Shown piece by piece: positions 1 through 64,000 of a stretch of DNA of 64,000 nucleotides. Origin of the DNA: a virus; the IMG/VR virus record IMGVR_UViG_3300017917_002759, positions 36,841-100,840 of that record; one strand, 5' to 3'. The number at the start of each line of letters is the position of its first letter. The first letter of the stretch is position 1. Position numbers and translations under genes: made by a program. A model generated the notes under the pieces. The model did no database searches and was not told where the DNA came from. It saw only the letters and a list, made by a program, of their open reading frames with translations.

Positions 1-765
1 AACGTAGCAGGTAGTTTTAACGTAGGCAGTTTAAGTGCGTCAGGTATTGATAATACTCCGATTGGTTCTATTGGTAGAAGCTCAGGTGCATTTACAACAT
101 TAGCTGCTAATAATTCAGTGACATTCACTGCTAACGTTGCTTCAAGTAGCACCGGAACTGGAACATTAGTAGTAACAGGTGGCACTGGTATTAGCGGAGC
201 ATTAAACTTAGGCGGAGCATTAACGGCTAACGGATCAAACGTAAGCATGAGCTTACAGCCTACTGGAACCGGCACTGTAACTATTGCCCCTAACACTACA
301 GGTAACATCAATAATATGAATGTTGGTGGTACTACCAGAGGAACAGGTGCATTTACAACATTAGCTGCTAATAATTCAGTGACATTCACTGCTAACGTTG
401 CTTCAACCACTACAGGTACTGGAACATTGGTAGTAACAGGCGGATTGGGTGTTAGCGGACAACTCACTGCTGCAACTATCGTCGAAACATCAAGTATAGC
501 ATTTAAAGAAAATGTTAGTCCGATAGATAATGCGTTAGATGCTATCTTACAACTAACAGGAGTGACATATGATCGTAAAGATAAATCAGTCACAAATGAA
601 GCAGGATTGATTGCCGAAGACGTATATAAAGTTATTCCTGAAATTGTAACTAAAGATGCAAACGGAAAACCTTATGGTATTGCTTATACAAAACTAACAG
701 CTTATTTGATTGAATCTATTAAGTCTCTTAAGAAAGAAATTGAGGAATTAAAGGGTAAAAATTAA
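1..765 (+). CDS. Tail fibre protein, C-terminal part with peptidase S74-type intramolecular chaperone (5' partial)
   Basis: Frame open from base 1; Thr/Gly-rich TGTLVVTGG repeats; C-terminal SSIAFKENV...GLIAEDV...YTKLTAYLIESIK chaperone pattern. Confidence 0.85.
   Translation, partial: NVAGSFNVGSLSASGIDNTPIGSIGRSSGAFTTLAANNSVTFTANVASSSTGTGTLVVTGGTGISGALNLGGALTANGSNVSMSLQPTGTGTVTIAPNTTGNINNMNVGGTTRGTGAFTTLAANNSVTFTANVASTTTGTGTLVVTGGLGVSGQLTAATIVETSSIAFKENVSPIDNALDAILQLTGVTYDRKDKSVTNEAGLIAEDVYKVIPEIVTKDANGKPYGIAYTKLTAYLIESIKSLKKEIEELKGKN
83..406 (+). repeat. Exact 63-nt in-frame direct repeat (83-145 and 344-406)
   Basis: caggtgcatttacaacattagctgctaataattcagtgacattcactgctaacgttgcttcaa occurs twice, 261 nt apart. 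Confidence 0.9.
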
Positions 766-766
766 T

Positions 767-1390
767 ATGGCAATATTAAAAAATACCACAGTATCCGGAT
801 CAAACCTATCGGTTTTAATACCGATAGGTACAACTGCCGAACGTCCTGGTACACCTTTAACAGGAATGATTCGTTATAACACTTCTCTTGTAGTCCCAGA
901 AACTTATACGGGACTAGTATGGGAACCATTGTATCCTGTAGGATCTATTATGTACTTTGCAAGAAGTACAGCACCCGATGGATGGTTAAAAGCCAATGGT
1001 GCTAGTGTTTCAACTACAACTTATGCGGCGTTATTTAATAACATAGGATATACCTGGGGCGGCGGCGGAGCCAGCTTTAATCTTCCAGATCTTAGAGGAG
1101 AATTTCCTAGATCATGGGACGACGGTCGAGGCGTAAATAGTGGTAGAAGTTTTGCTTCGGGCGAAGGACAAGATTGGAAAGGATTTTATCAAAGTAATAT
1201 TGGTTCGAATACAACGTCTTACTCCCATGGTGAAATATATATGGGAAAAACAATCTTTGGAACCTTTGCGGGTTCTCCAGGAATGTTTGGCGGACGATGG
1301 GCAGCACCTGCTGCTGCTATTGGTACTGCTTGGGACGGTTCAGAAATTAGACCAAGAAATCGAGCATTATTAGCTTGTATTAAATATTAA
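767..1390 (+). CDS. Tail-collar domain fibre protein, paralogue 1
   Basis: GTTAERP N-terminal motif; PDGWLKANGA...LPDLRGEF.R...RPRNRALLACIKY collar signature. Confidence 0.85.
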   Translation: MAILKNTTVSGSNLSVLIPIGTTAERPGTPLTGMIRYNTSLVVPETYTGLVWEPLYPVGSIMYFARSTAPDGWLKANGASVSTTTYAALFNNIGYTWGGGGASFNLPDLRGEFPRSWDDGRGVNSGRSFASGEGQDWKGFYQSNIGSNTTSYSHGEIYMGKTIFGTFAGSPGMFGGRWAAPAAAIGTAWDGSEIRPRNRALLACIKY

Positions 1391-1406
1391 TAACATAGGA
1401 ACAAAA

Positions 1407-1766
1407 ATGAAAATTTACAATTATCATCCAGATACATATGAATACTTAGGCGAAGGAGTAGCAGATCCCGATCCTCTCGAGCCAGGTAATTGGTTAATAC
1501 CTGGAAGTTCCGTAACTTTTTCTCCGCCAGATCCAGTCGAAGGAAAGAAAATACATTTTGAAGATGGTGCTTGGGTATATAAGGATATTCCACCTCCGCC
1601 CGAAAATCCAACTGATAACTTTACCTATTCAGACTTTAGAAAATTTGAGTATCCAGATTTCGCTGATTATCTCGACGGTATTGTTAAAGGTGATCAACAG
1701 CAGATTGACGACTATATTGCTAAGTGTCTAGCAGTTAAAGCAAAGTATCCAAAACCTACGGAGTAA
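1407..1766 (+). CDS. Tail fibre assembly-like protein
   Basis: IYNYHPDTYEYLG..ADPDPLEPGNWLIP pattern of Tfa-like proteins; lies between fibre genes. Confidence 0.65.
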   Translation: MKIYNYHPDTYEYLGEGVADPDPLEPGNWLIPGSSVTFSPPDPVEGKKIHFEDGAWVYKDIPPPPENPTDNFTYSDFRKFEYPDFADYLDGIVKGDQQQIDDYIAKCLAVKAKYPKPTE

Positions 1767-1775
1767 ATTTTAAAG

Positions 1776-2384
1776 ATGGCAACCCTTCAAGGTTTAACTG
1801 TTAATGATACAGGTTTCCTTAGACTAGCAGTCGGAACTACTGCACAACGACCGGCAGCACAGATCGGTGCTGCTCGATTTAACACCACTACTCAACAAGA
1901 AGAGTGGTCAGACGGTGTCACATGGTATGAATTAGTTCCAACTGGTGCTGTTAGATATTTTGCAAGAAATTCTGCGCCCGACGGTTGGGTTAAAGCTAAC
2001 GGTGCAGGTCTTTCTACTTCTACATATGCAAATTTGTTTGCAGTAATAGGTTATACTTGGGGCGGTTCGGGAGGAACATTTAACGTGCCCGATATGAGAG
2101 GAGAATTTCCAAGAGTCTGGGATGACGGCCGAGGAGTAAATTCTGGTCGAAGCTTTGCTAGTTTTGAAGATCAAGACTGGAAAGGATTTTATCAAAGTAA
2201 CGTAGGTTCGGGCACCACTGCATACTCTCACGGACCAGTATATATGGGTAAAACTATCACAACCTATACTGGTAACTTATTTCTAGGACACTGGTCAGCT
2301 CCGGGTTCTTCATGGGGTACAGCTTGGGATACTTCTGAAATTAGACCAAGAAATGTATCATTATTAGCATGTATTAAGTTTTGA
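1776..2384 (+). CDS. Tail-collar domain fibre protein, paralogue 2
   Basis: Same collar motifs as 767-1390. Confidence 0.85.
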   Translation: MATLQGLTVNDTGFLRLAVGTTAQRPAAQIGAARFNTTTQQEEWSDGVTWYELVPTGAVRYFARNSAPDGWVKANGAGLSTSTYANLFAVIGYTWGGSGGTFNVPDMRGEFPRVWDDGRGVNSGRSFASFEDQDWKGFYQSNVGSGTTAYSHGPVYMGKTITTYTGNLFLGHWSAPGSSWGTAWDTSEIRPRNVSLLACIKF

Positions 2385-2393
2385 GGTATTAAC

Positions 2394-3005
2394 GTGGCCA
2401 CTTTAAAAAATATTACTATTGACGACACTGGAGCATTTGTTTTTCCTAGCGGAACAACTGCACAAAGACCGTCGCCGACAACAGGAATGATTCGTTATAA
2501 TACAGATATTGCTGCTCCTGAATTTTATACTGGATTAATATGGACCCCATTAATACCCACCGGAGCTATAGAATTATTTGCAACCTCAACAGTTCCTCAA
2601 GGCTGGCTAAAAGCTAACGGCGCATCAGTTTCAACTACAACTTATGCGGCGTTATTTAATGCCATAGGATATACCTGGGGCGGCGGCGGAGCCAGCTTTA
2701 GTCTTCCAGATCTCAGGGGAGAATTTATTCGTGCTTGGGATGATGGAAGAGGAGCAGATAGCGGAAGAGGGTTTGCTTCATTCCAAGACCAAGATTGGAA
2801 AGGTTTTTATCAAAGTAACGTAGGTTCAAACACAACAGCATATAGCCACGGTCCAGTATATATGGGCAAAACAATCTTTGGATCTTTTACAGGTAACTTA
2901 TTCGGTGGTAGATGGGCAGCTCCTGCCGCTGCATCCGGAACTAGATGGGATACTTCAGAAATGCGTCCAAGAAATCGAGCTCTAATGGCCTGTATTAAGT
3001 ACTAA
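2394..3005 (+). CDS. Tail-collar domain fibre protein, paralogue 3
   Basis: Same collar motifs; GTG start. Confidence 0.85.
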   Translation: MATLKNITIDDTGAFVFPSGTTAQRPSPTTGMIRYNTDIAAPEFYTGLIWTPLIPTGAIELFATSTVPQGWLKANGASVSTTTYAALFNAIGYTWGGGGASFSLPDLRGEFIRAWDDGRGADSGRGFASFQDQDWKGFYQSNVGSNTTAYSHGPVYMGKTIFGSFTGNLFGGRWAAPAAASGTRWDTSEMRPRNRALMACIKY

Positions 3006-3049
3006 ATCAATTATACTCTTAGATTAATTTCTCGAACATATATAATCGT

Positions 3050-3787
3050 ATGTTCAGAATTAAAAAACAAAAAAATTCATTTAAATTCTATTCTTCTCTG
3101 CCAGCAGTTACTAAAGAATTTCCAATAATAGAATCAAAATCGTTTAAAAGAAATTGGATTAGACCTGTTGCAGAATCTTATAAATCCATAACTTCCGATA
3201 TTAAAAATTTTGGAATTCCTTTTTCTGGAGCAATAAAATGTCCAGGAATTTTTTCTGCAATGAATACTGGTTGGATTTTAACTTCTTGGTTTGATTTCAT
3301 TATCGAAACTAAAAATAACGGAGAATCGTGTAGTTTTAAAATTCCGCCGTTTTTAAAAGACGAGGTAAAATTTTCAAATTACAATCAACCGTTAATTAGT
3401 TTTATGAATTTAAATCTGCCTACTATGAAAATTCCGGTACCAAATAATTCATTAGATATTTTAATAAAAATAACTACTCCGTGGGCAGTAGAAATACCTA
3501 AAGGTTGGAATTTATTGGTATTACCAGTTAGTTATTCAGATGATGTTAGATTTACTGCAAGCACAGGTATTTTAAAACCCGGTGATAGAGAAATCAATCC
3601 TCAGTTATTTTGGCATCAAGGTGATGGAACAGAACTTGTAGAAGCAGGAACACCTCTTTGTCAATTAATTCCTATACCAGACAATCAAGTTAATTTTGAT
3701 TTTGATTGTCTAGATTACGATGAAAATCAGAAAAAAGAGCAAGCAAGATATTCCTTCAAAAATGTTTGTAGGTTTATAACAAAATGA
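3050..3787 (+). CDS. 'KCPG' family protein 1 (possible dUTPase-like fold)
   Basis: KCPG, PW.VEIPKGW and AGTPLCQLIP motifs shared with the next two ORFs. Confidence 0.6.
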   Translation: MFRIKKQKNSFKFYSSLPAVTKEFPIIESKSFKRNWIRPVAESYKSITSDIKNFGIPFSGAIKCPGIFSAMNTGWILTSWFDFIIETKNNGESCSFKIPPFLKDEVKFSNYNQPLISFMNLNLPTMKIPVPNNSLDILIKITTPWAVEIPKGWNLLVLPVSYSDDVRFTASTGILKPGDREINPQLFWHQGDGTELVEAGTPLCQLIPIPDNQVNFDFDCLDYDENQKKEQARYSFKNVCRFITK

Positions 3788-4530
3788 TATTTAAGAAAAA
3801 ACCAAAATTTAAATTTTATTCGAGCGTTCCGGGTGTAGTTGAGCAATATCCTATTTTATCAACAAAGGAAGTTCGACACTTATGGATTAAAAAAGCTTTA
3901 GAAATTTATAAAAAAAGAACATCAAATTTATCATCTTATGGTCCTCAATGTGTCAGTGCTGCAAAATGTCCAGGAATAAAAGATTTAGGAAATTTAGGTT
4001 GGACTGTAACTACTTGGTTTGACTTAATTATTGAAACTAACGGAAAAAATCAATTTGCATGGAAAGTACCTGCAACATTTCCGCAGAGCCTGCAACAAAT
4101 AACTAATTATGTAAAAGAACCTATAAAAGTTATAGACCTAACTCATTTAGAAAATCAAGTTCCAGTTCCGCCGTACAGCTTAGATTTGTTAGTTAAAATT
4201 TCAATGCCGTGGAGCGTGGAAATTCCTAAAGGTTGGAATTTATTAATGGTTCCTATTAATTACTCCGATGATACGAGATTTCAATGCTCTAGCGGAATTT
4301 TACGATCTGGAAATTTTGTAGAAGTTAATCCTCAGATATTTTGGAACGTATTATATGGACAAGAATTAATAAAAGCAGGAACACCTCTTTGTCAATTAAT
4401 TCCTATACCTGATCAATCTTTTGATATTGAACATCACTGTCTGAACATAACAGAAGAAGAAACGGCTCGAAAGAATAGTTTCTATTTTAGAAAAGGATGT
4501 ACATTTTTAAGGAATCCAAATGTTGTTTAA
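3784..4530 (+). CDS. 'KCPG' family protein 2
   Basis: Paralogue; ATGA-coupled to previous gene. Confidence 0.6.
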   Translation: MIFKKKPKFKFYSSVPGVVEQYPILSTKEVRHLWIKKALEIYKKRTSNLSSYGPQCVSAAKCPGIKDLGNLGWTVTTWFDLIIETNGKNQFAWKVPATFPQSLQQITNYVKEPIKVIDLTHLENQVPVPPYSLDLLVKISMPWSVEIPKGWNLLMVPINYSDDTRFQCSSGILRSGNFVEVNPQIFWNVLYGQELIKAGTPLCQLIPIPDQSFDIEHHCLNITEEETARKNSFYFRKGCTFLRNPNVV

Positions 4531-5257
4531 AAAAGAAAAAATTGAATTTTATTCAACAAATGTAAATTCGTTATATTCTTTTCCGATCGAACCAGCCTCT
4601 AAAATAAAATTTAGTTGGTTAGAAAGGATGCGTACAACTCTCAAAAATAATCCTAAATATCAGTATCATCATACTTCCAAATGTCCGGGAATATTTACAC
4701 CTTATAAGTATGGATTTGTACTGAGAACTTGGTATGATTTCAAAGTTATCACAAATGGAGATTTAATGAATATCGAATTTCCTAATAACGATATATTTTT
4801 GAATACCAACGAAGGAATAAGTCATCACGATCCGGATTGGCTTGTAAATTTTTTCGACAATCAAACGATTGAAGGTAAAAAATGTCATCAAAGTACAGTT
4901 AAAATTAGCACTAGCTGGCATGTTCATTTACCTAAGGGATGGTTATTATTGCAAACTAATATACCCTACAACGAAGAAAATCGATTCACACCTGCAACTG
5001 GAATATATGATCCAACAGTTAATAATCAAATAACAGTACCTTTATTTTGGCATGAATTAAAATCGGAAACCCTTGTAGCAGCAGGTACACCATTATGTTA
5101 TCTGCTACCGATAAAAATAGGTGAGTTTGATTACGAAGTTCGAGAATCGACTCGAAGAGAAGACCAGTGGATGATTTTTAATCTAAGAAGAAATAATACT
5201 TTTTTAAGAAACTACGATTTAATGTCTCGAGTTTCTAAGAAATTTTTTCAAAAATAG
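4520..5257 (+). CDS. 'KCPG' family protein 3
   Basis: Paralogue (KCPG, PKGW, AGTPLC). Confidence 0.6.
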   Translation: MLFKKEKIEFYSTNVNSLYSFPIEPASKIKFSWLERMRTTLKNNPKYQYHHTSKCPGIFTPYKYGFVLRTWYDFKVITNGDLMNIEFPNNDIFLNTNEGISHHDPDWLVNFFDNQTIEGKKCHQSTVKISTSWHVHLPKGWLLLQTNIPYNEENRFTPATGIYDPTVNNQITVPLFWHELKSETLVAAGTPLCYLLPIKIGEFDYEVRESTRREDQWMIFNLRRNNTFLRNYDLMSRVSKKFFQK

Positions 5258-5830
5258 TTACTGAAAACTATCTCCGTGTATCCATCCTACTATGCAATAT
5301 CGAATTCCTTTAGTAACCTCAGTTACTCTATGAATTAGATATGACGGAAAAATTACAATACTTCCTTTCCTAACACTAGTATATTCAGAAAAAGACGGAA
5401 TAAACTCTAGAGTCCCGCCTTCAAATTCGTTAGGATCAGATAGTAGAATAGAAAAACTTAATTTTCTAGTAGATATATTTGTAGGACCAAAATCATTGTG
5501 CCAATCATAGTGCGATTTTTCTGCATCAGTATATCTAAACATTAACGGGGGGTCGTAGTCCTCAAATCCTTTAATGTTAAAATTGTAGAATTTTTTATTA
5601 GCATCAAAAACTTTTTCTAAAATTTTTGATGTAACAAGTTTAGGAAGTTCTTTCATCGCGATTTCAACCACTCGTATATCGTCCGTCTTACCAGTAATTT
5701 TAGAACCTATTGTTTTTCCGCTGACCCACTTATCGTCTAATATTTTTATCAGTGTGTCACACTCTTGAGTAGAAAACATATTTCCAACAATGATTAAATT
5801 TAGAAATTCGTTTTGTTTATTTTTATTCAT
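5258..5830 (-). CDS. 2OG-Fe(II) oxygenase (prolyl-hydroxylase/PKHD-like)
   Basis: YDWHND (HxD), RKLSFS, FEGGTL, FPSYLIHRV, GIRYCIVGW; start moved to ATG 5830, which couples to the upstream gene. Confidence 0.9.
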   Translation of the reverse strand: MNKNKQNEFLNLIIVGNMFSTQECDTLIKILDDKWVSGKTIGSKITGKTDDIRVVEIAMKELPKLVTSKILEKVFDANKKFYNFNIKGFEDYDPPLMFRYTDAEKSHYDWHNDFGPTNISTRKLSFSILLSDPNEFEGGTLEFIPSFSEYTSVRKGSIVIFPSYLIHRVTEVTKGIRYCIVGWIHGDSFQ

Positions 5831-6365
5831 TATGATGAAGTCTATTAACAATTTGATCGTGTGCGTGATTAGCATAAGGACCATTTTTTCTAACATAATG
5901 AAAAAATGCTTGCGTCTGCCAATTTTGATGAATCATTTGATCTCTCCAATGCTCAATAGCACACCCTCGGTATATACAAGCATCGCCACGATTTAATATT
6001 ATCTGAAAATCTTGATCATTGCTTCTTGCCCAAAACGACCACGGTGACAGTGCATAATCTAGAGTAATTGTAAAACTGATTTCACAAGATTCTCTATCCA
6101 CATGTCTTTTTAAAATTTCTCCCCATTTATAAATTCTAGAATAATTATATGTTGGGATCAATTCCTCTCCCACTTCGTCTTCTACTTTTTTATGACACAA
6201 CGCTTGTATATCATTAAAAATTCCGTAAAAAGAAATGCTTTTTTTACATTGTACATCGTTGTAGTTTATGTTCGCTCCAGTTTGTTCAGACAAAAACATT
6301 CTCTGAGACATCGATCGACATATATCGTCTTTTATGAATTTTTTTGAAATAATAAAATCTTTCAT
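5823..6365 (-). CDS. 2OG-Fe(II) oxygenase-like protein
   Basis: YSRIY..G..LKRHVDR.SCEIS, GDACIYRG, EHWR, QAFFHYV. Confidence 0.75.
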   Translation of the reverse strand: MKDFIISKKFIKDDICRSMSQRMFLSEQTGANINYNDVQCKKSISFYGIFNDIQALCHKKVEDEVGEELIPTYNYSRIYKWGEILKRHVDRESCEISFTITLDYALSPWSFWARSNDQDFQIILNRGDACIYRGCAIEHWRDQMIHQNWQTQAFFHYVRKNGPYANHAHDQIVNRLHHNE

Positions 6366-6366
6366 C

Positions 6367-8010
6367 TTAATTTACAATTTTTCCTATTTCTGGAAACCAC
6401 ACATAATCAAGATGAGAATTTTTTAAAGTTTCAATTGCTTCTGCAGGCTCTTCTATAAGCGGTTTTCCTGCTAAATTAAAACTAGTATTAAGTAAAACAC
6501 CGAAACCTGATATTTTTTTAAACTCAGTTAGCAACTCATAGATATGACCATCCTTGCTTGTAACTGTTTGAATTCTACATGTATTATCTGCATGAATTAC
6601 TCCTGAAATTTTGTTCCTTGCATCGGGCTTTACTGGAAAGCTCATAGTCATAAATGGACAGCTTGTAATGTGCCCCATTTCAAAAAATAAAGGAGCATCC
6701 TCTTCTAACACCATGGCAGCAAATGGTCGATACCATTCTCTGTTTTTAATTTTATTAACGATATCTTTTGCATCGGGGTGTGCTGGATTAAAAATAATCG
6801 ATCTATTACCCAATGCTCGCGGACCGCTTTCTGCTAGTCCGTTATATATTCCAACGCTTTTGTAATTATATAAAAGTTTAGCAATGTCTGATACATTACA
6901 CGATTCTCCCTCAATTCCTTCAAGAGAATATTTTTTTCCATGCACAAACGTATGCTGTATTGGTTTGATTACTGGATCCTGCGATTCGTTCCGATAAACA
7001 TACATAGCTCCTCCTAAACTGTTACCAGAATCATCTGCTAATGGTTCAAAGTAAAATTCAACATCCGGAAATTGAGTAGTATAGTAGTGATTTGCTACAA
7101 TATTTAATCCATAGCCGCCGGTTATGCATATCTTCTTCAGGCCTGTTTTTTCTATAGCTTTTTTTATCAAATGACAAACAGCTTCCTGTGACTGAACTTG
7201 AACTTGGTAAGCATAGTCTGCAAAAAATTGATAATTTTCTTTTGTTATATTTTTTCTAGAATGCACTTGTAATTCTTTATTAATAGCATACCACGATCCA
7301 GGAACTTCTGAACGGTCAAATAATAAATCGTTAGGAATATTTCCTGATAAAAATAATTTTGGAGCATTTGGATTAGGTCTCCCGTATGATGCTAATCCCA
7401 TAGTTTTTCCGTTTTCTAATACGCTCTGCTGGATTAGGGATGTTGCTGTTTCATAAACAGAAACTATACCGTACATGCTCTTGCATTGATGTTCGCACTT
7501 AGGATTTTTTTCGTATTGTTTTTGCATCCATCTATGTGTTTCGGCATTATATACATCAAACCAAAAATTCTTATATATTTCATGAAAATAACAAGGATAA
7601 CTTGCTTTAAAAATAGTTTCACATTCTCTAATATTATCATTTGCGTAAATCGATCCACTTCGATCAACAACAATAATTGCAGCTTCTTCAAACCCGCTAT
7701 TATAAAAAGCTAATGCAGCATGTTGAAGATGGTGTGTTTTAGAAAGATCAACAATAGCCTTCAACCCAGTTTTTTTCTGTAGATAAAATAGCCAGGTCAT
7801 TAGTGCCGGATGATCCGGGGCTGGTGCTCCTATAACGGCGTGATCTATAGGTCCTTTGGCTTCGGCTATTGCTCTATCAACTGATGCAAAAGGCTCGGCA
7901 TCTCTTTTCCATTTGGTCAGCCGTTCCTCTTTATAAAAAAGTTCTACTTCTCCGTCGTTGATGATACCAACCGAAGAATCGTGTAATGGACTGACACCTA
8001 ATACTCTCAT
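6367..8010 (-). CDS. Carbamoyltransferase (NodU/CmcH family)
   Basis: HDSS, EERL, HHLQHA, GKTMGLASYG, ESGPRALGNRS, REWYRPFA, LNTSFN. Confidence 0.93.
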   Translation of the reverse strand: MRVLGVSPLHDSSVGIINDGEVELFYKEERLTKWKRDAEPFASVDRAIAEAKGPIDHAVIGAPAPDHPALMTWLFYLQKKTGLKAIVDLSKTHHLQHAALAFYNSGFEEAAIIVVDRSGSIYANDNIRECETIFKASYPCYFHEIYKNFWFDVYNAETHRWMQKQYEKNPKCEHQCKSMYGIVSVYETATSLIQQSVLENGKTMGLASYGRPNPNAPKLFLSGNIPNDLLFDRSEVPGSWYAINKELQVHSRKNITKENYQFFADYAYQVQVQSQEAVCHLIKKAIEKTGLKKICITGGYGLNIVANHYYTTQFPDVEFYFEPLADDSGNSLGGAMYVYRNESQDPVIKPIQHTFVHGKKYSLEGIEGESCNVSDIAKLLYNYKSVGIYNGLAESGPRALGNRSIIFNPAHPDAKDIVNKIKNREWYRPFAAMVLEEDAPLFFEMGHITSCPFMTMSFPVKPDARNKISGVIHADNTCRIQTVTSKDGHIYELLTEFKKISGFGVLLNTSFNLAGKPLIEEPAEAIETLKNSHLDYVWFPEIGKIVN

Positions 8011-8013
8011 TTT

Positions 8014-9600
8014 TTAATCCTCAAAATAATAATTGGTTTTTAGAAAATCATATAAGGTTTGTTCTTGGTTAGCAGCTTCCTCCCAGCGCGATTTTCTTCT
8101 TTCAAATTCTTTAAACATTTGATCGTATTTAATTTTATGATCAGTTAAATCTTGTGTTTGAAATATTTTTTCAGTAATATCGTCAAATACAAAATAGTTC
8201 ATTCCTGCCGCCACCCAATTAATTCCCGATGTATCCGGCAAAGAATAATCATACATTTTACTTTGCGATAATGTATTAAATCCGCCAATTAATTGATTAG
8301 GAACTATAAATTTTAGATATTCTCTTTGAGAATTTTCCTTCCAATAATTAGTATCGTCTCTAATACTCAACGCATAATGCAAAGAAATAAATTCTGCAAA
8401 CGACCTAAACATATTATAGGTTGTTTTATTATATACATCTCGATCCCATTGGGTTATTGAGTTTTTTGATATTGTTTTTAATAATTTGAACAAAAATTCA
8501 TGGACACTGTATAGGCCGTTAGATTCTAAAGGCTCTAAAAACCCTGCACTTAGTCCTATAGCAACTACATTTTTTACAAATGTTCGTTCATGAATCCCTA
8601 CACGCATCGTTACATCTTTAAATTTTAAATTATCTATTTCTTCTTTTGATCTAGGAATTAACATTTTGTTCGACATGAGATAATTTTTAAATTCTTCAAG
8701 TGCATTATCTGGATCTATATGTTTATCTGAATAAACATATCCAGTCCCTAATCTGCTCCATAGCGGAGTATTCCACACCCATCCATGCCCTATTGCGGTA
8801 CAATGTGTAAATGGTTCGATTTCTTTCGGCTTATCTTTATAAGGAACTTGGCATGCCCAAGCTCGGTTATTAATTAAAATATCTTCAAAAGATTTAAATG
8901 GTTCTTTTAAAGTTTGTCCTATTAATAAACTTCTAAACCCGGTACAATCGATATAAAGATCTGAAACAACAGTGTCACCGGTGTCTAAAATTAATTCTTT
9001 TATTCCGTAGTCGTCTGTTTTTATATCAGTAACAGTGGCTGGTATTAATTTAACACCCCGAGGCAGACAATATTTTAATTTTAACCAAGCTCCGAATTTA
9101 GTAGCATCAAAATGATATGCTACATCATTCTTTGGGGTAAAATTATCAAAGTTTTTTTTAGAATTTAAACTAAACTTGTTGTTTCGAAATAGTGCTGCTG
9201 AAGGAAAATAACAATCTACAAAATCTTGATTTGGAGTTTCCGGGTACAGTGCTTTTTTAATTAACCAGTCTTGAGTAGATTTTGAAACATTGTTTAAAAC
9301 CGGCGCACCGAAAGGGTAATGAAACGATCCAGAATCCTTTTCGTAAAAATCAGTAAATTTAATGCTCATTTTAAGAGTAGCATCTGTATATTTTATAAAA
9401 TCTTTTTCATCTATATCAAGATAATGACAAAAAGTTTTAATTGCACCTAAGGTACTTTCCCCAACACCTATAATAGGAATGTTTGGACTTTCTATCACAG
9501 TAATTTCTTTTTCTGGAAAAGATTTTACAAATGCAGCGGCCGACATCCAGCCCGCACTTCCTCCACCGACGATTGTGATAGTGTTAATTTTTTTAATCAT
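8014..9600 (-). CDS. Flavin-dependent (tryptophan-halogenase family) halogenase
   Basis: GGGSAGW, GVGEST, catalytic-Lys region DATLKMSI, DCTGF, GWVWNTP, GFLEPLESNG. Confidence 0.92.
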   Translation of the reverse strand: MIKKINTITIVGGGSAGWMSAAAFVKSFPEKEITVIESPNIPIIGVGESTLGAIKTFCHYLDIDEKDFIKYTDATLKMSIKFTDFYEKDSGSFHYPFGAPVLNNVSKSTQDWLIKKALYPETPNQDFVDCYFPSAALFRNNKFSLNSKKNFDNFTPKNDVAYHFDATKFGAWLKLKYCLPRGVKLIPATVTDIKTDDYGIKELILDTGDTVVSDLYIDCTGFRSLLIGQTLKEPFKSFEDILINNRAWACQVPYKDKPKEIEPFTHCTAIGHGWVWNTPLWSRLGTGYVYSDKHIDPDNALEEFKNYLMSNKMLIPRSKEEIDNLKFKDVTMRVGIHERTFVKNVVAIGLSAGFLEPLESNGLYSVHEFLFKLLKTISKNSITQWDRDVYNKTTYNMFRSFAEFISLHYALSIRDDTNYWKENSQREYLKFIVPNQLIGGFNTLSQSKMYDYSLPDTSGINWVAAGMNYFVFDDITEKIFQTQDLTDHKIKYDQMFKEFERRKSRWEEAANQEQTLYDFLKTNYYFED

Positions 9601-11111
9601 TTGGCACCTAATATTGATAAAAATTTTCTATGATCAAATACTGATTTTGCACTATCATAAACTGTTGAAAGATATTTTTTAAAATAAATGTTCCACTCTG
9701 ATTGTAGTTGCTTATCTTCGAATGATTTCTTATAAACAGAGGGCTCGAGCTCTCCATTGCCTCCTAACACGTAAAGCCAATTTGCTTGCCCAAAAATTTT
9801 AAAAAGTGATTGATCATCGTTATCGATTGGTCGTTGTTTCCATAAATTGATTGTCTTTTTTAGATTATCTGGAGCATTCTCCCAAGTGAATTTTTTCCAA
9901 AATTCAGTATCGTCTCGGTGAGTCACATAATGAGAATATAAAAATTCCATAATGTGTGTATTCATAGAAACTATTTTTTCATTATAGCTATCTATAACGT
10001 CTTGATTTAAATCTTCTGATAAAGTTAAACTATTTTTTAATAGTTCGAGACTTCTTATTGACATCATTATCGATGTAGCTTCTAAAGGTTCGGTAAAACC
10101 GCTCGACAATCCGATAGCCACACAGTTATTGATCCATGTTTTTTCGTAGCACCCAGCCTTAAATTTAAATGTTTTTACTGGTTCAATTTTTTGTTTCAAC
10201 ACTGATTCAATTTCTTCTTGAGCCTCTTTCTCGTTGATATATGAACTATCGAAAATATAACCGCAACCCGTTCTATGCTGAAGGGGAATTTTCCACATCC
10301 AACCATGTTTCATTGCTAAGGCAGTAGTATAAGGTTCAACATCATTTTTACTCGGTAAGAAAAATGCTAGAGCAGTATCAACCGGGAGAAACTTATTATA
10401 ATTAATCCAGGGAGAATTGAATTTTTTTCCGATAATTAGTCTTTGGAAACCTGTGCAATCAAAAATAAAATCTAAATCTAATAATTTATCATCTTCTAAA
10501 ACTAGAGATTTTATTTTTTTATTTTGATCAAAAACAATATCTTTTATGTTAGATTCTATTCGATTTATATTTCTATCTTTTGCAATTTTTTTAAGATATT
10601 CTGCTAATAATCTAGCATCAAAATGTAGAGCAAAGGTTCCCACTTCTTTTAAATTATTTGCCGAATCGACGAAAAACGGAACTTTATTTTTTTCACTATA
10701 TACACAATAAGTTGTAGTTCTTCCTGGATTGATTTCGTTAGCTAACATACCATGTGTTAAAAATGATCCTTGTACATTAAAGAACCTAGTTCCGTAATTG
10801 CATTCATTAAGGTGAGGATTAGATACCGCAAATGGATGATAATAATATTCATTATCACCGTTCCAATTTTCAAATTTTATTGATATTTTTAAACTACCAT
10901 TGGTTTCTTTGATTACAGATTTATAATCAATATCTAATTGTTCAAAAAAATCAATAATATTAGGTGTAGTTCCCTCACCAGCACCTAATATGCCAATATC
11001 ACTGCTTTCTACTACAGTAATATTGGCATTAGGAAATAATTTTCTTGAAAAAAGAGCGGTAAGCCAACCAGCAGTACCGCCACCTGCGATAATAATATTT
11101 TTGGTATCCAT
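9597..11111 (-). CDS. Flavin-dependent (tryptophan-halogenase family) halogenase
   Basis: GGGTAGW, GAGEGT, GSLKISI, DCTGF, GWMWKIP, GFTEPLEATS. Confidence 0.92.
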   Translation of the reverse strand: MDTKNIIIAGGGTAGWLTALFSRKLFPNANITVVESSDIGILGAGEGTTPNIIDFFEQLDIDYKSVIKETNGSLKISIKFENWNGDNEYYYHPFAVSNPHLNECNYGTRFFNVQGSFLTHGMLANEINPGRTTTYCVYSEKNKVPFFVDSANNLKEVGTFALHFDARLLAEYLKKIAKDRNINRIESNIKDIVFDQNKKIKSLVLEDDKLLDLDFIFDCTGFQRLIIGKKFNSPWINYNKFLPVDTALAFFLPSKNDVEPYTTALAMKHGWMWKIPLQHRTGCGYIFDSSYINEKEAQEEIESVLKQKIEPVKTFKFKAGCYEKTWINNCVAIGLSSGFTEPLEATSIMMSIRSLELLKNSLTLSEDLNQDVIDSYNEKIVSMNTHIMEFLYSHYVTHRDDTEFWKKFTWENAPDNLKKTINLWKQRPIDNDDQSLFKIFGQANWLYVLGGNGELEPSVYKKSFEDKQLQSEWNIYFKKYLSTVYDSAKSVFDHRKFLSILGAK

Positions 11112-11117
11112 TAAGGA

Positions 11118-11125
11118 TATTTATA
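11118..11125 (-). promoter_or_regulatory. T4-type late promoter TATAAATA heading the halogenase operon
   Basis: Exact TATAAATA on minus strand, 6 nt before ATG 11111. Confidence 0.7.
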
Positions 11126-11149
11126 GAGAAGATTTTTAAGAAATTCTAG

Positions 11150-12706
11150 TTATGATTTTGTAATTTCATACACAAACCCACTTCTAAAGGGCTGCTGCAG
11201 ATATCTATTTTCTGCCGATTGGAGACTTGATAAATCAGTAAATCCGCCACCACTGTTTGTTAATCTATTTTGTACCGCTGAATTAGTAAGCCAAGTATTA
11301 GTTTTATCTAGATTATAATCAGGTCTAGATTCTAACATACAAGCAACGACCCCTGCAACTTGTGGCGAAGCCATAGAAGTCCCGCCAATCTTAGTGCTCT
11401 TAAAATCAGTATTAGCAGGATAATCTACTGATCCTGAATTTGTTTCGATATTAGAACCTTCAGGTATAGCACTGATAATATTTTCTCCAGGAGCAAACAC
11501 AGTAATTCGAGGACCTGTATTACTGAATAAACTTTTTGCTTCTGTTGTCGCAGCTCTTATTGAACCGACACATGCGACTCCCGGTACTGCTGACGGAGTA
11601 GATCCTTGGTGATAAAATACTTGTCCCACCCCGGTTTTGTTATAAAAATTATTAAAATCTTGTCCAGTCGGCACATCGATTTTGTGTGCTTCGTTGCCGG
11701 CAGCGCCTATCAAAATTACGCCGTCGTCAATACAATCTTCAATATCTGCATCTACAGAAGAAACTCGAACAGGATGTATATAAGTAAATGGAGCAGATGA
11801 TCCTTGCCTATTGTAAATTGTTTGGATCATGCCGTATGCAGAGATCATGGTTGTACCGGACCAAGGTGTTCCGCGATACTCTCCTCCGCTGATATTGGTA
11901 TAAGTTGTAAAATATTCCCAACTCATATTAACTACAGTCGGTCTTCTATACCCAGTTTCTGCAATAATAGGTTTTAAATTATGCCACGCTCTAATCATGT
12001 TAAAACTAGCTGATACACCAAATGCCGCAGGATTGTCTATAATAGTAATCGCATAAATGTTGGCTCTTTTAGCCCAACCGTACAATCTGCCAGCAGCAGT
12101 TCCAGCCACGTGGGTTCCATGACCGTCTGGATCAGTATAATGATTAGGGTCTTGAGTGTATGTTCCTGTTAGGCCGCTAATACTAGGCCAATTGACTTGT
12201 TGAAATCTACTGGCTGTACCAGCTAAATTTAACCATTCCGGATGATTAAGAAGAATTCCGCTATCTTGTATAACAATATCAACACCGTTGCCTGTTAATG
12301 TGTAACCGTGATTATAATTTAACGTGCCCGATGTTGCAAAAAAATTATCTGGGAATGAACAGGCAGGGATGGCCCAGTTATAATGATTAGAATTTAGATC
12401 CGGTTCTTTTGAATAAGTCCTTGCCTCCTCTATAATGCTAGGCCTAATAAAAATACCATTTTCTATCTTAGTACCAAATCTTACATCGACTATTCTCGGA
12501 TCATTTTTTAATAATATTGCTTCCTCTAACGTTAAGACAAAATCAACGTTTCGTTTGCTGTCAATTTTTTCATTATATAATTCTACTTGACGGTTTGGCA
12601 TCCACTGATTATGATTTGTACCGCTGACCATATCTTCGATAAATGCATCAACATCGACTCCTTTTTTTAACGTTACAACTGCTTTATTTTGATCTTCTGT
12701 ACTCAT
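11150..12706 (-). CDS. Subtilisin-like S8 serine peptidase
   Basis: Triad motifs VIQDSG, GHGTHVAG, GTSMASPQVAG; oxyanion AAGN. Confidence 0.93.
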   Translation of the reverse strand: MSTEDQNKAVVTLKKGVDVDAFIEDMVSGTNHNQWMPNRQVELYNEKIDSKRNVDFVLTLEEAILLKNDPRIVDVRFGTKIENGIFIRPSIIEEARTYSKEPDLNSNHYNWAIPACSFPDNFFATSGTLNYNHGYTLTGNGVDIVIQDSGILLNHPEWLNLAGTASRFQQVNWPSISGLTGTYTQDPNHYTDPDGHGTHVAGTAAGRLYGWAKRANIYAITIIDNPAAFGVSASFNMIRAWHNLKPIIAETGYRRPTVVNMSWEYFTTYTNISGGEYRGTPWSGTTMISAYGMIQTIYNRQGSSAPFTYIHPVRVSSVDADIEDCIDDGVILIGAAGNEAHKIDVPTGQDFNNFYNKTGVGQVFYHQGSTPSAVPGVACVGSIRAATTEAKSLFSNTGPRITVFAPGENIISAIPEGSNIETNSGSVDYPANTDFKSTKIGGTSMASPQVAGVVACMLESRPDYNLDKTNTWLTNSAVQNRLTNSGGGFTDLSSLQSAENRYLQQPFRSGFVYEITKS

Positions 12707-12708
12707 TT

Positions 12709-13602
12709 TTAACCTCTATATAACTGTATATAATCTATGTGAAAATTGTCTCCGGACGAAGTCCCAAAGTCGAATCTTAATCCGGTGATGGTATTATCAA
12801 CCCAATCAGTGCCGCCGGCAAATAATGTTTCCATATTAACTGTGATTATTTGAAAGTTTCCGTCCCAGGTGGGTTCAGTCATTAATGCTTTAAAACTTTC
12901 CGAAAATTGATTTCTACCCTGTCTTGTAAAATATAAACTTCCGTCCCAGCCAGTTCCAGATAATCTTCTCAATCTGATATCTATTCTATTATAGTTTCTA
13001 CCGTCGAAACTGACCTGTGCAGTTCTTTGAATAGAAGGATCGGTAGCAGTAGAATTAGTTAAAATAACACCTGTAGCATTTATTTGGACATAATCGACAT
13101 CAATGTCCCAACCAAAATAATTCCCATCGCTAGGAAAATCCAAGAAATTACCGGCACCACCTATTAATCTTTTTGTAACAACAGTAAAAGTATTTAACGG
13201 TAATTCGCTATCAGAAATAGTTGTTCCAGTACCGTCACCATAGTCTATGAATAAACTACCCGTGCCCGCCCTTCTTCTTAACCTGGCAGTAACGATTACT
13301 TCTCTAGTATCATAATTTGTTAAATTACTAAACCTCATTAAAGAATTTCCAAATGTTTGAAACTGCCAACGATATGTTCCGTCAAAGTTATTTGTATCAT
13401 TAACATTGTTAAAAACATCAGTGGCACTGTTACCCTCTAGTTGTGCTCCGGTGACTGCCGATAACAGTGTAATTGTGGCATTAGTTCCTGTAAAACTTTC
13501 TGTACCCGAATCGAATGCATAGACAATGGGAGTTATTGTAGGTATAGTAACAACGCCATTAACTGCATAAATGCGATTAGGTAGTAAAGTAATTGCTGGC
13601 AT
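12709..13602 (-). CDS. Putative virion protein with beta-sandwich/carbohydrate-binding-like domains
   Basis: Beta-rich; two units ending IDVDYVQI / IDYIQL; ITGLRFD; co-operonic with a fibre gene. Confidence 0.45.
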   Translation of the reverse strand: MPAITLLPNRIYAVNGVVTIPTITPIVYAFDSGTESFTGTNATITLLSAVTGAQLEGNSATDVFNNVNDTNNFDGTYRWQFQTFGNSLMRFSNLTNYDTREVIVTARLRRRAGTGSLFIDYGDGTGTTISDSELPLNTFTVVTKRLIGGAGNFLDFPSDGNYFGWDIDVDYVQINATGVILTNSTATDPSIQRTAQVSFDGRNYNRIDIRLRRLSGTGWDGSLYFTRQGRNQFSESFKALMTEPTWDGNFQIITVNMETLFAGGTDWVDNTITGLRFDFGTSSGDNFHIDYIQLYRG

Positions 13603-13603
13603 A

Positions 13604-16327
13604 TTAATAACTTTGCGCCGATGCTAATACAGTCCATGTACCGCCAGATCTAATAAATGAGAAAGAAAATATCTGTCTTCTACTAGATACTGCTGAGGGA
13701 ACAATATTATTAGCCCAATTTATGGTTTGATTTACCCCTGCGATTTGAACAGCAGTCGGTCTTCTACCAGTAGCACCTTGCACGATTATCAACACCGCGG
13801 AATAGCTATAGTTGTTAGTAGTTGGTACATTAGTAAAGTTTGCGGTAAAATCTGCAGATGGGTTAGTATGTAGAAAAATTGCTCCAGCTGCCCAGTTGTG
13901 TGTAACTGTACCAGTAGCTGCGTTAATAGTCTGAAATAATTCTGCAGTTTGTTGTATTGTAGCTGTGCCGGTTGTAGTGAATGAAGTAGAAGTTAAAGAG
14001 CTAAATGCACCTGTGCTTATAGTTGTAGAACCTATAGGTGTATTTTGAATACTTGCACCAGCAATCGCTCCCCCTACATTTAATGCACCACTAATACCTA
14101 CACCGCCGGTTACTACTAACGTACCTGTAGTAGTCGAAGAGGATGATGTATTTTGTGTGAATGTTACTGCGCCGCCAGCACTAAAAGCACTACCAACATT
14201 TAATGCTTGACTGATTCCAACACCACCGGTTACTACTAACGTACCTGTACTGGTACTTGAAGAATTTGTTCCGGCGGTAAGTGTTACTGCGCCGTTAGCA
14301 GCTACCGTAGTAAAAGCTCCGGAACTTCTAGTAACAGAACCTATAGGCGTGTTTTGAATACTTGAAGCATCGATAGTGCCCCCTACATTTAAGGCACCGC
14401 TAATACCAACTCCCCCAGTAACGGTTACTGCACCTGTTGTAGTAGAAGTCGAAGCGGTGCCGCTGATAAATGATGAATCACCACTTACAGTACCGCCAGT
14501 AAATCCCGGAGGATCACCCCATTCTGGAGGTAAAGAAGTTCCTCTAGATGTTAAAACCTTTCCTAGAGAACCATAATCTGTTCCATCGAAACTAATAGCT
14601 CCTGTATTATTGAACTGTAGCTTAATAGTGCCTATACCGTCAGCAATAATAACATGACTATTCAATCCATTAATTCCAGAACCACTATTTCCTCCAATAA
14701 TAACATTGTTATCACCGGAAAGTATAGCACTGCCTGCTAAGTATCCTATGGCTAAATTTGCCGCACCTTGATGTAATTTTAACGCATCGGTGCCTATTCC
14801 AATACATTGACTTCCTGCAGTTTTATCTGCCATTACAGAATTACCGATAGCGATATTGTCGTTACCGTCTGTGTGTTGGCCAAGAGTAGAAAACCCTATA
14901 GCGATAGCGTTAAACCCGCTAACATTTGAACCTAAAGGAGCATTGATACCGGTGCCACCACCGATCGCTACGTTTTGTGCAAACCCCGAACCAATGGCAG
15001 CTCCGTTGCCAAATCTAATACCATTAAAAAATCCGTCGCCGCCCGCATACAAACTTCTGCCAATACCAACACCGCCTGTTACACGCAAAGCACCTGTGGT
15101 GGTAGATGTCGATGCTGTGGCATTATTAACAAATATTGTACCAGAAATTGTACCACCATTAAAACCGCCAGATAATGATGTTAATACAGCACTTCCGCCG
15201 GAAAATATAGTTCCGCCTACATACATCGCACCACCGACTCCTACACCGCCTGTTACGGTAAGAGCACCCGTGGTAGTTGAAGTTGATGCAGTTGAAGAAG
15301 TTACATTAATTGCGTTTGGAACTGTTCCGCCCTGGAAAGCACTAGCCGCACCATCAACATATTGTTTATTAACTGCATCTGTAAGTTCAATAGGGGCAGC
15401 TAAATTCGTTATTCTGCTGTTTTTAACATTAATATCGCCGGGTGTTTCTATAATAAAATCTGAACCAGTCCTTAAAGTGAATACTCCTAAACCATTATCA
15501 AAAATTTCTGGGACAGCCAGACTTACTCCAACAACTGCACCACCATTGACTAATAAAGTATTATCGACTTCTAAATTGTTATCGATAATTACATCATTAT
15601 CAACAGTAATATTTGAAGTTTCTAGAGTATTAGTATTAGATATCCATTTAAGATTAATTCCAGCAGACGATAGGACATTTCCGTTAGAATCATATATTGG
15701 TAATTCACCAGTACTGCCATTCTCGATAACCCCGGCAGCATCTAAATCAATAGCGGCAATTGAATTATCAACATAAGTTTTTACAGCACTTTCTGTAGGA
15801 ACAGCGGTAGGCGAATTATCGACCATAAGAGCGTCTGTGCTGAATTCTGTGATTTCGGCTCCTACTTTAAACTGTATAGAATCCATATTCGACAATACAG
15901 TTAAATTTGCAACGGAGTCAGCCGTTAGTAGCCCTTGTGCATTAATACTTAGACCTGCTCCGATTTTTACCGTTCCTAAGGTAGTAGCGGTAGCTACAGT
16001 GTTAAAAGCATTCTGAACGTCAGTGAGAGTAGCAATATTTGTAGGAAGAGGAAGATTCGTAAGCTGGCTTCCGTCACCAATGAACGCTTGTGCTTGGAGA
16101 GTCTTTGATCCAAAATTTACAGTACCGCTACCGCCGCCACCGCCTCCGGAAATATTAGCTAGATCAGCCCGCAACAGGGGAAACCCGCCGGGCTGCTCTC
16201 CATCATAGATTCTGATCGTTTTTTCGTTAGAGTCGTAGTATATTTCACCGCTGTTAAACGAATTTACATCGAGAAATTCGTCAATATTGGGTCTTAATCT
16301 AATTGACCTTTCTATATTCCCTGCCAT
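13604..16327 (-). CDS. Long fibre/adhesin-like virion protein
   Basis: Five STTTG(A/T)LxVTGGVG repeats, YadA-like N.AIG repeats, RITNLAAP..TDAVNKQYVD neck motif; upstream TAAATA and SD. Confidence 0.75.
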   Translation of the reverse strand: MAGNIERSIRLRPNIDEFLDVNSFNSGEIYYDSNEKTIRIYDGEQPGGFPLLRADLANISGGGGGGSGTVNFGSKTLQAQAFIGDGSQLTNLPLPTNIATLTDVQNAFNTVATATTLGTVKIGAGLSINAQGLLTADSVANLTVLSNMDSIQFKVGAEITEFSTDALMVDNSPTAVPTESAVKTYVDNSIAAIDLDAAGVIENGSTGELPIYDSNGNVLSSAGINLKWISNTNTLETSNITVDNDVIIDNNLEVDNTLLVNGGAVVGVSLAVPEIFDNGLGVFTLRTGSDFIIETPGDINVKNSRITNLAAPIELTDAVNKQYVDGAASAFQGGTVPNAINVTSSTASTSTTTGALTVTGGVGVGGAMYVGGTIFSGGSAVLTSLSGGFNGGTISGTIFVNNATASTSTTTGALRVTGGVGIGRSLYAGGDGFFNGIRFGNGAAIGSGFAQNVAIGGGTGINAPLGSNVSGFNAIAIGFSTLGQHTDGNDNIAIGNSVMADKTAGSQCIGIGTDALKLHQGAANLAIGYLAGSAILSGDNNVIIGGNSGSGINGLNSHVIIADGIGTIKLQFNNTGAISFDGTDYGSLGKVLTSRGTSLPPEWGDPPGFTGGTVSGDSSFISGTASTSTTTGAVTVTGGVGISGALNVGGTIDASSIQNTPIGSVTRSSGAFTTVAANGAVTLTAGTNSSSTSTGTLVVTGGVGISQALNVGSAFSAGGAVTFTQNTSSSSTTTGTLVVTGGVGISGALNVGGAIAGASIQNTPIGSTTISTGAFSSLTSTSFTTTGTATIQQTAELFQTINAATGTVTHNWAAGAIFLHTNPSADFTANFTNVPTTNNYSYSAVLIIVQGATGRRPTAVQIAGVNQTINWANNIVPSAVSSRRQIFSFSFIRSGGTWTVLASAQSY

Positions 16328-16380
16328 CCTAATTTCCTCTATATGTAATATTTACCCTTTTCAGCAAGGGGTAAAGATGG

Positions 16381-16641
16381 CTAATATTTAGGTATTTTTT
16401 GTTCTAATTTTGCTCTTATGGATTGCAGCTTTGTTTGCAAATCGTCTGATTGTGTTTTATTGGCTAGTCTTTCAGAAATTAATAAATCAAAATTTTGATC
16501 TATTTGTTTTATGAGCATGATATATTGATCATAAAGACTTTTTAACTCTGATTTAAGGGCTCGATCGTTAATTTCTTCAATAGCATTAATATATCGATCT
16601 TTGTCTTTTTTAAATCTTGGATGATTTTGTATAGTTGTCAT
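16381..16641 (-). CDS. Hypothetical coiled-coil protein
   Basis: 86-aa ORF ATGA-coupled to upstream gene. Confidence 0.6.
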   Translation of the reverse strand: MTTIQNHPRFKKDKDRYINAIEEINDRALKSELKSLYDQYIMLIKQIDQNFDLLISERLANKTQSDDLQTKLQSIRAKLEQKIPKY

Positions 16642-17024
16642 ACCTTTTCCTCTAAGATTAAAACTGTTTCTATTTTCGCTTGCGTAATTTTATTTGTAAG
16701 AGTGGATTTCAAGCCAGTGTGTAGATTTTTGGGAAGATTTTCTAAGTTACACCAGCATATGGTAGAAATTAATGGTCTAAAAAATTCTTCATTTACTAGA
16801 CAGATATATGTAGAATATTCAAATCCCATATCTTGACTTTGATATAGTTCGACAGGAATCAATCTCGATTCTTTCCCAACAGTGTCAATTATTAATTCTT
16901 TCGAATCTTCAAATACTGATTCTTTTCGTATAAATGTGGGAACGGTCCATTTTGAATCTTCTAGAATTAAAAAAATTCTAGAAGTTTTTTTTGAAATAAA
17001 GAGAATTCCGGCACGTTTCTGCAT
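16638..17024 (-). CDS. Degenerate NUDIX-like protein
   Basis: AGILF..RIFL start and LHTGL end resemble phage NUDIX proteins, but the Nudix box is eroded; start at 17024 follows TAAGTA-N5. Confidence 0.45.
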   Translation of the reverse strand: MQKRAGILFISKKTSRIFLILEDSKWTVPTFIRKESVFEDSKELIIDTVGKESRLIPVELYQSQDMGFEYSTYICLVNEEFFRPLISTICWCNLENLPKNLHTGLKSTLTNKITQAKIETVLILEEKV

Positions 17025-17035
17025 GCCAGTACTTA

Positions 17036-18463
17036 TCAAGGATTTAAGTCGAAACTCCAATATCCGGCTGCATATTCGCCTTCGAAGCTTTTGAGCCACT
17101 GACCGTCTTCCCATTTATATTGTATTAAAGTTTTGATGTTTTGAACATATTCGATACTACTGCTACTAGATGATTCAAATACTATGCTCCAAGAATCTGT
17201 GTTAGAGTTCCATTGTATAATATCATTAGCCGAAGCAGTAAATCCGTTACCGTCGCCATTTTTCCATGCTTCGATATTTTCTGGAATATCTTCTAAAATT
17301 AGATACCTAGTTCCGTTTGGAATATTATTGTAGCCATTAAAAGCCGAAATCGGATTGAATGTTGTAGGATTAATAATAGCATCAACCGGCGACAATGTGT
17401 TTGTAGGCACGGTGTCTGCATCGAGTGTTACTTGTAAAAATGTCGAATCTATTTCATTAATAACAAAAGTACCTACGATTTCAGCTCCGCTAGGCTGAAG
17501 GAATCTTATCTGACTGATCGCCGGTGTGAAGCCCTCGTATTGATCTAAAACAACAGTCCAATCTAATCTTTGACCATGTTTAATAGGAATATTTAAACCA
17601 AGGTCAGAAACCGCTTCGTTGGGATTCAGCACACTGACATTGTAGAGTTTATCACTAAGATTTCCAGTATCTGCTTTTAATAACAGCACTCCAAATCCTC
17701 CCGGAGTGACTCTTACCGCACCAGGATTAGGATCAGGTCCGTCTATATAATTAAATGCTAATTCAGATAATGGTTTTAATTGACCATCATCACTAAACAT
17801 GTTCATAATAATGTTTTGTACAATACCGAGTTTTTTAACTTTAACAGGGGGACTGATGTATATAGGCATTTCAAAATCTAAAGTACATATATCAATCTCA
17901 GATTCAGTTCCTGCGGGAATGGATCTTCCTGTAAAAGTTGTATTGATCATATCAACGACACTGAGACTAGTCCAATCGATATAATTATCAGTGGTCTGTA
18001 CTTCGAGACTGGGATTAAACAATACTAAAATTTGTTCTAGTAACTGTAATTTTTGATCTGTATTACTAGTCCAAATATCGGCTCTCATAGTAAGCTTGAA
18101 AGGTGTAGGCATCAATCGCTCTACAGTATATCCGCCACCTTGATTATTACCATATACTGGATCACCGTTGTCATCGAATTCATAATTTCTTTCTCTGATA
18201 TTAACCTTGCTGACATAGGTAGCATCGGATAATCTAGTCCTGTCTAATTCTAATCCTGTAATATAACAGGCTATCTTAGGCACACTGGGTAGTTTGTTTT
18301 CGCTATTTTCTTTGATAATAGCTGCAACTTGTCTGGTCATATCCCCGTAAGTAACAGGAACCAACTTTTCAGTTCCATCGCCAGCTCGATATTTAAAACC
18401 GATGAAGATTCGCATAAACTGAGTTACATATCTTCTTATCTGACCGTCATAAAAGAAATCCAT
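17036..18463 (-). CDS. Tail completion/sheath stabiliser (T4 gp15-like)
   Basis: FFYDGQIRRY, VPVTYGD, MPTPFKL, QKLQLLEQILVLFNP. Confidence 0.75.
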   Translation of the reverse strand: MDFFYDGQIRRYVTQFMRIFIGFKYRAGDGTEKLVPVTYGDMTRQVAAIIKENSENKLPSVPKIACYITGLELDRTRLSDATYVSKVNIRERNYEFDDNGDPVYGNNQGGGYTVERLMPTPFKLTMRADIWTSNTDQKLQLLEQILVLFNPSLEVQTTDNYIDWTSLSVVDMINTTFTGRSIPAGTESEIDICTLDFEMPIYISPPVKVKKLGIVQNIIMNMFSDDGQLKPLSELAFNYIDGPDPNPGAVRVTPGGFGVLLLKADTGNLSDKLYNVSVLNPNEAVSDLGLNIPIKHGQRLDWTVVLDQYEGFTPAISQIRFLQPSGAEIVGTFVINEIDSTFLQVTLDADTVPTNTLSPVDAIINPTTFNPISAFNGYNNIPNGTRYLILEDIPENIEAWKNGDGNGFTASANDIIQWNSNTDSWSIVFESSSSSSIEYVQNIKTLIQYKWEDGQWLKSFEGEYAAGYWSFDLNP

Positions 18464-19707
18464 TATTCATCCGCCTTTGGTCTTAGGGCTTTACTCAAGC
18501 TCTGCTTTTCTTTAACTTCTTTACCGTTAATGATAGTAGAATTATCATTGTTGATAAAAGTAGATTTTTGATTCTGTCTTACTTCTTTGCCCTCAAATGG
18601 TTTACCGGTGCCTGTATCGCTGGCCCCTAGATTGCTCATAGTCATCCTTACCTTGTCCTCGTACTTAACCCATCTGCGTCCGTTAAATCTAAATAATCTC
18701 TGAGGTGTATAATCTGTTCGAAGATGGAATTGTCCCTCTACTGCGGTCATCGGAAAAGTTATACCGCTGGTAAATGGAGCACCGTTCGGTGGAACAACAT
18801 CTTCGTGATAGTTATCGTACCCGTCTTTTGTTGGAGTGTCCATAGTTGAGCTAGCATCAATTATCTGAATAATTGTTCCATCCGGACCTTCGACACTGGC
18901 AATACTAGAATCTAGTACTCCACTATCTGTGGTGACTAATTTAGGATTACCGTGGTCATCTAATGGCACAGTATAATACATAGAAGTATCATACCCGCTT
19001 CTCGGAGCATCCAATTCGGCTTGATCAAGGACCGCCTGAGTAATTTCTAATTCTTTAGCATATGTACTCATTATATCTCTAAGTGTAAATTCAGATTCTG
19101 TACCATCACAATTTTCTTGAACCTTGTCAAGGATATCTTTGAATTCTTGACTATCAACTAATGGTTTGCATTTAGCACGATATAAATGAGGATACCATGT
19201 AGATGAAAATCCCTCCGCTGCTCTATTAACTTCTTCGATTACATAGAATCTTTTTAATGCAAAAGTAAAATCGTTTAGGGCAAATTCATCTTTTAAATGC
19301 GGGAGCTCTATAACGTCTCCCGAAATCATTTTTCTGCCGAGTTTTTCCACAGTGTCGTTGATATGGAAAGTTATAAAAATAGTATCATTTTGTAAGAACA
19401 AACCAAACTGACTTAGATTAAAGTCAATGTCTTGGATGTTATAAACTCCTCGCAACACATAAACGTCCGGGTCATATTTACGATCTCTGTTTTCTAAGAA
19501 CAGCATATCTTGTATTTGAGTAGGATTTTTAGTATCGTAAAACGGAGTGGTAGGTGTAGCTTCGTCAGTTGATGTTGGACCACCGGGACCTATATACTTG
19601 TGGATCAGCACATCAGTGCCGCCTACTTGGAACATTTCCCAGACGGTTTTATCTATAAATTTGTAGTCATTGCCCTTTTCTGGGCGATATAGCGAAAGTC
19701 TTGGCAT
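18463..19707 (-). CDS. Neck protein (T4 gp14-like)
   Basis: D.LFLENRDRKY, LSQFGLFL, GDVIELPHL; divergent from gp13-like gene; start reassigned to 19707. Confidence 0.65.
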   Translation of the reverse strand: MPRLSLYRPEKGNDYKFIDKTVWEMFQVGGTDVLIHKYIGPGGPTSTDEATPTTPFYDTKNPTQIQDMLFLENRDRKYDPDVYVLRGVYNIQDIDFNLSQFGLFLQNDTIFITFHINDTVEKLGRKMISGDVIELPHLKDEFALNDFTFALKRFYVIEEVNRAAEGFSSTWYPHLYRAKCKPLVDSQEFKDILDKVQENCDGTESEFTLRDIMSTYAKELEITQAVLDQAELDAPRSGYDTSMYYTVPLDDHGNPKLVTTDSGVLDSSIASVEGPDGTIIQIIDASSTMDTPTKDGYDNYHEDVVPPNGAPFTSGITFPMTAVEGQFHLRTDYTPQRLFRFNGRRWVKYEDKVRMTMSNLGASDTGTGKPFEGKEVRQNQKSTFINNDNSTIINGKEVKEKQSLSKALRPKADE

Positions 19708-19740
19708 AGTACTATATTTACCGATGTAATAAATACTAGC

Positions 19741-20499
19741 ATGAGCCAATTAGATCAAGAAAAACAGAAAGTCTATGATTACTGTCGCTTAATGCTGGGC
19801 GACGGTATGACTGATGTTGAGCTAGACCCAGCACACTACGAAACAGCACTACAGCGATCTTTAGCAATATTTCGACAAAGAGGCGATAATTCTGTAGAGG
19901 AAAGCTTCGCATTTTTGACCCTCGAAAAAGACAAAAATGAATATATCTTGCCCGAAGAAATACAAACAGTTAGAGAGATATATCGTAGAAGTATAGGATC
20001 TAGAAGTGGCGGCGGCAACGGTGGCACAGTATTTGAACCCTTTAACTTAGCCTATACAAATACCTACTTACTTAGTTCTACTAACATGGGTGGTCTTGCT
20101 ACTTACGAGCTTTTCGCAGGTTATCAAGAGCGTGTGGGTAAAATGTTTGGTAGTTTTATTAACTTTACCTTTATTCCTGAAAGTAGAAAGCTGATCATAA
20201 TGCAGCGTCCTAGAACACAGGAAGAAGTAATGTTATGGGTTTATAATAAAAAACCAGACGTATCAATATTAACTAACGTGTATTCAGGACAGTGGATCAA
20301 AGATTATAGTCTAGCAAATTGTAAAATTATGCTAGGACAAGCCAGAGAAAAATTTGCAAGTATCGCAGGACCCCAAGGCGGAACTGCGCTAAATGGAGCA
20401 GCACTAAAATCCGAAGGACAAGCCGATCTTGACCGATTAACCATGGAATTGGTAACACAAGTATCTGGAGGACAAGGCTATAGCTTTGTAATAGGTTAA
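19741..20499 (+). CDS. Neck protein (T4 gp13-like)
   Basis: LG...DVEL, WIKDYSLA..K..LG..REKF...GP.GG..LNG. Confidence 0.8.
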   Translation: MSQLDQEKQKVYDYCRLMLGDGMTDVELDPAHYETALQRSLAIFRQRGDNSVEESFAFLTLEKDKNEYILPEEIQTVREIYRRSIGSRSGGGNGGTVFEPFNLAYTNTYLLSSTNMGGLATYELFAGYQERVGKMFGSFINFTFIPESRKLIIMQRPRTQEEVMLWVYNKKPDVSILTNVYSGQWIKDYSLANCKIMLGQAREKFASIAGPQGGTALNGAALKSEGQADLDRLTMELVTQVSGGQGYSFVIG

Positions 20500-20837
20500 T
20501 GAAAGCTTCGGAATTTATATTTGAATCCGACGAGGAATATTACACTGAAACCGCTAAAATGGTTTGGGGAGTAGGAAAACAAACTACTCGAGGTGGTAAA
20601 GCAAAATTAAAATTTCGATGTACTACAGGACAACGTGCCGGGAGACAAGTAAGTCACCCCAGTAAATGCCATCAACAATATGATGTAGCACAAGCTCAAA
20701 GAATGAAAACCACTAGAGCTCGAACAAAAACACAACAAGCTCGCAGACAAACAAGAACTAAATCTATCAATACTGCTAGTGTTTTAGCACAAAGGCTCAA
20801 CACCGGCAAACCAAAAACTCCAAAACCATATTATTAA
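20499..20837 (+). CDS. Basic protein with capsid-targeting-like N-terminus
   Basis: MKASEFIFES start; Arg/Lys-rich. Confidence 0.55.
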   Translation: MKASEFIFESDEEYYTETAKMVWGVGKQTTRGGKAKLKFRCTTGQRAGRQVSHPSKCHQQYDVAQAQRMKTTRARTKTQQARRQTRTKSINTASVLAQRLNTGKPKTPKPYY

Positions 20838-20838
20838 C

Positions 20839-20867
20839 TTGACCTTTTAGATCATAGATCATATAAT
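20839..20867 (+). promoter_or_regulatory. sigma70-type promoter
   Basis: TTGACC-N17-TATAAT. Confidence 0.75.
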
Positions 20868-20886
20868 ATCTTTATTGGAGGATATT

Positions 20887-21528
20887 ATGATCATAGGTAT
20901 TTGCGGATTTATTGGCAGCGGCAAAGATACAATCGCTGACTATCTTGTAAATTCTCACGAATTTCGAAGAGAAAGTTTTGCTTCAACTCTCAAAGATGCT
21001 GTAAGCGCGGTGTTTGGATGGGACCGAACACTGTTAGAAGGGCGTACTAAGGAAGCCCGAGAGTGGCGGGAGCAAGTAGATCCGTGGTGGGCTAAACGAC
21101 TTGACATGCCCACACTAACTCCTAGATGGGTACTGCAATATTGGGGTACAGAGGTGTGTCGTAAATCGTTCCATGATGATATATGGATCGCTAGCCTAGA
21201 AAACAAACTCCGCAATTCTAAAGATCATGTGGTAATCTCAGATTGCCGGTTTCCTAATGAAATACAAAGTATTCGTAATGCTGGTGGCAAAATCGTATGG
21301 GTCAAACGTGGTCAATTGCCTGACTGGTATGATGATGCGGTTTCTTTAAATAAAGGCCCCAACGGAAACATGACCTGGGCCGGAGCAAAAACTAGATTAG
21401 AACAGCTTAAAATACATGCTTCGGAAACAGCATGGGTTGGTACAAAATTTGATGCTGTATTGGAAAACGATAGCAGTATTGACGATCTATATAAAAAAGT
21501 AGAGCAGTTAGTTAAAAGTCAGCCATAA
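20887..21528 (+). CDS. Deoxynucleoside monophosphate kinase (T4 gp1-like)
   Basis: GICGFIGSGKDT P-loop, TPRWVLQYWGTE, ISDCRFPNE; GGAGG SD. Confidence 0.9.
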   Translation: MIIGICGFIGSGKDTIADYLVNSHEFRRESFASTLKDAVSAVFGWDRTLLEGRTKEAREWREQVDPWWAKRLDMPTLTPRWVLQYWGTEVCRKSFHDDIWIASLENKLRNSKDHVVISDCRFPNEIQSIRNAGGKIVWVKRGQLPDWYDDAVSLNKGPNGNMTWAGAKTRLEQLKIHASETAWVGTKFDAVLENDSSIDDLYKKVEQLVKSQP

Positions 21529-21847
21529 GATCGCCTTGCTTCCATTTAATTCCTTCTTTGGCTAACACACGTTGGCAGTTAGCGCAGACTGTTTTTAGAT
21601 TACTAGGCCGACAGTTATTTAGATCCTCATCCACATGATATACAGAGAATACTTCCGGATGACTTGATTTAAAACCGCAGCGATCGCATTGATTCTTCTT
21701 TCGATAACCTGCACGATACCATCTAGGAATCCCATGATACTTTCCGTTTCTTAGACATATCTCACACAACGAACGATAGTATATCCTTCCCTGTTTCTTA
21801 TAATTAATCGCAGCAGGCCTTAAACCGCATTCACATAGTGGTCTCAT
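21512..21847 (-). CDS. HNH endonuclease-like zinc-finger protein
   Basis: CDRCG...HVDEDLNN...NLKTVCANC; start 21847 follows TAAATA-N5. Confidence 0.75.
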   Translation of the reverse strand: MRPLCECGLRPAAINYKKQGRIYYRSLCEICLRNGKYHGIPRWYRAGYRKKNQCDRCGFKSSHPEVFSVYHVDEDLNNCRPSNLKTVCANCQRVLAKEGIKWKQGDLMADF

Positions 21848-21963
21848 AATTATATTTAAAGAAACCTGCCCTTTTCTTCCCCTTTTCTTCTGGTAATAAC
21901 GGTGTATTTTTATCAAAAGCCGCTAAATATCTATACGAGATTTAACCATCAGGAGATAACGGA

Positions 21964-24900
21964 ATGGCCCTACAATCACCCGGCGTACAAGTTACGGTAA
22001 TTGACGAGAGTGTATATACTACTGCGGAAGCAGGTACTACTCCTCTTATCGTAGTTGCTACAGCACAGAATAAAACAAATGCCAGCAATACAGGAATTGC
22101 TCAAGGCACACTAAAAACTAATGCAGGTCGTGCATATAGAATTTCAAGCCAAAGAGAACTAGTTGATGTCTTTGGCGTACCCACATTTAAAAAGACTGCT
22201 ACTGGTGCTCCAATCCACGGCGGCGAGCAAAACGAATACGGTCTTCAAGCAGCTTACAGTTTGCTAGGTGTAACTAATTCGGCATTCATCGTAAGAGCAG
22301 ACATCGATTTAAACGAATTAGCACCGTCCTCAACTGCACCAGGATCTGAACCAGCAGATGGACAGTGGTGGTTAGATACCGCAGCTACAACATATGGAAC
22401 TTTCGAATGGGATTCCAGTGCAGCTAGCGATGGCGGACAACGCTTTGTTAATAAATCTCCTATTGTATTAACACTCGATGATGCTGATAATTTAAACAAT
22501 CCTACAACTAATCCTACTCCTAAGGCCAACGTAGGAAGAGTCGGTGATTATGCTCTAGTAGCATCTACTGATGTAATAAGAATCTTTTACAAAGGTCAAG
22601 CCTACGGTGAAGGAACTCCTGTTTGGGCATTAGTTGGAAGTCAGCAATGGAGATCATTCTGGCCCGCAGCTGAGCTCGGTGTTGCTGGCAATAATTCCGG
22701 TACTATTACAATGACTATCGGTTTAGGCTTAGATAATGCAGACTTAACATCAATCACAATCAATCCAAATTCAAATGCTACCGCAGTTGCCGCGGCAATC
22801 GGAAGTCTAGTAGAAGGTGTTGTTGTTAGAGCAGTATCTAGCACACAGTTAGCGGTCTATGCAGTAGGCAGTGATAATGATCCTGACACAGGACTAGGTC
22901 AAGACGATTCCACAGCGTTCCAAGTTTTAAGAATTGGCGGTTCAGGAATCGATTCTGTATTTCCTTCAATAACAGGTTCTTCTAAAACATTTTATCTCCC
23001 AGATTTTAGTATGGGACCTCACACAGCAGTCCCACAGTGGAAAGAATCAACTAATTCTCCTCGCCCAACAGGTTCTGTATGGGTCAAGACTACAGAACCA
23101 AATGCAGGTGCTCGCTGGAAAGTGAAAAAATGGTCTGGCTCTGCTAAAATTTGGCAAGAAGTATCTGCACCATTATACGGAACTAGCCAAGAAGCGATCT
23201 TCAGACTAGATCCTTCTAAGGGCGGACTAGGTATTCCGCAGAATTCTGTTTATGTTCAATACAATTACGAAGAAAATACAGGTTATGATACTGATCCGGC
23301 GACTGCTACATTTAAAATATTTTACAGAAAAGCAGTTGGAATTTCTTCAATAACCTCAGAAGCAGTTACAAGCATTACTGCTAAAGAGTATGTTTTAAAC
23401 ATAGCTGAAAGCGTAGTAGGCAACAAAAACCTTTCTTCAGCTGTTGAAGTAACTGTCGGTAGTGATAGTCCAGCAACAGCACCGACTGTTTCTCAAATCG
23501 TCGAAGCTATTAATGCAGCCGGTCTAGTTAATGTCGAAGCTGTGTTGTTGTCTAATAATAGAATTTCTATCAGACATAATACTGGTGGTGAAATCAGAAT
23601 CGCAGACCAAGATGACCTATTTGGCGAACTAGAATTAGACACTGCCTATACTTCAAATCTTTACAGCGATCCTAGCGGAGCTTTTGATTATATCGTAAGC
23701 AGCTGGGCTCCATTAGCCGGAAATTACGAAGCTTCTAATACTTCACCAATTAATGATCCGGTAGATGGCCAGTTATGGTATTCTAGCAGAATTGACGAAG
23801 TTGATATTATGGTCCATAACGGAACAACATGGAAAGGTTACCGTCAGATTTATCCAGGTACTGATCCCAATGGTCCTATTATCAGTGCAACTCGTCCGAC
23901 TACTTACAGCGACGGATCTACAAGCATTGCAGGTAATCCTAGCGCCAATGGCCAACTATGGATCAGCACTGCTGACTTAGAAAATTATCCAACGATTTAT
24001 CGCTGGAATAACGATACACAAAAATGGGATCTAATCGATAAAACCGATCAAACTACAGAAAACGGTATTATTTTTGCAGATGCTAGAGCAGGAACTGATG
24101 GAGGCACTACCTCTACAGCGCCAGAGGGTACTATATCAGAACTTCTCGACGACGACTTTTTAGATTTTGATGCTCCAGATCCTACTTTATATCCACTGGG
24201 CATGTTACTATGGAACACTCGTAGAAGCGGATTTAACGTTAAACGCTATGTGGTAAATCATGTTGATACCGATGCTGACAATGCCTTAATGAACGAAGGA
24301 ATGGATACTTATTATCCAAATCGTTGGGTAACAGCTAGTTCAAATCAAGAAGATGGTTCAGGAAGTTTTGGACGCAAAGCACAACGTAAAGTCGTTGTTG
24401 AAGCTCTTAAAGCAATGGTTGATACCAACCAAGATATCCGCGAAGAAGAAAGTCGTGCATTTAATTTGATTTCTTGCCCAGGATATCCTGAACTACTAAG
24501 CAACTTAGTTGGACTAAATCTTGATAGAGGAACCACAGCATTTGTTGTTGGAGACACTCCGTTCAACTTAACTAGCGATACAACTTCATTATCTAACTGG
24601 GGTAATAATGCAGATGACGCATTAGACAACGGTGATAAAGGTCTTGTAACCAGAGATGCTTATGCTTCTGTGTTCTACCCAAGCGGTAGATCTACAGATA
24701 ACACTGGCAGTGAAATTGTTGTTCCAGCAAGTCATATGATGTTACGTACAATCGCTCTAAGCGATCAAGTTTCATACCCATGGTTTGCACCAGCAGGAAC
24801 AAGACGTGGTGGTATTACTAACGCTACAGCAGTTGGATACGTTAATAGACAAGACGGTGAATTTAAAATCGTTTCTTTAACCGAAGGTCAGAGAGATGCT

Positions 24901-25323
24901 TTATACAACGTCAGCATCAACCCAATTACATTCTTTAATGGTGTTGGTCTAGTCAATTATGGACAGAAGACTTTGTCAGGAAACGCATCAGCACTAGATC
25001 GTATCAATGTAGCACGTTTGGTTGTTTATCTACGCAGTCAGTTGAATAAACTCGCTAAACCGTTTGTGTTTGAACCTAATGATAAGATCACACGTGACGA
25101 AGTTAAGCAAGCGGTTGAAAGCTTATTGTTAGAGCTAGTCGGTCTAAGAGCTTTATACGATTTTGCTGTAGTCTGCGATGAAACTAATAACACACCACAA
25201 AGAATCGATCGAAATGAATTGTATGTTGATATTGCTATAGAACCAGTTAAAGCAATTGAGTTCATTTACATTCCATTGAGATTAAAGAATACAGGAGAGA
25301 TCCAAAGTTCGTTAAACTCTTAA
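21964..25323 (+). CDS. Contractile tail sheath protein (gp18-like)
   Basis: SPGVQVTVIDES N-terminus; PWFAPAGTRRG, INPI, RINVARL, FEPND, IEFIYIP. Confidence 0.95.
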   Translation: MALQSPGVQVTVIDESVYTTAEAGTTPLIVVATAQNKTNASNTGIAQGTLKTNAGRAYRISSQRELVDVFGVPTFKKTATGAPIHGGEQNEYGLQAAYSLLGVTNSAFIVRADIDLNELAPSSTAPGSEPADGQWWLDTAATTYGTFEWDSSAASDGGQRFVNKSPIVLTLDDADNLNNPTTNPTPKANVGRVGDYALVASTDVIRIFYKGQAYGEGTPVWALVGSQQWRSFWPAAELGVAGNNSGTITMTIGLGLDNADLTSITINPNSNATAVAAAIGSLVEGVVVRAVSSTQLAVYAVGSDNDPDTGLGQDDSTAFQVLRIGGSGIDSVFPSITGSSKTFYLPDFSMGPHTAVPQWKESTNSPRPTGSVWVKTTEPNAGARWKVKKWSGSAKIWQEVSAPLYGTSQEAIFRLDPSKGGLGIPQNSVYVQYNYEENTGYDTDPATATFKIFYRKAVGISSITSEAVTSITAKEYVLNIAESVVGNKNLSSAVEVTVGSDSPATAPTVSQIVEAINAAGLVNVEAVLLSNNRISIRHNTGGEIRIADQDDLFGELELDTAYTSNLYSDPSGAFDYIVSSWAPLAGNYEASNTSPINDPVDGQLWYSSRIDEVDIMVHNGTTWKGYRQIYPGTDPNGPIISATRPTTYSDGSTSIAGNPSANGQLWISTADLENYPTIYRWNNDTQKWDLIDKTDQTTENGIIFADARAGTDGGTTSTAPEGTISELLDDDFLDFDAPDPTLYPLGMLLWNTRRSGFNVKRYVVNHVDTDADNALMNEGMDTYYPNRWVTASSNQEDGSGSFGRKAQRKVVVEALKAMVDTNQDIREEESRAFNLISCPGYPELLSNLVGLNLDRGTTAFVVGDTPFNLTSDTTSLSNWGNNADDALDNGDKGLVTRDAYASVFYPSGRSTDNTGSEIVVPASHMMLRTIALSDQVSYPWFAPAGTRRGGITNATAVGYVNRQDGEFKIVSLTEGQRDALYNVSINPITFFNGVGLVNYGQKTLSGNASALDRINVARLVVYLRSQLNKLAKPFVFEPNDKITRDEVKQAVESLLLELVGLRALYDFAVVCDETNNTPQRIDRNELYVDIAIEPVKAIEFIYIPLRLKNTGEIQSSLNS

Positions 25324-25385
25324 GATATGGGGACTTAGTTCCCCTTATTTGAGGTGATAAATAACAATACCCGGAGCAAGAAAAT

Positions 25386-26027
25386 ATGTCAATTTCAACA
25401 TTAAACAAACTAACAGTTCCATTAGCAAGTGATGCTTCAGCAAGCACACAAGGTATGCTAATGCCGAAACTAAAGTATCGCTTTAGAGTGGTATTACAAG
25501 GTTTTGGAGCAAATGGAACAGCAACAACAGAATTAACTAAACAGGTAATGGATATAACTCGTCCTAAAGTTCAATTTGAAGAAATTGAAGTTCCTGTTTA
25601 TAACAGCAGAATTTATCTAGCAGGACGTCATCAGTGGGAACCAATGACATTGAATGTACGTGACGATGCTAGCGGAAACATCCAGAGATTGTGCGGTGAG
25701 CAAATCCAGAAACAATTCGACTTCTTTGAACAGGCCAGTGCTGCTTCGGGAATTGATTATAAATTTACTACTGTTATCGAAGTCCTAGACGGCGGAAATG
25801 GAACACAATCTCCAAACGTTCTAGAAACATTTGAATGCTATGGTTGTTTCGTACAAAACATCGACTACGGTGATTTGAACTATACTTCTAATGAAGCTGC
25901 TACTGTAAATTTGAGCATACGTTTTGATAACGCTGTTCAATATAAGGGTGGTGCTGTAGATGGTATCGGAAGAAACATCGGAGCAAGAACAATCGGTTCG
26001 CTAACTACCGGGGGCGGCGGACTCTAA
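25386..26027 (+). CDS. Tail tube protein (gp19-like)
   Basis: Follows sheath; PKLKYRFRV, YLAGRHQWEP, IRFDNA. Confidence 0.85.
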   Translation: MSISTLNKLTVPLASDASASTQGMLMPKLKYRFRVVLQGFGANGTATTELTKQVMDITRPKVQFEEIEVPVYNSRIYLAGRHQWEPMTLNVRDDASGNIQRLCGEQIQKQFDFFEQASAASGIDYKFTTVIEVLDGGNGTQSPNVLETFECYGCFVQNIDYGDLNYTSNEAATVNLSIRFDNAVQYKGGAVDGIGRNIGARTIGSLTTGGGGL

Positions 26028-26044
26028 GATTTAGCAGTCCAATT

Positions 26045-26076
26045 AAAAGGCTCGGATTTATTCCGAGCTTTTTTTT
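26045..26076 (+). terminator. Rho-independent terminator
   Basis: gctcgga-tttat-tccgagc followed by T-run. Confidence 0.85.
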
Positions 26077-26091
26077 CGGTTAAATAAAAGT

Positions 26092-27192
26092 ATGGCAAAT
26101 AAATTTACTAGATTTTTAAAAGGTGTCGCACAAGGCATCACACAGCCCAAAGGTAACTTGGGGGATTTTCGGCATGCGGCTAGATTGTATGTTGATAATA
26201 CAATGGCCCTGGCGCCAAAGACTAAGTTTTCTTATCACGTATATTTTGACGTTAATCCGTTGGCTATACAGGCGCCGCAATTTAAAGAAAAGCAGCATAT
26301 CGAGGAAGCGGGTCTCCTAGTTAAAAGTGCAGACCTTCCTAGATTTAATTTTGAATCTGTTACTAAGAATCAATACAATCGAAAGAAAATAGTTTATAAG
26401 ATGTTAAATTACGAACCAGTAAATTTAACATTTCATGATGATAATGTTGGTGTAGTGAATGCGTTATGGGCTCTATATTATGGATACTATTCTAGAGATA
26501 GACATAATCCAGCCGATCAGAAAAATGTTGCCTGGAATCCCGATCCTTACTCAGCGTATCCAAAAACTCAGGAATACAAATATGGTCTCGATAACGATAG
26601 AAAGAAAGAGCCTTTCTTCCGTTCTATACAGTTATTCACTATGGGGCGAAAAAGATTCAATCAGTATGTATTGATTAATCCTGTCATAACTATGTGGAAT
26701 CAAGGACAAGTTGATCAGAGTGCGGGCAACGGTACGATCGAGTGTCAAATGACTATACAATATGAAAGTGTGTTGTACGGATGGGGTGACGTAGAACCAA
26801 ATTTCCCGCAAGGATTTGCTAATTTACATTACGATAAAGCACCGTCACCGTTGAGTATATTCGGGGGCGGAACACAAACATTATTTGGTCCAGGTGGTGT
26901 TATCGCGGGAGCCGAACAGATTTTTGGGCAGCTATCAAATCGTTCTGCGTTTTCTTCTCCGGAGAGTTTTCTAAGAACGGTAGCCGGTGCATTAAACACT
27001 TATAGAAATTTAAGAAACATTGCCAATAATCCAGACTTATTAAGACAAGAAGCAGTTAATATTCTTTTAACTCCTGGAAGTGTAACTAATGCAGTTAGCG
27101 GAGTGTCAGGAGTATTATTTCCAAAAAGCAGTAATGCTAACACAGGTGGTGATGGCTCTACAGTCGCACAACCGAAAAATACAGGTCAATAA
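26092..27192 (+). CDS. Tail-tube-fold baseplate/tube initiator protein (gp48/gp54-like)
   Basis: VKSADLPRF, NQYNRK, YEPVNLTFHDD tube-like motifs. Confidence 0.6.
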   Translation: MANKFTRFLKGVAQGITQPKGNLGDFRHAARLYVDNTMALAPKTKFSYHVYFDVNPLAIQAPQFKEKQHIEEAGLLVKSADLPRFNFESVTKNQYNRKKIVYKMLNYEPVNLTFHDDNVGVVNALWALYYGYYSRDRHNPADQKNVAWNPDPYSAYPKTQEYKYGLDNDRKKEPFFRSIQLFTMGRKRFNQYVLINPVITMWNQGQVDQSAGNGTIECQMTIQYESVLYGWGDVEPNFPQGFANLHYDKAPSPLSIFGGGTQTLFGPGGVIAGAEQIFGQLSNRSAFSSPESFLRTVAGALNTYRNLRNIANNPDLLRQEAVNILLTPGSVTNAVSGVSGVLFPKSSNANTGGDGSTVAQPKNTGQ

Positions 27193-27194
27193 CA

Positions 27195-27572
27195 ATGAAT
27201 GAAGTAACATCTAATCTTCCGCAGCAACCACAAACTGATAGTGCTTTAGGTACTAGATTATATTTTGACAGATATGGGGACATACCTTTAGAATTTTCAG
27301 CAGCTGATGTGGATTCTACTGTAGGATTTTTAAAGAGTAGAGGATTTTCAGACGATGCAGCGATTCTAACTTCGGTGATATTGTTAAAACAGGCCAAGTT
27401 AGATCAAATGCCTATCACTGAGTTATTAGATACTCTTAAAGGTTTAAAGAATCTTGAACTTTCTACCTTAGTTGGTGAAGTTCTAAATAATAATAGAACA
27501 GCAACATCTACCCTAGGATTTAAACTTCAATCAACAGTTAATGAACTCCAGGCAAGAAATGTTGTACCATAA
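27195..27572 (+). CDS. Hypothetical morphogenesis protein
   Basis: ORF within tail operon. Confidence 0.55.
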   Translation: MNEVTSNLPQQPQTDSALGTRLYFDRYGDIPLEFSAADVDSTVGFLKSRGFSDDAAILTSVILLKQAKLDQMPITELLDTLKGLKNLELSTLVGEVLNNNRTATSTLGFKLQSTVNELQARNVVP

Positions 27573-28012
27573 TGGCTAGATTTGCACAAGGTCGATTTGA
27601 AATGAAAAATCCCGATAAGTACGTCGGGAAAAAAACTCCTATGGCTCGTAGCAGTTGGGAATTTGTTTTTATGCGTATGTTAGACGAACATCCGGGAGTA
27701 GAAAAATGGGCAAGCGAAAGCATACAGATCCCATATAAAGATCCGATGTCAGGGCGACATACTATCTACGTTCCAGATTTTTTTATCGTGTATATCGACA
27801 AAAATAAAAAAAAGCATGCCGAAGTTGTAGAGGTAAAACCTAGTAGTCACACGCTGAGAGAACGAGTAGGAAAGAGCCTTTATAATCAAGAACAATATAT
27901 TAAGAATCTAGCCAAATGGGAAGCTGCAACTAGTTGGTGTAAGCAGCAAGGAATCAAATTTCGTGTGGTCAATGAAGATGATATTTTTCACCAAGGATCA
28001 AAACGTAGATAA
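27572..28012 (+). CDS. Head completion nuclease (T4 gp4-like, TnsA-like fold)
   Basis: NPDKYVG, RSSWE, WASE, YVPDF, EVKP, AKWEAA. Confidence 0.88.
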   Translation: MARFAQGRFEMKNPDKYVGKKTPMARSSWEFVFMRMLDEHPGVEKWASESIQIPYKDPMSGRHTIYVPDFFIVYIDKNKKKHAEVVEVKPSSHTLRERVGKSLYNQEQYIKNLAKWEAATSWCKQQGIKFRVVNEDDIFHQGSKRR

Positions 28013-28019
28013 GTAACGT

Positions 28020-28502
28020 ATGACTAAGAAATTAGAAGAACTTTTTAATTTGGACGACTCTGAAAAAGAGCAAAAGCCCGAACCTAAAGAAACTGTAGAA
28101 AAAGACGAGGTTCGCAGCCTAGAACGCAGCTACAAAGAAATAGAAAAAATGGCTGGCTCTTTGCCGCAGATCGATGATCTAGAAACACTAGATGAAAAGG
28201 ATCTAGACGCTCTGGCTAAAAAAGCAGAAGACGCTTACGACGACTTGATGGATCTAGGTATGAATGTAGAAGTACGATACAGCGGTCGTATTTTTGAAGT
28301 TGCCGGCGGCATGCTTAAAAACGCGATAGATGCAAAATCAGCAAAAATTGATAAAAAGTTAAAGGCAGTAGAGCTCAAGCTAAAAAAACTAAAAATCGAT
28401 AAAGATGCAGGCGATGATACTGGAGAAGGGCTAGTAGCAGGCCAAGGTTATATCATTACAGATCGCAATGAGCTACTGAAAAAACTCAAAGGTGAAGGAT
28501 AA
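28020..28502 (+). CDS. Putative terminase small subunit
   Basis: Helical 160-aa protein with RIFEVA and C-terminal DRNELLK resembling gp16-like proteins; upstream of large subunit. Confidence 0.5.
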   Translation: MTKKLEELFNLDDSEKEQKPEPKETVEKDEVRSLERSYKEIEKMAGSLPQIDDLETLDEKDLDALAKKAEDAYDDLMDLGMNVEVRYSGRIFEVAGGMLKNAIDAKSAKIDKKLKAVELKLKKLKIDKDAGDDTGEGLVAGQGYIITDRNELLKKLKGEG

Positions 28503-28510
28503 ATACTACT

Positions 28511-29110
28511 ATGAGATCATTTAAAGACTATCTAACAGAAAGCCAAAAAACCTATGCTTTTAAAGTAAAAGTAGCAGGACCCGTTCCTGAAAAATTCGTA
28601 GAAAATACCAAAGCAAGATTGGCAAAATATGGTTGTTCTAAATTTGAACAAAAAGCTTCTACTCCGATTCAGGCTAGTCCTTTAGATTTTCCGGAGCTTT
28701 GCAACGTAGAAGTTACAGTGTTCGAAGCAGAATGTTCATATCCAGTTACACCGCCAGAATTGCTAATGGCTATTAAAAGTTCTGTAGCTATTTCAGAAAC
28801 ACACATCAAAGTTCGCAACTTTAGAGAAGCTGAAGAGTTAGAAGCCATAGACGGTCTGGTTGCAGACGCTGCTGAAAAGAAAAAAACAGCACTGTTAAAT
28901 GACCCTGCTTATAAAGAAGCAGAAAAAGTTAAATCAAAAAATTATTTCGGCGACGATTTTAATAAAGCACTGTTGAAAGATTTACAAAAAACTGCCAAAC
29001 AGAGAAAAAAAGACCTCGGGCAGAAAGATATTAAAACAGAAATAACCAGCGATGGTCCAGACTTTGGCACAGCATCAAAAAGTGTCATGGGATCTAGCAA
29101 AGGACAATAA
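28511..29110 (+). CDS. Putative head/internal virion protein
   Basis: MRSFKDYLTES N-terminus; TAAATA-N5-ATG. Confidence 0.55.
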   Translation: MRSFKDYLTESQKTYAFKVKVAGPVPEKFVENTKARLAKYGCSKFEQKASTPIQASPLDFPELCNVEVTVFEAECSYPVTPPELLMAIKSSVAISETHIKVRNFREAEELEAIDGLVADAAEKKKTALLNDPAYKEAEKVKSKNYFGDDFNKALLKDLQKTAKQRKKDLGQKDIKTEITSDGPDFGTASKSVMGSSKGQ

Positions 29111-29111
29111 T

Positions 29112-29633
29112 ATGAATTTTCAAGATCTATTAAGAAAAATGAACGACCTGGATCAGCCAGTAGATGAAGCCGGGTGCGGAATGCCTGCTCCGATCACTGC
29201 TCCTACTCCAGACATGGCCAAGGCACCAGAAACTCCACCTCCGAGCATGAGCGTAAATCTAAATGCTCAAGGTATGGATAATATTGAACAGATGATGAAA
29301 CTGTTTCAAAAAGTTAATCCAGATATGATGCCAAAAACAGATGCACCGATGCCTTCAATGAGCAATCCCATTATTAAATTAGCTGCTGTGAAAAAGCCAG
29401 ATGCTATGAATATGCCTCCGAAAGATGAAGCTTGGGACAATGAACCAGACGAAGAAATAAAAGGTATGGATGCAGCTATCAGAAATGGTGATGATTTACA
29501 TAAGAGAAAAGGAACCTATCCAAAAGTAGCAGGCGGCGATAATCCAATGCAGCGCATGGAAGGACAACAATTAGTAGATGCTATTCGTGAGAATCTACAA
29601 AGAGAATTAAATGCAATTAAAGGAGCTGAATAA
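29112..29633 (+). CDS. Pro/Met-rich low-complexity putative head protein
   Basis: MNFQDLLRKM start after AGGA SD; GDDLHK..GGDNPM motif. Confidence 0.5.
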   Translation: MNFQDLLRKMNDLDQPVDEAGCGMPAPITAPTPDMAKAPETPPPSMSVNLNAQGMDNIEQMMKLFQKVNPDMMPKTDAPMPSMSNPIIKLAAVKKPDAMNMPPKDEAWDNEPDEEIKGMDAAIRNGDDLHKRKGTYPKVAGGDNPMQRMEGQQLVDAIRENLQRELNAIKGAE

Positions 29634-30013
29634 TGGCATCAGTAACTAGAGTAAATGGCCTAGGGGTCACAACCGGAACACTGTATAGTACTAACTGTAA
29701 TCTGTACATTATGACTGTAAAAAATGCAGGTGCATCCGCTATCGACCTACAAGGTGAGGACGATGCGGTCGATGAAGCACTAGAACAAATTATTAAAGAA
29801 TTAAATCCATTAGCATGGTTCGCACCAGCAGCGAGCTCAGGAGTTGTTCATTTAGTAATGGATAAAGCAGTTAATGATGCCGCTGAGCTACAAGTTCGTG
29901 TTAGAAGAATTGGTAAAGATAGTGGAGCAAATACCACCAGTATTGGTCCTAACGATATTGATATTAGCGGAACTACTGTTCAGGCAGCAGCCTCGTTCGC
30001 AGTTACAGCTTAA
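29633..30013 (+). CDS. Putative virion (capsid decoration-like) protein
   Basis: MASVTRVNG start; Ala/Thr-rich; followed by terminator. Confidence 0.45.
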   Translation: MASVTRVNGLGVTTGTLYSTNCNLYIMTVKNAGASAIDLQGEDDAVDEALEQIIKELNPLAWFAPAASSGVVHLVMDKAVNDAAELQVRVRRIGKDSGANTTSIGPNDIDISGTTVQAAASFAVTA

Positions 30014-30030
30014 TCATAATATGTAATTTC

Positions 30031-30058
30031 AAATAGGCTCTTCGGAGCCTATTTTTTT
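30031..30058 (+). terminator. Rho-independent terminator with UUCG loop
   Basis: aaataggctc-ttcg-gagcctattttttt. Confidence 0.9.
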
Positions 30059-30072
30059 CATTAAATAAAAGC

Positions 30073-31659
30073 ATGAGTAAATCCCTTGATGGTGTATTGA
30101 TTAAAAAGGCACATGCCCAATTAAAATACACATTAGAAGAAATCAAACATCTAGAAGCCTGTATGGACCCAGTTGATGGTCCATTGTATTTCTGTAAAAA
30201 TTTTTTAAAAATACAGCATCCGGTTAGAGGTGCTATTAAGTTTGAACCTTATCCTTATCAAGAAGAGTTAATTAAAGCATATCATAGCAACACATACACG
30301 ATTGCTATGTTACCTAGACAGATGGGCAAAACAACTTGTGCTAGCGGTTATCTATTATGGTACACCATGTTTGTTCCAGAAGCGCAGGTGTTGATTGCTG
30401 CCCACAAATATGCCGGCGCACAGGATATCATGAATAGATATCGTTTTGGTTATGAAAATTTGCCAGACTTTGTACGTGCTGGAGTCTATAGTTATAATCG
30501 TAATACTATTGAATATGATAACGGTGCCCGCATCCAAGCAACGACAACTACTGAAAATACCGGCCGAGGTAAATCATTATCATTAATATATTGTGACGAG
30601 TTTGCTTTCGTCCAACCGCCAGAAAAAGCTAGAGAATTTTGGACTGCACTATCTCCGACATTATCCACCGGCGGTCGATGCATCATCACATCAACACCAA
30701 ACTCGGATGAAGATCAGTTTGCACAGATATGGAAAGAAGCAAATAAAAAATTTGATGAATACGGCAATGAACAAGCGGTAGGTGTCAATGGTTTCTATCC
30801 TTACTTTGCTCATTGGGCAGAACATCCAGATCGCGACGAAGAATGGGCCAAGGTAGAAAGATCAAAAATCGGTGAAGAGCGTTTCCGCAGAGAATTTGAC
30901 TGCGAATTCTTGATCTTTGACGAGACTTTAATTAACTCGATAAAACTTTCTGAGCTAGAAGGTATAGAACCTACTATGTCTATGGGGCAAACACGCTGGT
31001 ACAAAGATATAGATCCAAGATGTACCTATCTTGTAGCCCTAGATCCTAGTCTGGGTACAGGCGGTGACTATGCCGCTATACAAATCTTTGAAATGCCTAG
31101 CATGACACAGGTAGGTGAATGGCGACATAATCTTACTCCTGTGCAAGCCCAAGTACGACATCTAAGAGAAATCACAAAATACATCACAGAAAGAGGTCAA
31201 GAAAAGGGTGGAATTCCTCAAATTTACTATTCTGTAGAAAATAACACTCTAGGCGAAGCAGCATTGGTTACGATCCGTGATATAGGAGAAGAAAATATCA
31301 ACGGGTTGTTTATCAGCGAGCCTATACGTAAAGGACATGTGCGTAAATTCCGTAAAGGTTTTAACACTACCCATAAAACCAAAATCACCGCATGTTCTAA
31401 ATTAAAAATCATGATCGAGCAGTATAGAATGAAGATACATTCTAAACCGCTAGTTTCTGAACTTAAAAACTTTGTGGCACATGGAGTTGGTTTTGGAGCA
31501 AAAACTGGAGAACACGACGATCTAGTATCTGCATTATTGCTGATCATACGTATGGCAGACGTACTAGCAGATTGGGATCCTCAAATTTACGAAAAAATGA
31601 CTGAAAGATTGACTGAAGAACAGCTACCTATGCCTATCTTTGTCAGCAGCGGATTTTGA
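30073..31659 (+). CDS. terL: Terminase large subunit (gp17-like)
   Basis: PRQMGKTT Walker A, YCDEFAF Walker B, ITSTPN, ALDPSLG, HDDLV. Confidence 0.96.
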   Translation: MSKSLDGVLIKKAHAQLKYTLEEIKHLEACMDPVDGPLYFCKNFLKIQHPVRGAIKFEPYPYQEELIKAYHSNTYTIAMLPRQMGKTTCASGYLLWYTMFVPEAQVLIAAHKYAGAQDIMNRYRFGYENLPDFVRAGVYSYNRNTIEYDNGARIQATTTTENTGRGKSLSLIYCDEFAFVQPPEKAREFWTALSPTLSTGGRCIITSTPNSDEDQFAQIWKEANKKFDEYGNEQAVGVNGFYPYFAHWAEHPDRDEEWAKVERSKIGEERFRREFDCEFLIFDETLINSIKLSELEGIEPTMSMGQTRWYKDIDPRCTYLVALDPSLGTGGDYAAIQIFEMPSMTQVGEWRHNLTPVQAQVRHLREITKYITERGQEKGGIPQIYYSVENNTLGEAALVTIRDIGEENINGLFISEPIRKGHVRKFRKGFNTTHKTKITACSKLKIMIEQYRMKIHSKPLVSELKNFVAHGVGFGAKTGEHDDLVSALLLIIRMADVLADWDPQIYEKMTERLTEEQLPMPIFVSSGF

Positions 31660-31670
31660 TAAATATTAAC

Positions 31671-33671
31671 ATGGAAAATAGCATTAAAAGTATCAGCACT
31701 GATCTGTTCTATAAAGTAAGAAGCCGATTTTCTGGCCTAAAATTAGGCAAAGAGACTGGCGAAACCACCATCAATCCCGAAGAAGCTGTATTCTTTGATT
31801 TTGATTATATGGAGGGCGAAAACCCCTTAGGACATGTAAGTATCAGTTTAGCTGAACCAACATCGATGAAAGTTTATTACAGTACCGGAATTACAGAAAC
31901 CATGACTGGAACACAGAAAAATGGTTGGTACGACTTTCTTGGAAGTTTGAGAGAATTTGCTAAAAGAAGATTAATGAATTTCGACACAAGAGACATAGCC
32001 AAAGACAATTTAGATAAAAGAGACTTTGCATTCTTGAGTCAATATACAAATAAGGCCGCAAGCGGAGAAAATACTATGAGTGAAAGTATGTACGGTACTA
32101 CAAAGACTAGCTACCAAAAACTAAATGATACTAAGTTAATCATCAAACATAAAAAACAAGTTGATGAAAATGTTCCTGGTAGCAGAGCCAGAAATATCTC
32201 CGCATTGTTTGTTGAAAATCAAGACGGCGAAAGATTCAAATATCCGTTCATCCATCTAGCAGGTGCTCGAGCTATGCAGCGTCATGTGGCTAATGGTGGC
32301 GTACCTTACGATGAGATCGGACAGCACATTATTTCTATGAGCGAACAGATCGCACAATTAAAAAGTTTTGATAATTATGTTGTTCGTAATGATCTATTGA
32401 ATTCAGACACAAATAATATTGTCGAAAGAAGCAAGTCTGAACTACAGAGATGTAGAGAAGAAATACAGCGTCTTTCAAAGCAAACTTATTATGAACAATT
32501 TAAAGAAAATTTCCAAGGTCAGGCATCAGTAGAAGTCCCAGAAGATGTAATTGAAGAATTAACTAATAAATTTACAGTTAAAAATTTCAAAGAAGATATT
32601 AAGAGTGTATTTCCTTTAATCTACAAGTTAATGCAAGAAGAAAATACATTAGGCTACGACGACATAGTCGAGATGACACAAGAACAAGCAATCAACGATG
32701 AGGCAGAAATCGTCGAAGATCACGAGGACGAGTTTGATAAATTCGAATCGTGGGTGATGAACCTAGGAGAAGCAAGTCCCATCCAGAGTTCAGATGATGA
32801 AGAACAAAAACAAGCAATAGATAGCCTAAATAAATTAACTAAAGATCATTTTCCAGCAGGCGTAGATGGTCAAAATGCCATCCAGGCATTGAAAGGTATT
32901 ATAGAAGATCCGGCTCTTGATAAAGCACTTAAACAGGCTAGCAAGGAAGACGCAGATACTTGTGTCCGTCCTGTAATTAAACAATGGTTAGAACAAAACG
33001 CACCAGAGGCACTAGATCAAATTGATTTCGGAGACATGACTGAAGAGCCTCAAGAACAAGAACCCGAAGAAAACCCAAAAGAAGGCGAGGAATTACAACA
33101 ACAGAAATCAGGTGTTCGTGAATTAGCTGAATTTATCAATTCTTTTTATGATAAACAAACAGGCACGTTCCCTAAAGGCCCAGAAGGTGTTGTAACAATG
33201 GTAGGCAAGAAATTTGGCGAGCAGGCAGAACAGCTAGCACGTAAATTTGTAGAGCGCATGGCACCACAACAAACCACTGAACAAAATCCAGAACTGGCAG
33301 AATTAGCAAGACTAGGTGAATTAGCAGGCGTCAGCGAAGGCCCGATGTGGGATAAGGTAAAGGCATTTGGTAAGAAAGCAGGCGATACAGTTATGCGTCA
33401 TGCTGATATTACAGGTTATACCAAGGCTAAACAAAACTTCGAAATGTGGATTGATAAACATTCAGAATTAGAATCAGAAAAAGAAAATCTTCTGGCAAAA
33501 TTTGATGCTGAAGCAGAAGAAGATCCGCACACACCATGGAACTGGGGTAAAGAAGCCTTAGCGAAATGGAAAGAAGAAAAGAAACAAGGCTCAATGGCAT
33601 CGACTGAGTCTTCGGATGAAATATCAAGAATCAAGTCGTTGTCAGGAATCGCTCAAGGCATGAGAATGTAA
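31671..33671 (+). CDS. Large acidic putative head/prohead-core-associated protein
   Basis: GERFKYPF..LAGARAMQRHV conserved block; acidic; RLGELAG / RIKSLSG motifs; start at 31671 follows TAAATA-N5. Confidence 0.5.
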   Translation: MENSIKSISTDLFYKVRSRFSGLKLGKETGETTINPEEAVFFDFDYMEGENPLGHVSISLAEPTSMKVYYSTGITETMTGTQKNGWYDFLGSLREFAKRRLMNFDTRDIAKDNLDKRDFAFLSQYTNKAASGENTMSESMYGTTKTSYQKLNDTKLIIKHKKQVDENVPGSRARNISALFVENQDGERFKYPFIHLAGARAMQRHVANGGVPYDEIGQHIISMSEQIAQLKSFDNYVVRNDLLNSDTNNIVERSKSELQRCREEIQRLSKQTYYEQFKENFQGQASVEVPEDVIEELTNKFTVKNFKEDIKSVFPLIYKLMQEENTLGYDDIVEMTQEQAINDEAEIVEDHEDEFDKFESWVMNLGEASPIQSSDDEEQKQAIDSLNKLTKDHFPAGVDGQNAIQALKGIIEDPALDKALKQASKEDADTCVRPVIKQWLEQNAPEALDQIDFGDMTEEPQEQEPEENPKEGEELQQQKSGVRELAEFINSFYDKQTGTFPKGPEGVVTMVGKKFGEQAEQLARKFVERMAPQQTTEQNPELAELARLGELAGVSEGPMWDKVKAFGKKAGDTVMRHADITGYTKAKQNFEMWIDKHSELESEKENLLAKFDAEAEEDPHTPWNWGKEALAKWKEEKKQGSMASTESSDEISRIKSLSGIAQGMRM

Positions 33672-33691
33672 ATTACCACATTTGGTAGATC

Positions 33692-33715
33692 GGGCACTTC
33701 GGTGCCCTTTCTTTT
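33692..33715 (+). terminator. Rho-independent terminator with UUCG loop
   Basis: gggcac-ttcg-gtgccc-tttctttt. Confidence 0.88.
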
Positions 33716-33738
33716 GGCGAAAAAATCTTAAACCGGTA

Positions 33739-33767
33739 TTGACCTTGCTAAATAAAAAGCGCATAAT
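33739..33767 (+). promoter_or_regulatory. Nested sigma70-type and late promoters for the ssDNA-binding gene
   Basis: TTGACC-N17-CATAAT with TAAATA (33749-33754) inside the spacer. Confidence 0.65.
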
Positions 33768-33824
33768 AGTTGTTATGCGAAAGGCATATAAGTCATTTAC
33801 ATTAAGGCATAAGGAGGCTATAAA

Positions 33825-34799
33825 ATGGCAACACTAGCAGAAATTCGTGCGAAACTTCAAGAAGCACAATCACGCCAAGGCGGCGGTTCAAGCACAGGTG
33901 GCGACAACGCTATCTACCCACACTGGAACATGGAAGAAGGCAAAGAAGCAACTGTCCGTTTCCTTCCAGACGCAGATCCAAACAATACTTTTTTCTGGGT
34001 TGAGCGAGCAATGATCAAATTGCCGTTCGCTGGTATCAAAGGTGATACAGCCAGCAAACCAGTACAGGTGCAAGTACCTTGTATGGAAATGTGGAACGAA
34101 ACTTGCCCGATTCTTTCTGAAGTACGTGGTTGGTTTAAAGATAAAAGTCTTGAAGATATGGGTCGTAAGTATTGGAAGAAGCGTTCTTATATCTTCCAAG
34201 GTTTTGTAGTAAAGAGCCCTATCGCAGAAGATTCTACTCCAGAAAATTCAATCCGTAGATTCATCATCGGTCCTCAGATCTATCAATTGATCAAAGGCGC
34301 ATTGATGGATCCAGAGCTCAACGAGCTACCAACTGACTACATCCATGGCGTAGATTTTCGTATCGCTAAAACCAGTAAAGGTGGATACGCTGACTATTCT
34401 ACTTCTAAGTGGAGCCGCAACGAACGTGCTCTTACTCCAGAAGAAGCAGCCGCAGTTGAACAGTTTGGTCTGTTCGATCTAAAGAGCTTCTTACCCAAGA
34501 AGCCAGGTGATGTTGAACTCAAAGTTATCAAAGAAATGTTTGAAGCTTCTGTAGATGGTGAAGCTTATGACTTAGAACGTTGGGGTCAATATTTCAAACC
34601 AGCAGGTGTAAGTCAGGCCACTGGTGATCCTGTAGCTCGTAGCACTCCTGCTGCTACTAGCGAAGATGATGATGCTCCTTTTGATACTGCACCAGCAGCT
34701 TCTGCTCCTAAAGCAGCGCCTGCACCGGCAGCATCGACTGAAAGTGCTAGTCGTGCGCAAGATATTCTTGCCATGATTCGCAATCGTCAGAAGCAATAA
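33825..34799 (+). CDS. Single-stranded DNA-binding protein (gp32-like)
   Basis: VRFLPD, CPI, YWKKRSY, GYADYSTSKW, acidic/Ala-rich tail; precedes uvsX. Confidence 0.88.
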   Translation: MATLAEIRAKLQEAQSRQGGGSSTGGDNAIYPHWNMEEGKEATVRFLPDADPNNTFFWVERAMIKLPFAGIKGDTASKPVQVQVPCMEMWNETCPILSEVRGWFKDKSLEDMGRKYWKKRSYIFQGFVVKSPIAEDSTPENSIRRFIIGPQIYQLIKGALMDPELNELPTDYIHGVDFRIAKTSKGGYADYSTSKWSRNERALTPEEAAAVEQFGLFDLKSFLPKKPGDVELKVIKEMFEASVDGEAYDLERWGQYFKPAGVSQATGDPVARSTPAATSEDDDAPFDTAPAASAPKAAPAPAASTESASRAQDILAMIRNRQKQ

Positions 34800-34858
34800 G
34801 AACTAAAGTAAAGAGTGTGGGGTAACTCACACTCTCTCATCATCTACAAGGGACTATT

Positions 34859-35050
34859 ATGGCAAAATTATCAAAACTCGCAAAAGTAAGCGAATCTATC
34901 ACTATCAATCGTTATGACAATGGTTGGATGGTTGAAGTTGGTGGAAGAAATAAAAAAGAAGATTGGACTAACACAAAGACTCTCTGTAACACAGAAGAAG
35001 AACTGTTGGCTCTAATCAAAGAATATAATACCATGGAGTTAGATCAATAA
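34859..35050 (+). CDS. Small hypothetical protein
   Basis: 63-aa ORF coupled to uvsX. Confidence 0.65.
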   Translation: MAKLSKLAKVSESITINRYDNGWMVEVGGRNKKEDWTNTKTLCNTEEELLALIKEYNTMELDQ

Positions 35051-36126
35051 TGACTAAAGCATTCGATGTTTCTAAATTTAGAAAGTCGATTACTAAGAGC
35101 ATTGAAGGTCTTAGCATCGGCTTTAATGATCCAACTGACTGGGTATCAACAGGCAACTATGCACTGAACTATTTGATCAGCGGTGACTTCCATCGAGGTG
35201 TTCCGCTAGGCAAGGTTACTGTTTTCGCCGGAGAATCCGGTGCAGGTAAAAGTTATATCTGTTCAGGTAATCTAATCAAAGCAGCACAGGCACAAGGTAT
35301 CTATCCAATCCTAATCGACACTGAAAACGCACTCGACGAAGACTGGCTTAAGGCTTTAGGAGTTGATACCTCAGAAGATAAACTTCTAAAACTCAACATG
35401 GCTATGATCGATGATGTGGCTAAAACTATCACAGAGTTTGTGGCAGAATATAAAACTATGCCCGAAGAAAGTCGTCCTAAAGTATTATTTGTGTTAGACA
35501 GCTTAGGCATGTTATTGACACCTACAGATGTCAATCAATTTGAAGCAGGAGATCTCAAAGGTGATATGGGTAGAAAGCCAAAAGCACTTACGGCTCTGGT
35601 TCGTAATTGTGTTAATATGTTTGGTAGTCTTAATATCGGCTTGGTGGCTACAAATCACACATATGCTAGCCAAGACATGTTCGATCCGGACGATAAGATC
35701 TCGGGAGGACAAGGGTTCATTTACGCATCTTCTATCGTGGTTGCAATGAAAAAGTTGAAACTCAAAGAAGACGAAGATGGTAACAAGATCTCAGAAGTCA
35801 AAGGTATTCGTGCCGCTTGCAAGATCATGAAAACTCGTTATGCTAAACCATTTGAAAGCGTACAGGTAAAGATTCCTTACGAGACTGGAATGAATCCATA
35901 CAGTGGTTTAACTGATCTGGCTGAAGCTAAAGGTATGCTTAAAAAAGATGGTAATAGACTCAGTTATGTGACTAGCGAAGGTGAAATTCTTAAATTTTAT
36001 CGCAAGGAATGGGAACGCAACGAAAATGGTTGTTTAGATTCTGTCATGAATGATATTTCAAATCATGGTGAAAAAACAGTATCCGAGATAACTAATATTG
36101 TTGAATCCCAACCGGAGAGCGCATAA
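35050..36126 (+). CDS. uvsX: RecA-like recombinase
   Basis: AGESGAGKS, IDTENA, LDSLG, TNHTY, SGGQG. Confidence 0.95.
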   Translation: MTKAFDVSKFRKSITKSIEGLSIGFNDPTDWVSTGNYALNYLISGDFHRGVPLGKVTVFAGESGAGKSYICSGNLIKAAQAQGIYPILIDTENALDEDWLKALGVDTSEDKLLKLNMAMIDDVAKTITEFVAEYKTMPEESRPKVLFVLDSLGMLLTPTDVNQFEAGDLKGDMGRKPKALTALVRNCVNMFGSLNIGLVATNHTYASQDMFDPDDKISGGQGFIYASSIVVAMKKLKLKEDEDGNKISEVKGIRAACKIMKTRYAKPFESVQVKIPYETGMNPYSGLTDLAEAKGMLKKDGNRLSYVTSEGEILKFYRKEWERNENGCLDSVMNDISNHGEKTVSEITNIVESQPESA

Positions 36127-36356
36127 TGAAAGAAGATTTGATTGCTGACCTATGGAATGTTGTTGTTGAACATATTCCGGAAAAATCACGCAAAGATGTT
36201 GCCTATGACTTTGTTAATACTCTAACAGATTATGGTATCAAAGACACAGTAATCGAAGGATTACAAGGAATTGATCCATATCTCGACGATGCTATTGCCT
36301 ATGTTATAGATGGCGAAGAAATCGAAGAAGATTACGAAGATTACGACGAGGAATAA
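36126..36356 (+). CDS. Acidic hypothetical protein
   Basis: 76 aa between uvsX and uvsY. Confidence 0.65.
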   Translation: MKEDLIADLWNVVVEHIPEKSRKDVAYDFVNTLTDYGIKDTVIEGLQGIDPYLDDAIAYVIDGEEIEEDYEDYDEE

Positions 36357-36812
36357 ATGAATTGGTATGATCGAGTTTCAAAGGATATTAGTTCTATTCC
36401 AGATGCCGCGGCATTTTTTGAGGCCGAATTACAAGCAGCAAAAATTGATGCTCGCATAGCGGGAAATATTGAAAAAGCCGCTGCCAGTATGCCCGGCATC
36501 GTTGAAAATCGATTTAATCAACTTCAAGAAATCGAAGCGATATTAGAGTATCTAAATATCGAACTTCGTAGGCTTCGCAGTCAGCATTTTCGTAAATATC
36601 TTGAAAACTATCAACGAGCTTTGTCCTCTAGAGACTGTGAAAAGTTTGTAGAGGGCGAGTCTGATGTTGTAGATTTTGAAAAAATCATCAATGAGTTTGC
36701 CTTGATGAGAAACAAGTGGCTAGGTATTATCAAAGCTCTTGATATCAAACAATGGCAACTATCAAATATTGTTAAACTTAGAACTTCGGGGTTAGAAGAC
36801 GCAACTCTCTAA
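36357..36812 (+). CDS. uvsY: Recombination mediator UvsY-like
   Basis: Helical, 151 aa; IIKALDIKQWQLSNIVKLR C-terminus; position after uvsX. Confidence 0.75.
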   Translation: MNWYDRVSKDISSIPDAAAFFEAELQAAKIDARIAGNIEKAAASMPGIVENRFNQLQEIEAILEYLNIELRRLRSQHFRKYLENYQRALSSRDCEKFVEGESDVVDFEKIINEFALMRNKWLGIIKALDIKQWQLSNIVKLRTSGLEDATL

Positions 36813-37444
36813 TATCTTGTAGGATCCCAGAGTATTTTATTTTTTCCGCTGTAATGATCAGCATATCTACCAAAAGTTTGATCAACGGGATTCCATTCTT
36901 GAGAATTCAAAGGAATATATTTTATATTTTTATCAAAGAATAATTTATTCAATATTCCTTGCCCGTCATACTGATAATCATTCTCAAGATATTCAGATAA
37001 AAAATCTTTTGTCTTTAATAAGACATCTTTAACCATGTACATAAATCCTGCATTAAAATATCTATTTCTATCAATGCCTAGAGTTTCAGCTAATTTAGGT
37101 ACAGATTTACCAGGATCAGTGACCGCAGAAAAATTATCTTTACATAAATCAAAAAGATTAGGAGCATTATCTTTAATAACATAATCTGAATCAAAATATA
37201 TTATTTGATCATATTCTAAAAAATCGTACATCTTAAGTTTTTGATAATCTAAATGTTTATGTGCCGCAGGTTTAAAATCGTCTGCCCTTGTAAGCAAATA
37301 ATAATCGGCTTTGTTTTTAGTAGCATATAATCTAGCATTTCTTTCACTAATAGCATACATGTCTTGAATATATGTGTATGACGATGCTTTAGAAGTTAGA
37401 ATATGATTTGGAACATTAATCTGAAAAACTAATTTTTTTGTCAT
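36809..37444 (-). CDS. Glycosyltransferase (GT8-like)
   Basis: YFDSD DxD motif, YFNAGF, DGQGILN, HYSG. Confidence 0.8.
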   Translation of the reverse strand: MTKKLVFQINVPNHILTSKASSYTYIQDMYAISERNARLYATKNKADYYLLTRADDFKPAAHKHLDYQKLKMYDFLEYDQIIYFDSDYVIKDNAPNLFDLCKDNFSAVTDPGKSVPKLAETLGIDRNRYFNAGFMYMVKDVLLKTKDFLSEYLENDYQYDGQGILNKLFFDKNIKYIPLNSQEWNPVDQTFGRYADHYSGKNKILWDPTRY

Positions 37445-37513
37445 GATTATTTTTAAAAACTTATTTATGTACGTATTTTATATTATAAATACTAAAATTA
37501 AAAGGAGTTAGGT

Positions 37514-38413
37514 TTGAAATCACTTGTTACAGGCGGTGCTGGATTTATTGGATCACATATAGTCGATCGTCTTGTTAGTTTAGGTCATGAAGTAATTGTG
37601 ATTGATAACGAAGTGTCACAAGTCCATGATCATTTTTATTATAATGATAATGCTGTTTATCATAAATTAGACATCGTCGATTATAATGAAACAAAAGATT
37701 TATACCAGAATGTTGATTATGTATTTCATTGTGCAGCAGAATCGAGAATACAACCAACGATACTAAATCCACTAGGCGCTATTAAAACAAATACATTAGG
37801 AACAGGCGCAGTGCTTCAATGCGCTAGAGAAGCAGGAGTTAAAAAGGTAATTTACAGTTCCACGTCATCTGGCTACGGATTAAAAAATATCCCCCCATTA
37901 AATGAAAGCATGCCCGATGACTGCTTAAATCCGTATTCAGTTTCAAAAGTGTCTGGGGAAAAACTTTGTACAATGTATAATAACCTCTACGGCCTAAAGA
38001 CCATCATTTTTAGATATTTTAACGTGTATGGAGATCGAGAGCCGCTTAGGGGTCCGTATGCCCCTGTAGTTGGATTATTTTTAAGACAAAAGAAAGCTAA
38101 TGAGCCTTTGACTATCGTACCAGATGGAACTCAGCGTAGAGATTTTACACATATAAGTGATGTTGTCGAAGCTAATATATTAGCCATGACCGTAGATAAT
38201 CACAATCATTATGGTGAAGTTTTCAATGTTGGTACAGGAACTAATCATTCTGTATTAGAATTAGCTTCGATGATTTCTGATAATATGAAAATGATCGAAC
38301 CTCGTAGAGGAGAAGCATATATTACCTTAGCCGACAATACAAAATTAAGATCAGTTTTTGGATGGGAGCCTTCTAAAAAATTAGAAGATTACGTAAAAGA
38401 AAAATTATGTTAA
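37514..38413 (+). CDS. NAD-dependent nucleotide-sugar epimerase/dehydratase
   Basis: TGGAGFIG, YSVSK (YxxxK), RYFNVYG, RDFTH. Confidence 0.95.
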   Translation: MKSLVTGGAGFIGSHIVDRLVSLGHEVIVIDNEVSQVHDHFYYNDNAVYHKLDIVDYNETKDLYQNVDYVFHCAAESRIQPTILNPLGAIKTNTLGTGAVLQCAREAGVKKVIYSSTSSGYGLKNIPPLNESMPDDCLNPYSVSKVSGEKLCTMYNNLYGLKTIIFRYFNVYGDREPLRGPYAPVVGLFLRQKKANEPLTIVPDGTQRRDFTHISDVVEANILAMTVDNHNHYGEVFNVGTGTNHSVLELASMISDNMKMIEPRRGEAYITLADNTKLRSVFGWEPSKKLEDYVKEKLC

Positions 38414-39018
38414 GAGAACTATTTGACAAACATCAATGCGATAAAGGGAAAAAACACTCTTATGATTTGTTCTATCAAAAAGAATTTGAAAAAGATAGAT
38501 TAAATTCTTTTAATATTTTAGAAATAGGAATTTTTAAAGGTGCCAGTGCAAAATCATGGATTGAATATTTTCCAAATTGTATTTTTTATTGTATTGACAT
38601 TACAATTAACGACGAAGTCAAAAATTTTATAGATCATCCTAGAATAAAATATTTAGAATTTGATAGCACAGATCGAAATATAACAGAAAAAATAAAAAAT
38701 ATTTGGAACATCGAGTTTGATATCGTTATCGAAGACGGTCTTCATACTCCGGAAGCTAACCAAAAAACATTCGAAAATATTTTTCCATTATTAAAGAAAA
38801 ACGGAAGATATTATATTGAAGATTTTTTCCCAATTCACTTAATGTCTATTCAAGACTTTGAAAGTAAATCCGGTAAATGGGCCAAGAAAAATAAAAATTG
38901 GGATATACAGAAAGTTCAGAACTTCTTGAATTTTATATCTCAATATAATTTTGACACATTTGATAATCGATATAGATCAAATGAACAAGATAGTTTCATT
39001 ATTAAAGTTACAAAATAA
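38407..39018 (+). CDS. Class I SAM-dependent (sugar O-)methyltransferase-like
   Basis: DK..HSY, ILEIGI..GAS, FDIVIEDGLH, YYIED. Confidence 0.8.
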   Translation: MLRELFDKHQCDKGKKHSYDLFYQKEFEKDRLNSFNILEIGIFKGASAKSWIEYFPNCIFYCIDITINDEVKNFIDHPRIKYLEFDSTDRNITEKIKNIWNIEFDIVIEDGLHTPEANQKTFENIFPLLKKNGRYYIEDFFPIHLMSIQDFESKSGKWAKKNKNWDIQKVQNFLNFISQYNFDTFDNRYRSNEQDSFIIKVTK

Positions 39019-39019
39019 A

Positions 39020-39799
39020 TTAATTATTATTTTGCCTATGTTTAATATTTAAAGATTTAACAGCTCTCAATAACTCTAGATCTATTCCTAATGTATTTGC
39101 GTGTTCTATAATTGCAGAAACATCTTTAGGAAAACAAGCACCGCCAAATCCAAATTTGCCATCTGGTCCGGGGACGTCCCAGTGGCTATCACCTAATCTC
39201 GAATCATTGGCTGCTATATTTTTTATATCGACCCAACTAACGTTCAAAGATTTAGCCAAATGATACATGTCGTTCATAAATGTAACCTTTGAAGCTAAAA
39301 ATGAATTAGCAATATACTTGAACAAGGATGCAGTTGATATATTAGTTTTATAATATTTTTTTGCCGATATCGCGCTAGATTTTATAATAGCTTCAGCTTC
39401 GTTAGTCCAGGGTACTTCCCCACCGATAAGTACCCACGAAGAATTAATGTAGTCATCTATTGAATTTGCCGCAGTTAAAAACTCCGGAGCATGTACAAGA
39501 TTCGGAAACTTTACTTGTAAATTAGCATAAGTTTTTGGTGGAACTGTACTTTTAGAAATAATAACTTTATTATATCCTTGTAGCTCGTCTAATACTGAAA
39601 AAAGAAAACTTTCGTCACATTCGCCAGATTCAAGCATAGGAGTCGGAACACACAGATAAACAGCATCGCATGTTTTAATTTCTTCTATGCTTGCTGAATT
39701 ATTTTTTAATTTTGGATCTCTTATAACTAAATTATCTTTTTTGTGAGCTTCGGCAACTGCGGTACCGACATACCCTAGCCCCATTATTCCAATTTTCAT
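39020..39799 (-). CDS. ugd: UDP-glucose/GDP-mannose dehydrogenase family (short form)
   Basis: GLGYVG, CVPTP, KSTVPP, PEFL, GFGGACFPKD. Confidence 0.9.
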   Translation of the reverse strand: MKIGIMGLGYVGTAVAEAHKKDNLVIRDPKLKNNSASIEEIKTCDAVYLCVPTPMLESGECDESFLFSVLDELQGYNKVIISKSTVPPKTYANLQVKFPNLVHAPEFLTAANSIDDYINSSWVLIGGEVPWTNEAEAIIKSSAISAKKYYKTNISTASLFKYIANSFLASKVTFMNDMYHLAKSLNVSWVDIKNIAANDSRLGDSHWDVPGPDGKFGFGGACFPKDVSAIIEHANTLGIDLELLRAVKSLNIKHRQNNN

Positions 39800-39878
39800 A
39801 AATTACCTTGCATCAAAAATATTATTTAGTGAATAAACTACACACATAAATATTATTCAATTATCAGAGCAATCATAT

Positions 39879-40646
39879 ATGAAAATAGTTTTAGTCACTG
39901 GCGGGTTTGATCCACTACATTCTGGGCATATACAATATTTTGAAGAAGCACGTAAGCTAGGCGATCGACTGATAGTCGGCATTAACAGCGATACTTGGCT
40001 GACACGCAAAAAAGGTCGCCCATTTATGCGTTGGGATGACAGACTATCTGTGATCCGCAGCCTTAAATGTGTCGATGGTACGGTCCAATTCAACGACGAT
40101 GACGGCACAGCCAAGGATGCTATCCGTAAAGTCCGACTAAACTATCCCAGCGACACAATAATCTTCGCCAACGGTGGAGATCGTACTGACAAAAATATCC
40201 CCGAGATGGACATCAAAGACAATGACCTAAAATTTGTCTTCGGTGTTGGTGGCTTCAACAAAATGAATTCCAGTTCTTGGATATTAGAAGAATGGAAATC
40301 ACCCAAAACTGAACGTCCTTGGGGTTACTATCGTGTTTTACATGAAATACCGGGCTGTAAGGTCAAAGAATTAACTGTCGATCCTGGTCAAAGTCTAAGC
40401 CTACAGCGACACCGGGATAGAACTGAAATATGGTTAGTGGCTGAAGGCGAATGTATGGTCGAGCATCATGGCCATGCTGTGGAAACCGATGAATATTTGG
40501 TGCATACACCTCTACACACGCACCACGAATATAGAGTTCCGAGAACTAAATGGCATCGATTATTCAATCCCTATGATAAACTCTGTAGGATCGTAGAAAT
40601 ACAGTACGGTGATCGATGCGAAGAAGAGGATATAGAAAGAAAATGA
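39879..40646 (+). CDS. Cytidylyltransferase fused to mannose-6-phosphate-isomerase-type cupin
   Basis: GGFDPLHSGH (HxGH), ANGGDR; ERPWGYY, SLSLQRH, VEIQYG. Confidence 0.9.
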   Translation: MKIVLVTGGFDPLHSGHIQYFEEARKLGDRLIVGINSDTWLTRKKGRPFMRWDDRLSVIRSLKCVDGTVQFNDDDGTAKDAIRKVRLNYPSDTIIFANGGDRTDKNIPEMDIKDNDLKFVFGVGGFNKMNSSSWILEEWKSPKTERPWGYYRVLHEIPGCKVKELTVDPGQSLSLQRHRDRTEIWLVAEGECMVEHHGHAVETDEYLVHTPLHTHHEYRVPRTKWHRLFNPYDKLCRIVEIQYGDRCEEEDIERK

Positions 40647-41338
40647 AAGATATTATACCAGTATTCATTGGTTATGACCCCAGAGAAGCTATCGCCTTCC
40701 ACACTTGTGCCAATAGCATTATAAGAAATTCGTCAAGGCCTGTGTCTATAATACCAGTGGCTCTTAATCTATTCAAAGATTACACTGAAACACATACTGA
40801 TGGCAGCAATCATTTCATCTATACTAGATTTTTAGTGCCGTATTTGATGGGTTGGCAAGGTCATGCTATATTCATCGATGGTGATATGATCGTTCGGGGT
40901 GACATCGCAGAGCTATGGGACCTGCGCGAAATGGGCAAAGACGTACAGGTAGTTAAACATGACTACAAGACAAAGATGCCCGTGAAATATCTAGGATCAA
41001 AAAATGAAGACTATCCTAGAAAAAATTGGTCTAGTGTTATTTTGTGGAATTGTAATAGTTTTCCTAACAGGAAACTCACTCCTGAATTCATCCAGCGAGC
41101 CACAGGTGCCGAGCTACACCGCTTCTCGTGGTTAGCCGATGAGCGTATCGGAGAGTTACCTAAAGAGTGGAACTGGTTAGATGTCGAGTATGACTATAAT
41201 CCTGACGCTAAACTGGTACATTACACCCTAGGCACACCTTGCTTCCACGAATTTGCCACACAAGGATCATTTGCCAACGAATGGCACAGAGAAAGAGTGC
41301 TAACAGAGCACTGCCAACAGCATGATATTCTTAAGTAA
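40643..41338 (+). CDS. Glycosyltransferase (GT-A fold)
   Basis: FIGYDPRE, TRFLVP, FIDGDM, YPRKNWSS, HYTLGTP. Confidence 0.8.
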   Translation: MKDIIPVFIGYDPREAIAFHTCANSIIRNSSRPVSIIPVALNLFKDYTETHTDGSNHFIYTRFLVPYLMGWQGHAIFIDGDMIVRGDIAELWDLREMGKDVQVVKHDYKTKMPVKYLGSKNEDYPRKNWSSVILWNCNSFPNRKLTPEFIQRATGAELHRFSWLADERIGELPKEWNWLDVEYDYNPDAKLVHYTLGTPCFHEFATQGSFANEWHRERVLTEHCQQHDILK

Positions 41339-42113
41339 GAACAATCAAGACGAATATGTCAATATGTTTGCTCAGGGCTCGGGCACTAGAGCTATAAATT
41401 ACGAAATTTTTGACTACGCTGCCTCAAAAGAACCGTTAGTGATCAGAGGAATACTAAAAAAGAAATTGATCAAACAGTGTTGGCAAGACAGCAGAGACTT
41501 TTTTTACATCGACACTGGATATTTTGGCAACGAACGAACCGCTACTAATCCCAACGGGTGGAAATATTGGCACAGGATCGTGAAAAACGACCTACAGCAT
41601 GGAAAAATCATCCCAAGGCCTGATGATAGATTTCGTAAATTTAACAAAACTATAAATCCTTGGAAAAAATCTGGAAGGAAAATATTGATAGCAGCACCGG
41701 ATGAGAAGCCTTGTAAATTTTATGGCATTGACCGAGGGCAGTGGTTAAAAGAAACTGTGGAAACTATCAAAAAATACACCGATAGACCGGTAGAAATTCG
41801 CGAACGTGCGAAAAATAGGATTGATAGGATCAAACACTCAACACTACACGAAGCGTTAGATGATGATGTTTTTGCTCTAGTGACCTATAACAGTGTAGCA
41901 GCCACAGAATCTGTGTTCTATGGCATTCCTGCCTTTACACTAGCACCTACAAATGCCGCTAGTCCAGTATCAAGCCAGGATTTGAGCCAGATAGACAGCC
42001 CCTACTATCCAGCCGCCGATAAAGTATATCAATGGGCTTGCCACTTGGCCTATGGTCAGTTCCATGTCAGTGAAATGAAAGACGGAAGTGCTTGGAGAAT
42101 ATTAAAGGAATAA
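41322..42113 (+). CDS. KpsS/KpsC-like (Capsule_synth) GT-B glycosyltransferase 1
   Basis: YIDTGYF, TYNSVAATESVFYGIP, W..HLAYGQF..EM..G..W. Confidence 0.55.
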   Translation: MIFLSKNNQDEYVNMFAQGSGTRAINYEIFDYAASKEPLVIRGILKKKLIKQCWQDSRDFFYIDTGYFGNERTATNPNGWKYWHRIVKNDLQHGKIIPRPDDRFRKFNKTINPWKKSGRKILIAAPDEKPCKFYGIDRGQWLKETVETIKKYTDRPVEIRERAKNRIDRIKHSTLHEALDDDVFALVTYNSVAATESVFYGIPAFTLAPTNAASPVSSQDLSQIDSPYYPAADKVYQWACHLAYGQFHVSEMKDGSAWRILKE

Positions 42114-42114
42114 C

Positions 42115-43134
42115 ATGAAAGTTTTAGTTAGTATCACATCTGGCTCAAATAATACAGAACGCAATATATTAAGATCGTTCTATGACGGAATCGAAAAGTA
42201 TTATTTTCAATATTTTAAATGCTCGGATCACAAGACTTTAAAAAAGGTACATGATATTGATCTAAGATTGAGCTATGATCCAGAAATTGAAAAATGTGAT
42301 GTAGCTGTTCAATTTGGTACAGTTAAAGAAAGAAATAATGAACATCATATCACAAGACAAAGTATAAGAAAAAATTCTAAAACAGTAGTTTATATTGAAA
42401 CTCCATTGCTAGGAAGAAAAATTGTAAAAAAAAGCGACCATGAATTTTATCGTGTAGCTGTTAATGGATTTTTAAATAACGACGGTATTTTTTATCAAAC
42501 AGATAATTTAGATAGAAACCGATTACAACTGTTAAAAAATAGTGGTTTGTATATCAAAGATTTTACAGGCTGGAAAAATCATAACGATGGCGCTATTTTA
42601 TTACTGTTACAATTACCTGGAGACGCCAGTCTTAGAGGACAGAGTCATAGCGAATGGTTTTTAGAAACTGTTGATAAAATTAGAAAAATTACTGACAGAG
42701 AAATAATAGTTAGATTTCATCCAGCAATGAGTGAAAAAGGTCGAGCTGAATTTTTTTCTGAAATTAAAGACGTATTTTTTAAAAATTACAAAAATATAAT
42801 TTGGTCTGATGGTATTGAATATCCTTTAGAAAAAGATTTTGAAAGATCGGGCATCTGTGTTTCATATACCAGCGGATCTTGTATCGATGCTGTGTTGTTT
42901 GGACTTCCGGTCATTGCCATGGATGAAGGAAATTTAGCATACTCTATATCTAGCAGACGTGTTGAAGATATATCAAATCCTAAATTAGCCTCAACGACTG
43001 AAATACAAGAATGGGTGCTCTTATTGGCCAATAGTCAATGGAATGAACAAGAGATGTTAAATGGCACTGTTTGGTCAAAAATTTATCCTATTGTTCTTGA
43101 ACAATTAAAAAATGATAGTAACAACGTATCATAA
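42115..43134 (+). CDS. KpsS/KpsC-like glycosyltransferase 2
   Basis: LLQLPGDAS, VRFHP, YTSGSCIDAVLFGLP. Confidence 0.6.
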   Translation: MKVLVSITSGSNNTERNILRSFYDGIEKYYFQYFKCSDHKTLKKVHDIDLRLSYDPEIEKCDVAVQFGTVKERNNEHHITRQSIRKNSKTVVYIETPLLGRKIVKKSDHEFYRVAVNGFLNNDGIFYQTDNLDRNRLQLLKNSGLYIKDFTGWKNHNDGAILLLLQLPGDASLRGQSHSEWFLETVDKIRKITDREIIVRFHPAMSEKGRAEFFSEIKDVFFKNYKNIIWSDGIEYPLEKDFERSGICVSYTSGSCIDAVLFGLPVIAMDEGNLAYSISSRRVEDISNPKLASTTEIQEWVLLLANSQWNEQEMLNGTVWSKIYPIVLEQLKNDSNNVS

Positions 43135-44044
43135 AACAGTACCCAATGCTAAAAGCCAAGAGAAAATCGATCTCTTGAGATTTTTCTCACAGGGAGTAAC
43201 TGCTGCTGGTGATACCGCAGTTGATTCAAATGACTATGTCTATAGGCCCTCAGACGTGGCCGTTATACAAGGTTGGATTAATATAGGATCTAAGACCGGA
43301 CAACACTTAACATTAAGAAATACTGTAATTAACAATCAATTAAAAACCCGCAGACATGTTGTTATAGCAGACAGCAATTTATTTTTGTATTCGAACACAA
43401 CTAATCCTTTACATTATCTACGCTATAGTTTTAACGGAGTTTTTCCTTCAACGGGAAATTACTGCGACACAACTGTAGATCCTCTAAGATGGCAAAAAAT
43501 CAGCAGAGATCTAGGAATAACGTTAAAAGATTATAAGACCACAGGTAATCATATATTGTTATGCTTACAACGTAATGGCGGGTGGAGTATGGCCGATTAT
43601 GATGTCCAGGATTGGACTTTATCGGTAATCAATCAGATTAGAAAATTTTCAGATAGACCCATAATAATTCGAGGGCACCCTGGTGATAAAGCAGCTCGAG
43701 AATACCTAGATCCTCGCAGTCCTAAATGTAGATTAAAGAATTTACCTAACGTAACCTTTAGCGATTTTAATAAAACTTTACTACAAGACCTCAGCGGTGC
43801 CTGGGCTGTAGTTAATCACAATTCTAGTCCTGCAGTGGGCGCCGCTATCGAAGGATATCCTATTTTTGTCACAGATTCTCTAAAAAGCCAATGTAGAGAA
43901 ATTGCTAATACAGACTTGTCTAAAATAGAAAACCCACTGATGCCAGATAGACAAAAGTGGGTTGAAAGACTGTCAATGTTTCACTGGAAGTTTGATGAGT
44001 TAAAAAGCGGCGAGTGTTGGTCGCATATGAGAAAATTTATTTAA
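43112..44044 (+). CDS. KpsS/KpsC-like glycosyltransferase 3
   Basis: LCLQR, IRGHP, HNSSPAVGAAIEGYP. Confidence 0.6.
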   Translation: MIVTTYHKTVPNAKSQEKIDLLRFFSQGVTAAGDTAVDSNDYVYRPSDVAVIQGWINIGSKTGQHLTLRNTVINNQLKTRRHVVIADSNLFLYSNTTNPLHYLRYSFNGVFPSTGNYCDTTVDPLRWQKISRDLGITLKDYKTTGNHILLCLQRNGGWSMADYDVQDWTLSVINQIRKFSDRPIIIRGHPGDKAAREYLDPRSPKCRLKNLPNVTFSDFNKTLLQDLSGAWAVVNHNSSPAVGAAIEGYPIFVTDSLKSQCREIANTDLSKIENPLMPDRQKWVERLSMFHWKFDELKSGECWSHMRKFI

Positions 44045-44054
44045 GGACAATGTT

Positions 44055-44708
44055 ATGTGGATATTTGCTACACGATCAAGACCAGAAAATTGTAAAAGAT
44101 TTGTCGAAGCTTGGACTAAGACCAAGTCATCGACACCTGTATATCTTAGAATCGATGATGATGATCCAACTTTAGAAGAATTAAAACAAATTAATTGGCC
44201 GAAAGAATTCGAAGTTGTTATTGGGCCTAGGGAAGGTTTAAGAGCGGCCTTAAACGAAGGATTTAAAAAATATCCAAATAAATCTTGGTATGGATTACTA
44301 GCCGATGATCTTGTTCCGCAAACCGAATATTGGGATAAAATATTAGTAGATAAAGCAGGTTTAAAAGAGATATCGTATCCAAACGATTTAGGTGGCAAGC
44401 CGAGATTACCTACACATCCGGTAGTTGGGGGAGACTTGGTTAGAGAGGTAGGATGGTTTGGTTTTCCTAAAGCTAATCATTTATACTTAGATACCGCTTG
44501 GAAAGTTATCGGAGAAGGTATTGGTAAGTTACATAGATTAGAAAATGTAATAGTAGAACACGTACATCCTTTTTGGAACAAAGCTCCTAAAGATTTAGTA
44601 TATTCTGAAAATAAACAAAGAGCAGTCAATGATAAAGAAGAATTTTTAAAATGGTCAGCTGATGAAGCTCCTGATATAATTAAAAGATTAAAAAATAAAG
44701 GATTTTAA
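44055..44708 (+). CDS. Glycosyltransferase (GT2-like)
   Basis: TRSRP, IDDDD, LADDL, VEHVHP. Confidence 0.7.
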   Translation: MWIFATRSRPENCKRFVEAWTKTKSSTPVYLRIDDDDPTLEELKQINWPKEFEVVIGPREGLRAALNEGFKKYPNKSWYGLLADDLVPQTEYWDKILVDKAGLKEISYPNDLGGKPRLPTHPVVGGDLVREVGWFGFPKANHLYLDTAWKVIGEGIGKLHRLENVIVEHVHPFWNKAPKDLVYSENKQRAVNDKEEFLKWSADEAPDIIKRLKNKGF

Positions 44709-44710
44709 CA

Positions 44711-45448
44711 ATGAATCTAGTGTGGTCCGGGTTAGCTGATAAAGAATATTGGAATTATATAGCAAAATACTGCTTGCCTTCCTGGAATAAACTACCAGGA
44801 AAGAAATATGTAGTTTCTGATACAGATTTACCAGGCATCGGCTTTGCCGATATTATTAATTGGGAAAGTGTAGTTAATAGAAATTCTAATTTTTTAAAAC
44901 TCACTGATCGATTAAAACCTTTAAATTTTTGGAGGAAGATGCAGAGTCAAGTGTGGGCTATTAGAAATCTTTCAACTTGTGATTTTTTAATTCTACTAGA
45001 TACTGATATAGAAATTTTAGATTTTAATGAAGAAATATTTTTTGATTATTTAAAAAAATTATCTGATTCCGATTATGTATGGGCCACTGGGCAATCTAAT
45101 AGAGGAGGTCACGATTCGGGAATGATAGTATTAAACACAAAGCATCCTGATCTCAAAAAACTAACTGATCATTATGAAAACATTTGGGAATCCGGAGATA
45201 TTTTTAAATTAGATAAATGGTATGACGGTCATGCAGTTGAGAGTATGTTTTCTACTTTTCCGTCGATAAAAATTAAAAATTTAGATCTCGGTCAAGGCTT
45301 TCATTATTATGATTTTGATGTTGTGCATTACGGTAGTAAAATACCAAAAGCCTCAAGAATTGCTCATCAAGGTTCGGGAAAATATCTTGTAGAAAAAAAA
45401 CTAGAAGAATCGCCGATTAAAAAATTAAAAAGCATTCAGGACCAATAA
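44711..45448 (+). CDS. Putative nucleotide-diphospho-sugar transferase
   Basis: LLDTDI, HDSGM, WYDG, VHYG; resembles convergent neighbour. Confidence 0.6.
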   Translation: MNLVWSGLADKEYWNYIAKYCLPSWNKLPGKKYVVSDTDLPGIGFADIINWESVVNRNSNFLKLTDRLKPLNFWRKMQSQVWAIRNLSTCDFLILLDTDIEILDFNEEIFFDYLKKLSDSDYVWATGQSNRGGHDSGMIVLNTKHPDLKKLTDHYENIWESGDIFKLDKWYDGHAVESMFSTFPSIKIKNLDLGQGFHYYDFDVVHYGSKIPKASRIAHQGSGKYLVEKKLEESPIKKLKSIQDQ

Positions 45449-46251
45449 GCTTCTGTTCTTTTAACTTTTAGATCTTTTAAATTACTACGACCTTGAGTTT
45501 TGCGATCTCCTTTAAGATGATCTAACCATGCTCCCCATTGACTATTAATTAAGGGGTGACCTTCCCCCTTAATAATTCCCTTGCTCCAATTATGCTTCTT
45601 TAAAAAAGGCATACGATCTTTCACTGAATCAAACACATAACTATCATGCCACTCATCTAGTAAAAATATACCGCTTTCTGCGTTATCATACATTCTTTGA
45701 AATTCTAATAAAAACATTTTAGTTTGTTCCGATTTAAGATTCAAAGAATATAAACCGCATTCGGTATATTTTCCTTCTCTACCTAAATAACAAATATCTG
45801 TATCTTGAGGAATCATTCTTTCTAAATCAGACACTGTGATAGAACTATGGCATATTGTATCGGCGTCCATCCAAATCAACACATCGGCATCGATATTTTT
45901 TGCACAGTGAAAAATAGCATAAACTTTATGAGCAAATCTCACAGCGTCCCACTTAAAGGGCTTATGGCTATCTTTTCTTGCAGCCAATCTCGAAAAGCTT
46001 GAAATATCACCATTGGCATGCGGAATGTTTTTCCATTTTTCCTTAAACTTTTTTAAATCAGGAACTCCGGTATCCATATCGGTGAGAGTAATTCTAGAAT
46101 GATCGGATATCCTCGGATTACAATTTTCCGGATATAGATGTAAAATAACTTCTTTAGGCCAATTTTGTAAATATGTGTCTATCATACGCTGTGCGTATGT
46201 CTTTAGACCGTTTCCGTGAAAAGTAGTAACTACTGCAAATTTTCTAGTCAT
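45436..46251 (-). CDS. Putative nucleotide-diphospho-sugar transferase
   Basis: RFAHKVYA, WMDAD, ECG, EWHDSYVFD, HLKG. Confidence 0.7.
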   Translation of the reverse strand: MTRKFAVVTTFHGNGLKTYAQRMIDTYLQNWPKEVILHLYPENCNPRISDHSRITLTDMDTGVPDLKKFKEKWKNIPHANGDISSFSRLAARKDSHKPFKWDAVRFAHKVYAIFHCAKNIDADVLIWMDADTICHSSITVSDLERMIPQDTDICYLGREGKYTECGLYSLNLKSEQTKMFLLEFQRMYDNAESGIFLLDEWHDSYVFDSVKDRMPFLKKHNWSKGIIKGEGHPLINSQWGAWLDHLKGDRKTQGRSNLKDLKVKRTEAYWS

Positions 46252-46309
46252 TTGATTTAAGAATAAAGTTGTCTGTTATTTATTGATCAAAAAAAGCAGA
46301 TAAAAATAC

Positions 46310-46338
46310 TTGACTTTCAAAACCTAGCCTGTTATTAT
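46310..46338 (+). promoter_or_regulatory. sigma70-type promoter
   Basis: TTGACT-N17-TATTAT, 6 nt before ATG. Confidence 0.6.
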
Positions 46339-46344
46339 AGTAAT

Positions 46345-47535
46345 ATGACATCATCCACATTTGTCGAAGACGCTTTTATAAAATTTTATCTATTAGTTGA
46401 TAGTGATGTAATCTCTGCTGAACATCGAGATCTATTACCAATTGAAAGCTTTTACGATGTTATTACTTCTGGAAAACAACTAACCAAAAGCCAATCAAAT
46501 TTTATTTTGAGAATATTGTCAAAATATAAACAGGACATAGAAAGCAGGATTCCAGATATTGATCAGATAATCGATAACCCAAAATGGAAGGGGTCGTTTA
46601 GAGAGATCGATAGAAGCAAAAGAATATCTCTATCCGAAGATTCTAATAGAATAGTTTATATCGATTCTAAATTTCCTTACGCATTCAAAGACACATTCTT
46701 TAAAGAATTTATTTCTAGTGCTAGAAATATCAGCCAATGGGACAACGAAAATAAATGTCAGAAAATTAAATTACTAGACGTCAATCTAGTACATTTTTAC
46801 GAACAGGCCAAAAAATATAATTTCGAAATCGATCATGAAATAACTGATTTAGTTGAGAGTGTAGAAGAAATATGGAATGATCAGGATTCCTATATTCCTT
46901 ATAGTGATATCGTCGATGGTGCTATCGTATTAAGAAATGCGACCGAGTCAGCTACTGAGTATTTTGAAAAGAAAAAGACCGGTAATATCGATAATGACTC
47001 GTTTATAGCGAAAACACTCGGCCACCCTGTTAAAAATTTAGAACCAGTTAGATTCTTGGATAAAATAGTTTCTTCTGAAGAAAATAAATTTTGGATCAAA
47101 GATAATTCGACACTCATTCATATTATTAAACAGATTAAAGATTGGCCTATTGTTGTAATCTTAGACAGAACCTCTGACGCCGAAAAATGGTGTAGAAATT
47201 TTGTTAATGATTGCTCAGAGAATTCTTTTAATTATAAAATTAAAATATGTTTCAGACATTCTAACGAAACTCCTGACGGTATAAACTTTAATCAATGGAT
47301 TAAAACTAACGGGTTAGGTGCTGATATGGCCGAAGGGCAGATTTTTGTCTGTCACCACAAACCTCCAAAGTGGATGTTTAAAGAAGATTTTAAAATTAAA
47401 ATGATCGTAAGTAACGTACTGTATCCTAGTACCAATAGCATTTCATCTAACCTATTAGATAATCATCCTATGGTATTTTTTCTAGGAGATATACGCCCAT
47501 CAGAAAAGAGGAATAAGAAAATTGTCGAGCTGTAA
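46345..47535 (+). CDS. Hypothetical protein preceding uvsW
   Basis: 396-aa ORF overlapping the helicase start. Confidence 0.7.
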   Translation: MTSSTFVEDAFIKFYLLVDSDVISAEHRDLLPIESFYDVITSGKQLTKSQSNFILRILSKYKQDIESRIPDIDQIIDNPKWKGSFREIDRSKRISLSEDSNRIVYIDSKFPYAFKDTFFKEFISSARNISQWDNENKCQKIKLLDVNLVHFYEQAKKYNFEIDHEITDLVESVEEIWNDQDSYIPYSDIVDGAIVLRNATESATEYFEKKKTGNIDNDSFIAKTLGHPVKNLEPVRFLDKIVSSEENKFWIKDNSTLIHIIKQIKDWPIVVILDRTSDAEKWCRNFVNDCSENSFNYKIKICFRHSNETPDGINFNQWIKTNGLGADMAEGQIFVCHHKPPKWMFKEDFKIKMIVSNVLYPSTNSISSNLLDNHPMVFFLGDIRPSEKRNKKIVEL

Positions 47536-48979
47536 GCTAATAATCAAAGATGAAGTCAATATTAAACTAGAAGGACTAGATTTAGAAACTAGAAGAAAGT
47601 TAGCCAACAAGTTTAAATTTGATGTGCCTTGGGCAAGATATCAACCAGCATATAGATTAGGTCGATGGGACGGTACTGTTAGTTTTTTCAGTATCGGCGG
47701 CACAGGTTATATGTGCCATTTAGAAGAAATATTAGAGATTGTTACCCGCGACGGCTACGAAATCGATGTAGAGGATTATAGAAATCCTATCGACTTGCAA
47801 TTTAACAAGGTGACAGAAAATTATTGGGCAGATCAAGGTAAAGTATGGCCACAAGGCCATATCATGGCAGGTCAACCTATCACGCTTAGAGATTATCAGT
47901 ATGAGGCCGTCAATAAATTTTTAGAAAATCCGCAATGCCTACAAGAAATCGCCACAGGTGCTGGTAAAACCATTACCACTGCTACACTGAGTCATTGTGT
48001 GGAAAAATATGGTCGTAGTGTGATCATTGTTCCTAATAAAAGTCTTGTAGAACAGACAGAAGAGGATTTTGTAAATCTTGGACTAGATGTAGGTGTCTAT
48101 TATGGTGATCGAAAAGAACTAGGAAAAACGCACACTATCTGCACATGGCAAAGCCTTAACGTTCTAGATAAGAAATCTAAAGATAATACCGATGCACTAA
48201 CATTGGCAGAATTTTTCGAAGGTGTTGTAGCAGTCATCGTCGATGAAGTTCATCAGGCCAAAGCAGATGTATTAAGGTCTATTCTTACGCAAAATCTTTC
48301 AAAGTGCCCTATAAGATGGGGACTTACTGGTACAATACCAAAAGAAAAATTTGAGTTTCAAAGCATATTAGCCAGCCTTGGGCCAGTCATTAACAGAATC
48401 ACCGCCCATGACTTACAACAAAAAGATGTATTGGCGCAGTGTCATGTTGAGGTGGTACAGACTGTAGAAATCAAAGATTTTAGAAGCTATCCTGAAGAAT
48501 TAAAATATCTAGTCACTGACGAAAAACGAATAGATTGGTTAGCCAATAAAATTAAAAACATCGCTGCCAACGGTAACACTTTAGTTTTGATCGATCGTAT
48601 CGAAACAGGAAAGATGTTAAAAGAACGATTACCAGATGCTGACTTTATCAGTGGTGCGGTAAAATCGACAGAGAGAAAAGAGACCTATGACGAAATTAAG
48701 ACTAGCGATAATAAGATCATTGTCGCGACTTATGGAGTTGCTGCTGTGGGTATTAATATTCCCCGTATTTTTAATCTCGTACTTGTGGAACCCGGTAAGA
48801 GCTTTGTCCGCGTTATCCAAAGTATCGGGCGAGGAGTACGTAAGGCAGAAGACAAAGACTTTGTGCAGATATGGGACATCACGGGCGGAACCAAATATGC
48901 CAAACGACATTTAACTGAGAGAAAAAAGTTTTACAAGGATGCCAAATATCCTTTCAATTTAACCAAGGTAACAATATGA
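47522..48979 (+). CDS. uvsW: SF2 DNA helicase
   Basis: LRDYQ, ATGAGKT, VDEVH, GLTGT, QSIGRGVR. Confidence 0.92.
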   Translation: MSSCKLIIKDEVNIKLEGLDLETRRKLANKFKFDVPWARYQPAYRLGRWDGTVSFFSIGGTGYMCHLEEILEIVTRDGYEIDVEDYRNPIDLQFNKVTENYWADQGKVWPQGHIMAGQPITLRDYQYEAVNKFLENPQCLQEIATGAGKTITTATLSHCVEKYGRSVIIVPNKSLVEQTEEDFVNLGLDVGVYYGDRKELGKTHTICTWQSLNVLDKKSKDNTDALTLAEFFEGVVAVIVDEVHQAKADVLRSILTQNLSKCPIRWGLTGTIPKEKFEFQSILASLGPVINRITAHDLQQKDVLAQCHVEVVQTVEIKDFRSYPEELKYLVTDEKRIDWLANKIKNIAANGNTLVLIDRIETGKMLKERLPDADFISGAVKSTERKETYDEIKTSDNKIIVATYGVAAVGINIPRIFNLVLVEPGKSFVRVIQSIGRGVRKAEDKDFVQIWDITGGTKYAKRHLTERKKFYKDAKYPFNLTKVTI

Positions 48980-49482
48980 GAATACTAACACTAAACAATA
49001 CAGCTTTTGATTTAAATGAGCTACCAGAGGACGTAGAAGAGGACACAAGATTTTCGGTCTTAGATAATTCTACCCCCTCAGAACCAGATTTCTATTTTAT
49101 GCCATTGATTTTTTTAGAATCATTTAACAGTCCAGCAATAGTTTTAAAAATCGGTGGTAATGAAATACAGATGCCTTTAGATTGGAGTATGGTTGTTGGA
49201 GATAAAGAATGCGGCATGGATCCAGAGGTCTTACCTTTGACTAGCATTAACGAACGAGGATTTGACGCATTTGTTTTTAATCCCATAAAAGGTTTTAAAG
49301 CTGAATATATGAGCATAGAGTTAGTTAATATCTATAATGATGTAAAATGGTATTTTCCTAAAATGAAAAATAATCAATTGCTTACCGTTCCAATTTCTGA
49401 AGGACATAATCCTCCATGTGCATTTTTCTGTAAAGAAATTTCTAGACAGAGCGAAATAATCCAATTAGACAAAGTAATCTAA
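48976..49482 (+). CDS. Hypothetical beta-rich protein
   Basis: ATGA-coupled to uvsW. Confidence 0.7.
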   Translation: MRILTLNNTAFDLNELPEDVEEDTRFSVLDNSTPSEPDFYFMPLIFLESFNSPAIVLKIGGNEIQMPLDWSMVVGDKECGMDPEVLPLTSINERGFDAFVFNPIKGFKAEYMSIELVNIYNDVKWYFPKMKNNQLLTVPISEGHNPPCAFFCKEISRQSEIIQLDKVI

Positions 49483-49727
49483 TGCCGCTAGACACTATGG
49501 GAATCTACTCAGAAACCTCCAACGAGTCTTTTAAAAGAAGATGCATTGGATGGCAAAGAAAATTTAGTTTATTGCCAAGGCGATGCTATTATACTGATAA
49601 ATCGATTTGGTTTAAGAGAGGATATAAAGGAACCGAAATGATATGCGGTCCAGGAGAGCCTGTATTTCAACATAGATGGGTTCATCCAGATGAATATCTA
49701 TTTTTAAAAATCAAAGGAACTATATAA
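49482..49727 (+). CDS. Hypothetical protein
   Basis: TAATG-coupled ORF. Confidence 0.55.
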   Translation: MPLDTMGIYSETSNESFKRRCIGWQRKFSLLPRRCYYTDKSIWFKRGYKGTEMICGPGEPVFQHRWVHPDEYLFLKIKGTI

Positions 49728-50002
49728 TGGGATCTTTAAAACCCGGAGCAACATACATATACGAACGAAACGAAGGAACGGTATATGCTAGAGAAGCAGG
49801 TGCTGATCCTAGCACCCGAATTGAAGTAGGTTGGAACTATGATCGTCGAACCAGTGACGGCCGCCCGTTGCATGAACATTTAATGGATGCCAAACTTTGG
49901 GGAGAAATACATCGTGCTGCTCGAACAAATCCTACTTTACAAGAAGCACTAGATCGTGTTAAAATAATATACGAACTAAGTAGAGACCACCATGCCAAAT
50001 AA
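49727..50002 (+). CDS. Hypothetical protein
   Basis: TAATG-coupled ORF. Confidence 0.65.
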   Translation: MGSLKPGATYIYERNEGTVYAREAGADPSTRIEVGWNYDRRTSDGRPLHEHLMDAKLWGEIHRAARTNPTLQEALDRVKIIYELSRDHHAK

Positions 50003-50477
50003 ACATATAGACCTTTTTAAAGAAATGATCCCATCAGTTGATATGGGACTAAAAGATCTTTGGGATGCTGCTACCGAAGAAGGTCAAAAAGAAATTAAGG
50101 GAGACTTATGGAACCTTACCCGCTATATTAGTTCTGTAAAAGGTGGTAGCCGAGAAATCCAAGAACATTTTGTTCTAACAGTTAATGAATTTTATAACAA
50201 AAACTGGGCACAGATTTCTAAACATCCGAAGCTACAGTGGATGACTTTGTGCATGGCAAGTCATGAAACAAAAAAAACATTTTTTCATGAATGGATTCCT
50301 TTAAAAAGAAAAGCGGAAGGATCGAACAAACGTGTTAGATTTTTAGCAGAGGTTTATCCTAATGCTAAGATGGACGATTTAGAGTTGTTGGCACAGGTTA
50401 TGGACGTTAAAGAATTAAAACAATTGGCAAAAGATCTAGGTTGGGATGATAAGCAAATTAATGAGCTCAAACTATAA
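49992..50477 (+). CDS. Putative clamp-loader small subunit (gp62-like)
   Basis: Size and RYISS...VNE...HPKLQW...WI pattern; replication context. Confidence 0.45.
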   Translation: MPNKHIDLFKEMIPSVDMGLKDLWDAATEEGQKEIKGDLWNLTRYISSVKGGSREIQEHFVLTVNEFYNKNWAQISKHPKLQWMTLCMASHETKKTFFHEWIPLKRKAEGSNKRVRFLAEVYPNAKMDDLELLAQVMDVKELKQLAKDLGWDDKQINELKL

Positions 50478-51144
50478 GTGCGGCTATTGCGGTAAAGAAT
50501 TTACCAAAGAAAAAACTCTCACAGTTCATGTCTGTGAGAAAAAGAGACGCCATCTTAGCCGCAATGAAAAACATGTGCAGGCTGCATTGATAGCCTATCA
50601 AAAATTTTATCAAATCGCCCAACGATCATCTAAACAAAAGACATTTGATGAGTTCGTTGATAGTCCTTATTACAATGCCTTTATTAAGTTCGGCAGTTTC
50701 CTATCCAATGCTAACCCTATCTATCCAGAAAGATATATCGAATATGTAATCAAGAGTGGAGTGAAACTAGACCACTGGTGTCGAGACGAATTATATGATC
50801 ATTATCTTGCAGATCTAATAAAGACAGAACCCGCAGACGGCGCTATACAAAGAAGCATCGCTACTATGATGGATTGGGCTAATAACAATAATGCACAATG
50901 GGAACATTATTTTTCTTACGTTAATTTAAATCGAGCTACATACGATATCAAAGAAGGAAAGATCAGTCCTTGGATTATATTAAATTGTGCTAGCGGACGA
51001 TCTATGTTACAAAAAATGAATCCAGAACAGATAGAAATCATTTCTGCTGTTCTTGATCCAGAGCATTGGGGCAGGAGATTTAAGTTATATCCTGCTGATG
51101 TCGAATTAGTAAAAGAAGTATTAAAAGAGGCAAAGGTTAAATGA
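50461..51144 (+). CDS. Hypothetical protein with N-terminal zinc finger
   Basis: CGYCGKEF......HVC. Confidence 0.65.
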   Translation: MSSNYKCGYCGKEFTKEKTLTVHVCEKKRRHLSRNEKHVQAALIAYQKFYQIAQRSSKQKTFDEFVDSPYYNAFIKFGSFLSNANPIYPERYIEYVIKSGVKLDHWCRDELYDHYLADLIKTEPADGAIQRSIATMMDWANNNNAQWEHYFSYVNLNRATYDIKEGKISPWIILNCASGRSMLQKMNPEQIEIISAVLDPEHWGRRFKLYPADVELVKEVLKEAKVK

Positions 51145-51362
51145 CAAAGAAAAATCAAGAAGTAGAACAAGAAGAATTAGCAGAAAATGAAGAGCCTCTT
51201 TCACGAGATGATCTCGATATCGAAGTAACATTAGACGAATCAGATAACTCAGTGTATGTTAGATTTTCAAATTTTGAAGACATAGATGATGCAGAAGAAT
51301 ACGCAGAATTTTTAGCAAACACTTTACCGTTATTATTATTTGAAACTACAAGATTACAATGA
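51141..51362 (+). CDS. Acidic hypothetical protein
   Basis: ATGA-coupled ORF. Confidence 0.6.
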   Translation: MTKKNQEVEQEELAENEEPLSRDDLDIEVTLDESDNSVYVRFSNFEDIDDAEEYAEFLANTLPLLLFETTRLQ

Positions 51363-51535
51363 AAACTAGAAAGTTACAAGACGGCAAAGAAGTGGTCGAA
51401 TTAGAGGAAGCTAAAATCCTAATTATCAAAACCAAATGTCCAGAAAAATGGTTATTAGTTGATTTAGAAACTGGTGAGCACTACACTGGTTATATCAGCG
51501 AAGGTAAAAACAGTTGGAAAAAATTAGATGCCTGA
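51359..51535 (+). CDS. 58-aa hypothetical protein absent from ORF track
   Basis: MKTRKLQDGK...TKCPEKWLLVDLETGE...KLDA; overlaps both neighbours and fills the gap. Confidence 0.75.
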   Translation: MKTRKLQDGKEVVELEEAKILIIKTKCPEKWLLVDLETGEHYTGYISEGKNSWKKLDA

Positions 51536-52109
51536 TATTGATATAGACTTTTCAGATAGAACAAAAGCACTCGAATGCTTTAAACATGTTCGCGCCAGTA
51601 GAATCAGTGAAGGAGAGCTCACTGGCCATAACACTGGAATATACCTTCACGAAGTTCCTGTTTATGCTCCGGAAAACGTCTGTGCGATTGATTATGAAAC
51701 CGCCGAACAGATGCAGTATTTCAAGATCGATTTTCTAAATGTTGGTATCTATAAAGGAATCAAAGACGAGGCCCATCTAGTTCAATTAATGGAGCAAGAA
51801 CCATTATGGGATCTATTAGAGGATGATTCTTTTACAGATTTATTATTTCACGTGAATAGTCACGGCGACATACTTAGAAAGATGAAACCAGATTCTATCG
51901 AAAAATTAGCTGCTGTATTGGCTATGATAAGACCAGCAAAGAGATACTTGGTAGGTAAAGATTGGAATACAGTTTTAAATGAAGTATGGCAAAAGCCTAG
52001 ACATGCACACGAGTATTACTTTAAAAAATCACATGCCACTGCGTATGCTGTTGCGGTCGTGGTGCAAATGAATCAAATCTGCGAACAGATCAGTTACGGA
52101 TATAGTTGA
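51528..52109 (+). CDS. Minimal C-family DNA polymerase (DnaE-like catalytic core)
   Basis: PDIDIDF, HNTG, KIDFL, LAMIRP, YFKKSHATAYA. Confidence 0.85.
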   Translation: MPDIDIDFSDRTKALECFKHVRASRISEGELTGHNTGIYLHEVPVYAPENVCAIDYETAEQMQYFKIDFLNVGIYKGIKDEAHLVQLMEQEPLWDLLEDDSFTDLLFHVNSHGDILRKMKPDSIEKLAAVLAMIRPAKRYLVGKDWNTVLNEVWQKPRHAHEYYFKKSHATAYAVAVVVQMNQICEQISYGYS

Positions 52110-52484
52110 TTATTTTCCTACTTTTCTAACTAGAGTAATCGATTTTCTTTTTACTCTCTTAGTCATTATATCATTTAGACTAGTACATGGACCGAACAGC
52201 ACCCGAACATCTTTGGTGCTGAAGTTTCTTATAGCGTACCGGAAAAATCCCATTTCTTGAGATAGAAAAATATTGATAGGAATTTGACGATTGCTTTCCC
52301 ACCACCAAGCTTCGCCTAGCTCTAAAAACCGTGTCTTTTCGTCATCTGTTTTTAAAGAAGTATAATCATAAAAACTAGTGATGTTCGAATCTTGGTTGAT
52401 AATTATACCTACGTATTCTTGTTCTACATAGGTAACAACGCTAATAAATGGAAAGTTTTGTTGTAAGTTCTCGCTAATTCTCAT
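52110..52484 (-). CDS. Hypothetical protein
   Basis: 124-aa ORF with WWWESNRQIPINIF motif. Confidence 0.7.
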   Translation of the reverse strand: MRISENLQQNFPFISVVTYVEQEYVGIIINQDSNITSFYDYTSLKTDDEKTRFLELGEAWWWESNRQIPINIFLSQEMGFFRYAIRNFSTKDVRVLFGPCTSLNDIMTKRVKRKSITLVRKVGK

Positions 52485-52515
52485 TCGATAAATATCTATT
52501 ATATAGGGCTAAAGC

Positions 52516-53637
52516 ATGCAATTAATTTCAAGTTATTTATATCCAAATAAATTGGACGTATATACAAGTGCCCCTGACTGGAATAACCTGAGGTACCGAA
52601 AAGTGTATAATCGAAATCTAAAAATATATCGCAGTGTTGATAATCGCATTGATTTACAAATCCGTAACTGTGATCAAAAAGCGTTTGATCTCAGTACTAT
52701 TGCATTAGCTTCTGGACAAACAATCACTGTGGTATTTAATGTGATTTCTAGAGAAGGAAAAATTTTGGTTCTTAGCAAAGATTCAGAAAGTTTTACACTA
52801 GCTGACGGTTCTACTTCTAGTTTAACAAAAGGGCAAGTTCGAGTTAATTTAACAGCCAACGATCTAGCAGGTTTAGAACCAGGATATTACGATTACACCA
52901 TTGTACAAGAAATTAGAACAGCATTAAACGATAACGAATATACTGTGGTATCTAGAACTGTTCTATATGCAGACAGCCAATACGGTGCTATTTCGACCTT
53001 AGAAGTTGAAGACGATGTGTTAGGACAGGTAGAACAAAGTTTGACCGTTGATACATTCTTATTGAAAGATCCTAGAGCACAAGACAACAGCGTCGATGAA
53101 TTTTATGTTAGCAGTATAATCGACACACAACGACCATATCAAGTAGCACAGAGCCTGCATACTTTTCAATTTTATTGTACCGCTTACACCGGAAGAGTAG
53201 AAATACAAGGAAGTCTTGACAAAGATTCAGATCCAAAAAATTGGGTCACTATCCGTACTAGAGATGCGGTTAATGAATCGAGTTTTTATGAAAATGTTGT
53301 AGGAAAATATAATTGGTTTAGGATCAAGCACAGCACAGACGATGTAGGCAATGCCAAATTTACCGTTGGTCAAAATACCAATGGGGCATATTCTGTTTCG
53401 ATCTATGATGGTGGCGCCAGCTATGTAGTCGGTGACGTTATTACTATTATTGGATCTGTGCTAGGCGGTGCAAACGGTGTGAATGATCTAAACATCACAG
53501 TGACCTCAGTAAATTATGCCGGTTCAATTGTGGCCATTACATGGTCCGGAACTTCGATCAATAATACTCGTAGTTTTGTTTTGGGCGGAACGGGCGAACC
53601 TTCAGCTGGAACCATTGACAAGGTATTGTACAGATAG
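52516..53637 (+). CDS. Putative virion structural protein
   Basis: Beta-rich, GGASYVVGDVITI.GS.LGG motif; upstream TAAATA. Confidence 0.55.
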   Translation: MQLISSYLYPNKLDVYTSAPDWNNLRYRKVYNRNLKIYRSVDNRIDLQIRNCDQKAFDLSTIALASGQTITVVFNVISREGKILVLSKDSESFTLADGSTSSLTKGQVRVNLTANDLAGLEPGYYDYTIVQEIRTALNDNEYTVVSRTVLYADSQYGAISTLEVEDDVLGQVEQSLTVDTFLLKDPRAQDNSVDEFYVSSIIDTQRPYQVAQSLHTFQFYCTAYTGRVEIQGSLDKDSDPKNWVTIRTRDAVNESSFYENVVGKYNWFRIKHSTDDVGNAKFTVGQNTNGAYSVSIYDGGASYVVGDVITIIGSVLGGANGVNDLNITVTSVNYAGSIVAITWSGTSINNTRSFVLGGTGEPSAGTIDKVLYR

Positions 53638-53643
53638 TACAAT
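53615..53643 (+). promoter_or_regulatory. sigma70-type promoter
   Basis: TTGACA-N17-TACAAT, 6 nt before primase ATG. Confidence 0.75.
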
Positions 53644-53649
53644 ACTTAC

Positions 53650-54663
53650 ATGAGTCTGGTAACAGAATTATTCAAATCACATCTACCTAATAGATTAAAA
53701 CAAACGCCCAGTGGTTGGGCTAGTTTTAATGCTGTCTGTTGCCATCACAGGGGTCACAGTCACGATGACCGTCAGCGAGGTGGCGTCAAATACGGCGACG
53801 GCTTTGTCTATAACTGTTTCAATTGTGGTTATACAGCCAGTTGGAAGCCCGGCAGACCCATAAGCCAAAAACTAAGAAATCTAATGAAATGGTTAGGTGC
53901 TTCTGAAGATGATATCAATAAAATGATCTTCGAAGCCATGAAAGAAGATTCTGCAGAACACTCTACTCAATCCGCGATAGAAATAAAAAAATTCACTAAA
54001 AAAGATTTACCCGAAGGCAGTCTTCCTTTGAGCGAATGGATCGATTGTGAGCTTGATCAAACCAACGAACAAAAACTAGCAGATGTCGTTCAGTATGTGA
54101 TCAATAGAGGATTCGACCCGCTGTCTAATCAATTCTTATGGACTCCGGTAGATGGATTTTCAGATAGAGTTATCATACCATTTACCTATCAGGGAGAAAC
54201 CGTAGGATGGACTGCTAGAAAAATCAGAGACGGCAAACCTAAGTATCTGTCAGATCAACACCCTAATTATGTTTTTAATCTCGATGCTCAAAGCTACGAT
54301 AACAAATATGTGTTTGTCTGCGAAGGTCCGTTTGATGCACTATCGATCGGAGGAGTGGCACTGCTACACAATGACATTTCCGAAGCACAAGCAGCATTAA
54401 TAAACAAATTAGGAAAAACTGTGATCGTAGTTCCAGACAGAGATCAGGCAGGTATCGCAGTTATAGAAAGAGCTATGGAACTAGACTGGGAAGTGGCATT
54501 TTGTAATTGGGAAGATGACGTTAAAGATGCCGCTGCTGCTGTAGAAAAATATGGCTCTCTTTTCGTCATTACAGATATTCTTAGTACTCGTATAGCAGGA
54601 TCTATTAAGATTAATCTATATAAGAAGAATTTAGAAAAAACATGGAAAAATCCTAGCCGCTAG
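53650..54663 (+). CDS. DNA primase (gp61-like)
   Basis: Zn-binding CC..CFNCG, RVIIP, TOPRIM CEGPFDA, PDRD. Confidence 0.92.
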   Translation: MSLVTELFKSHLPNRLKQTPSGWASFNAVCCHHRGHSHDDRQRGGVKYGDGFVYNCFNCGYTASWKPGRPISQKLRNLMKWLGASEDDINKMIFEAMKEDSAEHSTQSAIEIKKFTKKDLPEGSLPLSEWIDCELDQTNEQKLADVVQYVINRGFDPLSNQFLWTPVDGFSDRVIIPFTYQGETVGWTARKIRDGKPKYLSDQHPNYVFNLDAQSYDNKYVFVCEGPFDALSIGGVALLHNDISEAQAALINKLGKTVIVVPDRDQAGIAVIERAMELDWEVAFCNWEDDVKDAAAAVEKYGSLFVITDILSTRIAGSIKINLYKKNLEKTWKNPSR

Positions 54664-54759
54664 GTATCGCTATGACGGTTTTTTTCAGTGTTTTTAAAAA
54701 GATGGCATTCTATTGCCAGGAGTTGAAATTAAAATTACAAGGCTGTATAATATATTAAT

Positions 54760-56190
54760 ATGATAAAAGATTATGATTATGATGTCCAGAAGCTATATCT
54801 GGAAATAATGTTGGCAGATGCCGAAACTTTTGTGAGATGTCAGGGTATTTTCGATCACAGTCTATTTGATCGAAAACTACAAGATGCTGCAGAGTTTATA
54901 CACAAATATGCTGAAGAATACACAGTATTGCCAGATTTTGAAATGGTCAATGCTGCCTGTAAAACTGATTTAAAATCGCCAGGCGAACTCAAAGACGGCC
55001 ACTTAGATTGGCTCATGGATGAGTTTGAATCATTCACTAGACACAAGAGTCTTGAACGTGCTATTCTTAAAAGTGCTGATCTACTAGAAAAGCATGACTA
55101 CGGTCAGGTAGAGATGTTGGTCAAAGAAGCGGTACAGATTGGACTTGCTCGAGACATGGGCACAGACTATTTCTCTGATCCTCGAGCTAGACTAATGGGA
55201 CTCAAAGACAAGAATGGACAAGTGACCACAGGATGGGCCAGCCTAGATAGAAAACTGTTCGGCGGCATGAATCGCGGAGAGTTGAATATATTCGCAGGTG
55301 GATCAGGTGCAGGTAAATCCTTGTTCTTGGCCAATCTTGGTGTCAATTGGGCTCTGGCAGGTTTAAATGTGGTCTATCTAACATTAGAACTTTCAGAAGC
55401 ATTGGTCAGTATGCGTATCGATTCTATGCTCACAGGTGTTACTACTCGAGACATTTTCAAGAACATCGATGACGTAGAAATGAAAGTCAAAATGATTGGC
55501 AAAAAGTCAGGCATGATGCAGGTCAAGTATATGCCCTCGGGCAAGACAGCCAATGATATACGTGCTTATCTCAAAGAGTATGAGATTAAGATGGGCAAGA
55601 AGGTAGATGTGCTGTTAGTAGATTATCTAGACTTGTTAATGCCAATTTCTAAAAAGATTTCACCTGCAGACTTGTTTATCAAAGATAAGTTTGTATCTGA
55701 AGAGCTTAGAAACTTGGCCATGGAAAAACAATGTGTGTTTGTCACAGCCGCACAGTTGAATCGTGGTGCTGTGGAAGAAGTTGAATTTGATCATAGCCAC
55801 ATTTCCGGCGGTTTATCTAAGATCCAAACCGCAGATAACGTGTTTGGTATCTTTACCAGCCGAGCTATGCGTGAGCGGGGTCGCTATCAGATACAGTTAA
55901 TGAAGACTCGTTCATCGAGCGGTGTCGGTCAAAAGCTGGATCTAGAGTTCAACATAGACACATTACGCATCAGCGATCTTCCAGAAGATCAACAGGAAGA
56001 TTCCGGTTCATCACAGCGTTCATCGAGTATTATCAATCAAATCAAGGCACGAAGCAGCACAGTAGTAGATCCAGAAACAGGCGAAGTAGATCCCACAGCA
56101 GGCGCACCTATAGGCAAAGTTAAAGCTCATGTAGAAAGCACAAAGCTACATCAGTTATTGAACAGTCTAGGGTCGCAGGATGAAGAGTAA
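54760..56190 (+). CDS. Replicative DnaB-like helicase (gp41-like)
   Basis: GGSGAGKS, TLELSE, VDYLDL, AQLNR, MKTRSS. Confidence 0.94.
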   Translation: MIKDYDYDVQKLYLEIMLADAETFVRCQGIFDHSLFDRKLQDAAEFIHKYAEEYTVLPDFEMVNAACKTDLKSPGELKDGHLDWLMDEFESFTRHKSLERAILKSADLLEKHDYGQVEMLVKEAVQIGLARDMGTDYFSDPRARLMGLKDKNGQVTTGWASLDRKLFGGMNRGELNIFAGGSGAGKSLFLANLGVNWALAGLNVVYLTLELSEALVSMRIDSMLTGVTTRDIFKNIDDVEMKVKMIGKKSGMMQVKYMPSGKTANDIRAYLKEYEIKMGKKVDVLLVDYLDLLMPISKKISPADLFIKDKFVSEELRNLAMEKQCVFVTAAQLNRGAVEEVEFDHSHISGGLSKIQTADNVFGIFTSRAMRERGRYQIQLMKTRSSSGVGQKLDLEFNIDTLRISDLPEDQQEDSGSSQRSSSIINQIKARSSTVVDPETGEVDPTAGAPIGKVKAHVESTKLHQLLNSLGSQDEE

Positions 56191-56416
56191 AGCAGTAGAA
56201 TTATATCGTTGGTTACCTTCAGAAGACGAGATCATCGAAATAGATTGGCCCAAGGTACATAAGACCATAGGTCTAGATCAGACTCGCTGGCTGCTGGAAC
56301 AACAGCGAAATAACTGTCAAATCATGCTAGAGCGCAGAGACATGTATTGCCGTTTAATAGCAGAATTCTATAACGATCATACTCTACTAAACTATCATCT
56401 AAGATTCGCTAAATAA
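56180..56416 (+). CDS. Hypothetical protein
   Basis: 78-aa ORF overlapping helicase end. Confidence 0.55.
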   Translation: MKSKAVELYRWLPSEDEIIEIDWPKVHKTIGLDQTRWLLEQQRNNCQIMLERRDMYCRLIAEFYNDHTLLNYHLRFAK

Positions 56417-56419
56417 TGG

Positions 56420-56761
56420 ATGCGTATCCGAGATATCATTTCCGAAGGTTTTGCTGCTAGAAAAAGCAGCACTTTATCCACTGCCTACGAATACCCGCAG
56501 ATGACTTCTGCCAATGTCTATGACATGTATCGTTTTAGTGTGGCCATGGCAGATCATGAAAATGCACCCGCAGAAGGTGCTATAAGCAATCACGGTATTG
56601 TAGTGGCCTATACTCCCGAAGAAGACAAGATAATCAAACACGCAGAACGTGTCACTGGTCATCGAGGCAAAATCGCTGCAGATAAAGGCAGTCATGAGCC
56701 CGCAAGCACCAATAATCGCAGTCCAGTGGCCGCACCCAAGCGCAACAAATACGGAGTTTAA
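56420..56761 (+). CDS. Putative internal virion protein
   Basis: MRIRDIISE N-terminus; TAAATA-N4-ATG. Confidence 0.55.
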   Translation: MRIRDIISEGFAARKSSTLSTAYEYPQMTSANVYDMYRFSVAMADHENAPAEGAISNHGIVVAYTPEEDKIIKHAERVTGHRGKIAADKGSHEPASTNNRSPVAAPKRNKYGV

Positions 56762-57472
56762 ATGCGACTGCGTCAATTAGAAGAATCCACCATAGTCACG
56801 GTAAATCGCAGACTGAATCCTAAGATCTGGGATCAAGATCAGCTCAAACCTGAAGTACGTGAAAAGCTGTTAGAGATCGCAGCAGCATTTGAGGAATTCA
56901 TAGGCATAGAACTTGATGTAGAAGACTATACTATCACAGGTTCTAATGCCAATTATACATGGACAGAATACAGTGATTTGGACCTACATCTTATCATTCC
57001 AGGTACGCCCTCGGAAGAACAGCGTGAGCTTTTCAATGCTAAGAAAGCTCTTTGGGCAGAACAGCACGACATCAAGATAAAGGGTCTGCCTGTAGAATGC
57101 TATGTGCAGGGCGCAGACGAGCCGCATCATTCAACAGGTGTGTATAGTCTCACTGATCAAGAATGGCTGGTAGAACCCAAAAAGGTCAAGCCCAAGGTAG
57201 ATGATGCTGCGGTCCGAGCCAAGGCCAGTGCTAGTATGCATGATGTACGCACTGCCCTGATCAGCAACGATATCAATAAACTGCGTGAAGTCAAGGACAA
57301 GATCACTAAAATGCGCAAGAGCGGACTCGAACGTGCAGGAGAGTGGAGCACAGAAAATCTCGTGTTCAAGATACTGCGTAATCAACGATTGATCGATCAG
57401 CTCACAGAAAAAATAAGAGCCCTTGAAGATCAAGAGCTCTCATTAGAACACCAGGACAACTGTCTAGACTAG
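56762..57472 (+). CDS. Pol-beta-superfamily nucleotidyltransferase
   Basis: TGSNANY....SDLDLH (GS..DxD) with third acidic residue in VECY. Confidence 0.8.
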   Translation: MRLRQLEESTIVTVNRRLNPKIWDQDQLKPEVREKLLEIAAAFEEFIGIELDVEDYTITGSNANYTWTEYSDLDLHLIIPGTPSEEQRELFNAKKALWAEQHDIKIKGLPVECYVQGADEPHHSTGVYSLTDQEWLVEPKKVKPKVDDAAVRAKASASMHDVRTALISNDINKLREVKDKITKMRKSGLERAGEWSTENLVFKILRNQRLIDQLTEKIRALEDQELSLEHQDNCLD

Positions 57473-57473
57473 A

Positions 57474-58145
57474 TCATTCTCTGTTGCCAAATAGCTGCAA
57501 CATGCTGACGAAAATATTGATGAAATTGATGTAAAGGCTCAGAGCAGCAAACCACTGCATGCGACCAATTTCATCACGGCTAGCTGACCAAAACATGTCC
57601 CTGATGCGATTCATGTCATAGGCTGTTAGACCTAAGAAAATCAAGATACAGAGCACATTCGAGGTCATCTGCAGAGCAGTGCTTTCTACGAATATGCCCA
57701 CGATGCTGGCTATGATCAGGCCGATGACTCCTGCGAACAAGAACGGTCCCCAACCACTGAGATCACGTTTGGTAAAGTAACCCCATCCTGCTAGAGCACC
57801 AAAACTCACTGTGGTTCCTATCAGTGCAGTGACTATGCTGGCAGTGGTGAATACCGCGATCAACAGGCTGAGACTGACTCCCATCACAGCCGCAAAGGCA
57901 AAGAACCATGTTTTTATAGTAGATTCGCTCATGGAATCTCCGCGCCAGGCCAGGTACAGGCTCATAGCCAGGGGTGCGAATATGATCACATAGCCCAACA
58001 CTGAGCTGAACAGCACAGGCACTAGGCCCATGGCAGAAATCGCTGAGGCAGCGATCAACGTGAGCAGGACGCCCACAAACATCCTAGACAGTACGCCCGC
58101 AACAGCCGAATTTAAACTCTGTGCGGCTGACATCGAGTAATCCAT
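57474..58145 (-). CDS. Bax inhibitor-1/YccA family membrane protein
   Basis: About seven hydrophobic segments, TKRDLS, LTAYD, ALSLYINFINIF. Confidence 0.9.
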   Translation of the reverse strand: MDYSMSAAQSLNSAVAGVLSRMFVGVLLTLIAASAISAMGLVPVLFSSVLGYVIIFAPLAMSLYLAWRGDSMSESTIKTWFFAFAAVMGVSLSLLIAVFTTASIVTALIGTTVSFGALAGWGYFTKRDLSGWGPFLFAGVIGLIIASIVGIFVESTALQMTSNVLCILIFLGLTAYDMNRIRDMFWSASRDEIGRMQWFAALSLYINFINIFVSMLQLFGNRE

Positions 58146-58182
58146 GTTATTCTCCTTGAAAAGATATATTATTTAAATTATA

Positions 58183-58536
58183 CTACTGGACCAAGTGTTG
58201 GGCAAGAACCATACATGAAATCCATACCCAAAGTGTGTTGAATCCTACCAAAGTAGGCAGGAGTTTCTTGTTAGACGCCCAAATCAATGTTAGACTAGTG
58301 AAGAGTGTGAGGAAAAACAGCCACCATATCTGTATGCCAAAGATCAAGCCCGGTACTATGATTATGGCTTTGGTAACCCAAGATGCTGCTTCTACTATGT
58401 TGTAGTCCGTCCAATAATCTCTGCGGAACCACATAGCATAGCAGTTTTTAATAGCTGGCCACGTTGAATGCGCATAGACTATGCCGGTCAATACTGCCCA
58501 GGCCACTGTGGCCCATAAGATCTGTTCTAAGTTCAT
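58183..58536 (-). CDS. Hypothetical membrane protein
   Basis: Hydrophobic Trp-rich ORF; ATG start 58536. Confidence 0.65.
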   Translation of the reverse strand: MNLEQILWATVAWAVLTGIVYAHSTWPAIKNCYAMWFRRDYWTDYNIVEAASWVTKAIIIVPGLIFGIQIWWLFFLTLFTSLTLIWASNKKLLPTLVGFNTLWVWISCMVLAQHLVQ

Positions 58537-58814
58537 GTTGGTATCTCTTGTTGTTGTTGTTTTAATAATTATATGATCTAGGATCTGCACAGTCAAGATC
58601 CGGCAAGAGTCCTAGACCGCGAAGCGGTGCAGCGGTTTTTTCTAGACAGCGCAGCAGCGCGAAGCGCAGCGCAAAACGGTAGCGATTTTCTAGTGGCTGA
58701 AATAGTAGCAGTTTATATCCAATATATTCAACCCTGGCTCGCCGATGCTCTGCTCACTGTGCCCTACCATTCTCGAGTGGCGGAGTAAATATAGTATTAA
58801 CTGAGATATAAACT

Positions 58815-59054
58815 ATGCCATACCGTATTAAAGCAAGAAGCAGTCAGGGTCACACAGTGACTATGATGGATCTAGACTATACACACAAGCCCATACGTGA
58901 TCGCAAATATGCACAACAGCTGGCTGACGAATTTGCTAGAACACGCGGACACGGCAGCACACGTGATTGGACGGGTATCGTAGAATACTACAGTGACAAG
59001 GATTCTATACAGAATCCAAACTGGGATAGAAGTAACGGTACTTTAAAAAAATAG
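58815..59054 (+). CDS. Hypothetical protein
   Basis: 79 aa; upstream TAAATA. Confidence 0.6.
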   Translation: MPYRIKARSSQGHTVTMMDLDYTHKPIRDRKYAQQLADEFARTRGHGSTRDWTGIVEYYSDKDSIQNPNWDRSNGTLKK

Positions 59055-59055
59055 T

Positions 59056-59124
59056 CTAGAATACTAGATGTATGACTACGACTAGAACTACTAGAACTAT
59101 GACTATGACGTTGGGCAGTATCAT
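59056..59124 (-). CDS. 22-aa hydrophobic micropeptide MILPNVIVIVLVVLVVVIHLVF
   Basis: TAAATA-N5-ATG; fits exactly between flanking genes. Confidence 0.5.
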   Translation of the reverse strand: MILPNVIVIVLVVLVVVIHLVF

Positions 59125-59150
59125 AAGGATATTTACAGTAAATAACTGTG

Positions 59151-59432
59151 ATGCATGTGGAATTCAGACTACCAACTGGAGCGGGTGGTCAAGCAGCACA
59201 CTACTCATGCTCCGTGCTCAATCGCGAACTAGATCGCTGGCGTGACCTTTACGGTTTCGACTACACTACTAGAATTACCTACTATAAACTCAGAGTGGAT
59301 TTCCAAGATGCTCGTGCTGTGACTGTGTTTGCACTGAGCTGGACACTGCCCTTGATACGCTGGGAAATCTGCGAAGATTCAGTGACGACCCCAACTGATC
59401 CTAGCCCAAATCCTATCATAGACGTAGAATGA
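59151..59432 (+). CDS. Hypothetical protein
   Basis: TAAATA-N6-ATG. Confidence 0.6.
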   Translation: MHVEFRLPTGAGGQAAHYSCSVLNRELDRWRDLYGFDYTTRITYYKLRVDFQDARAVTVFALSWTLPLIRWEICEDSVTTPTDPSPNPIIDVE

Positions 59433-59585
59433 AGTCATCCATACGGCATTTATCGCTAGAGTGGGAACTATGGCTGATTCCATGCTTTGTCCCGTGACCA
59501 GTAGCATTATATAAGTGGTGCATAATACCCAAATTCTGTAGATGACAGTTTTGACTAGGCTGCGTGTGCGAGTTTCGTAGATCAC
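59379..59585 (-). CDS. DUF2061-like small membrane protein
   Basis: ETRTRSLVKTVIYR...YVYDRIWARISWG; GTG start. Confidence 0.7.
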   Translation of the reverse strand: MIYETRTRSLVKTVIYRIWVLCTTYIMLLVTGQSMESAIVPTLAINAVWMTSFYVYDRIWARISWGRH

Positions 59586-59656
59586 TGTAGCAATAACTCC
59601 AGGAGTATTTGAATATCTACCCAATCTAACGGTGGCAGGTTCTGTGGATGTATCAT
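59582..59656 (-). CDS. 24-aa micro-ORF MIHPQNLPPLDWVDIQILLELLLQ
   Basis: TACATA-N5-ATG; GTGA overlap with downstream gene. Confidence 0.4.
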   Translation of the reverse strand: MIHPQNLPPLDWVDIQILLELLLQ

Positions 59657-59881
59657 ACTAGTATGTAGCCCAAAGGGGTCTTGCAGGGTAAAAAAATACT
59701 GCGCAAATTTTTTTGATTTTAGAAAATGGAAGATTAGGGGTAAAAATTTGCCCGCGCAAAAAATTTGTGTTTAACTACTTTTTCATCGGCCTGGTGGTTT
59801 TGCTACCCCATGTTGTAAAATAACAACACTACACACACTACGCCCCCCACCCCCCACCGTGAGGGGACCGGCCCCCGAACC

Positions 59882-60106
59882 TTACTTGATCTCTTTGAGC
59901 TTGTTCAGTGCGTTCTTTGACTCCAGCTTGCTGAGCTCGATGTCATAGGCGAACTTGCAGAACCATGCCAAGGCTATCACAGCCAGGATCGCGCCTGCCA
60001 CTGCCAAGCTAAGGAAGTGTATGGCTAGATTAACTGCTACTGCGCCCAGTACTGCTGCGCCCAAGATCTTGGCCACGTTTAGAGCTGCCATCTGTTTGAT
60101 ATTCAT
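59882..60106 (-). CDS. Small membrane protein
   Basis: Two hydrophobic segments; GAAAGG SD. Confidence 0.65.
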   Translation of the reverse strand: MNIKQMAALNVAKILGAAVLGAVAVNLAIHFLSLAVAGAILAVIALAWFCKFAYDIELSKLESKNALNKLKEIK

Positions 60107-60110
60107 AGTA

Positions 60111-60302
60111 TTACCTTTCATCATAGTATTGTGAATTGTTCAGGCCCAGTGTGCCACAATAAGCGATAGCTAGGCCTATGACTGCTACTAGGAGTTGCTG
60201 CCAGAAGTAGTCGATCTTGCTAGGATCTTCCATGCCGCCCACTGCGCCGAATGTCAATAAGAATCCCAGGAAGATCATGAGTGCTGCTGTGCGTGTAGTC
60301 AT
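60111..60302 (-). CDS. Small membrane protein
   Basis: Start MTTRTAAL after AAGGAG; two hydrophobic segments. Confidence 0.7.
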   Translation of the reverse strand: MTTRTAALMIFLGFLLTFGAVGGMEDPSKIDYFWQQLLVAVIGLAIAYCGTLGLNNSQYYDER

Positions 60303-60312
60303 TGTGTTCTCC

Positions 60313-60648
60313 TTAGTCCAAACGTGAGCCAGCGTAGGCTTCGATGCCGTGTTGCTTGAGTACTTCAGCGTAGGCTCGTGCGCCCGTTTCCAGTGTGTCG
60401 ATGTTCTGGCAACCGAACTTAGAGGGGTTCCACAGTTGCAGGCTACCCGTGTAGGATTTACGGAAGCCCACGGCCTGCAGGGCCCGGCCCAGCTTACTGT
60501 TGCTGCGGACCTTATAGACATCTACCCAGGCAAAGCCACAGGCGAAACGGTCCTGGCCGCCCAGCTGCTCTGTGAAGTACTTGCGGGCTGCTGCTTCTGC
60601 TGCCTGGCTAGCTGCTTGGTGGATTTGGGGGATCTGTGTTTCAATCAT
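60313..60648 (-). CDS. Hypothetical phage protein
   Basis: AAGGAG SD; ACGFAWV...AYAGSRLD. Confidence 0.75.
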   Translation of the reverse strand: MIETQIPQIHQAASQAAEAAARKYFTEQLGGQDRFACGFAWVDVYKVRSNSKLGRALQAVGFRKSYTGSLQLWNPSKFGCQNIDTLETGARAYAEVLKQHGIEAYAGSRLD

Positions 60649-60658
60649 CGTTCGCTCC

Positions 60659-60739
60659 TTAGTAAGGGTATGCTGCTACAGCGATCATCACTGCTGTGAC
60701 CAAGTACAACCAACCAATGCTTATACGTTTCTGCATCAT
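60659..60739 (-). CDS. 26-aa hydrophobic micropeptide MMQKRISIGWLYLVTAVMIAVAAYPY
   Basis: First ORF after promoter; AAGGAG SD; TAA overlaps SD of next gene. Confidence 0.6.
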   Translation of the reverse strand: MMQKRISIGWLYLVTAVMIAVAAYPY

Positions 60740-60767
60740 GCGCTCCTTGTTGTTTAACAATAACTCT

Positions 60768-60796
60768 ATTATACGATCACAGCGCCAAAAGGTCAA
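60768..60796 (-). promoter_or_regulatory. sigma70-type early promoter
   Basis: TTGACC-N17-TATAAT. Confidence 0.85.
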
Positions 60797-61296
60797 CCGA
60801 TTTGTGATCTAGCACGGGCCAATAACCCTGCGTCCGCTCGGGTCATTACTGCCAGCAGGGCTCGCTTTTCAGCCAGGTAAGTCTCTGCGAACTTGGGATC
60901 GTGTGCTACGATTGATCGTGTGTTAGAGATCAGATCAGCTAACTTCACGGTCTGTGCCTCAGCGGGAGCTGCTGCTGTATGTGCGCGATCGATGGCCTTG
61001 CGGGCAGCTCTGTTACCGTGATCGGGTCTGCTGACATCAGTGAGCCAACCTACCAAATCGCTGACTTCACTGCCGAACTCTGCGCGGATCACTTCGATGC
61101 TGACTCCCGTGTCTTCGACCACATCGTGCAACCACGCTGCTGCTACCATGGAGTCTGTGTGATCGACGGTTTTCACGATCGAGGCCACTTCGGCTGGATG
61201 CACGATGTAGGGCTCGAAGGTGTATTTGCGCAGTTGTCCCACTGCTGCGTGTGCTGCTAGGGCGAACAATCTGGCTCTGGATTCCAATTCTGTCAT
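60793..61296 (-). CDS. HD-domain RelA/SpoT-type hydrolase (small alarmone hydrolase-like)
   Basis: AH..Q.RK..EPYIVHP, WLHDVVEDT, VKLADLISN. Confidence 0.88.
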   Translation of the reverse strand: MTELESRARLFALAAHAAVGQLRKYTFEPYIVHPAEVASIVKTVDHTDSMVAAAWLHDVVEDTGVSIEVIRAEFGSEVSDLVGWLTDVSRPDHGNRAARKAIDRAHTAAAPAEAQTVKLADLISNTRSIVAHDPKFAETYLAEKRALLAVMTRADAGLLARARSQIG

Positions 61297-61305
61297 ATCA
61301 ACTCC

Positions 61306-61374
61306 TTAGGTCAAGGTCAGCATGGCTATGACTTGCAGGGTGCAGATTAGGGTAAGTGCTAGTGCCAGTTTCAT
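61306..61374 (-). CDS. 22-aa hydrophobic micropeptide MKLALALTLICTLQVIAMLTLT
   Basis: First ORF after promoter; AAGGAG SD; TAA overlaps SD of HD gene. Confidence 0.6.
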   Translation of the reverse strand: MKLALALTLICTLQVIAMLTLT

Positions 61375-61401
61375 CGCTCGCTCCTTGTTGTCCATGTGTT
61401 T

Positions 61402-61430
61402 ATTATACGATCACAGGGCCAAAAGGTCAA
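61402..61430 (-). promoter_or_regulatory. sigma70-type early promoter (near-copy of 60768-60796)
   Basis: TTGACC-N17-TATAAT. Confidence 0.85.
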
Positions 61431-61435
61431 CCAAA

Positions 61436-61666
61436 TTATGTGTGGTATTTTTGCAACAGTTCCTGTGCTTGCTCACAGTGGGCAGGATCTGTGATCTCTT
61501 CATCGATGCACTCGAGGATGATCAAGTTGTAGAGCGTGATCGCTTCCTGGCGATATCTACGTGGCAGGGCCCTGATCAGCTGCTGCAGATCCTCATGTGT
61601 TTCGCACTGCCAGATCAGCTCACAGAGCTGCTTCTGTTTCTCGGATAGATTCTTGATGGTTGGCAC
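61436..61666 (-). CDS. Hypothetical protein
   Basis: GTG start with AAGGAG SD. Confidence 0.65.
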   Translation of the reverse strand: MPTIKNLSEKQKQLCELIWQCETHEDLQQLIRALPRRYRQEAITLYNLIILECIDEEITDPAHCEQAQELLQKYHT

Positions 61667-62327
61667 TGATCTGCTCCTTGCGATAGTTGATGGCTTCTGC
61701 CCATTGCTCCGCTTTCATTGACCAACAGCGGAACACACCGTCTGTGATCACATCACGGAAGATCTCGTCGAATGCAGCCACACGGTCCGAGGATGAGTGT
61801 TCCTTGTCCCAGGAGATCTGCATGTTGTTGGTAGGATTCTTAACCCAATAGGTGATCTGCTTGACCCCGCGTACGATCACGTGGCTGAAGTCGTTCTTGT
61901 CCAGGCTCAGGAACCAGTAATCACGTTCTGTGTTACACTTGTGCGCGATCACCAACTCTGCGAACTTCTTGTCTGTGATCTTGTTAGCGATCTTCAACTC
62001 GCGGTAGTTATCGAGGCTGAGATCAGTGAAGGCCCACAGGAATCCCAGCTTGGAGAATGCGTTATCCGAACCACCGATCGAAGTCTTGATATTGACCACG
62101 TGATCCACACCCGTGGAGTCTGTGACCGTCATATCACCGAATCCCCTGAGCTGGCCTTCTTTGATGTGATTGGCGAATCTAGGATCAGCCTTGAGCCAAG
62201 CGATGATCTGATCTTCGTCTTGTTTGGAATTAACGCGACCTTCGTTGTTCTCACGGATGGCCTTCAAGTTGCTGCCCTTGAGGGCGGCCACGATATCGTT
62301 TAGGATCTGCGGTGCTTGTGTGTTCAT
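61620..62327 (-). CDS. Putative PD-(D/E)xK restriction-endonuclease-like protein
   Basis: E..I, FGDMTV...VNIKTS spacing resembles type II REase active sites. Confidence 0.45.
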   Translation of the reverse strand: MNTQAPQILNDIVAALKGSNLKAIRENNEGRVNSKQDEDQIIAWLKADPRFANHIKEGQLRGFGDMTVTDSTGVDHVVNIKTSIGGSDNAFSKLGFLWAFTDLSLDNYRELKIANKITDKKFAELVIAHKCNTERDYWFLSLDKNDFSHVIVRGVKQITYWVKNPTNNMQISWDKEHSSSDRVAAFDEIFRDVITDGVFRCWSMKAEQWAEAINYRKEQISANHQESIRETEAAL

Positions 62328-62542
62328 AGTCTTATTATAGCCCCAATCACGTAGATTGTCAAGAGTCCTGCATTCACGGCCACCAAGTTCCAGTCACGGA
62401 CCTTCAATGACCAATACAGGTAAAGAACCGCTCCTAGATTCAGGAACAGGATGTTAAAGGGATCCCAGGCCAAGCTGGTGAATAGTGCTCCTACTAGGGT
62501 AAAGAGCAAGGCTGTGTGTTTGGCTATGTTTTCTAATTTCAT
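62324..62542 (-). CDS. Small membrane protein
   Basis: Three hydrophobic segments; ATG 62542 lies 6 nt after TATAAT. Confidence 0.65.
   Translation of the reverse strand: MKLENIAKHTALLFTLVGALFTSLAWDPFNILFLNLGAVLYLYWSLKVRDWNLVAVNAGLLTIYVIGAIIRL
62334..62362 (-). promoter_or_regulatory. sigma70 consensus promoter
   Basis: TTGACA-N17-TATAAT. Confidence 0.85.
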
Positions 62543-62548
62543 AACCAA

Positions 62549-62577
62549 ATTATAGCAGATTTTGGATAAGTTGTCAA
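62549..62577 (-). promoter_or_regulatory. sigma70 consensus promoter
   Basis: TTGACA-N17-TATAAT. Confidence 0.85.
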
Positions 62578-62960
62578 GCGTTTTGGATAAGTTTTCCGCC
62601 GTCTTCTTCTGAGATGATCAATCGGACGTTGGTTAGGTTCTTTTTGAGATGTTCTATGAGTTCTTCGCGGTTCTTGCCCTGACCTAGGAACTGATCGTTG
62701 TCCTTGCGGAACGCATAGAGCTGCCCCTGATGCTGTTCGATCTTGATCTCCATGGGAGTCAGTTCTACTTCTTCTGGGGCACCCGTGGCATCCTGTAGAT
62801 TCCGATCGATCCTAGCTTTGACCTTCTGTAGTTGTGCATCGCTCACGCCTAGATCCTTGAGCAGCTCACGGAAGGCCATGGTGTTAGTCCAGTTGGCCAC
62901 TGCTTTGCCCGCGATGTAGCCGATGATGAATCCCACAAAGATTAGAATGTATTCGTCCAT
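62574..62960 (-). CDS. Membrane-anchored hypothetical protein
   Basis: N-terminal TM helix; TAAATA-N5-ATG. Confidence 0.7.
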   Translation of the reverse strand: MDEYILIFVGFIIGYIAGKAVANWTNTMAFRELLKDLGVSDAQLQKVKARIDRNLQDATGAPEEVELTPMEIKIEQHQGQLYAFRKDNDQFLGQGKNREELIEHLKKNLTNVRLIISEEDGGKLIQNA

Positions 62961-62968
62961 GCTGTTAT

Positions 62969-63211
62969 TTAATAATCTACTGTTACGCTTCCTAGTTCGG
63001 AATCGTAGGTTAAAAAGACCTTGTCTGTGACCTCTTCGCCTATCATGTCATCATAGTAGGTTACGCTGTAGCAGAACTGGCCTGCGTTGGTGATGCCTAG
63101 GAACTTGGCAGTCTTGAAGCTAACTCCATGATAGCCACTCTGTGCCAGCCCACGTGCTAGAGCCACTGGGGTGAATGAAATCAATGTTTGTAGCCGGTCT
63201 GCTGTGATCAT
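62969..63211 (-). CDS. Hypothetical protein
   Basis: AAGGAG SD after promoter. Confidence 0.7.
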   Translation of the reverse strand: MITADRLQTLISFTPVALARGLAQSGYHGVSFKTAKFLGITNAGQFCYSVTYYDDMIGEEVTDKVFLTYDSELGSVTVDY

Positions 63212-63235
63212 GGTCGCTCCTTGATTGTTTCATAT

Positions 63236-63264
63236 ATTATAGCACCTTTTGGCACCGCTGTCAA
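63236..63264 (-). promoter_or_regulatory. sigma70 consensus promoter
   Basis: TTGACA-N17-TATAAT. Confidence 0.85.
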
Positions 63265-63266
63265 TC

Positions 63267-63299
63267 AAAAAAAAGACTGTGGCACTTACGCCACAGTCT
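63267..63299 (-). terminator. Rho-independent terminator
   Basis: agactgtggc/gccacagtct 10-bp stem plus T-run on minus strand. Confidence 0.88.
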
Positions 63300-63331
63300 C
63301 CAAGGTCACTGCTGCCGGGAGCGAATCGGAC

Positions 63332-63640
63332 TTAGGCAGTAACAGCCTCTGCCTTCACGGCAGTAGCTTTCACAGCAGCTTTTGCGGCCACTGGATTCTT
63401 CTTCTCGATGTAAGCGAGCGCAGCCTCTACAGCAGCGTTGCCTGCACCGAATCCACGAGCACGTAGCTCACGGACGATCTCGCCTTTGGTCATAGGCTCT
63501 GACAGCTCCACCAACTCTACGTCGGTATGACCATTCTTGGCGAGAATCTTGATACGCATCACGTCATTTGCGAAGCGCATCTTGGTCTTGCCATTGAGGG
63601 TTGAAACACCTGCTACGGTAAATTGCTTTTCGGTTGCCAT
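63332..63640 (-). CDS. Small basic protein with Ala/Lys-rich tail (possible DNA-binding)
   Basis: AAGGAG SD; FTVAGVS..K.RFAND; AAKAAVKA tail. Confidence 0.65.
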   Translation of the reverse strand: MATEKQFTVAGVSTLNGKTKMRFANDVMRIKILAKNGHTDVELVELSEPMTKGEIVRELRARGFGAGNAAVEAALAYIEKKNPVAAKAAVKATAVKAEAVTA

Positions 63641-63678
63641 TTTCAAGTTCTCCTTGTGTGAGTGTGTAAAAGTACTGC

Positions 63679-63879
63679 TTATGCCTCTGGTGCTACAAAT
63701 GAATCCGGGATTGGAATCAGTTGTATAGTCACCGACTCAGTCTCATCAAGGGCTTCAATGAAACTGTCGTCATAGATCAAGTCTTTGAGTGCTAGGTCCA
63801 AGAGCTCTTCGACTTTGGTTGTGTCAGCTCGGCCGTTACTCGCACACTCTACTACGAACGCAAATTTGAATGTTCTCAT
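63679..63879 (-). CDS. Hypothetical protein
   Basis: ATG 63879 lies 6 nt after TATAAT. Confidence 0.6.
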   Translation of the reverse strand: MRTFKFAFVVECASNGRADTTKVEELLDLALKDLIYDDSFIEALDETESVTIQLIPIPDSFVAPEA

Positions 63880-63885
63880 GCTCTT

Positions 63886-63914
63886 ATTATAAACTCTATT
63901 CAATCCAATGTCAA
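63886..63914 (-). promoter_or_regulatory. sigma70 consensus promoter
   Basis: TTGACA-N17-TATAAT. Confidence 0.85.
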
Positions 63915-64000
63915 TCGGAAATCAATCCAATTTTCTTGTTTTCTTCGACGCCGTCCTTGATCCAAGTCGTGAGCTCTTCTTCGTTCTCGGCTTCGTATTC
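63911..64000 (-). CDS. 3' end of a gene beginning beyond the window
   Basis: Open frame ...EYEAENEEELTTWIKDGVEENKKIGLISD*. Confidence 0.5.
   Translation of the reverse strand, partial: EYEAENEEELTTWIKDGVEENKKIGLISD

Follow-up and report, generated by a model that had tools for sequence, protein, structure and literature searches.

Organization of the halogenase operon

Five minus-strand genes at 5258–11111 of the 64-kb window (the whole stretch of DNA analyzed, which lies within the 100-kb record IMGVR_UViG_3300017917_002759 of an uncultured giant phage) form a single operon with translational coupling, headed by a late-type TAAATA promoter of the phage itself. The first two genes encode the flavin-dependent halogenases HalA (9597–11111; 504 aa, HTVC008M-type) and HalB (8014–9600; 528 aa, VirX1-type), with a 4-nt overlap (ATGA) at their junction. 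A 3-nt gap separates HalB from a NodU/CmcH-family O-carbamoyltransferase (CT; 6367–8010; 547 aa), which is followed after 1 nt by a 180-aa member of the Syn9 gp54 family of 2OG-Fe(II) dioxygenases (5823–6365). The last open reading frame spans 5258–5896, but its start is most likely ATG 5830 (MNKNKQ...), which gives a P4H/PKHD-like 2OG-Fe(II) dioxygenase of 190 aa (5258–5830) and an 8-nt overlap with the preceding stop. The coordinates and junctions are as the original prediction described them, and the enzyme families that it named are upheld by Pfam or, for the 180-aa protein, by fold and invariant residues.

HalA and HalB are two different flavin halogenases, both with intact catalytic motifs. 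HalA matches PF04820 (Trp_halogenase; Pfam, E = 7e-117) and the Trp 5/6/7-halogenases of the PDB (E = 5e-71), is 41% identical to the HTVC008M halogenase and contains the motifs GGGTAGW, GWMWKIP and EPLEAT and the invariant Lys. HalB matches PF04820 (Pfam, E = 1e-104), is 36–37% identical to Syn9 gp41/gp42 and can be aligned from end to end (E = 1e-96) with VirX1, the halogenase of cyanophage Syn10 (PDB 6QGM; PMC8407142), sharing its FAD motif, catalytic Lys and EPLES segment. The motifs are found in HalB, but its identity to VirX1 is only ~37%, and WVWNTP replaces WxWxIP, which reads WVWNIP in VirX1. The active site of VirX1 is large and open and takes bulky substrates; its natural substrate is unknown (PMC8407142).

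CT matches Carbam_trans_C (E = 2e-52) and Carbam_trans_N (E = 2e-18) in Pfam, phrog_1601 in PHROGs (E = 1e-123) and, in the PDB, 7XB6, TobZ, NovN and GdmN; its identity to cyanophage carbamoyltransferases is 34–40%. It has the two-domain Carbam_trans_N plus Carbam_trans_C architecture of TobZ, NovN, GdmN and CmcH, but those enzymes serve small-molecule antibiotic pathways, and the N-terminal domain of CT is only weakly similar to theirs.

For the 180-aa open reading frame, a Pfam search gave no match. The PHROGs match, phrog_2954 (E = 5e-42), is labeled 'ferrochelatase', a name that we reject because the predicted fold is prolyl-hydroxylase-like and the HxD...H...R residues (H88, D90, H139 and R141) are invariant. 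In its AF2 model (pLDDT 94), the best Foldseek match is the Pseudomonas putida prolyl-4-hydroxylase (E = 6e-9), and its sequence is 36% identical to Syn9 gp54; predicted fold and invariant residues together show it to be a prolyl-hydroxylase-like dioxygenase. The 5258–5830 dioxygenase matches PF13640 (2OG-FeII_Oxy_3; E = 2e-14) and phrog_61 (E = 1.5e-34), contains an HND...H motif and has a PKHD-type hydroxylase, PiuC and the Bacillus anthracis collagen P4H among its PDB matches. The best structural and sequence neighbors of the two enzymes are protein prolyl hydroxylases (P. putida P4H, which acts on EF-Tu, the PBCV-1 viral collagen prolyl hydroxylase and B. anthracis P4H), but identity in the structural matches is only 10–14%, and fold alone leaves the substrate unfixed.

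Genomic setting and late-type promoter

The island is bigger than the original prediction had it: the five-gene operon stands, but three convergent plus-strand genes at 3050–5257, which had been overlooked, belong to it. These tandem paralogues (245, 248 and 245 aa) are members of the Syn9 gp43/DUF6065-like family (phrog_7084) and carry two invariant cysteines, C64 and C204. An AF2 model (pLDDT 88) matches the dUTPase fold with Z scores of 9–10, and a Pfam dUTPase match is absent even at E = 5.

The predicted fibre, collar and subtilisin flanks were all recovered. At 767–3005, on the plus strand, are three Collar-domain mini-fibres (207, 202 and 203 aa; PF07484, phrog_523 among others) and a 119-aa fibre-assembly-like gene (tfa-like, phrog_105); an S8 subtilase-domain protein (11150–12706, minus strand; PF00082, E = 1e-25; phrog_9158, E = 2e-79) is encoded directly upstream of the operon, and the set is completed by a giant fibre of 3544 aa and a fibre-like protein of 907 aa. 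The collar mini-fibres are candidate substrates of the island enzymes. The description of their tips as Trp-rich and variable did not hold, as the tips are only mildly variable and the Trp residues are invariant in 6/6 homologs; these residues may simply be structural, which counts against modification of virion proteins.

An exact TATAAATA lies 6 nt ahead of the HalA start codon (11118–11125, minus strand; ATG 11111), as predicted. This spacing is near-leaderless and is matched ahead of the tube and TerL genes (5 nt). Exact copies of TATAAATA show no excess (3 occurrences in 64 kb, 7.9 expected). The TAAATA core is the most enriched 6-mer within 40 nt upstream of genes: 27 of 109 have it, where 1.7 would be expected (16-fold). 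It precedes the sheath, tube, TerL, fibre and head-tail adaptor genes, and replication genes have sigma70-like sites in its place, which bears out the late-type promoter assignment. Because TAAATA is the top upstream 6-mer and precedes sheath, tube, TerL and fibre genes, late expression of the operon, as judged from motifs, is well supported.

A second late-promoter island at 36809–46251 is predicted to build glycans and encodes two GT8 glycosyltransferases, a NAD epimerase/dehydratase, a methyltransferase, a Ugd-like enzyme and a CTP_transf_like plus cupin protein, with TAAATA ahead of 36809, 37514, 39020, 39879 and 45436. It could possibly supply a sugar acceptor for CT.

Relatives and previously described clusters

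The carrier is a PA5oct/Rak2-like jumbo myovirus and not T4-like in the strict sense. The entire block is syntenic in one relative, at 51–81% amino acid identity; it comprises the giant fibre, three collar fibres, three gp43-like genes and the convergent 2OG/2OG/CT/HalB/HalA operon; the fibre-assembly-like gene is also kept with the island there. The gene-neighborhood survey supported the expected linkage to fibre genes, with full synteny in this relative and fibre, collagen-like or baseplate neighbors elsewhere. In most phage lineages examined, halogenases adjoin such genes (Syn9, P-TIM40, S-CREM1, S-SRM01, DSL-LC01, P-SSM2, L008 and L009/L010). Fibre and fibre-assembly genes precede the halogenase cluster in Syn9 and P-TIM40, collagen-like genes precede the halogenase in DSL-LC01 (fibres) and S-CREM1, a tail fibre and an adhesin tip flank it in S-SRM01, and collagen-like and CBM5 fibres surround it in L008. 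An (N)TAAATA motif lies 23–34 nt ahead of the first cluster gene in Syn9, P-TIM40, S-CREM1 and S-SRM01. The HTVC008M halogenase sits between terS and terL. S-PM2 and S-H38 (2 of ~12 contexts) have no clear structural neighbor, which counts against a virion target.

No other genes accompany phage halogenases as faithfully as those of the gp43 family. They adjoin a halogenase in 14/14 cyanophage records, and 29 of the 38 viral lineages that carry the family in IMG/VR have a halogenase no more than 8 kb away; halogenases are rare among phages (65 of 50,697 records). The S8 subtilase family recurs near gp43-family/halogenase loci in 8 of the 38 lineages, is absent from the syntenic relative, occurs only in Kyanoviridae within the phage collection and lies inside the baseplate module in S-CREM1.

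Clusters of this type are prior art, known in marine cyanophages since 2010 (Iyer et al. 2010; VirX1, 2019). The original prediction, which had halogenases and 2OG oxygenases occurring individually in aquatic phages, overlooked the published Syn9 cluster of halogenases, dioxygenases and a dUTPase-fold protein, read by Iyer, Abhiman, de Souza and Aravind as secondary-metabolite (organohalogen) synthesis (PMC2938197). The Syn9/Syn10 gp40–gp54 array (NC_008296; PMC2938197) likewise contains two Trp-type halogenases, the Cys-conserved dUTPase-fold gp43 and various unrelated 2OG dioxygenases, among them the gp54 family; it too sits directly after tail-fibre and fibre-assembly genes, with an ATAAATA late-type motif ahead of its first gene. 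Its carrier, however, is a T4-like cyanophage (kyanovirus), it has ten dioxygenases against two here, where a JmjC/MINA member is lacking, and both of its halogenases are VirX1-type, whereas one of the two here is HTVC008M-type; in our phage, CT is inside the operon and three gp43 paralogues occupy the opposite strand.

Two further precedents concern single components. In P-SSM2 (PSSM2_308–314) and S-CAM1 (SXBG_00216–221), a CT homolog (36% identity) is part of a heptose-nucleotide cassette, where it adjoins 2OG oxygenase genes and is flanked by tail-fibre genes. In our phage, too, late-type promoters precede genes for sugar enzymes and for a CTP_transf_like plus cupin protein, but the sugar genes are 26 kb away and CT is coupled to halogenases. 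These cassettes make the predicted O-carbamoylation of glycans plausible. In bacterial beta-hydroxylase/PhyH operons, dioxygenases lie beside tail-collar-domain proteins, and tail-collar and collagen-like proteins are their predicted substrates (Iyer et al., PMC2938197). Three Collar-domain proteins similarly adjoin the present island, but the sulfotransferases of those operons have no counterpart here, halogenases and CT are added, and the substrate role is itself a prediction.

Possible targets of the island enzymes

We would describe the locus as a late tailoring-enzyme island of the Syn9 gp40–gp54 type, which has been inserted among the fibre and baseplate genes of a jumbo myovirus. The original interpretation is partly supported, and its central idea is the best-supported reading: we put at roughly 45% the probability that the target is a late-made macromolecule, either fibre or baseplate proteins of the phage itself or the glycans that these carry. 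The enzymes would be synthesized together with virion proteins. The halogenases, using host-supplied FADH2, O2 and halide, would form a Lys-bound haloamine that halogenates an electron-rich aromatic ring, the dioxygenases would hydroxylate C–H bonds, and the gp43-family proteins would be obligate partners of the halogenases. From carbamoyl phosphate and ATP, CT would form carbamoyl-AMP and O-carbamoylate a hydroxyl, be it on a sugar or one that a dioxygenase has just introduced. Cephamycin biosynthesis offers a precedent: there, CmcH carbamoylates a hydroxyl made by a 2OG hydroxylase (PMC2938197 and established knowledge). That protein prolyl hydroxylases are the nearest neighbors of both dioxygenases favors a virion target. 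So do the intact enzyme motifs, the late promoter class, the conserved block in the relative, the fibre linkage in unrelated lineages, the tail-fibre setting of the carbamoyltransferase in P-SSM2 and S-CAM1, the late-promoter glycan island, the lack of an NRPS or PKS core in 100 kb, the open active site of VirX1 and the dioxygenase substrates predicted by Iyer et al. Against it, the fold matches of the 180-aa enzyme also cover many small-molecule enzymes, the contig has no collagen-like G-X-Y repeats as possible prolyl hydroxylase targets, the record represents 28% of the genome, and the literature searched reports no modified virion protein for any phage with this cluster. Co-location with fibre genes may not reflect function, because fibre regions are plasticity hot-spots that gather accessory genes.

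Somewhat unlikely, in our estimation, is a pathway in which a free amino acid, indole-type compound or host metabolite is halogenated, hydroxylated and carbamoylated to yield a secondary metabolite, siderophore-like compound or allelochemical in the infected cell. Every characterized HalA/HalB relative uses small molecules (PrnA, RebH and PyrH; VirX1 in vitro), as do the carbamoyltransferases TobZ, NovN, GdmN and CmcH; HygX, OkaE and AsqJ are among the DSBH matches, and organohalogen synthesis is what Iyer et al. (2010) proposed for Syn9 (PMC2938197). Yet the 100-kb record contains neither an NRPS C domain nor a PKS KS domain nor any other scaffold-forming gene, extending what had been noted for the window, and the island is packed too tightly for a precursor-peptide gene. 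With transcription from the same late promoter class as structural genes, a metabolite would have little time left in which to help the phage, and recurrent insertion between fibre genes of unrelated phages would go unexplained. That adjacency is equally unaccounted for if the enzymes act late in infection to remodel glycans or proteins of the host surface, blocking superinfection or keeping progeny off cell debris. We regard this as unlikely: all five enzymes appear cytoplasmic and soluble, the island genes scanned include no export or flipping functions, and we know of no role for halogenases or prolyl-hydroxylase-like enzymes in envelope glycan synthesis, even though sugars are substrates of NodU-type carbamoyltransferases, the cyanophage homologs travel with heptose/LPS-type genes and our phage has many glycosyltransferases.

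The dUTPase fold of the gp43 family raises a further idea, that these proteins bind a pyrimidine nucleotide, perhaps activating C5 through a Cys nucleophile, and that the other enzymes decorate the base to give hypermodified phage DNA. 2OG dioxygenases do include TET/JBP-type base hydroxylases, but those encoded here are P4H/PKHD-like, the fold assignment lacks Pfam support, the promoter is late-type rather than early or middle, and the island has no thymidylate-synthase-like or kinase genes and sits in the structural rather than the replication module; we consider DNA modification highly improbable. Nor do we favor the view, which we judge very unlikely, that the genes are passengers without a common pathway, either independent morons or dioxygenases merely consuming 2-oxoglutarate (Sullivan et al. 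2010, PMC3037559), gathered in a recombination-prone region. Fibre regions are hypervariable, and island content does vary among relatives: L007 has a third halogenase and two extra dioxygenases, and the S8, 297 and 907 genes are confined to the present phage. Nevertheless, the five genes are translationally coupled, the order of orthologs is kept in the syntenic relative at 51–69% identity, halogenases accompany most gp43-family lineages despite their rarity, and catalytic motifs are intact in all the enzymes.

The operon, its enzymes and its carrier

The carrier is a jumbo myovirus of the PA5oct/Rak2 type, and its core genes are T4-like. This assignment follows from its terminase large subunit (TerL), for which Pseudomonas phage PA5oct is the best match (54% identity), followed in order by Sinorhizobium phage Phosso, Agrobacterium phage Atu_ph07 and Cronobacter phage GAP32, and from the other products of the window, which include a 1119-aa sheath, a gp15-like protein, gp32, UvsX and helicases. 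The carrier thus falls outside the classical T4-like phages. The window covers bases 36841-100840 of an IMG/VR virus record of 100,840 bases, which CheckV rates as 28% complete. The five minus-strand open reading frames are as tightly coupled as originally described: the two halogenase genes, halA (9597-11111) and halB (8014-9600), overlap in an ATGA, halB is 3 nt from the carbamoyltransferase gene (6367-8010), and 1 nt separates the latter from a gene encoding a 180-aa protein (5823-6365). The last gene (5258-5830), encoding a 190-aa protein, most likely starts at ATG 5830, in an 8-nt overlap with the preceding stop codon. A megablast search of 50,697 phage records with the operon as query returned 0 matches. 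GC3 is 0.17-0.24 in the island and 0.23-0.34 in the remaining genes, so the low G+C of the island arises mostly at codon positions 1 and 2; it is only weak evidence for recent import.

HalA and HalB are both strong members of PF04820 with only 29% identity to each other, and a relative phage encodes a separate orthologue of each (55% and 64% identity, respectively). HalB aligns over its full length with the viral halogenase VirX1 (6QGM; E = 1e-96). The nearest PDB relatives of HalA are bacterial Trp 5/6/7-halogenases, and its nearest phage enzyme is the halogenase of Pelagibacter phage HTVC008M (41% identity). Both enzymes have intact catalytic motifs. The GxGxxG FAD-binding motif is present at the N-terminus (GGGTAGW in HalA and GGGSAGW in HalB) and is invariant across six homologues. 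The position of the catalytic lysine is likewise invariant (K75 in HalA), and TLKMSIKF of HalB aligns with TYKNSIRF of VirX1 as the catalytic Lys segment; in PrnA and VirX1, K79 is the lysine that carries the haloamine (PMC8407142). The EPLE segment is kept in both enzymes, and the WxWxIP motif reads GWMWKIP in HalA and GWVWNTP in HalB, an Ile-to-Thr change, with GWVWNIP in the HalB orthologue of the relative phage (contig L007). A third halogenase of that relative (L007, 966-2483) has WMFEIP for WxWxIP and EPLQ for EPLE, and its chemistry may differ accordingly. The 100-kb record encodes no flavin reductase (PF01613), so reduced flavin would need a host source.

The carbamoyltransferase contains both NodU/CmcH domains above cut-off, the Kae1-like Carbam_trans_N (PF02543, E = 2e-18) and the YrdC-like Carbam_trans_C (PF16861, E = 2e-52), and matches 7XB6, TobZ, NovN and GdmN in the PDB (E = 1e-44), with its N-terminal domain aligned only weakly to the PDB chains. 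The sequence contains the segments HHLQH, VVDRSG and ADDSGNSLGGA, which may correspond to the His and Asp metal ligands of this Kae1-like domain in TobZ.

The two remaining genes encode 2OG-Fe(II) oxygenases, as had been predicted. The 190-aa protein is a PF13640 dioxygenase (E = 2e-14) with an HND...H motif, and its nearest solved structures are PKHD-type hydroxylases, PiuC and a collagen prolyl hydroxylase of B. anthracis. The 180-aa protein has no Pfam match and is assigned by PHROGs to phrog_2954, labelled 'ferrochelatase'. In an alignment of 25 homologues, H88, D90, H139 and R141 are invariant, and the AlphaFold model (pLDDT 94) has a DSBH fold, for which Foldseek places prolyl-4-hydroxylases best (top E = 6e-9) among at least 500 matches at E ≤ 0.001 that are dominated by 2OG dioxygenases. 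This HxD...H iron triad, with its basic residue for 2OG, and the model fold identify the protein as a 2OG oxygenase, and it is a member of the Syn9 gp54 family (36% identity to gp54). On motif and fold, the proteins that PHROGs calls 'ferrochelatase' (phrog_2954/3531) or 'DNA endonuclease V' (phrog_274/2297) are DSBH dioxygenases, and we reject both names for them; phrog_3531 itself looks like a fusion of gp54-type and P4H-type dioxygenases. We rejected collagen as a prolyl-hydroxylase target in this phage, as none of the 109 proteins contains a G-X-Y run of at least 5.

Partner proteins and conserved gene neighbourhood

The island is larger than the five genes of the original prediction. Three plus-strand paralogues (3050-5257), with 30-37% identity to Syn9 gp43, belong to it and are oriented towards the operon, so that the stop codons meet end to end. 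These gp43-family proteins match phrog_7084 and are related to DUF6065 clusters, and no Pfam family matched them, even at an E value of 5. Two cysteines are invariant, within the KCPG and AGTPLC(Q) motifs, and PKGW is also conserved. The predicted fold (pLDDT 88) is a dUTPase-like barrel, with VIA-align Z scores of 9-10 to 11 dUTPases over 106-139 aligned residues and a Foldseek E value of 1e-4. We considered and rejected the possibility that they are trimeric dUTPases: the fold is shared, but the proteins fall outside the dUTPase family by sequence and lack its catalytic motifs. At the convergent junction (5235-5280), the TAG of a gp43-like gene (5255-5257) abuts the TAA of the operon on the other strand (5258-5260) with no intergenic space, and both stops lie within a short inverted repeat, ATAGTT...AACTAT, that may terminate transcription in both directions as a minimal element.

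An annotated tryptophan halogenase lies within ~2 kb of the gp43 homologue in 14 of 14 cyanophage records and abuts it in 11. We surveyed the family in IMG/VR, where 80 loci reduce to 38 lineages at 90% identity, and scored the 8-kb flanks of each. A halogenase is present in the flanks of 29 lineages (directly adjacent in 18), a gp54-type dioxygenase in 18, an S8 subtilase in 8 and a carbamoyltransferase in 3. Because halogenases are rare among phages at large (65 of 50,697 records) and yet accompany gp43-family genes in most of these lineages, the family is a dedicated halogenase partner, and the locus points to the gp43/DUF6065-like protein as the most faithful one.

The whole block is kept, at 51-81% amino acid identity, on two IMG/VR contigs of one relative phage. 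Its order there is a giant fibre, a collar fibre, a fibre-assembly-like gene, two further collar fibres and three gp43-like genes, which face a convergent series of 2OG dioxygenase, gp54-type dioxygenase, carbamoyltransferase, HalB and HalA. The three collar fibres (767-1390, 1776-2384 and 2394-3005, plus strand, in the window) and three gp43-like genes are conserved in copy number. The relative has two more dioxygenases in addition to its third halogenase, and it is without the S8, 297-aa and 907-aa genes.

Linkage to fibre genes extends to most of the annotated halogenase carriers examined. In Syn9 and P-TIM40 the halogenase follows genes for fibres and fibre assembly; it comes after collagen-like fibres in actinophage DSL-LC01 and after a collagen-like protein in S-CREM1, is flanked by a tail-fibre gene and an adhesin-tip gene in S-SRM01, lies beside fibre-assembly-like genes in P-SSM2 and is flanked by terS and terL in HTVC008M. 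The S-PM2 and S-H38 loci show no clear structural neighbour. Among other IMG/VR viral loci, a P4H-like dioxygenase and a VirX1-like halogenase sit amid collagen-like and CBM5 tail fibres in L008, and a pair of the same kind, P4H-like dioxygenase plus halogenase, lies upstream of tail/virion proteins in L009 and L010. The carbamoyltransferase of P-SSM2 and S-CAM1 is part of a heptose-nucleotide cassette with tail-fibre genes on both sides, and that of S-CAM8 lies among fibre genes and dioxygenases. The linkage to fibre genes in relatives that the original prediction called for is thus observed.

Within the phage collection, the family of the S8 subtilase gene upstream of the operon (11150-12706, minus strand) is confined to cyanomyoviruses. 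In the IMG/VR lineages with an S8 gene, several of them among loci L031-L066, it lies 2.5-5 kb from gp43-like/halogenase genes, and in S-CREM1 the family member (115845-117524) is inside the baseplate module. This last position led us not to favour a role as a RiPP leader peptidase.

Two further features recur near such enzymes. The collar mini-fibres have an N-terminal module, 'GTTAxRP...G..R.NT', that also begins hypothetical proteins beside the S-CAM8 carbamoyltransferase and occurs in Syn9 gp35; it may be a common attachment module for small fibres beside these enzyme islands. A small, hydrophobic, Trp-rich (8% W) and probably membrane protein is encoded at 58183-58596 (minus strand), 47 kb from the halogenases, and matches no PHROG or Pfam family; its homologues adjoin VirX1-like halogenases in L008 (3982-4269), L009 (1911-2252) and L010 (826-1152).

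The locus is a Syn9-type fibre-linked halogenase/dioxygenase array. It shares with the Syn9 array the halogenases (HalB has 36-37% identity to Syn9 gp41/gp42), the gp43-family dUTPase-fold Cys protein, gp54-type and other dioxygenases, adjacency to tail-fibre genes and a late-type promoter, and it differs in including a carbamoyltransferase and in being carried by a PA5oct-like jumbo phage. Sullivan et al. (2010) listed prnA, a carbamoyltransferase, 2OG oxygenases and a 'ferrochelatase-domain' protein among cyanophage accessory genes (PMC3037559).

Promoter class and predicted timing

The sequence TATAAATA is located at 11118-11125, 6 nt before the HalA ATG. The exact octamer is not over-represented (3 in 64 kb versus 7.9 expected), and its TAAATA core heads the 6-mers enriched in the 40-nt stretches upstream of genes (27 of 109 genes versus 1.7 expected), outranking the Shine-Dalgarno word AAGGAG. 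A T4-type late element, with a TATAAATA-like -10 and without a -35, is common to the structural genes: TAAATA precedes the sheath, tube, TerL, head-tail adaptor, giant fibre and 907-aa fibre-like genes, as well as a glycosyltransferase island, and it is absent upstream of gp32, UvsX, the helicases and primase, several of which have TTGACx/TATAAT-like sites. The distance from TAAATA to the start codon falls into two classes, 3-7 nt and 16-34 nt (at 26092, 30073, 28511, 19741 and 11111, among others). The longer class carries AAGGAG. The shorter class, which includes tube and TerL (5 nt) and the HalA operon (6 nt), is without a Shine-Dalgarno sequence, implying that these late mRNAs would be nearly leaderless. 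The interval between HalA and the S8 gene contains no terminator-like site, so transcription may also continue into the operon from late genes upstream.

In Syn9, P-TIM40, S-CREM1 and S-SRM01, where cluster timing is likewise read from promoter motifs, a late-type motif also stands 23-34 nt upstream of the halogenase cluster's first gene (gp40 in Syn9). Given these four clusters and the distribution of TAAATA in this phage, the predicted late expression of the operon is well supported by sequence, in agreement with the late promoter originally proposed. The PA5oct omics paper describes sigma70-like motifs only and is silent on late promoters. At the other end of the window (56000-64000), G+C rises to 0.45-0.52 and TTGACA-17-TATAAT sites precede small genes (for example, 62324-62548 and 62969-63211); this looks like an early region transcribed by a sigma70-type host polymerase.

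Candidate substrates

We rank first, at a probability of roughly 45%, the reading that the enzymes tailor virion proteins or glycans. The enzymes would be made late, together with the virion proteins, and would carry out aromatic halogenation, C-H hydroxylation and O-carbamoylation, the last on a sugar or on a hydroxyl formed by the preceding step. The late-type promoter and the fibre linkage in relatives support this reading. For the Trp-rich variable collar tips as the halogenation target, adjacency is the one argument, and their Trp is invariant in all six homologues. The more specific proposal that the phage decorates its own host-recognition apparatus (fibre/baseplate proteins or glycans), with the gp43-family proteins as dedicated halogenase partners, possibly one per collar mini-fibre, is tentative.

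Synthesis of a small molecule, which we consider doubtful, has a precedent in the work of Iyer, Abhiman, de Souza and Aravind (2010), who described the Syn9 neighbourhood and proposed organohalogen secondary-metabolite synthesis (PMC2938197); the same paper predicts tail-collar and collagen-like proteins as dioxygenase substrates in certain bacterial operons. Against a natural-product cluster, neither a condensation domain (PF00668) nor a ketosynthase (PF00109) is encoded in the 100-kb record (28% of a complete genome), and the island genes abut, which leaves no room for a small precursor-peptide gene; a scaffold-forming core gene is thus lacking from the sequence covered, as first noted for the window. 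Remodelling of the host envelope is unlikely, a set of unrelated passenger genes more improbable still, and modification of nucleotides or DNA the least probable of these readings.

VirX1 is active as a halogenase, with a preference for iodide, and has an open active site but no known natural substrate (PMC8407142). VirX1-like viral flavin halogenases are prized biocatalysts whose natural substrates have been a question since 2019, as the function of the cyanophage halogenase/dioxygenase array has been since 2010. Here the same enzyme set occurs in a very different phage lineage, again tied to fibre genes and a late-type promoter. Our literature search found no report of halogenated virion proteins, and a proteomics study of marine phage post-translational modifications searched for phosphorylation and acetylation only. 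Self-decoration of the host-recognition apparatus, if true, would provide the first halogenated virion protein and a natural substrate class for VirX1-type viral halogenases. If the virion is the target, receptor-binding surfaces would be changed enzymatically and without mutation, with a bearing on host range, resistance to proteases and grazers, and halogen cycling in water. The locus is one example, from an uncultured phage, of a cluster that recurs, and it adds weight to an existing question without representing a new type of system; what the enzymes modify is better approached in cultured carriers such as Syn9, Syn10, P-TIM40 and S-SRM01.

The window also contains a glycan-building island (36809-46251) with TAAATA promoters, comprising two GT8 glycosyltransferases, a methyltransferase, an NAD epimerase/dehydratase, a short Ugd-like protein and a protein in which CTP_transf_like and cupin domains are fused. 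This last protein is reminiscent of two members of the carbamoyltransferase cassette of cyanophages, the heptose adenylyltransferase and the cupin.
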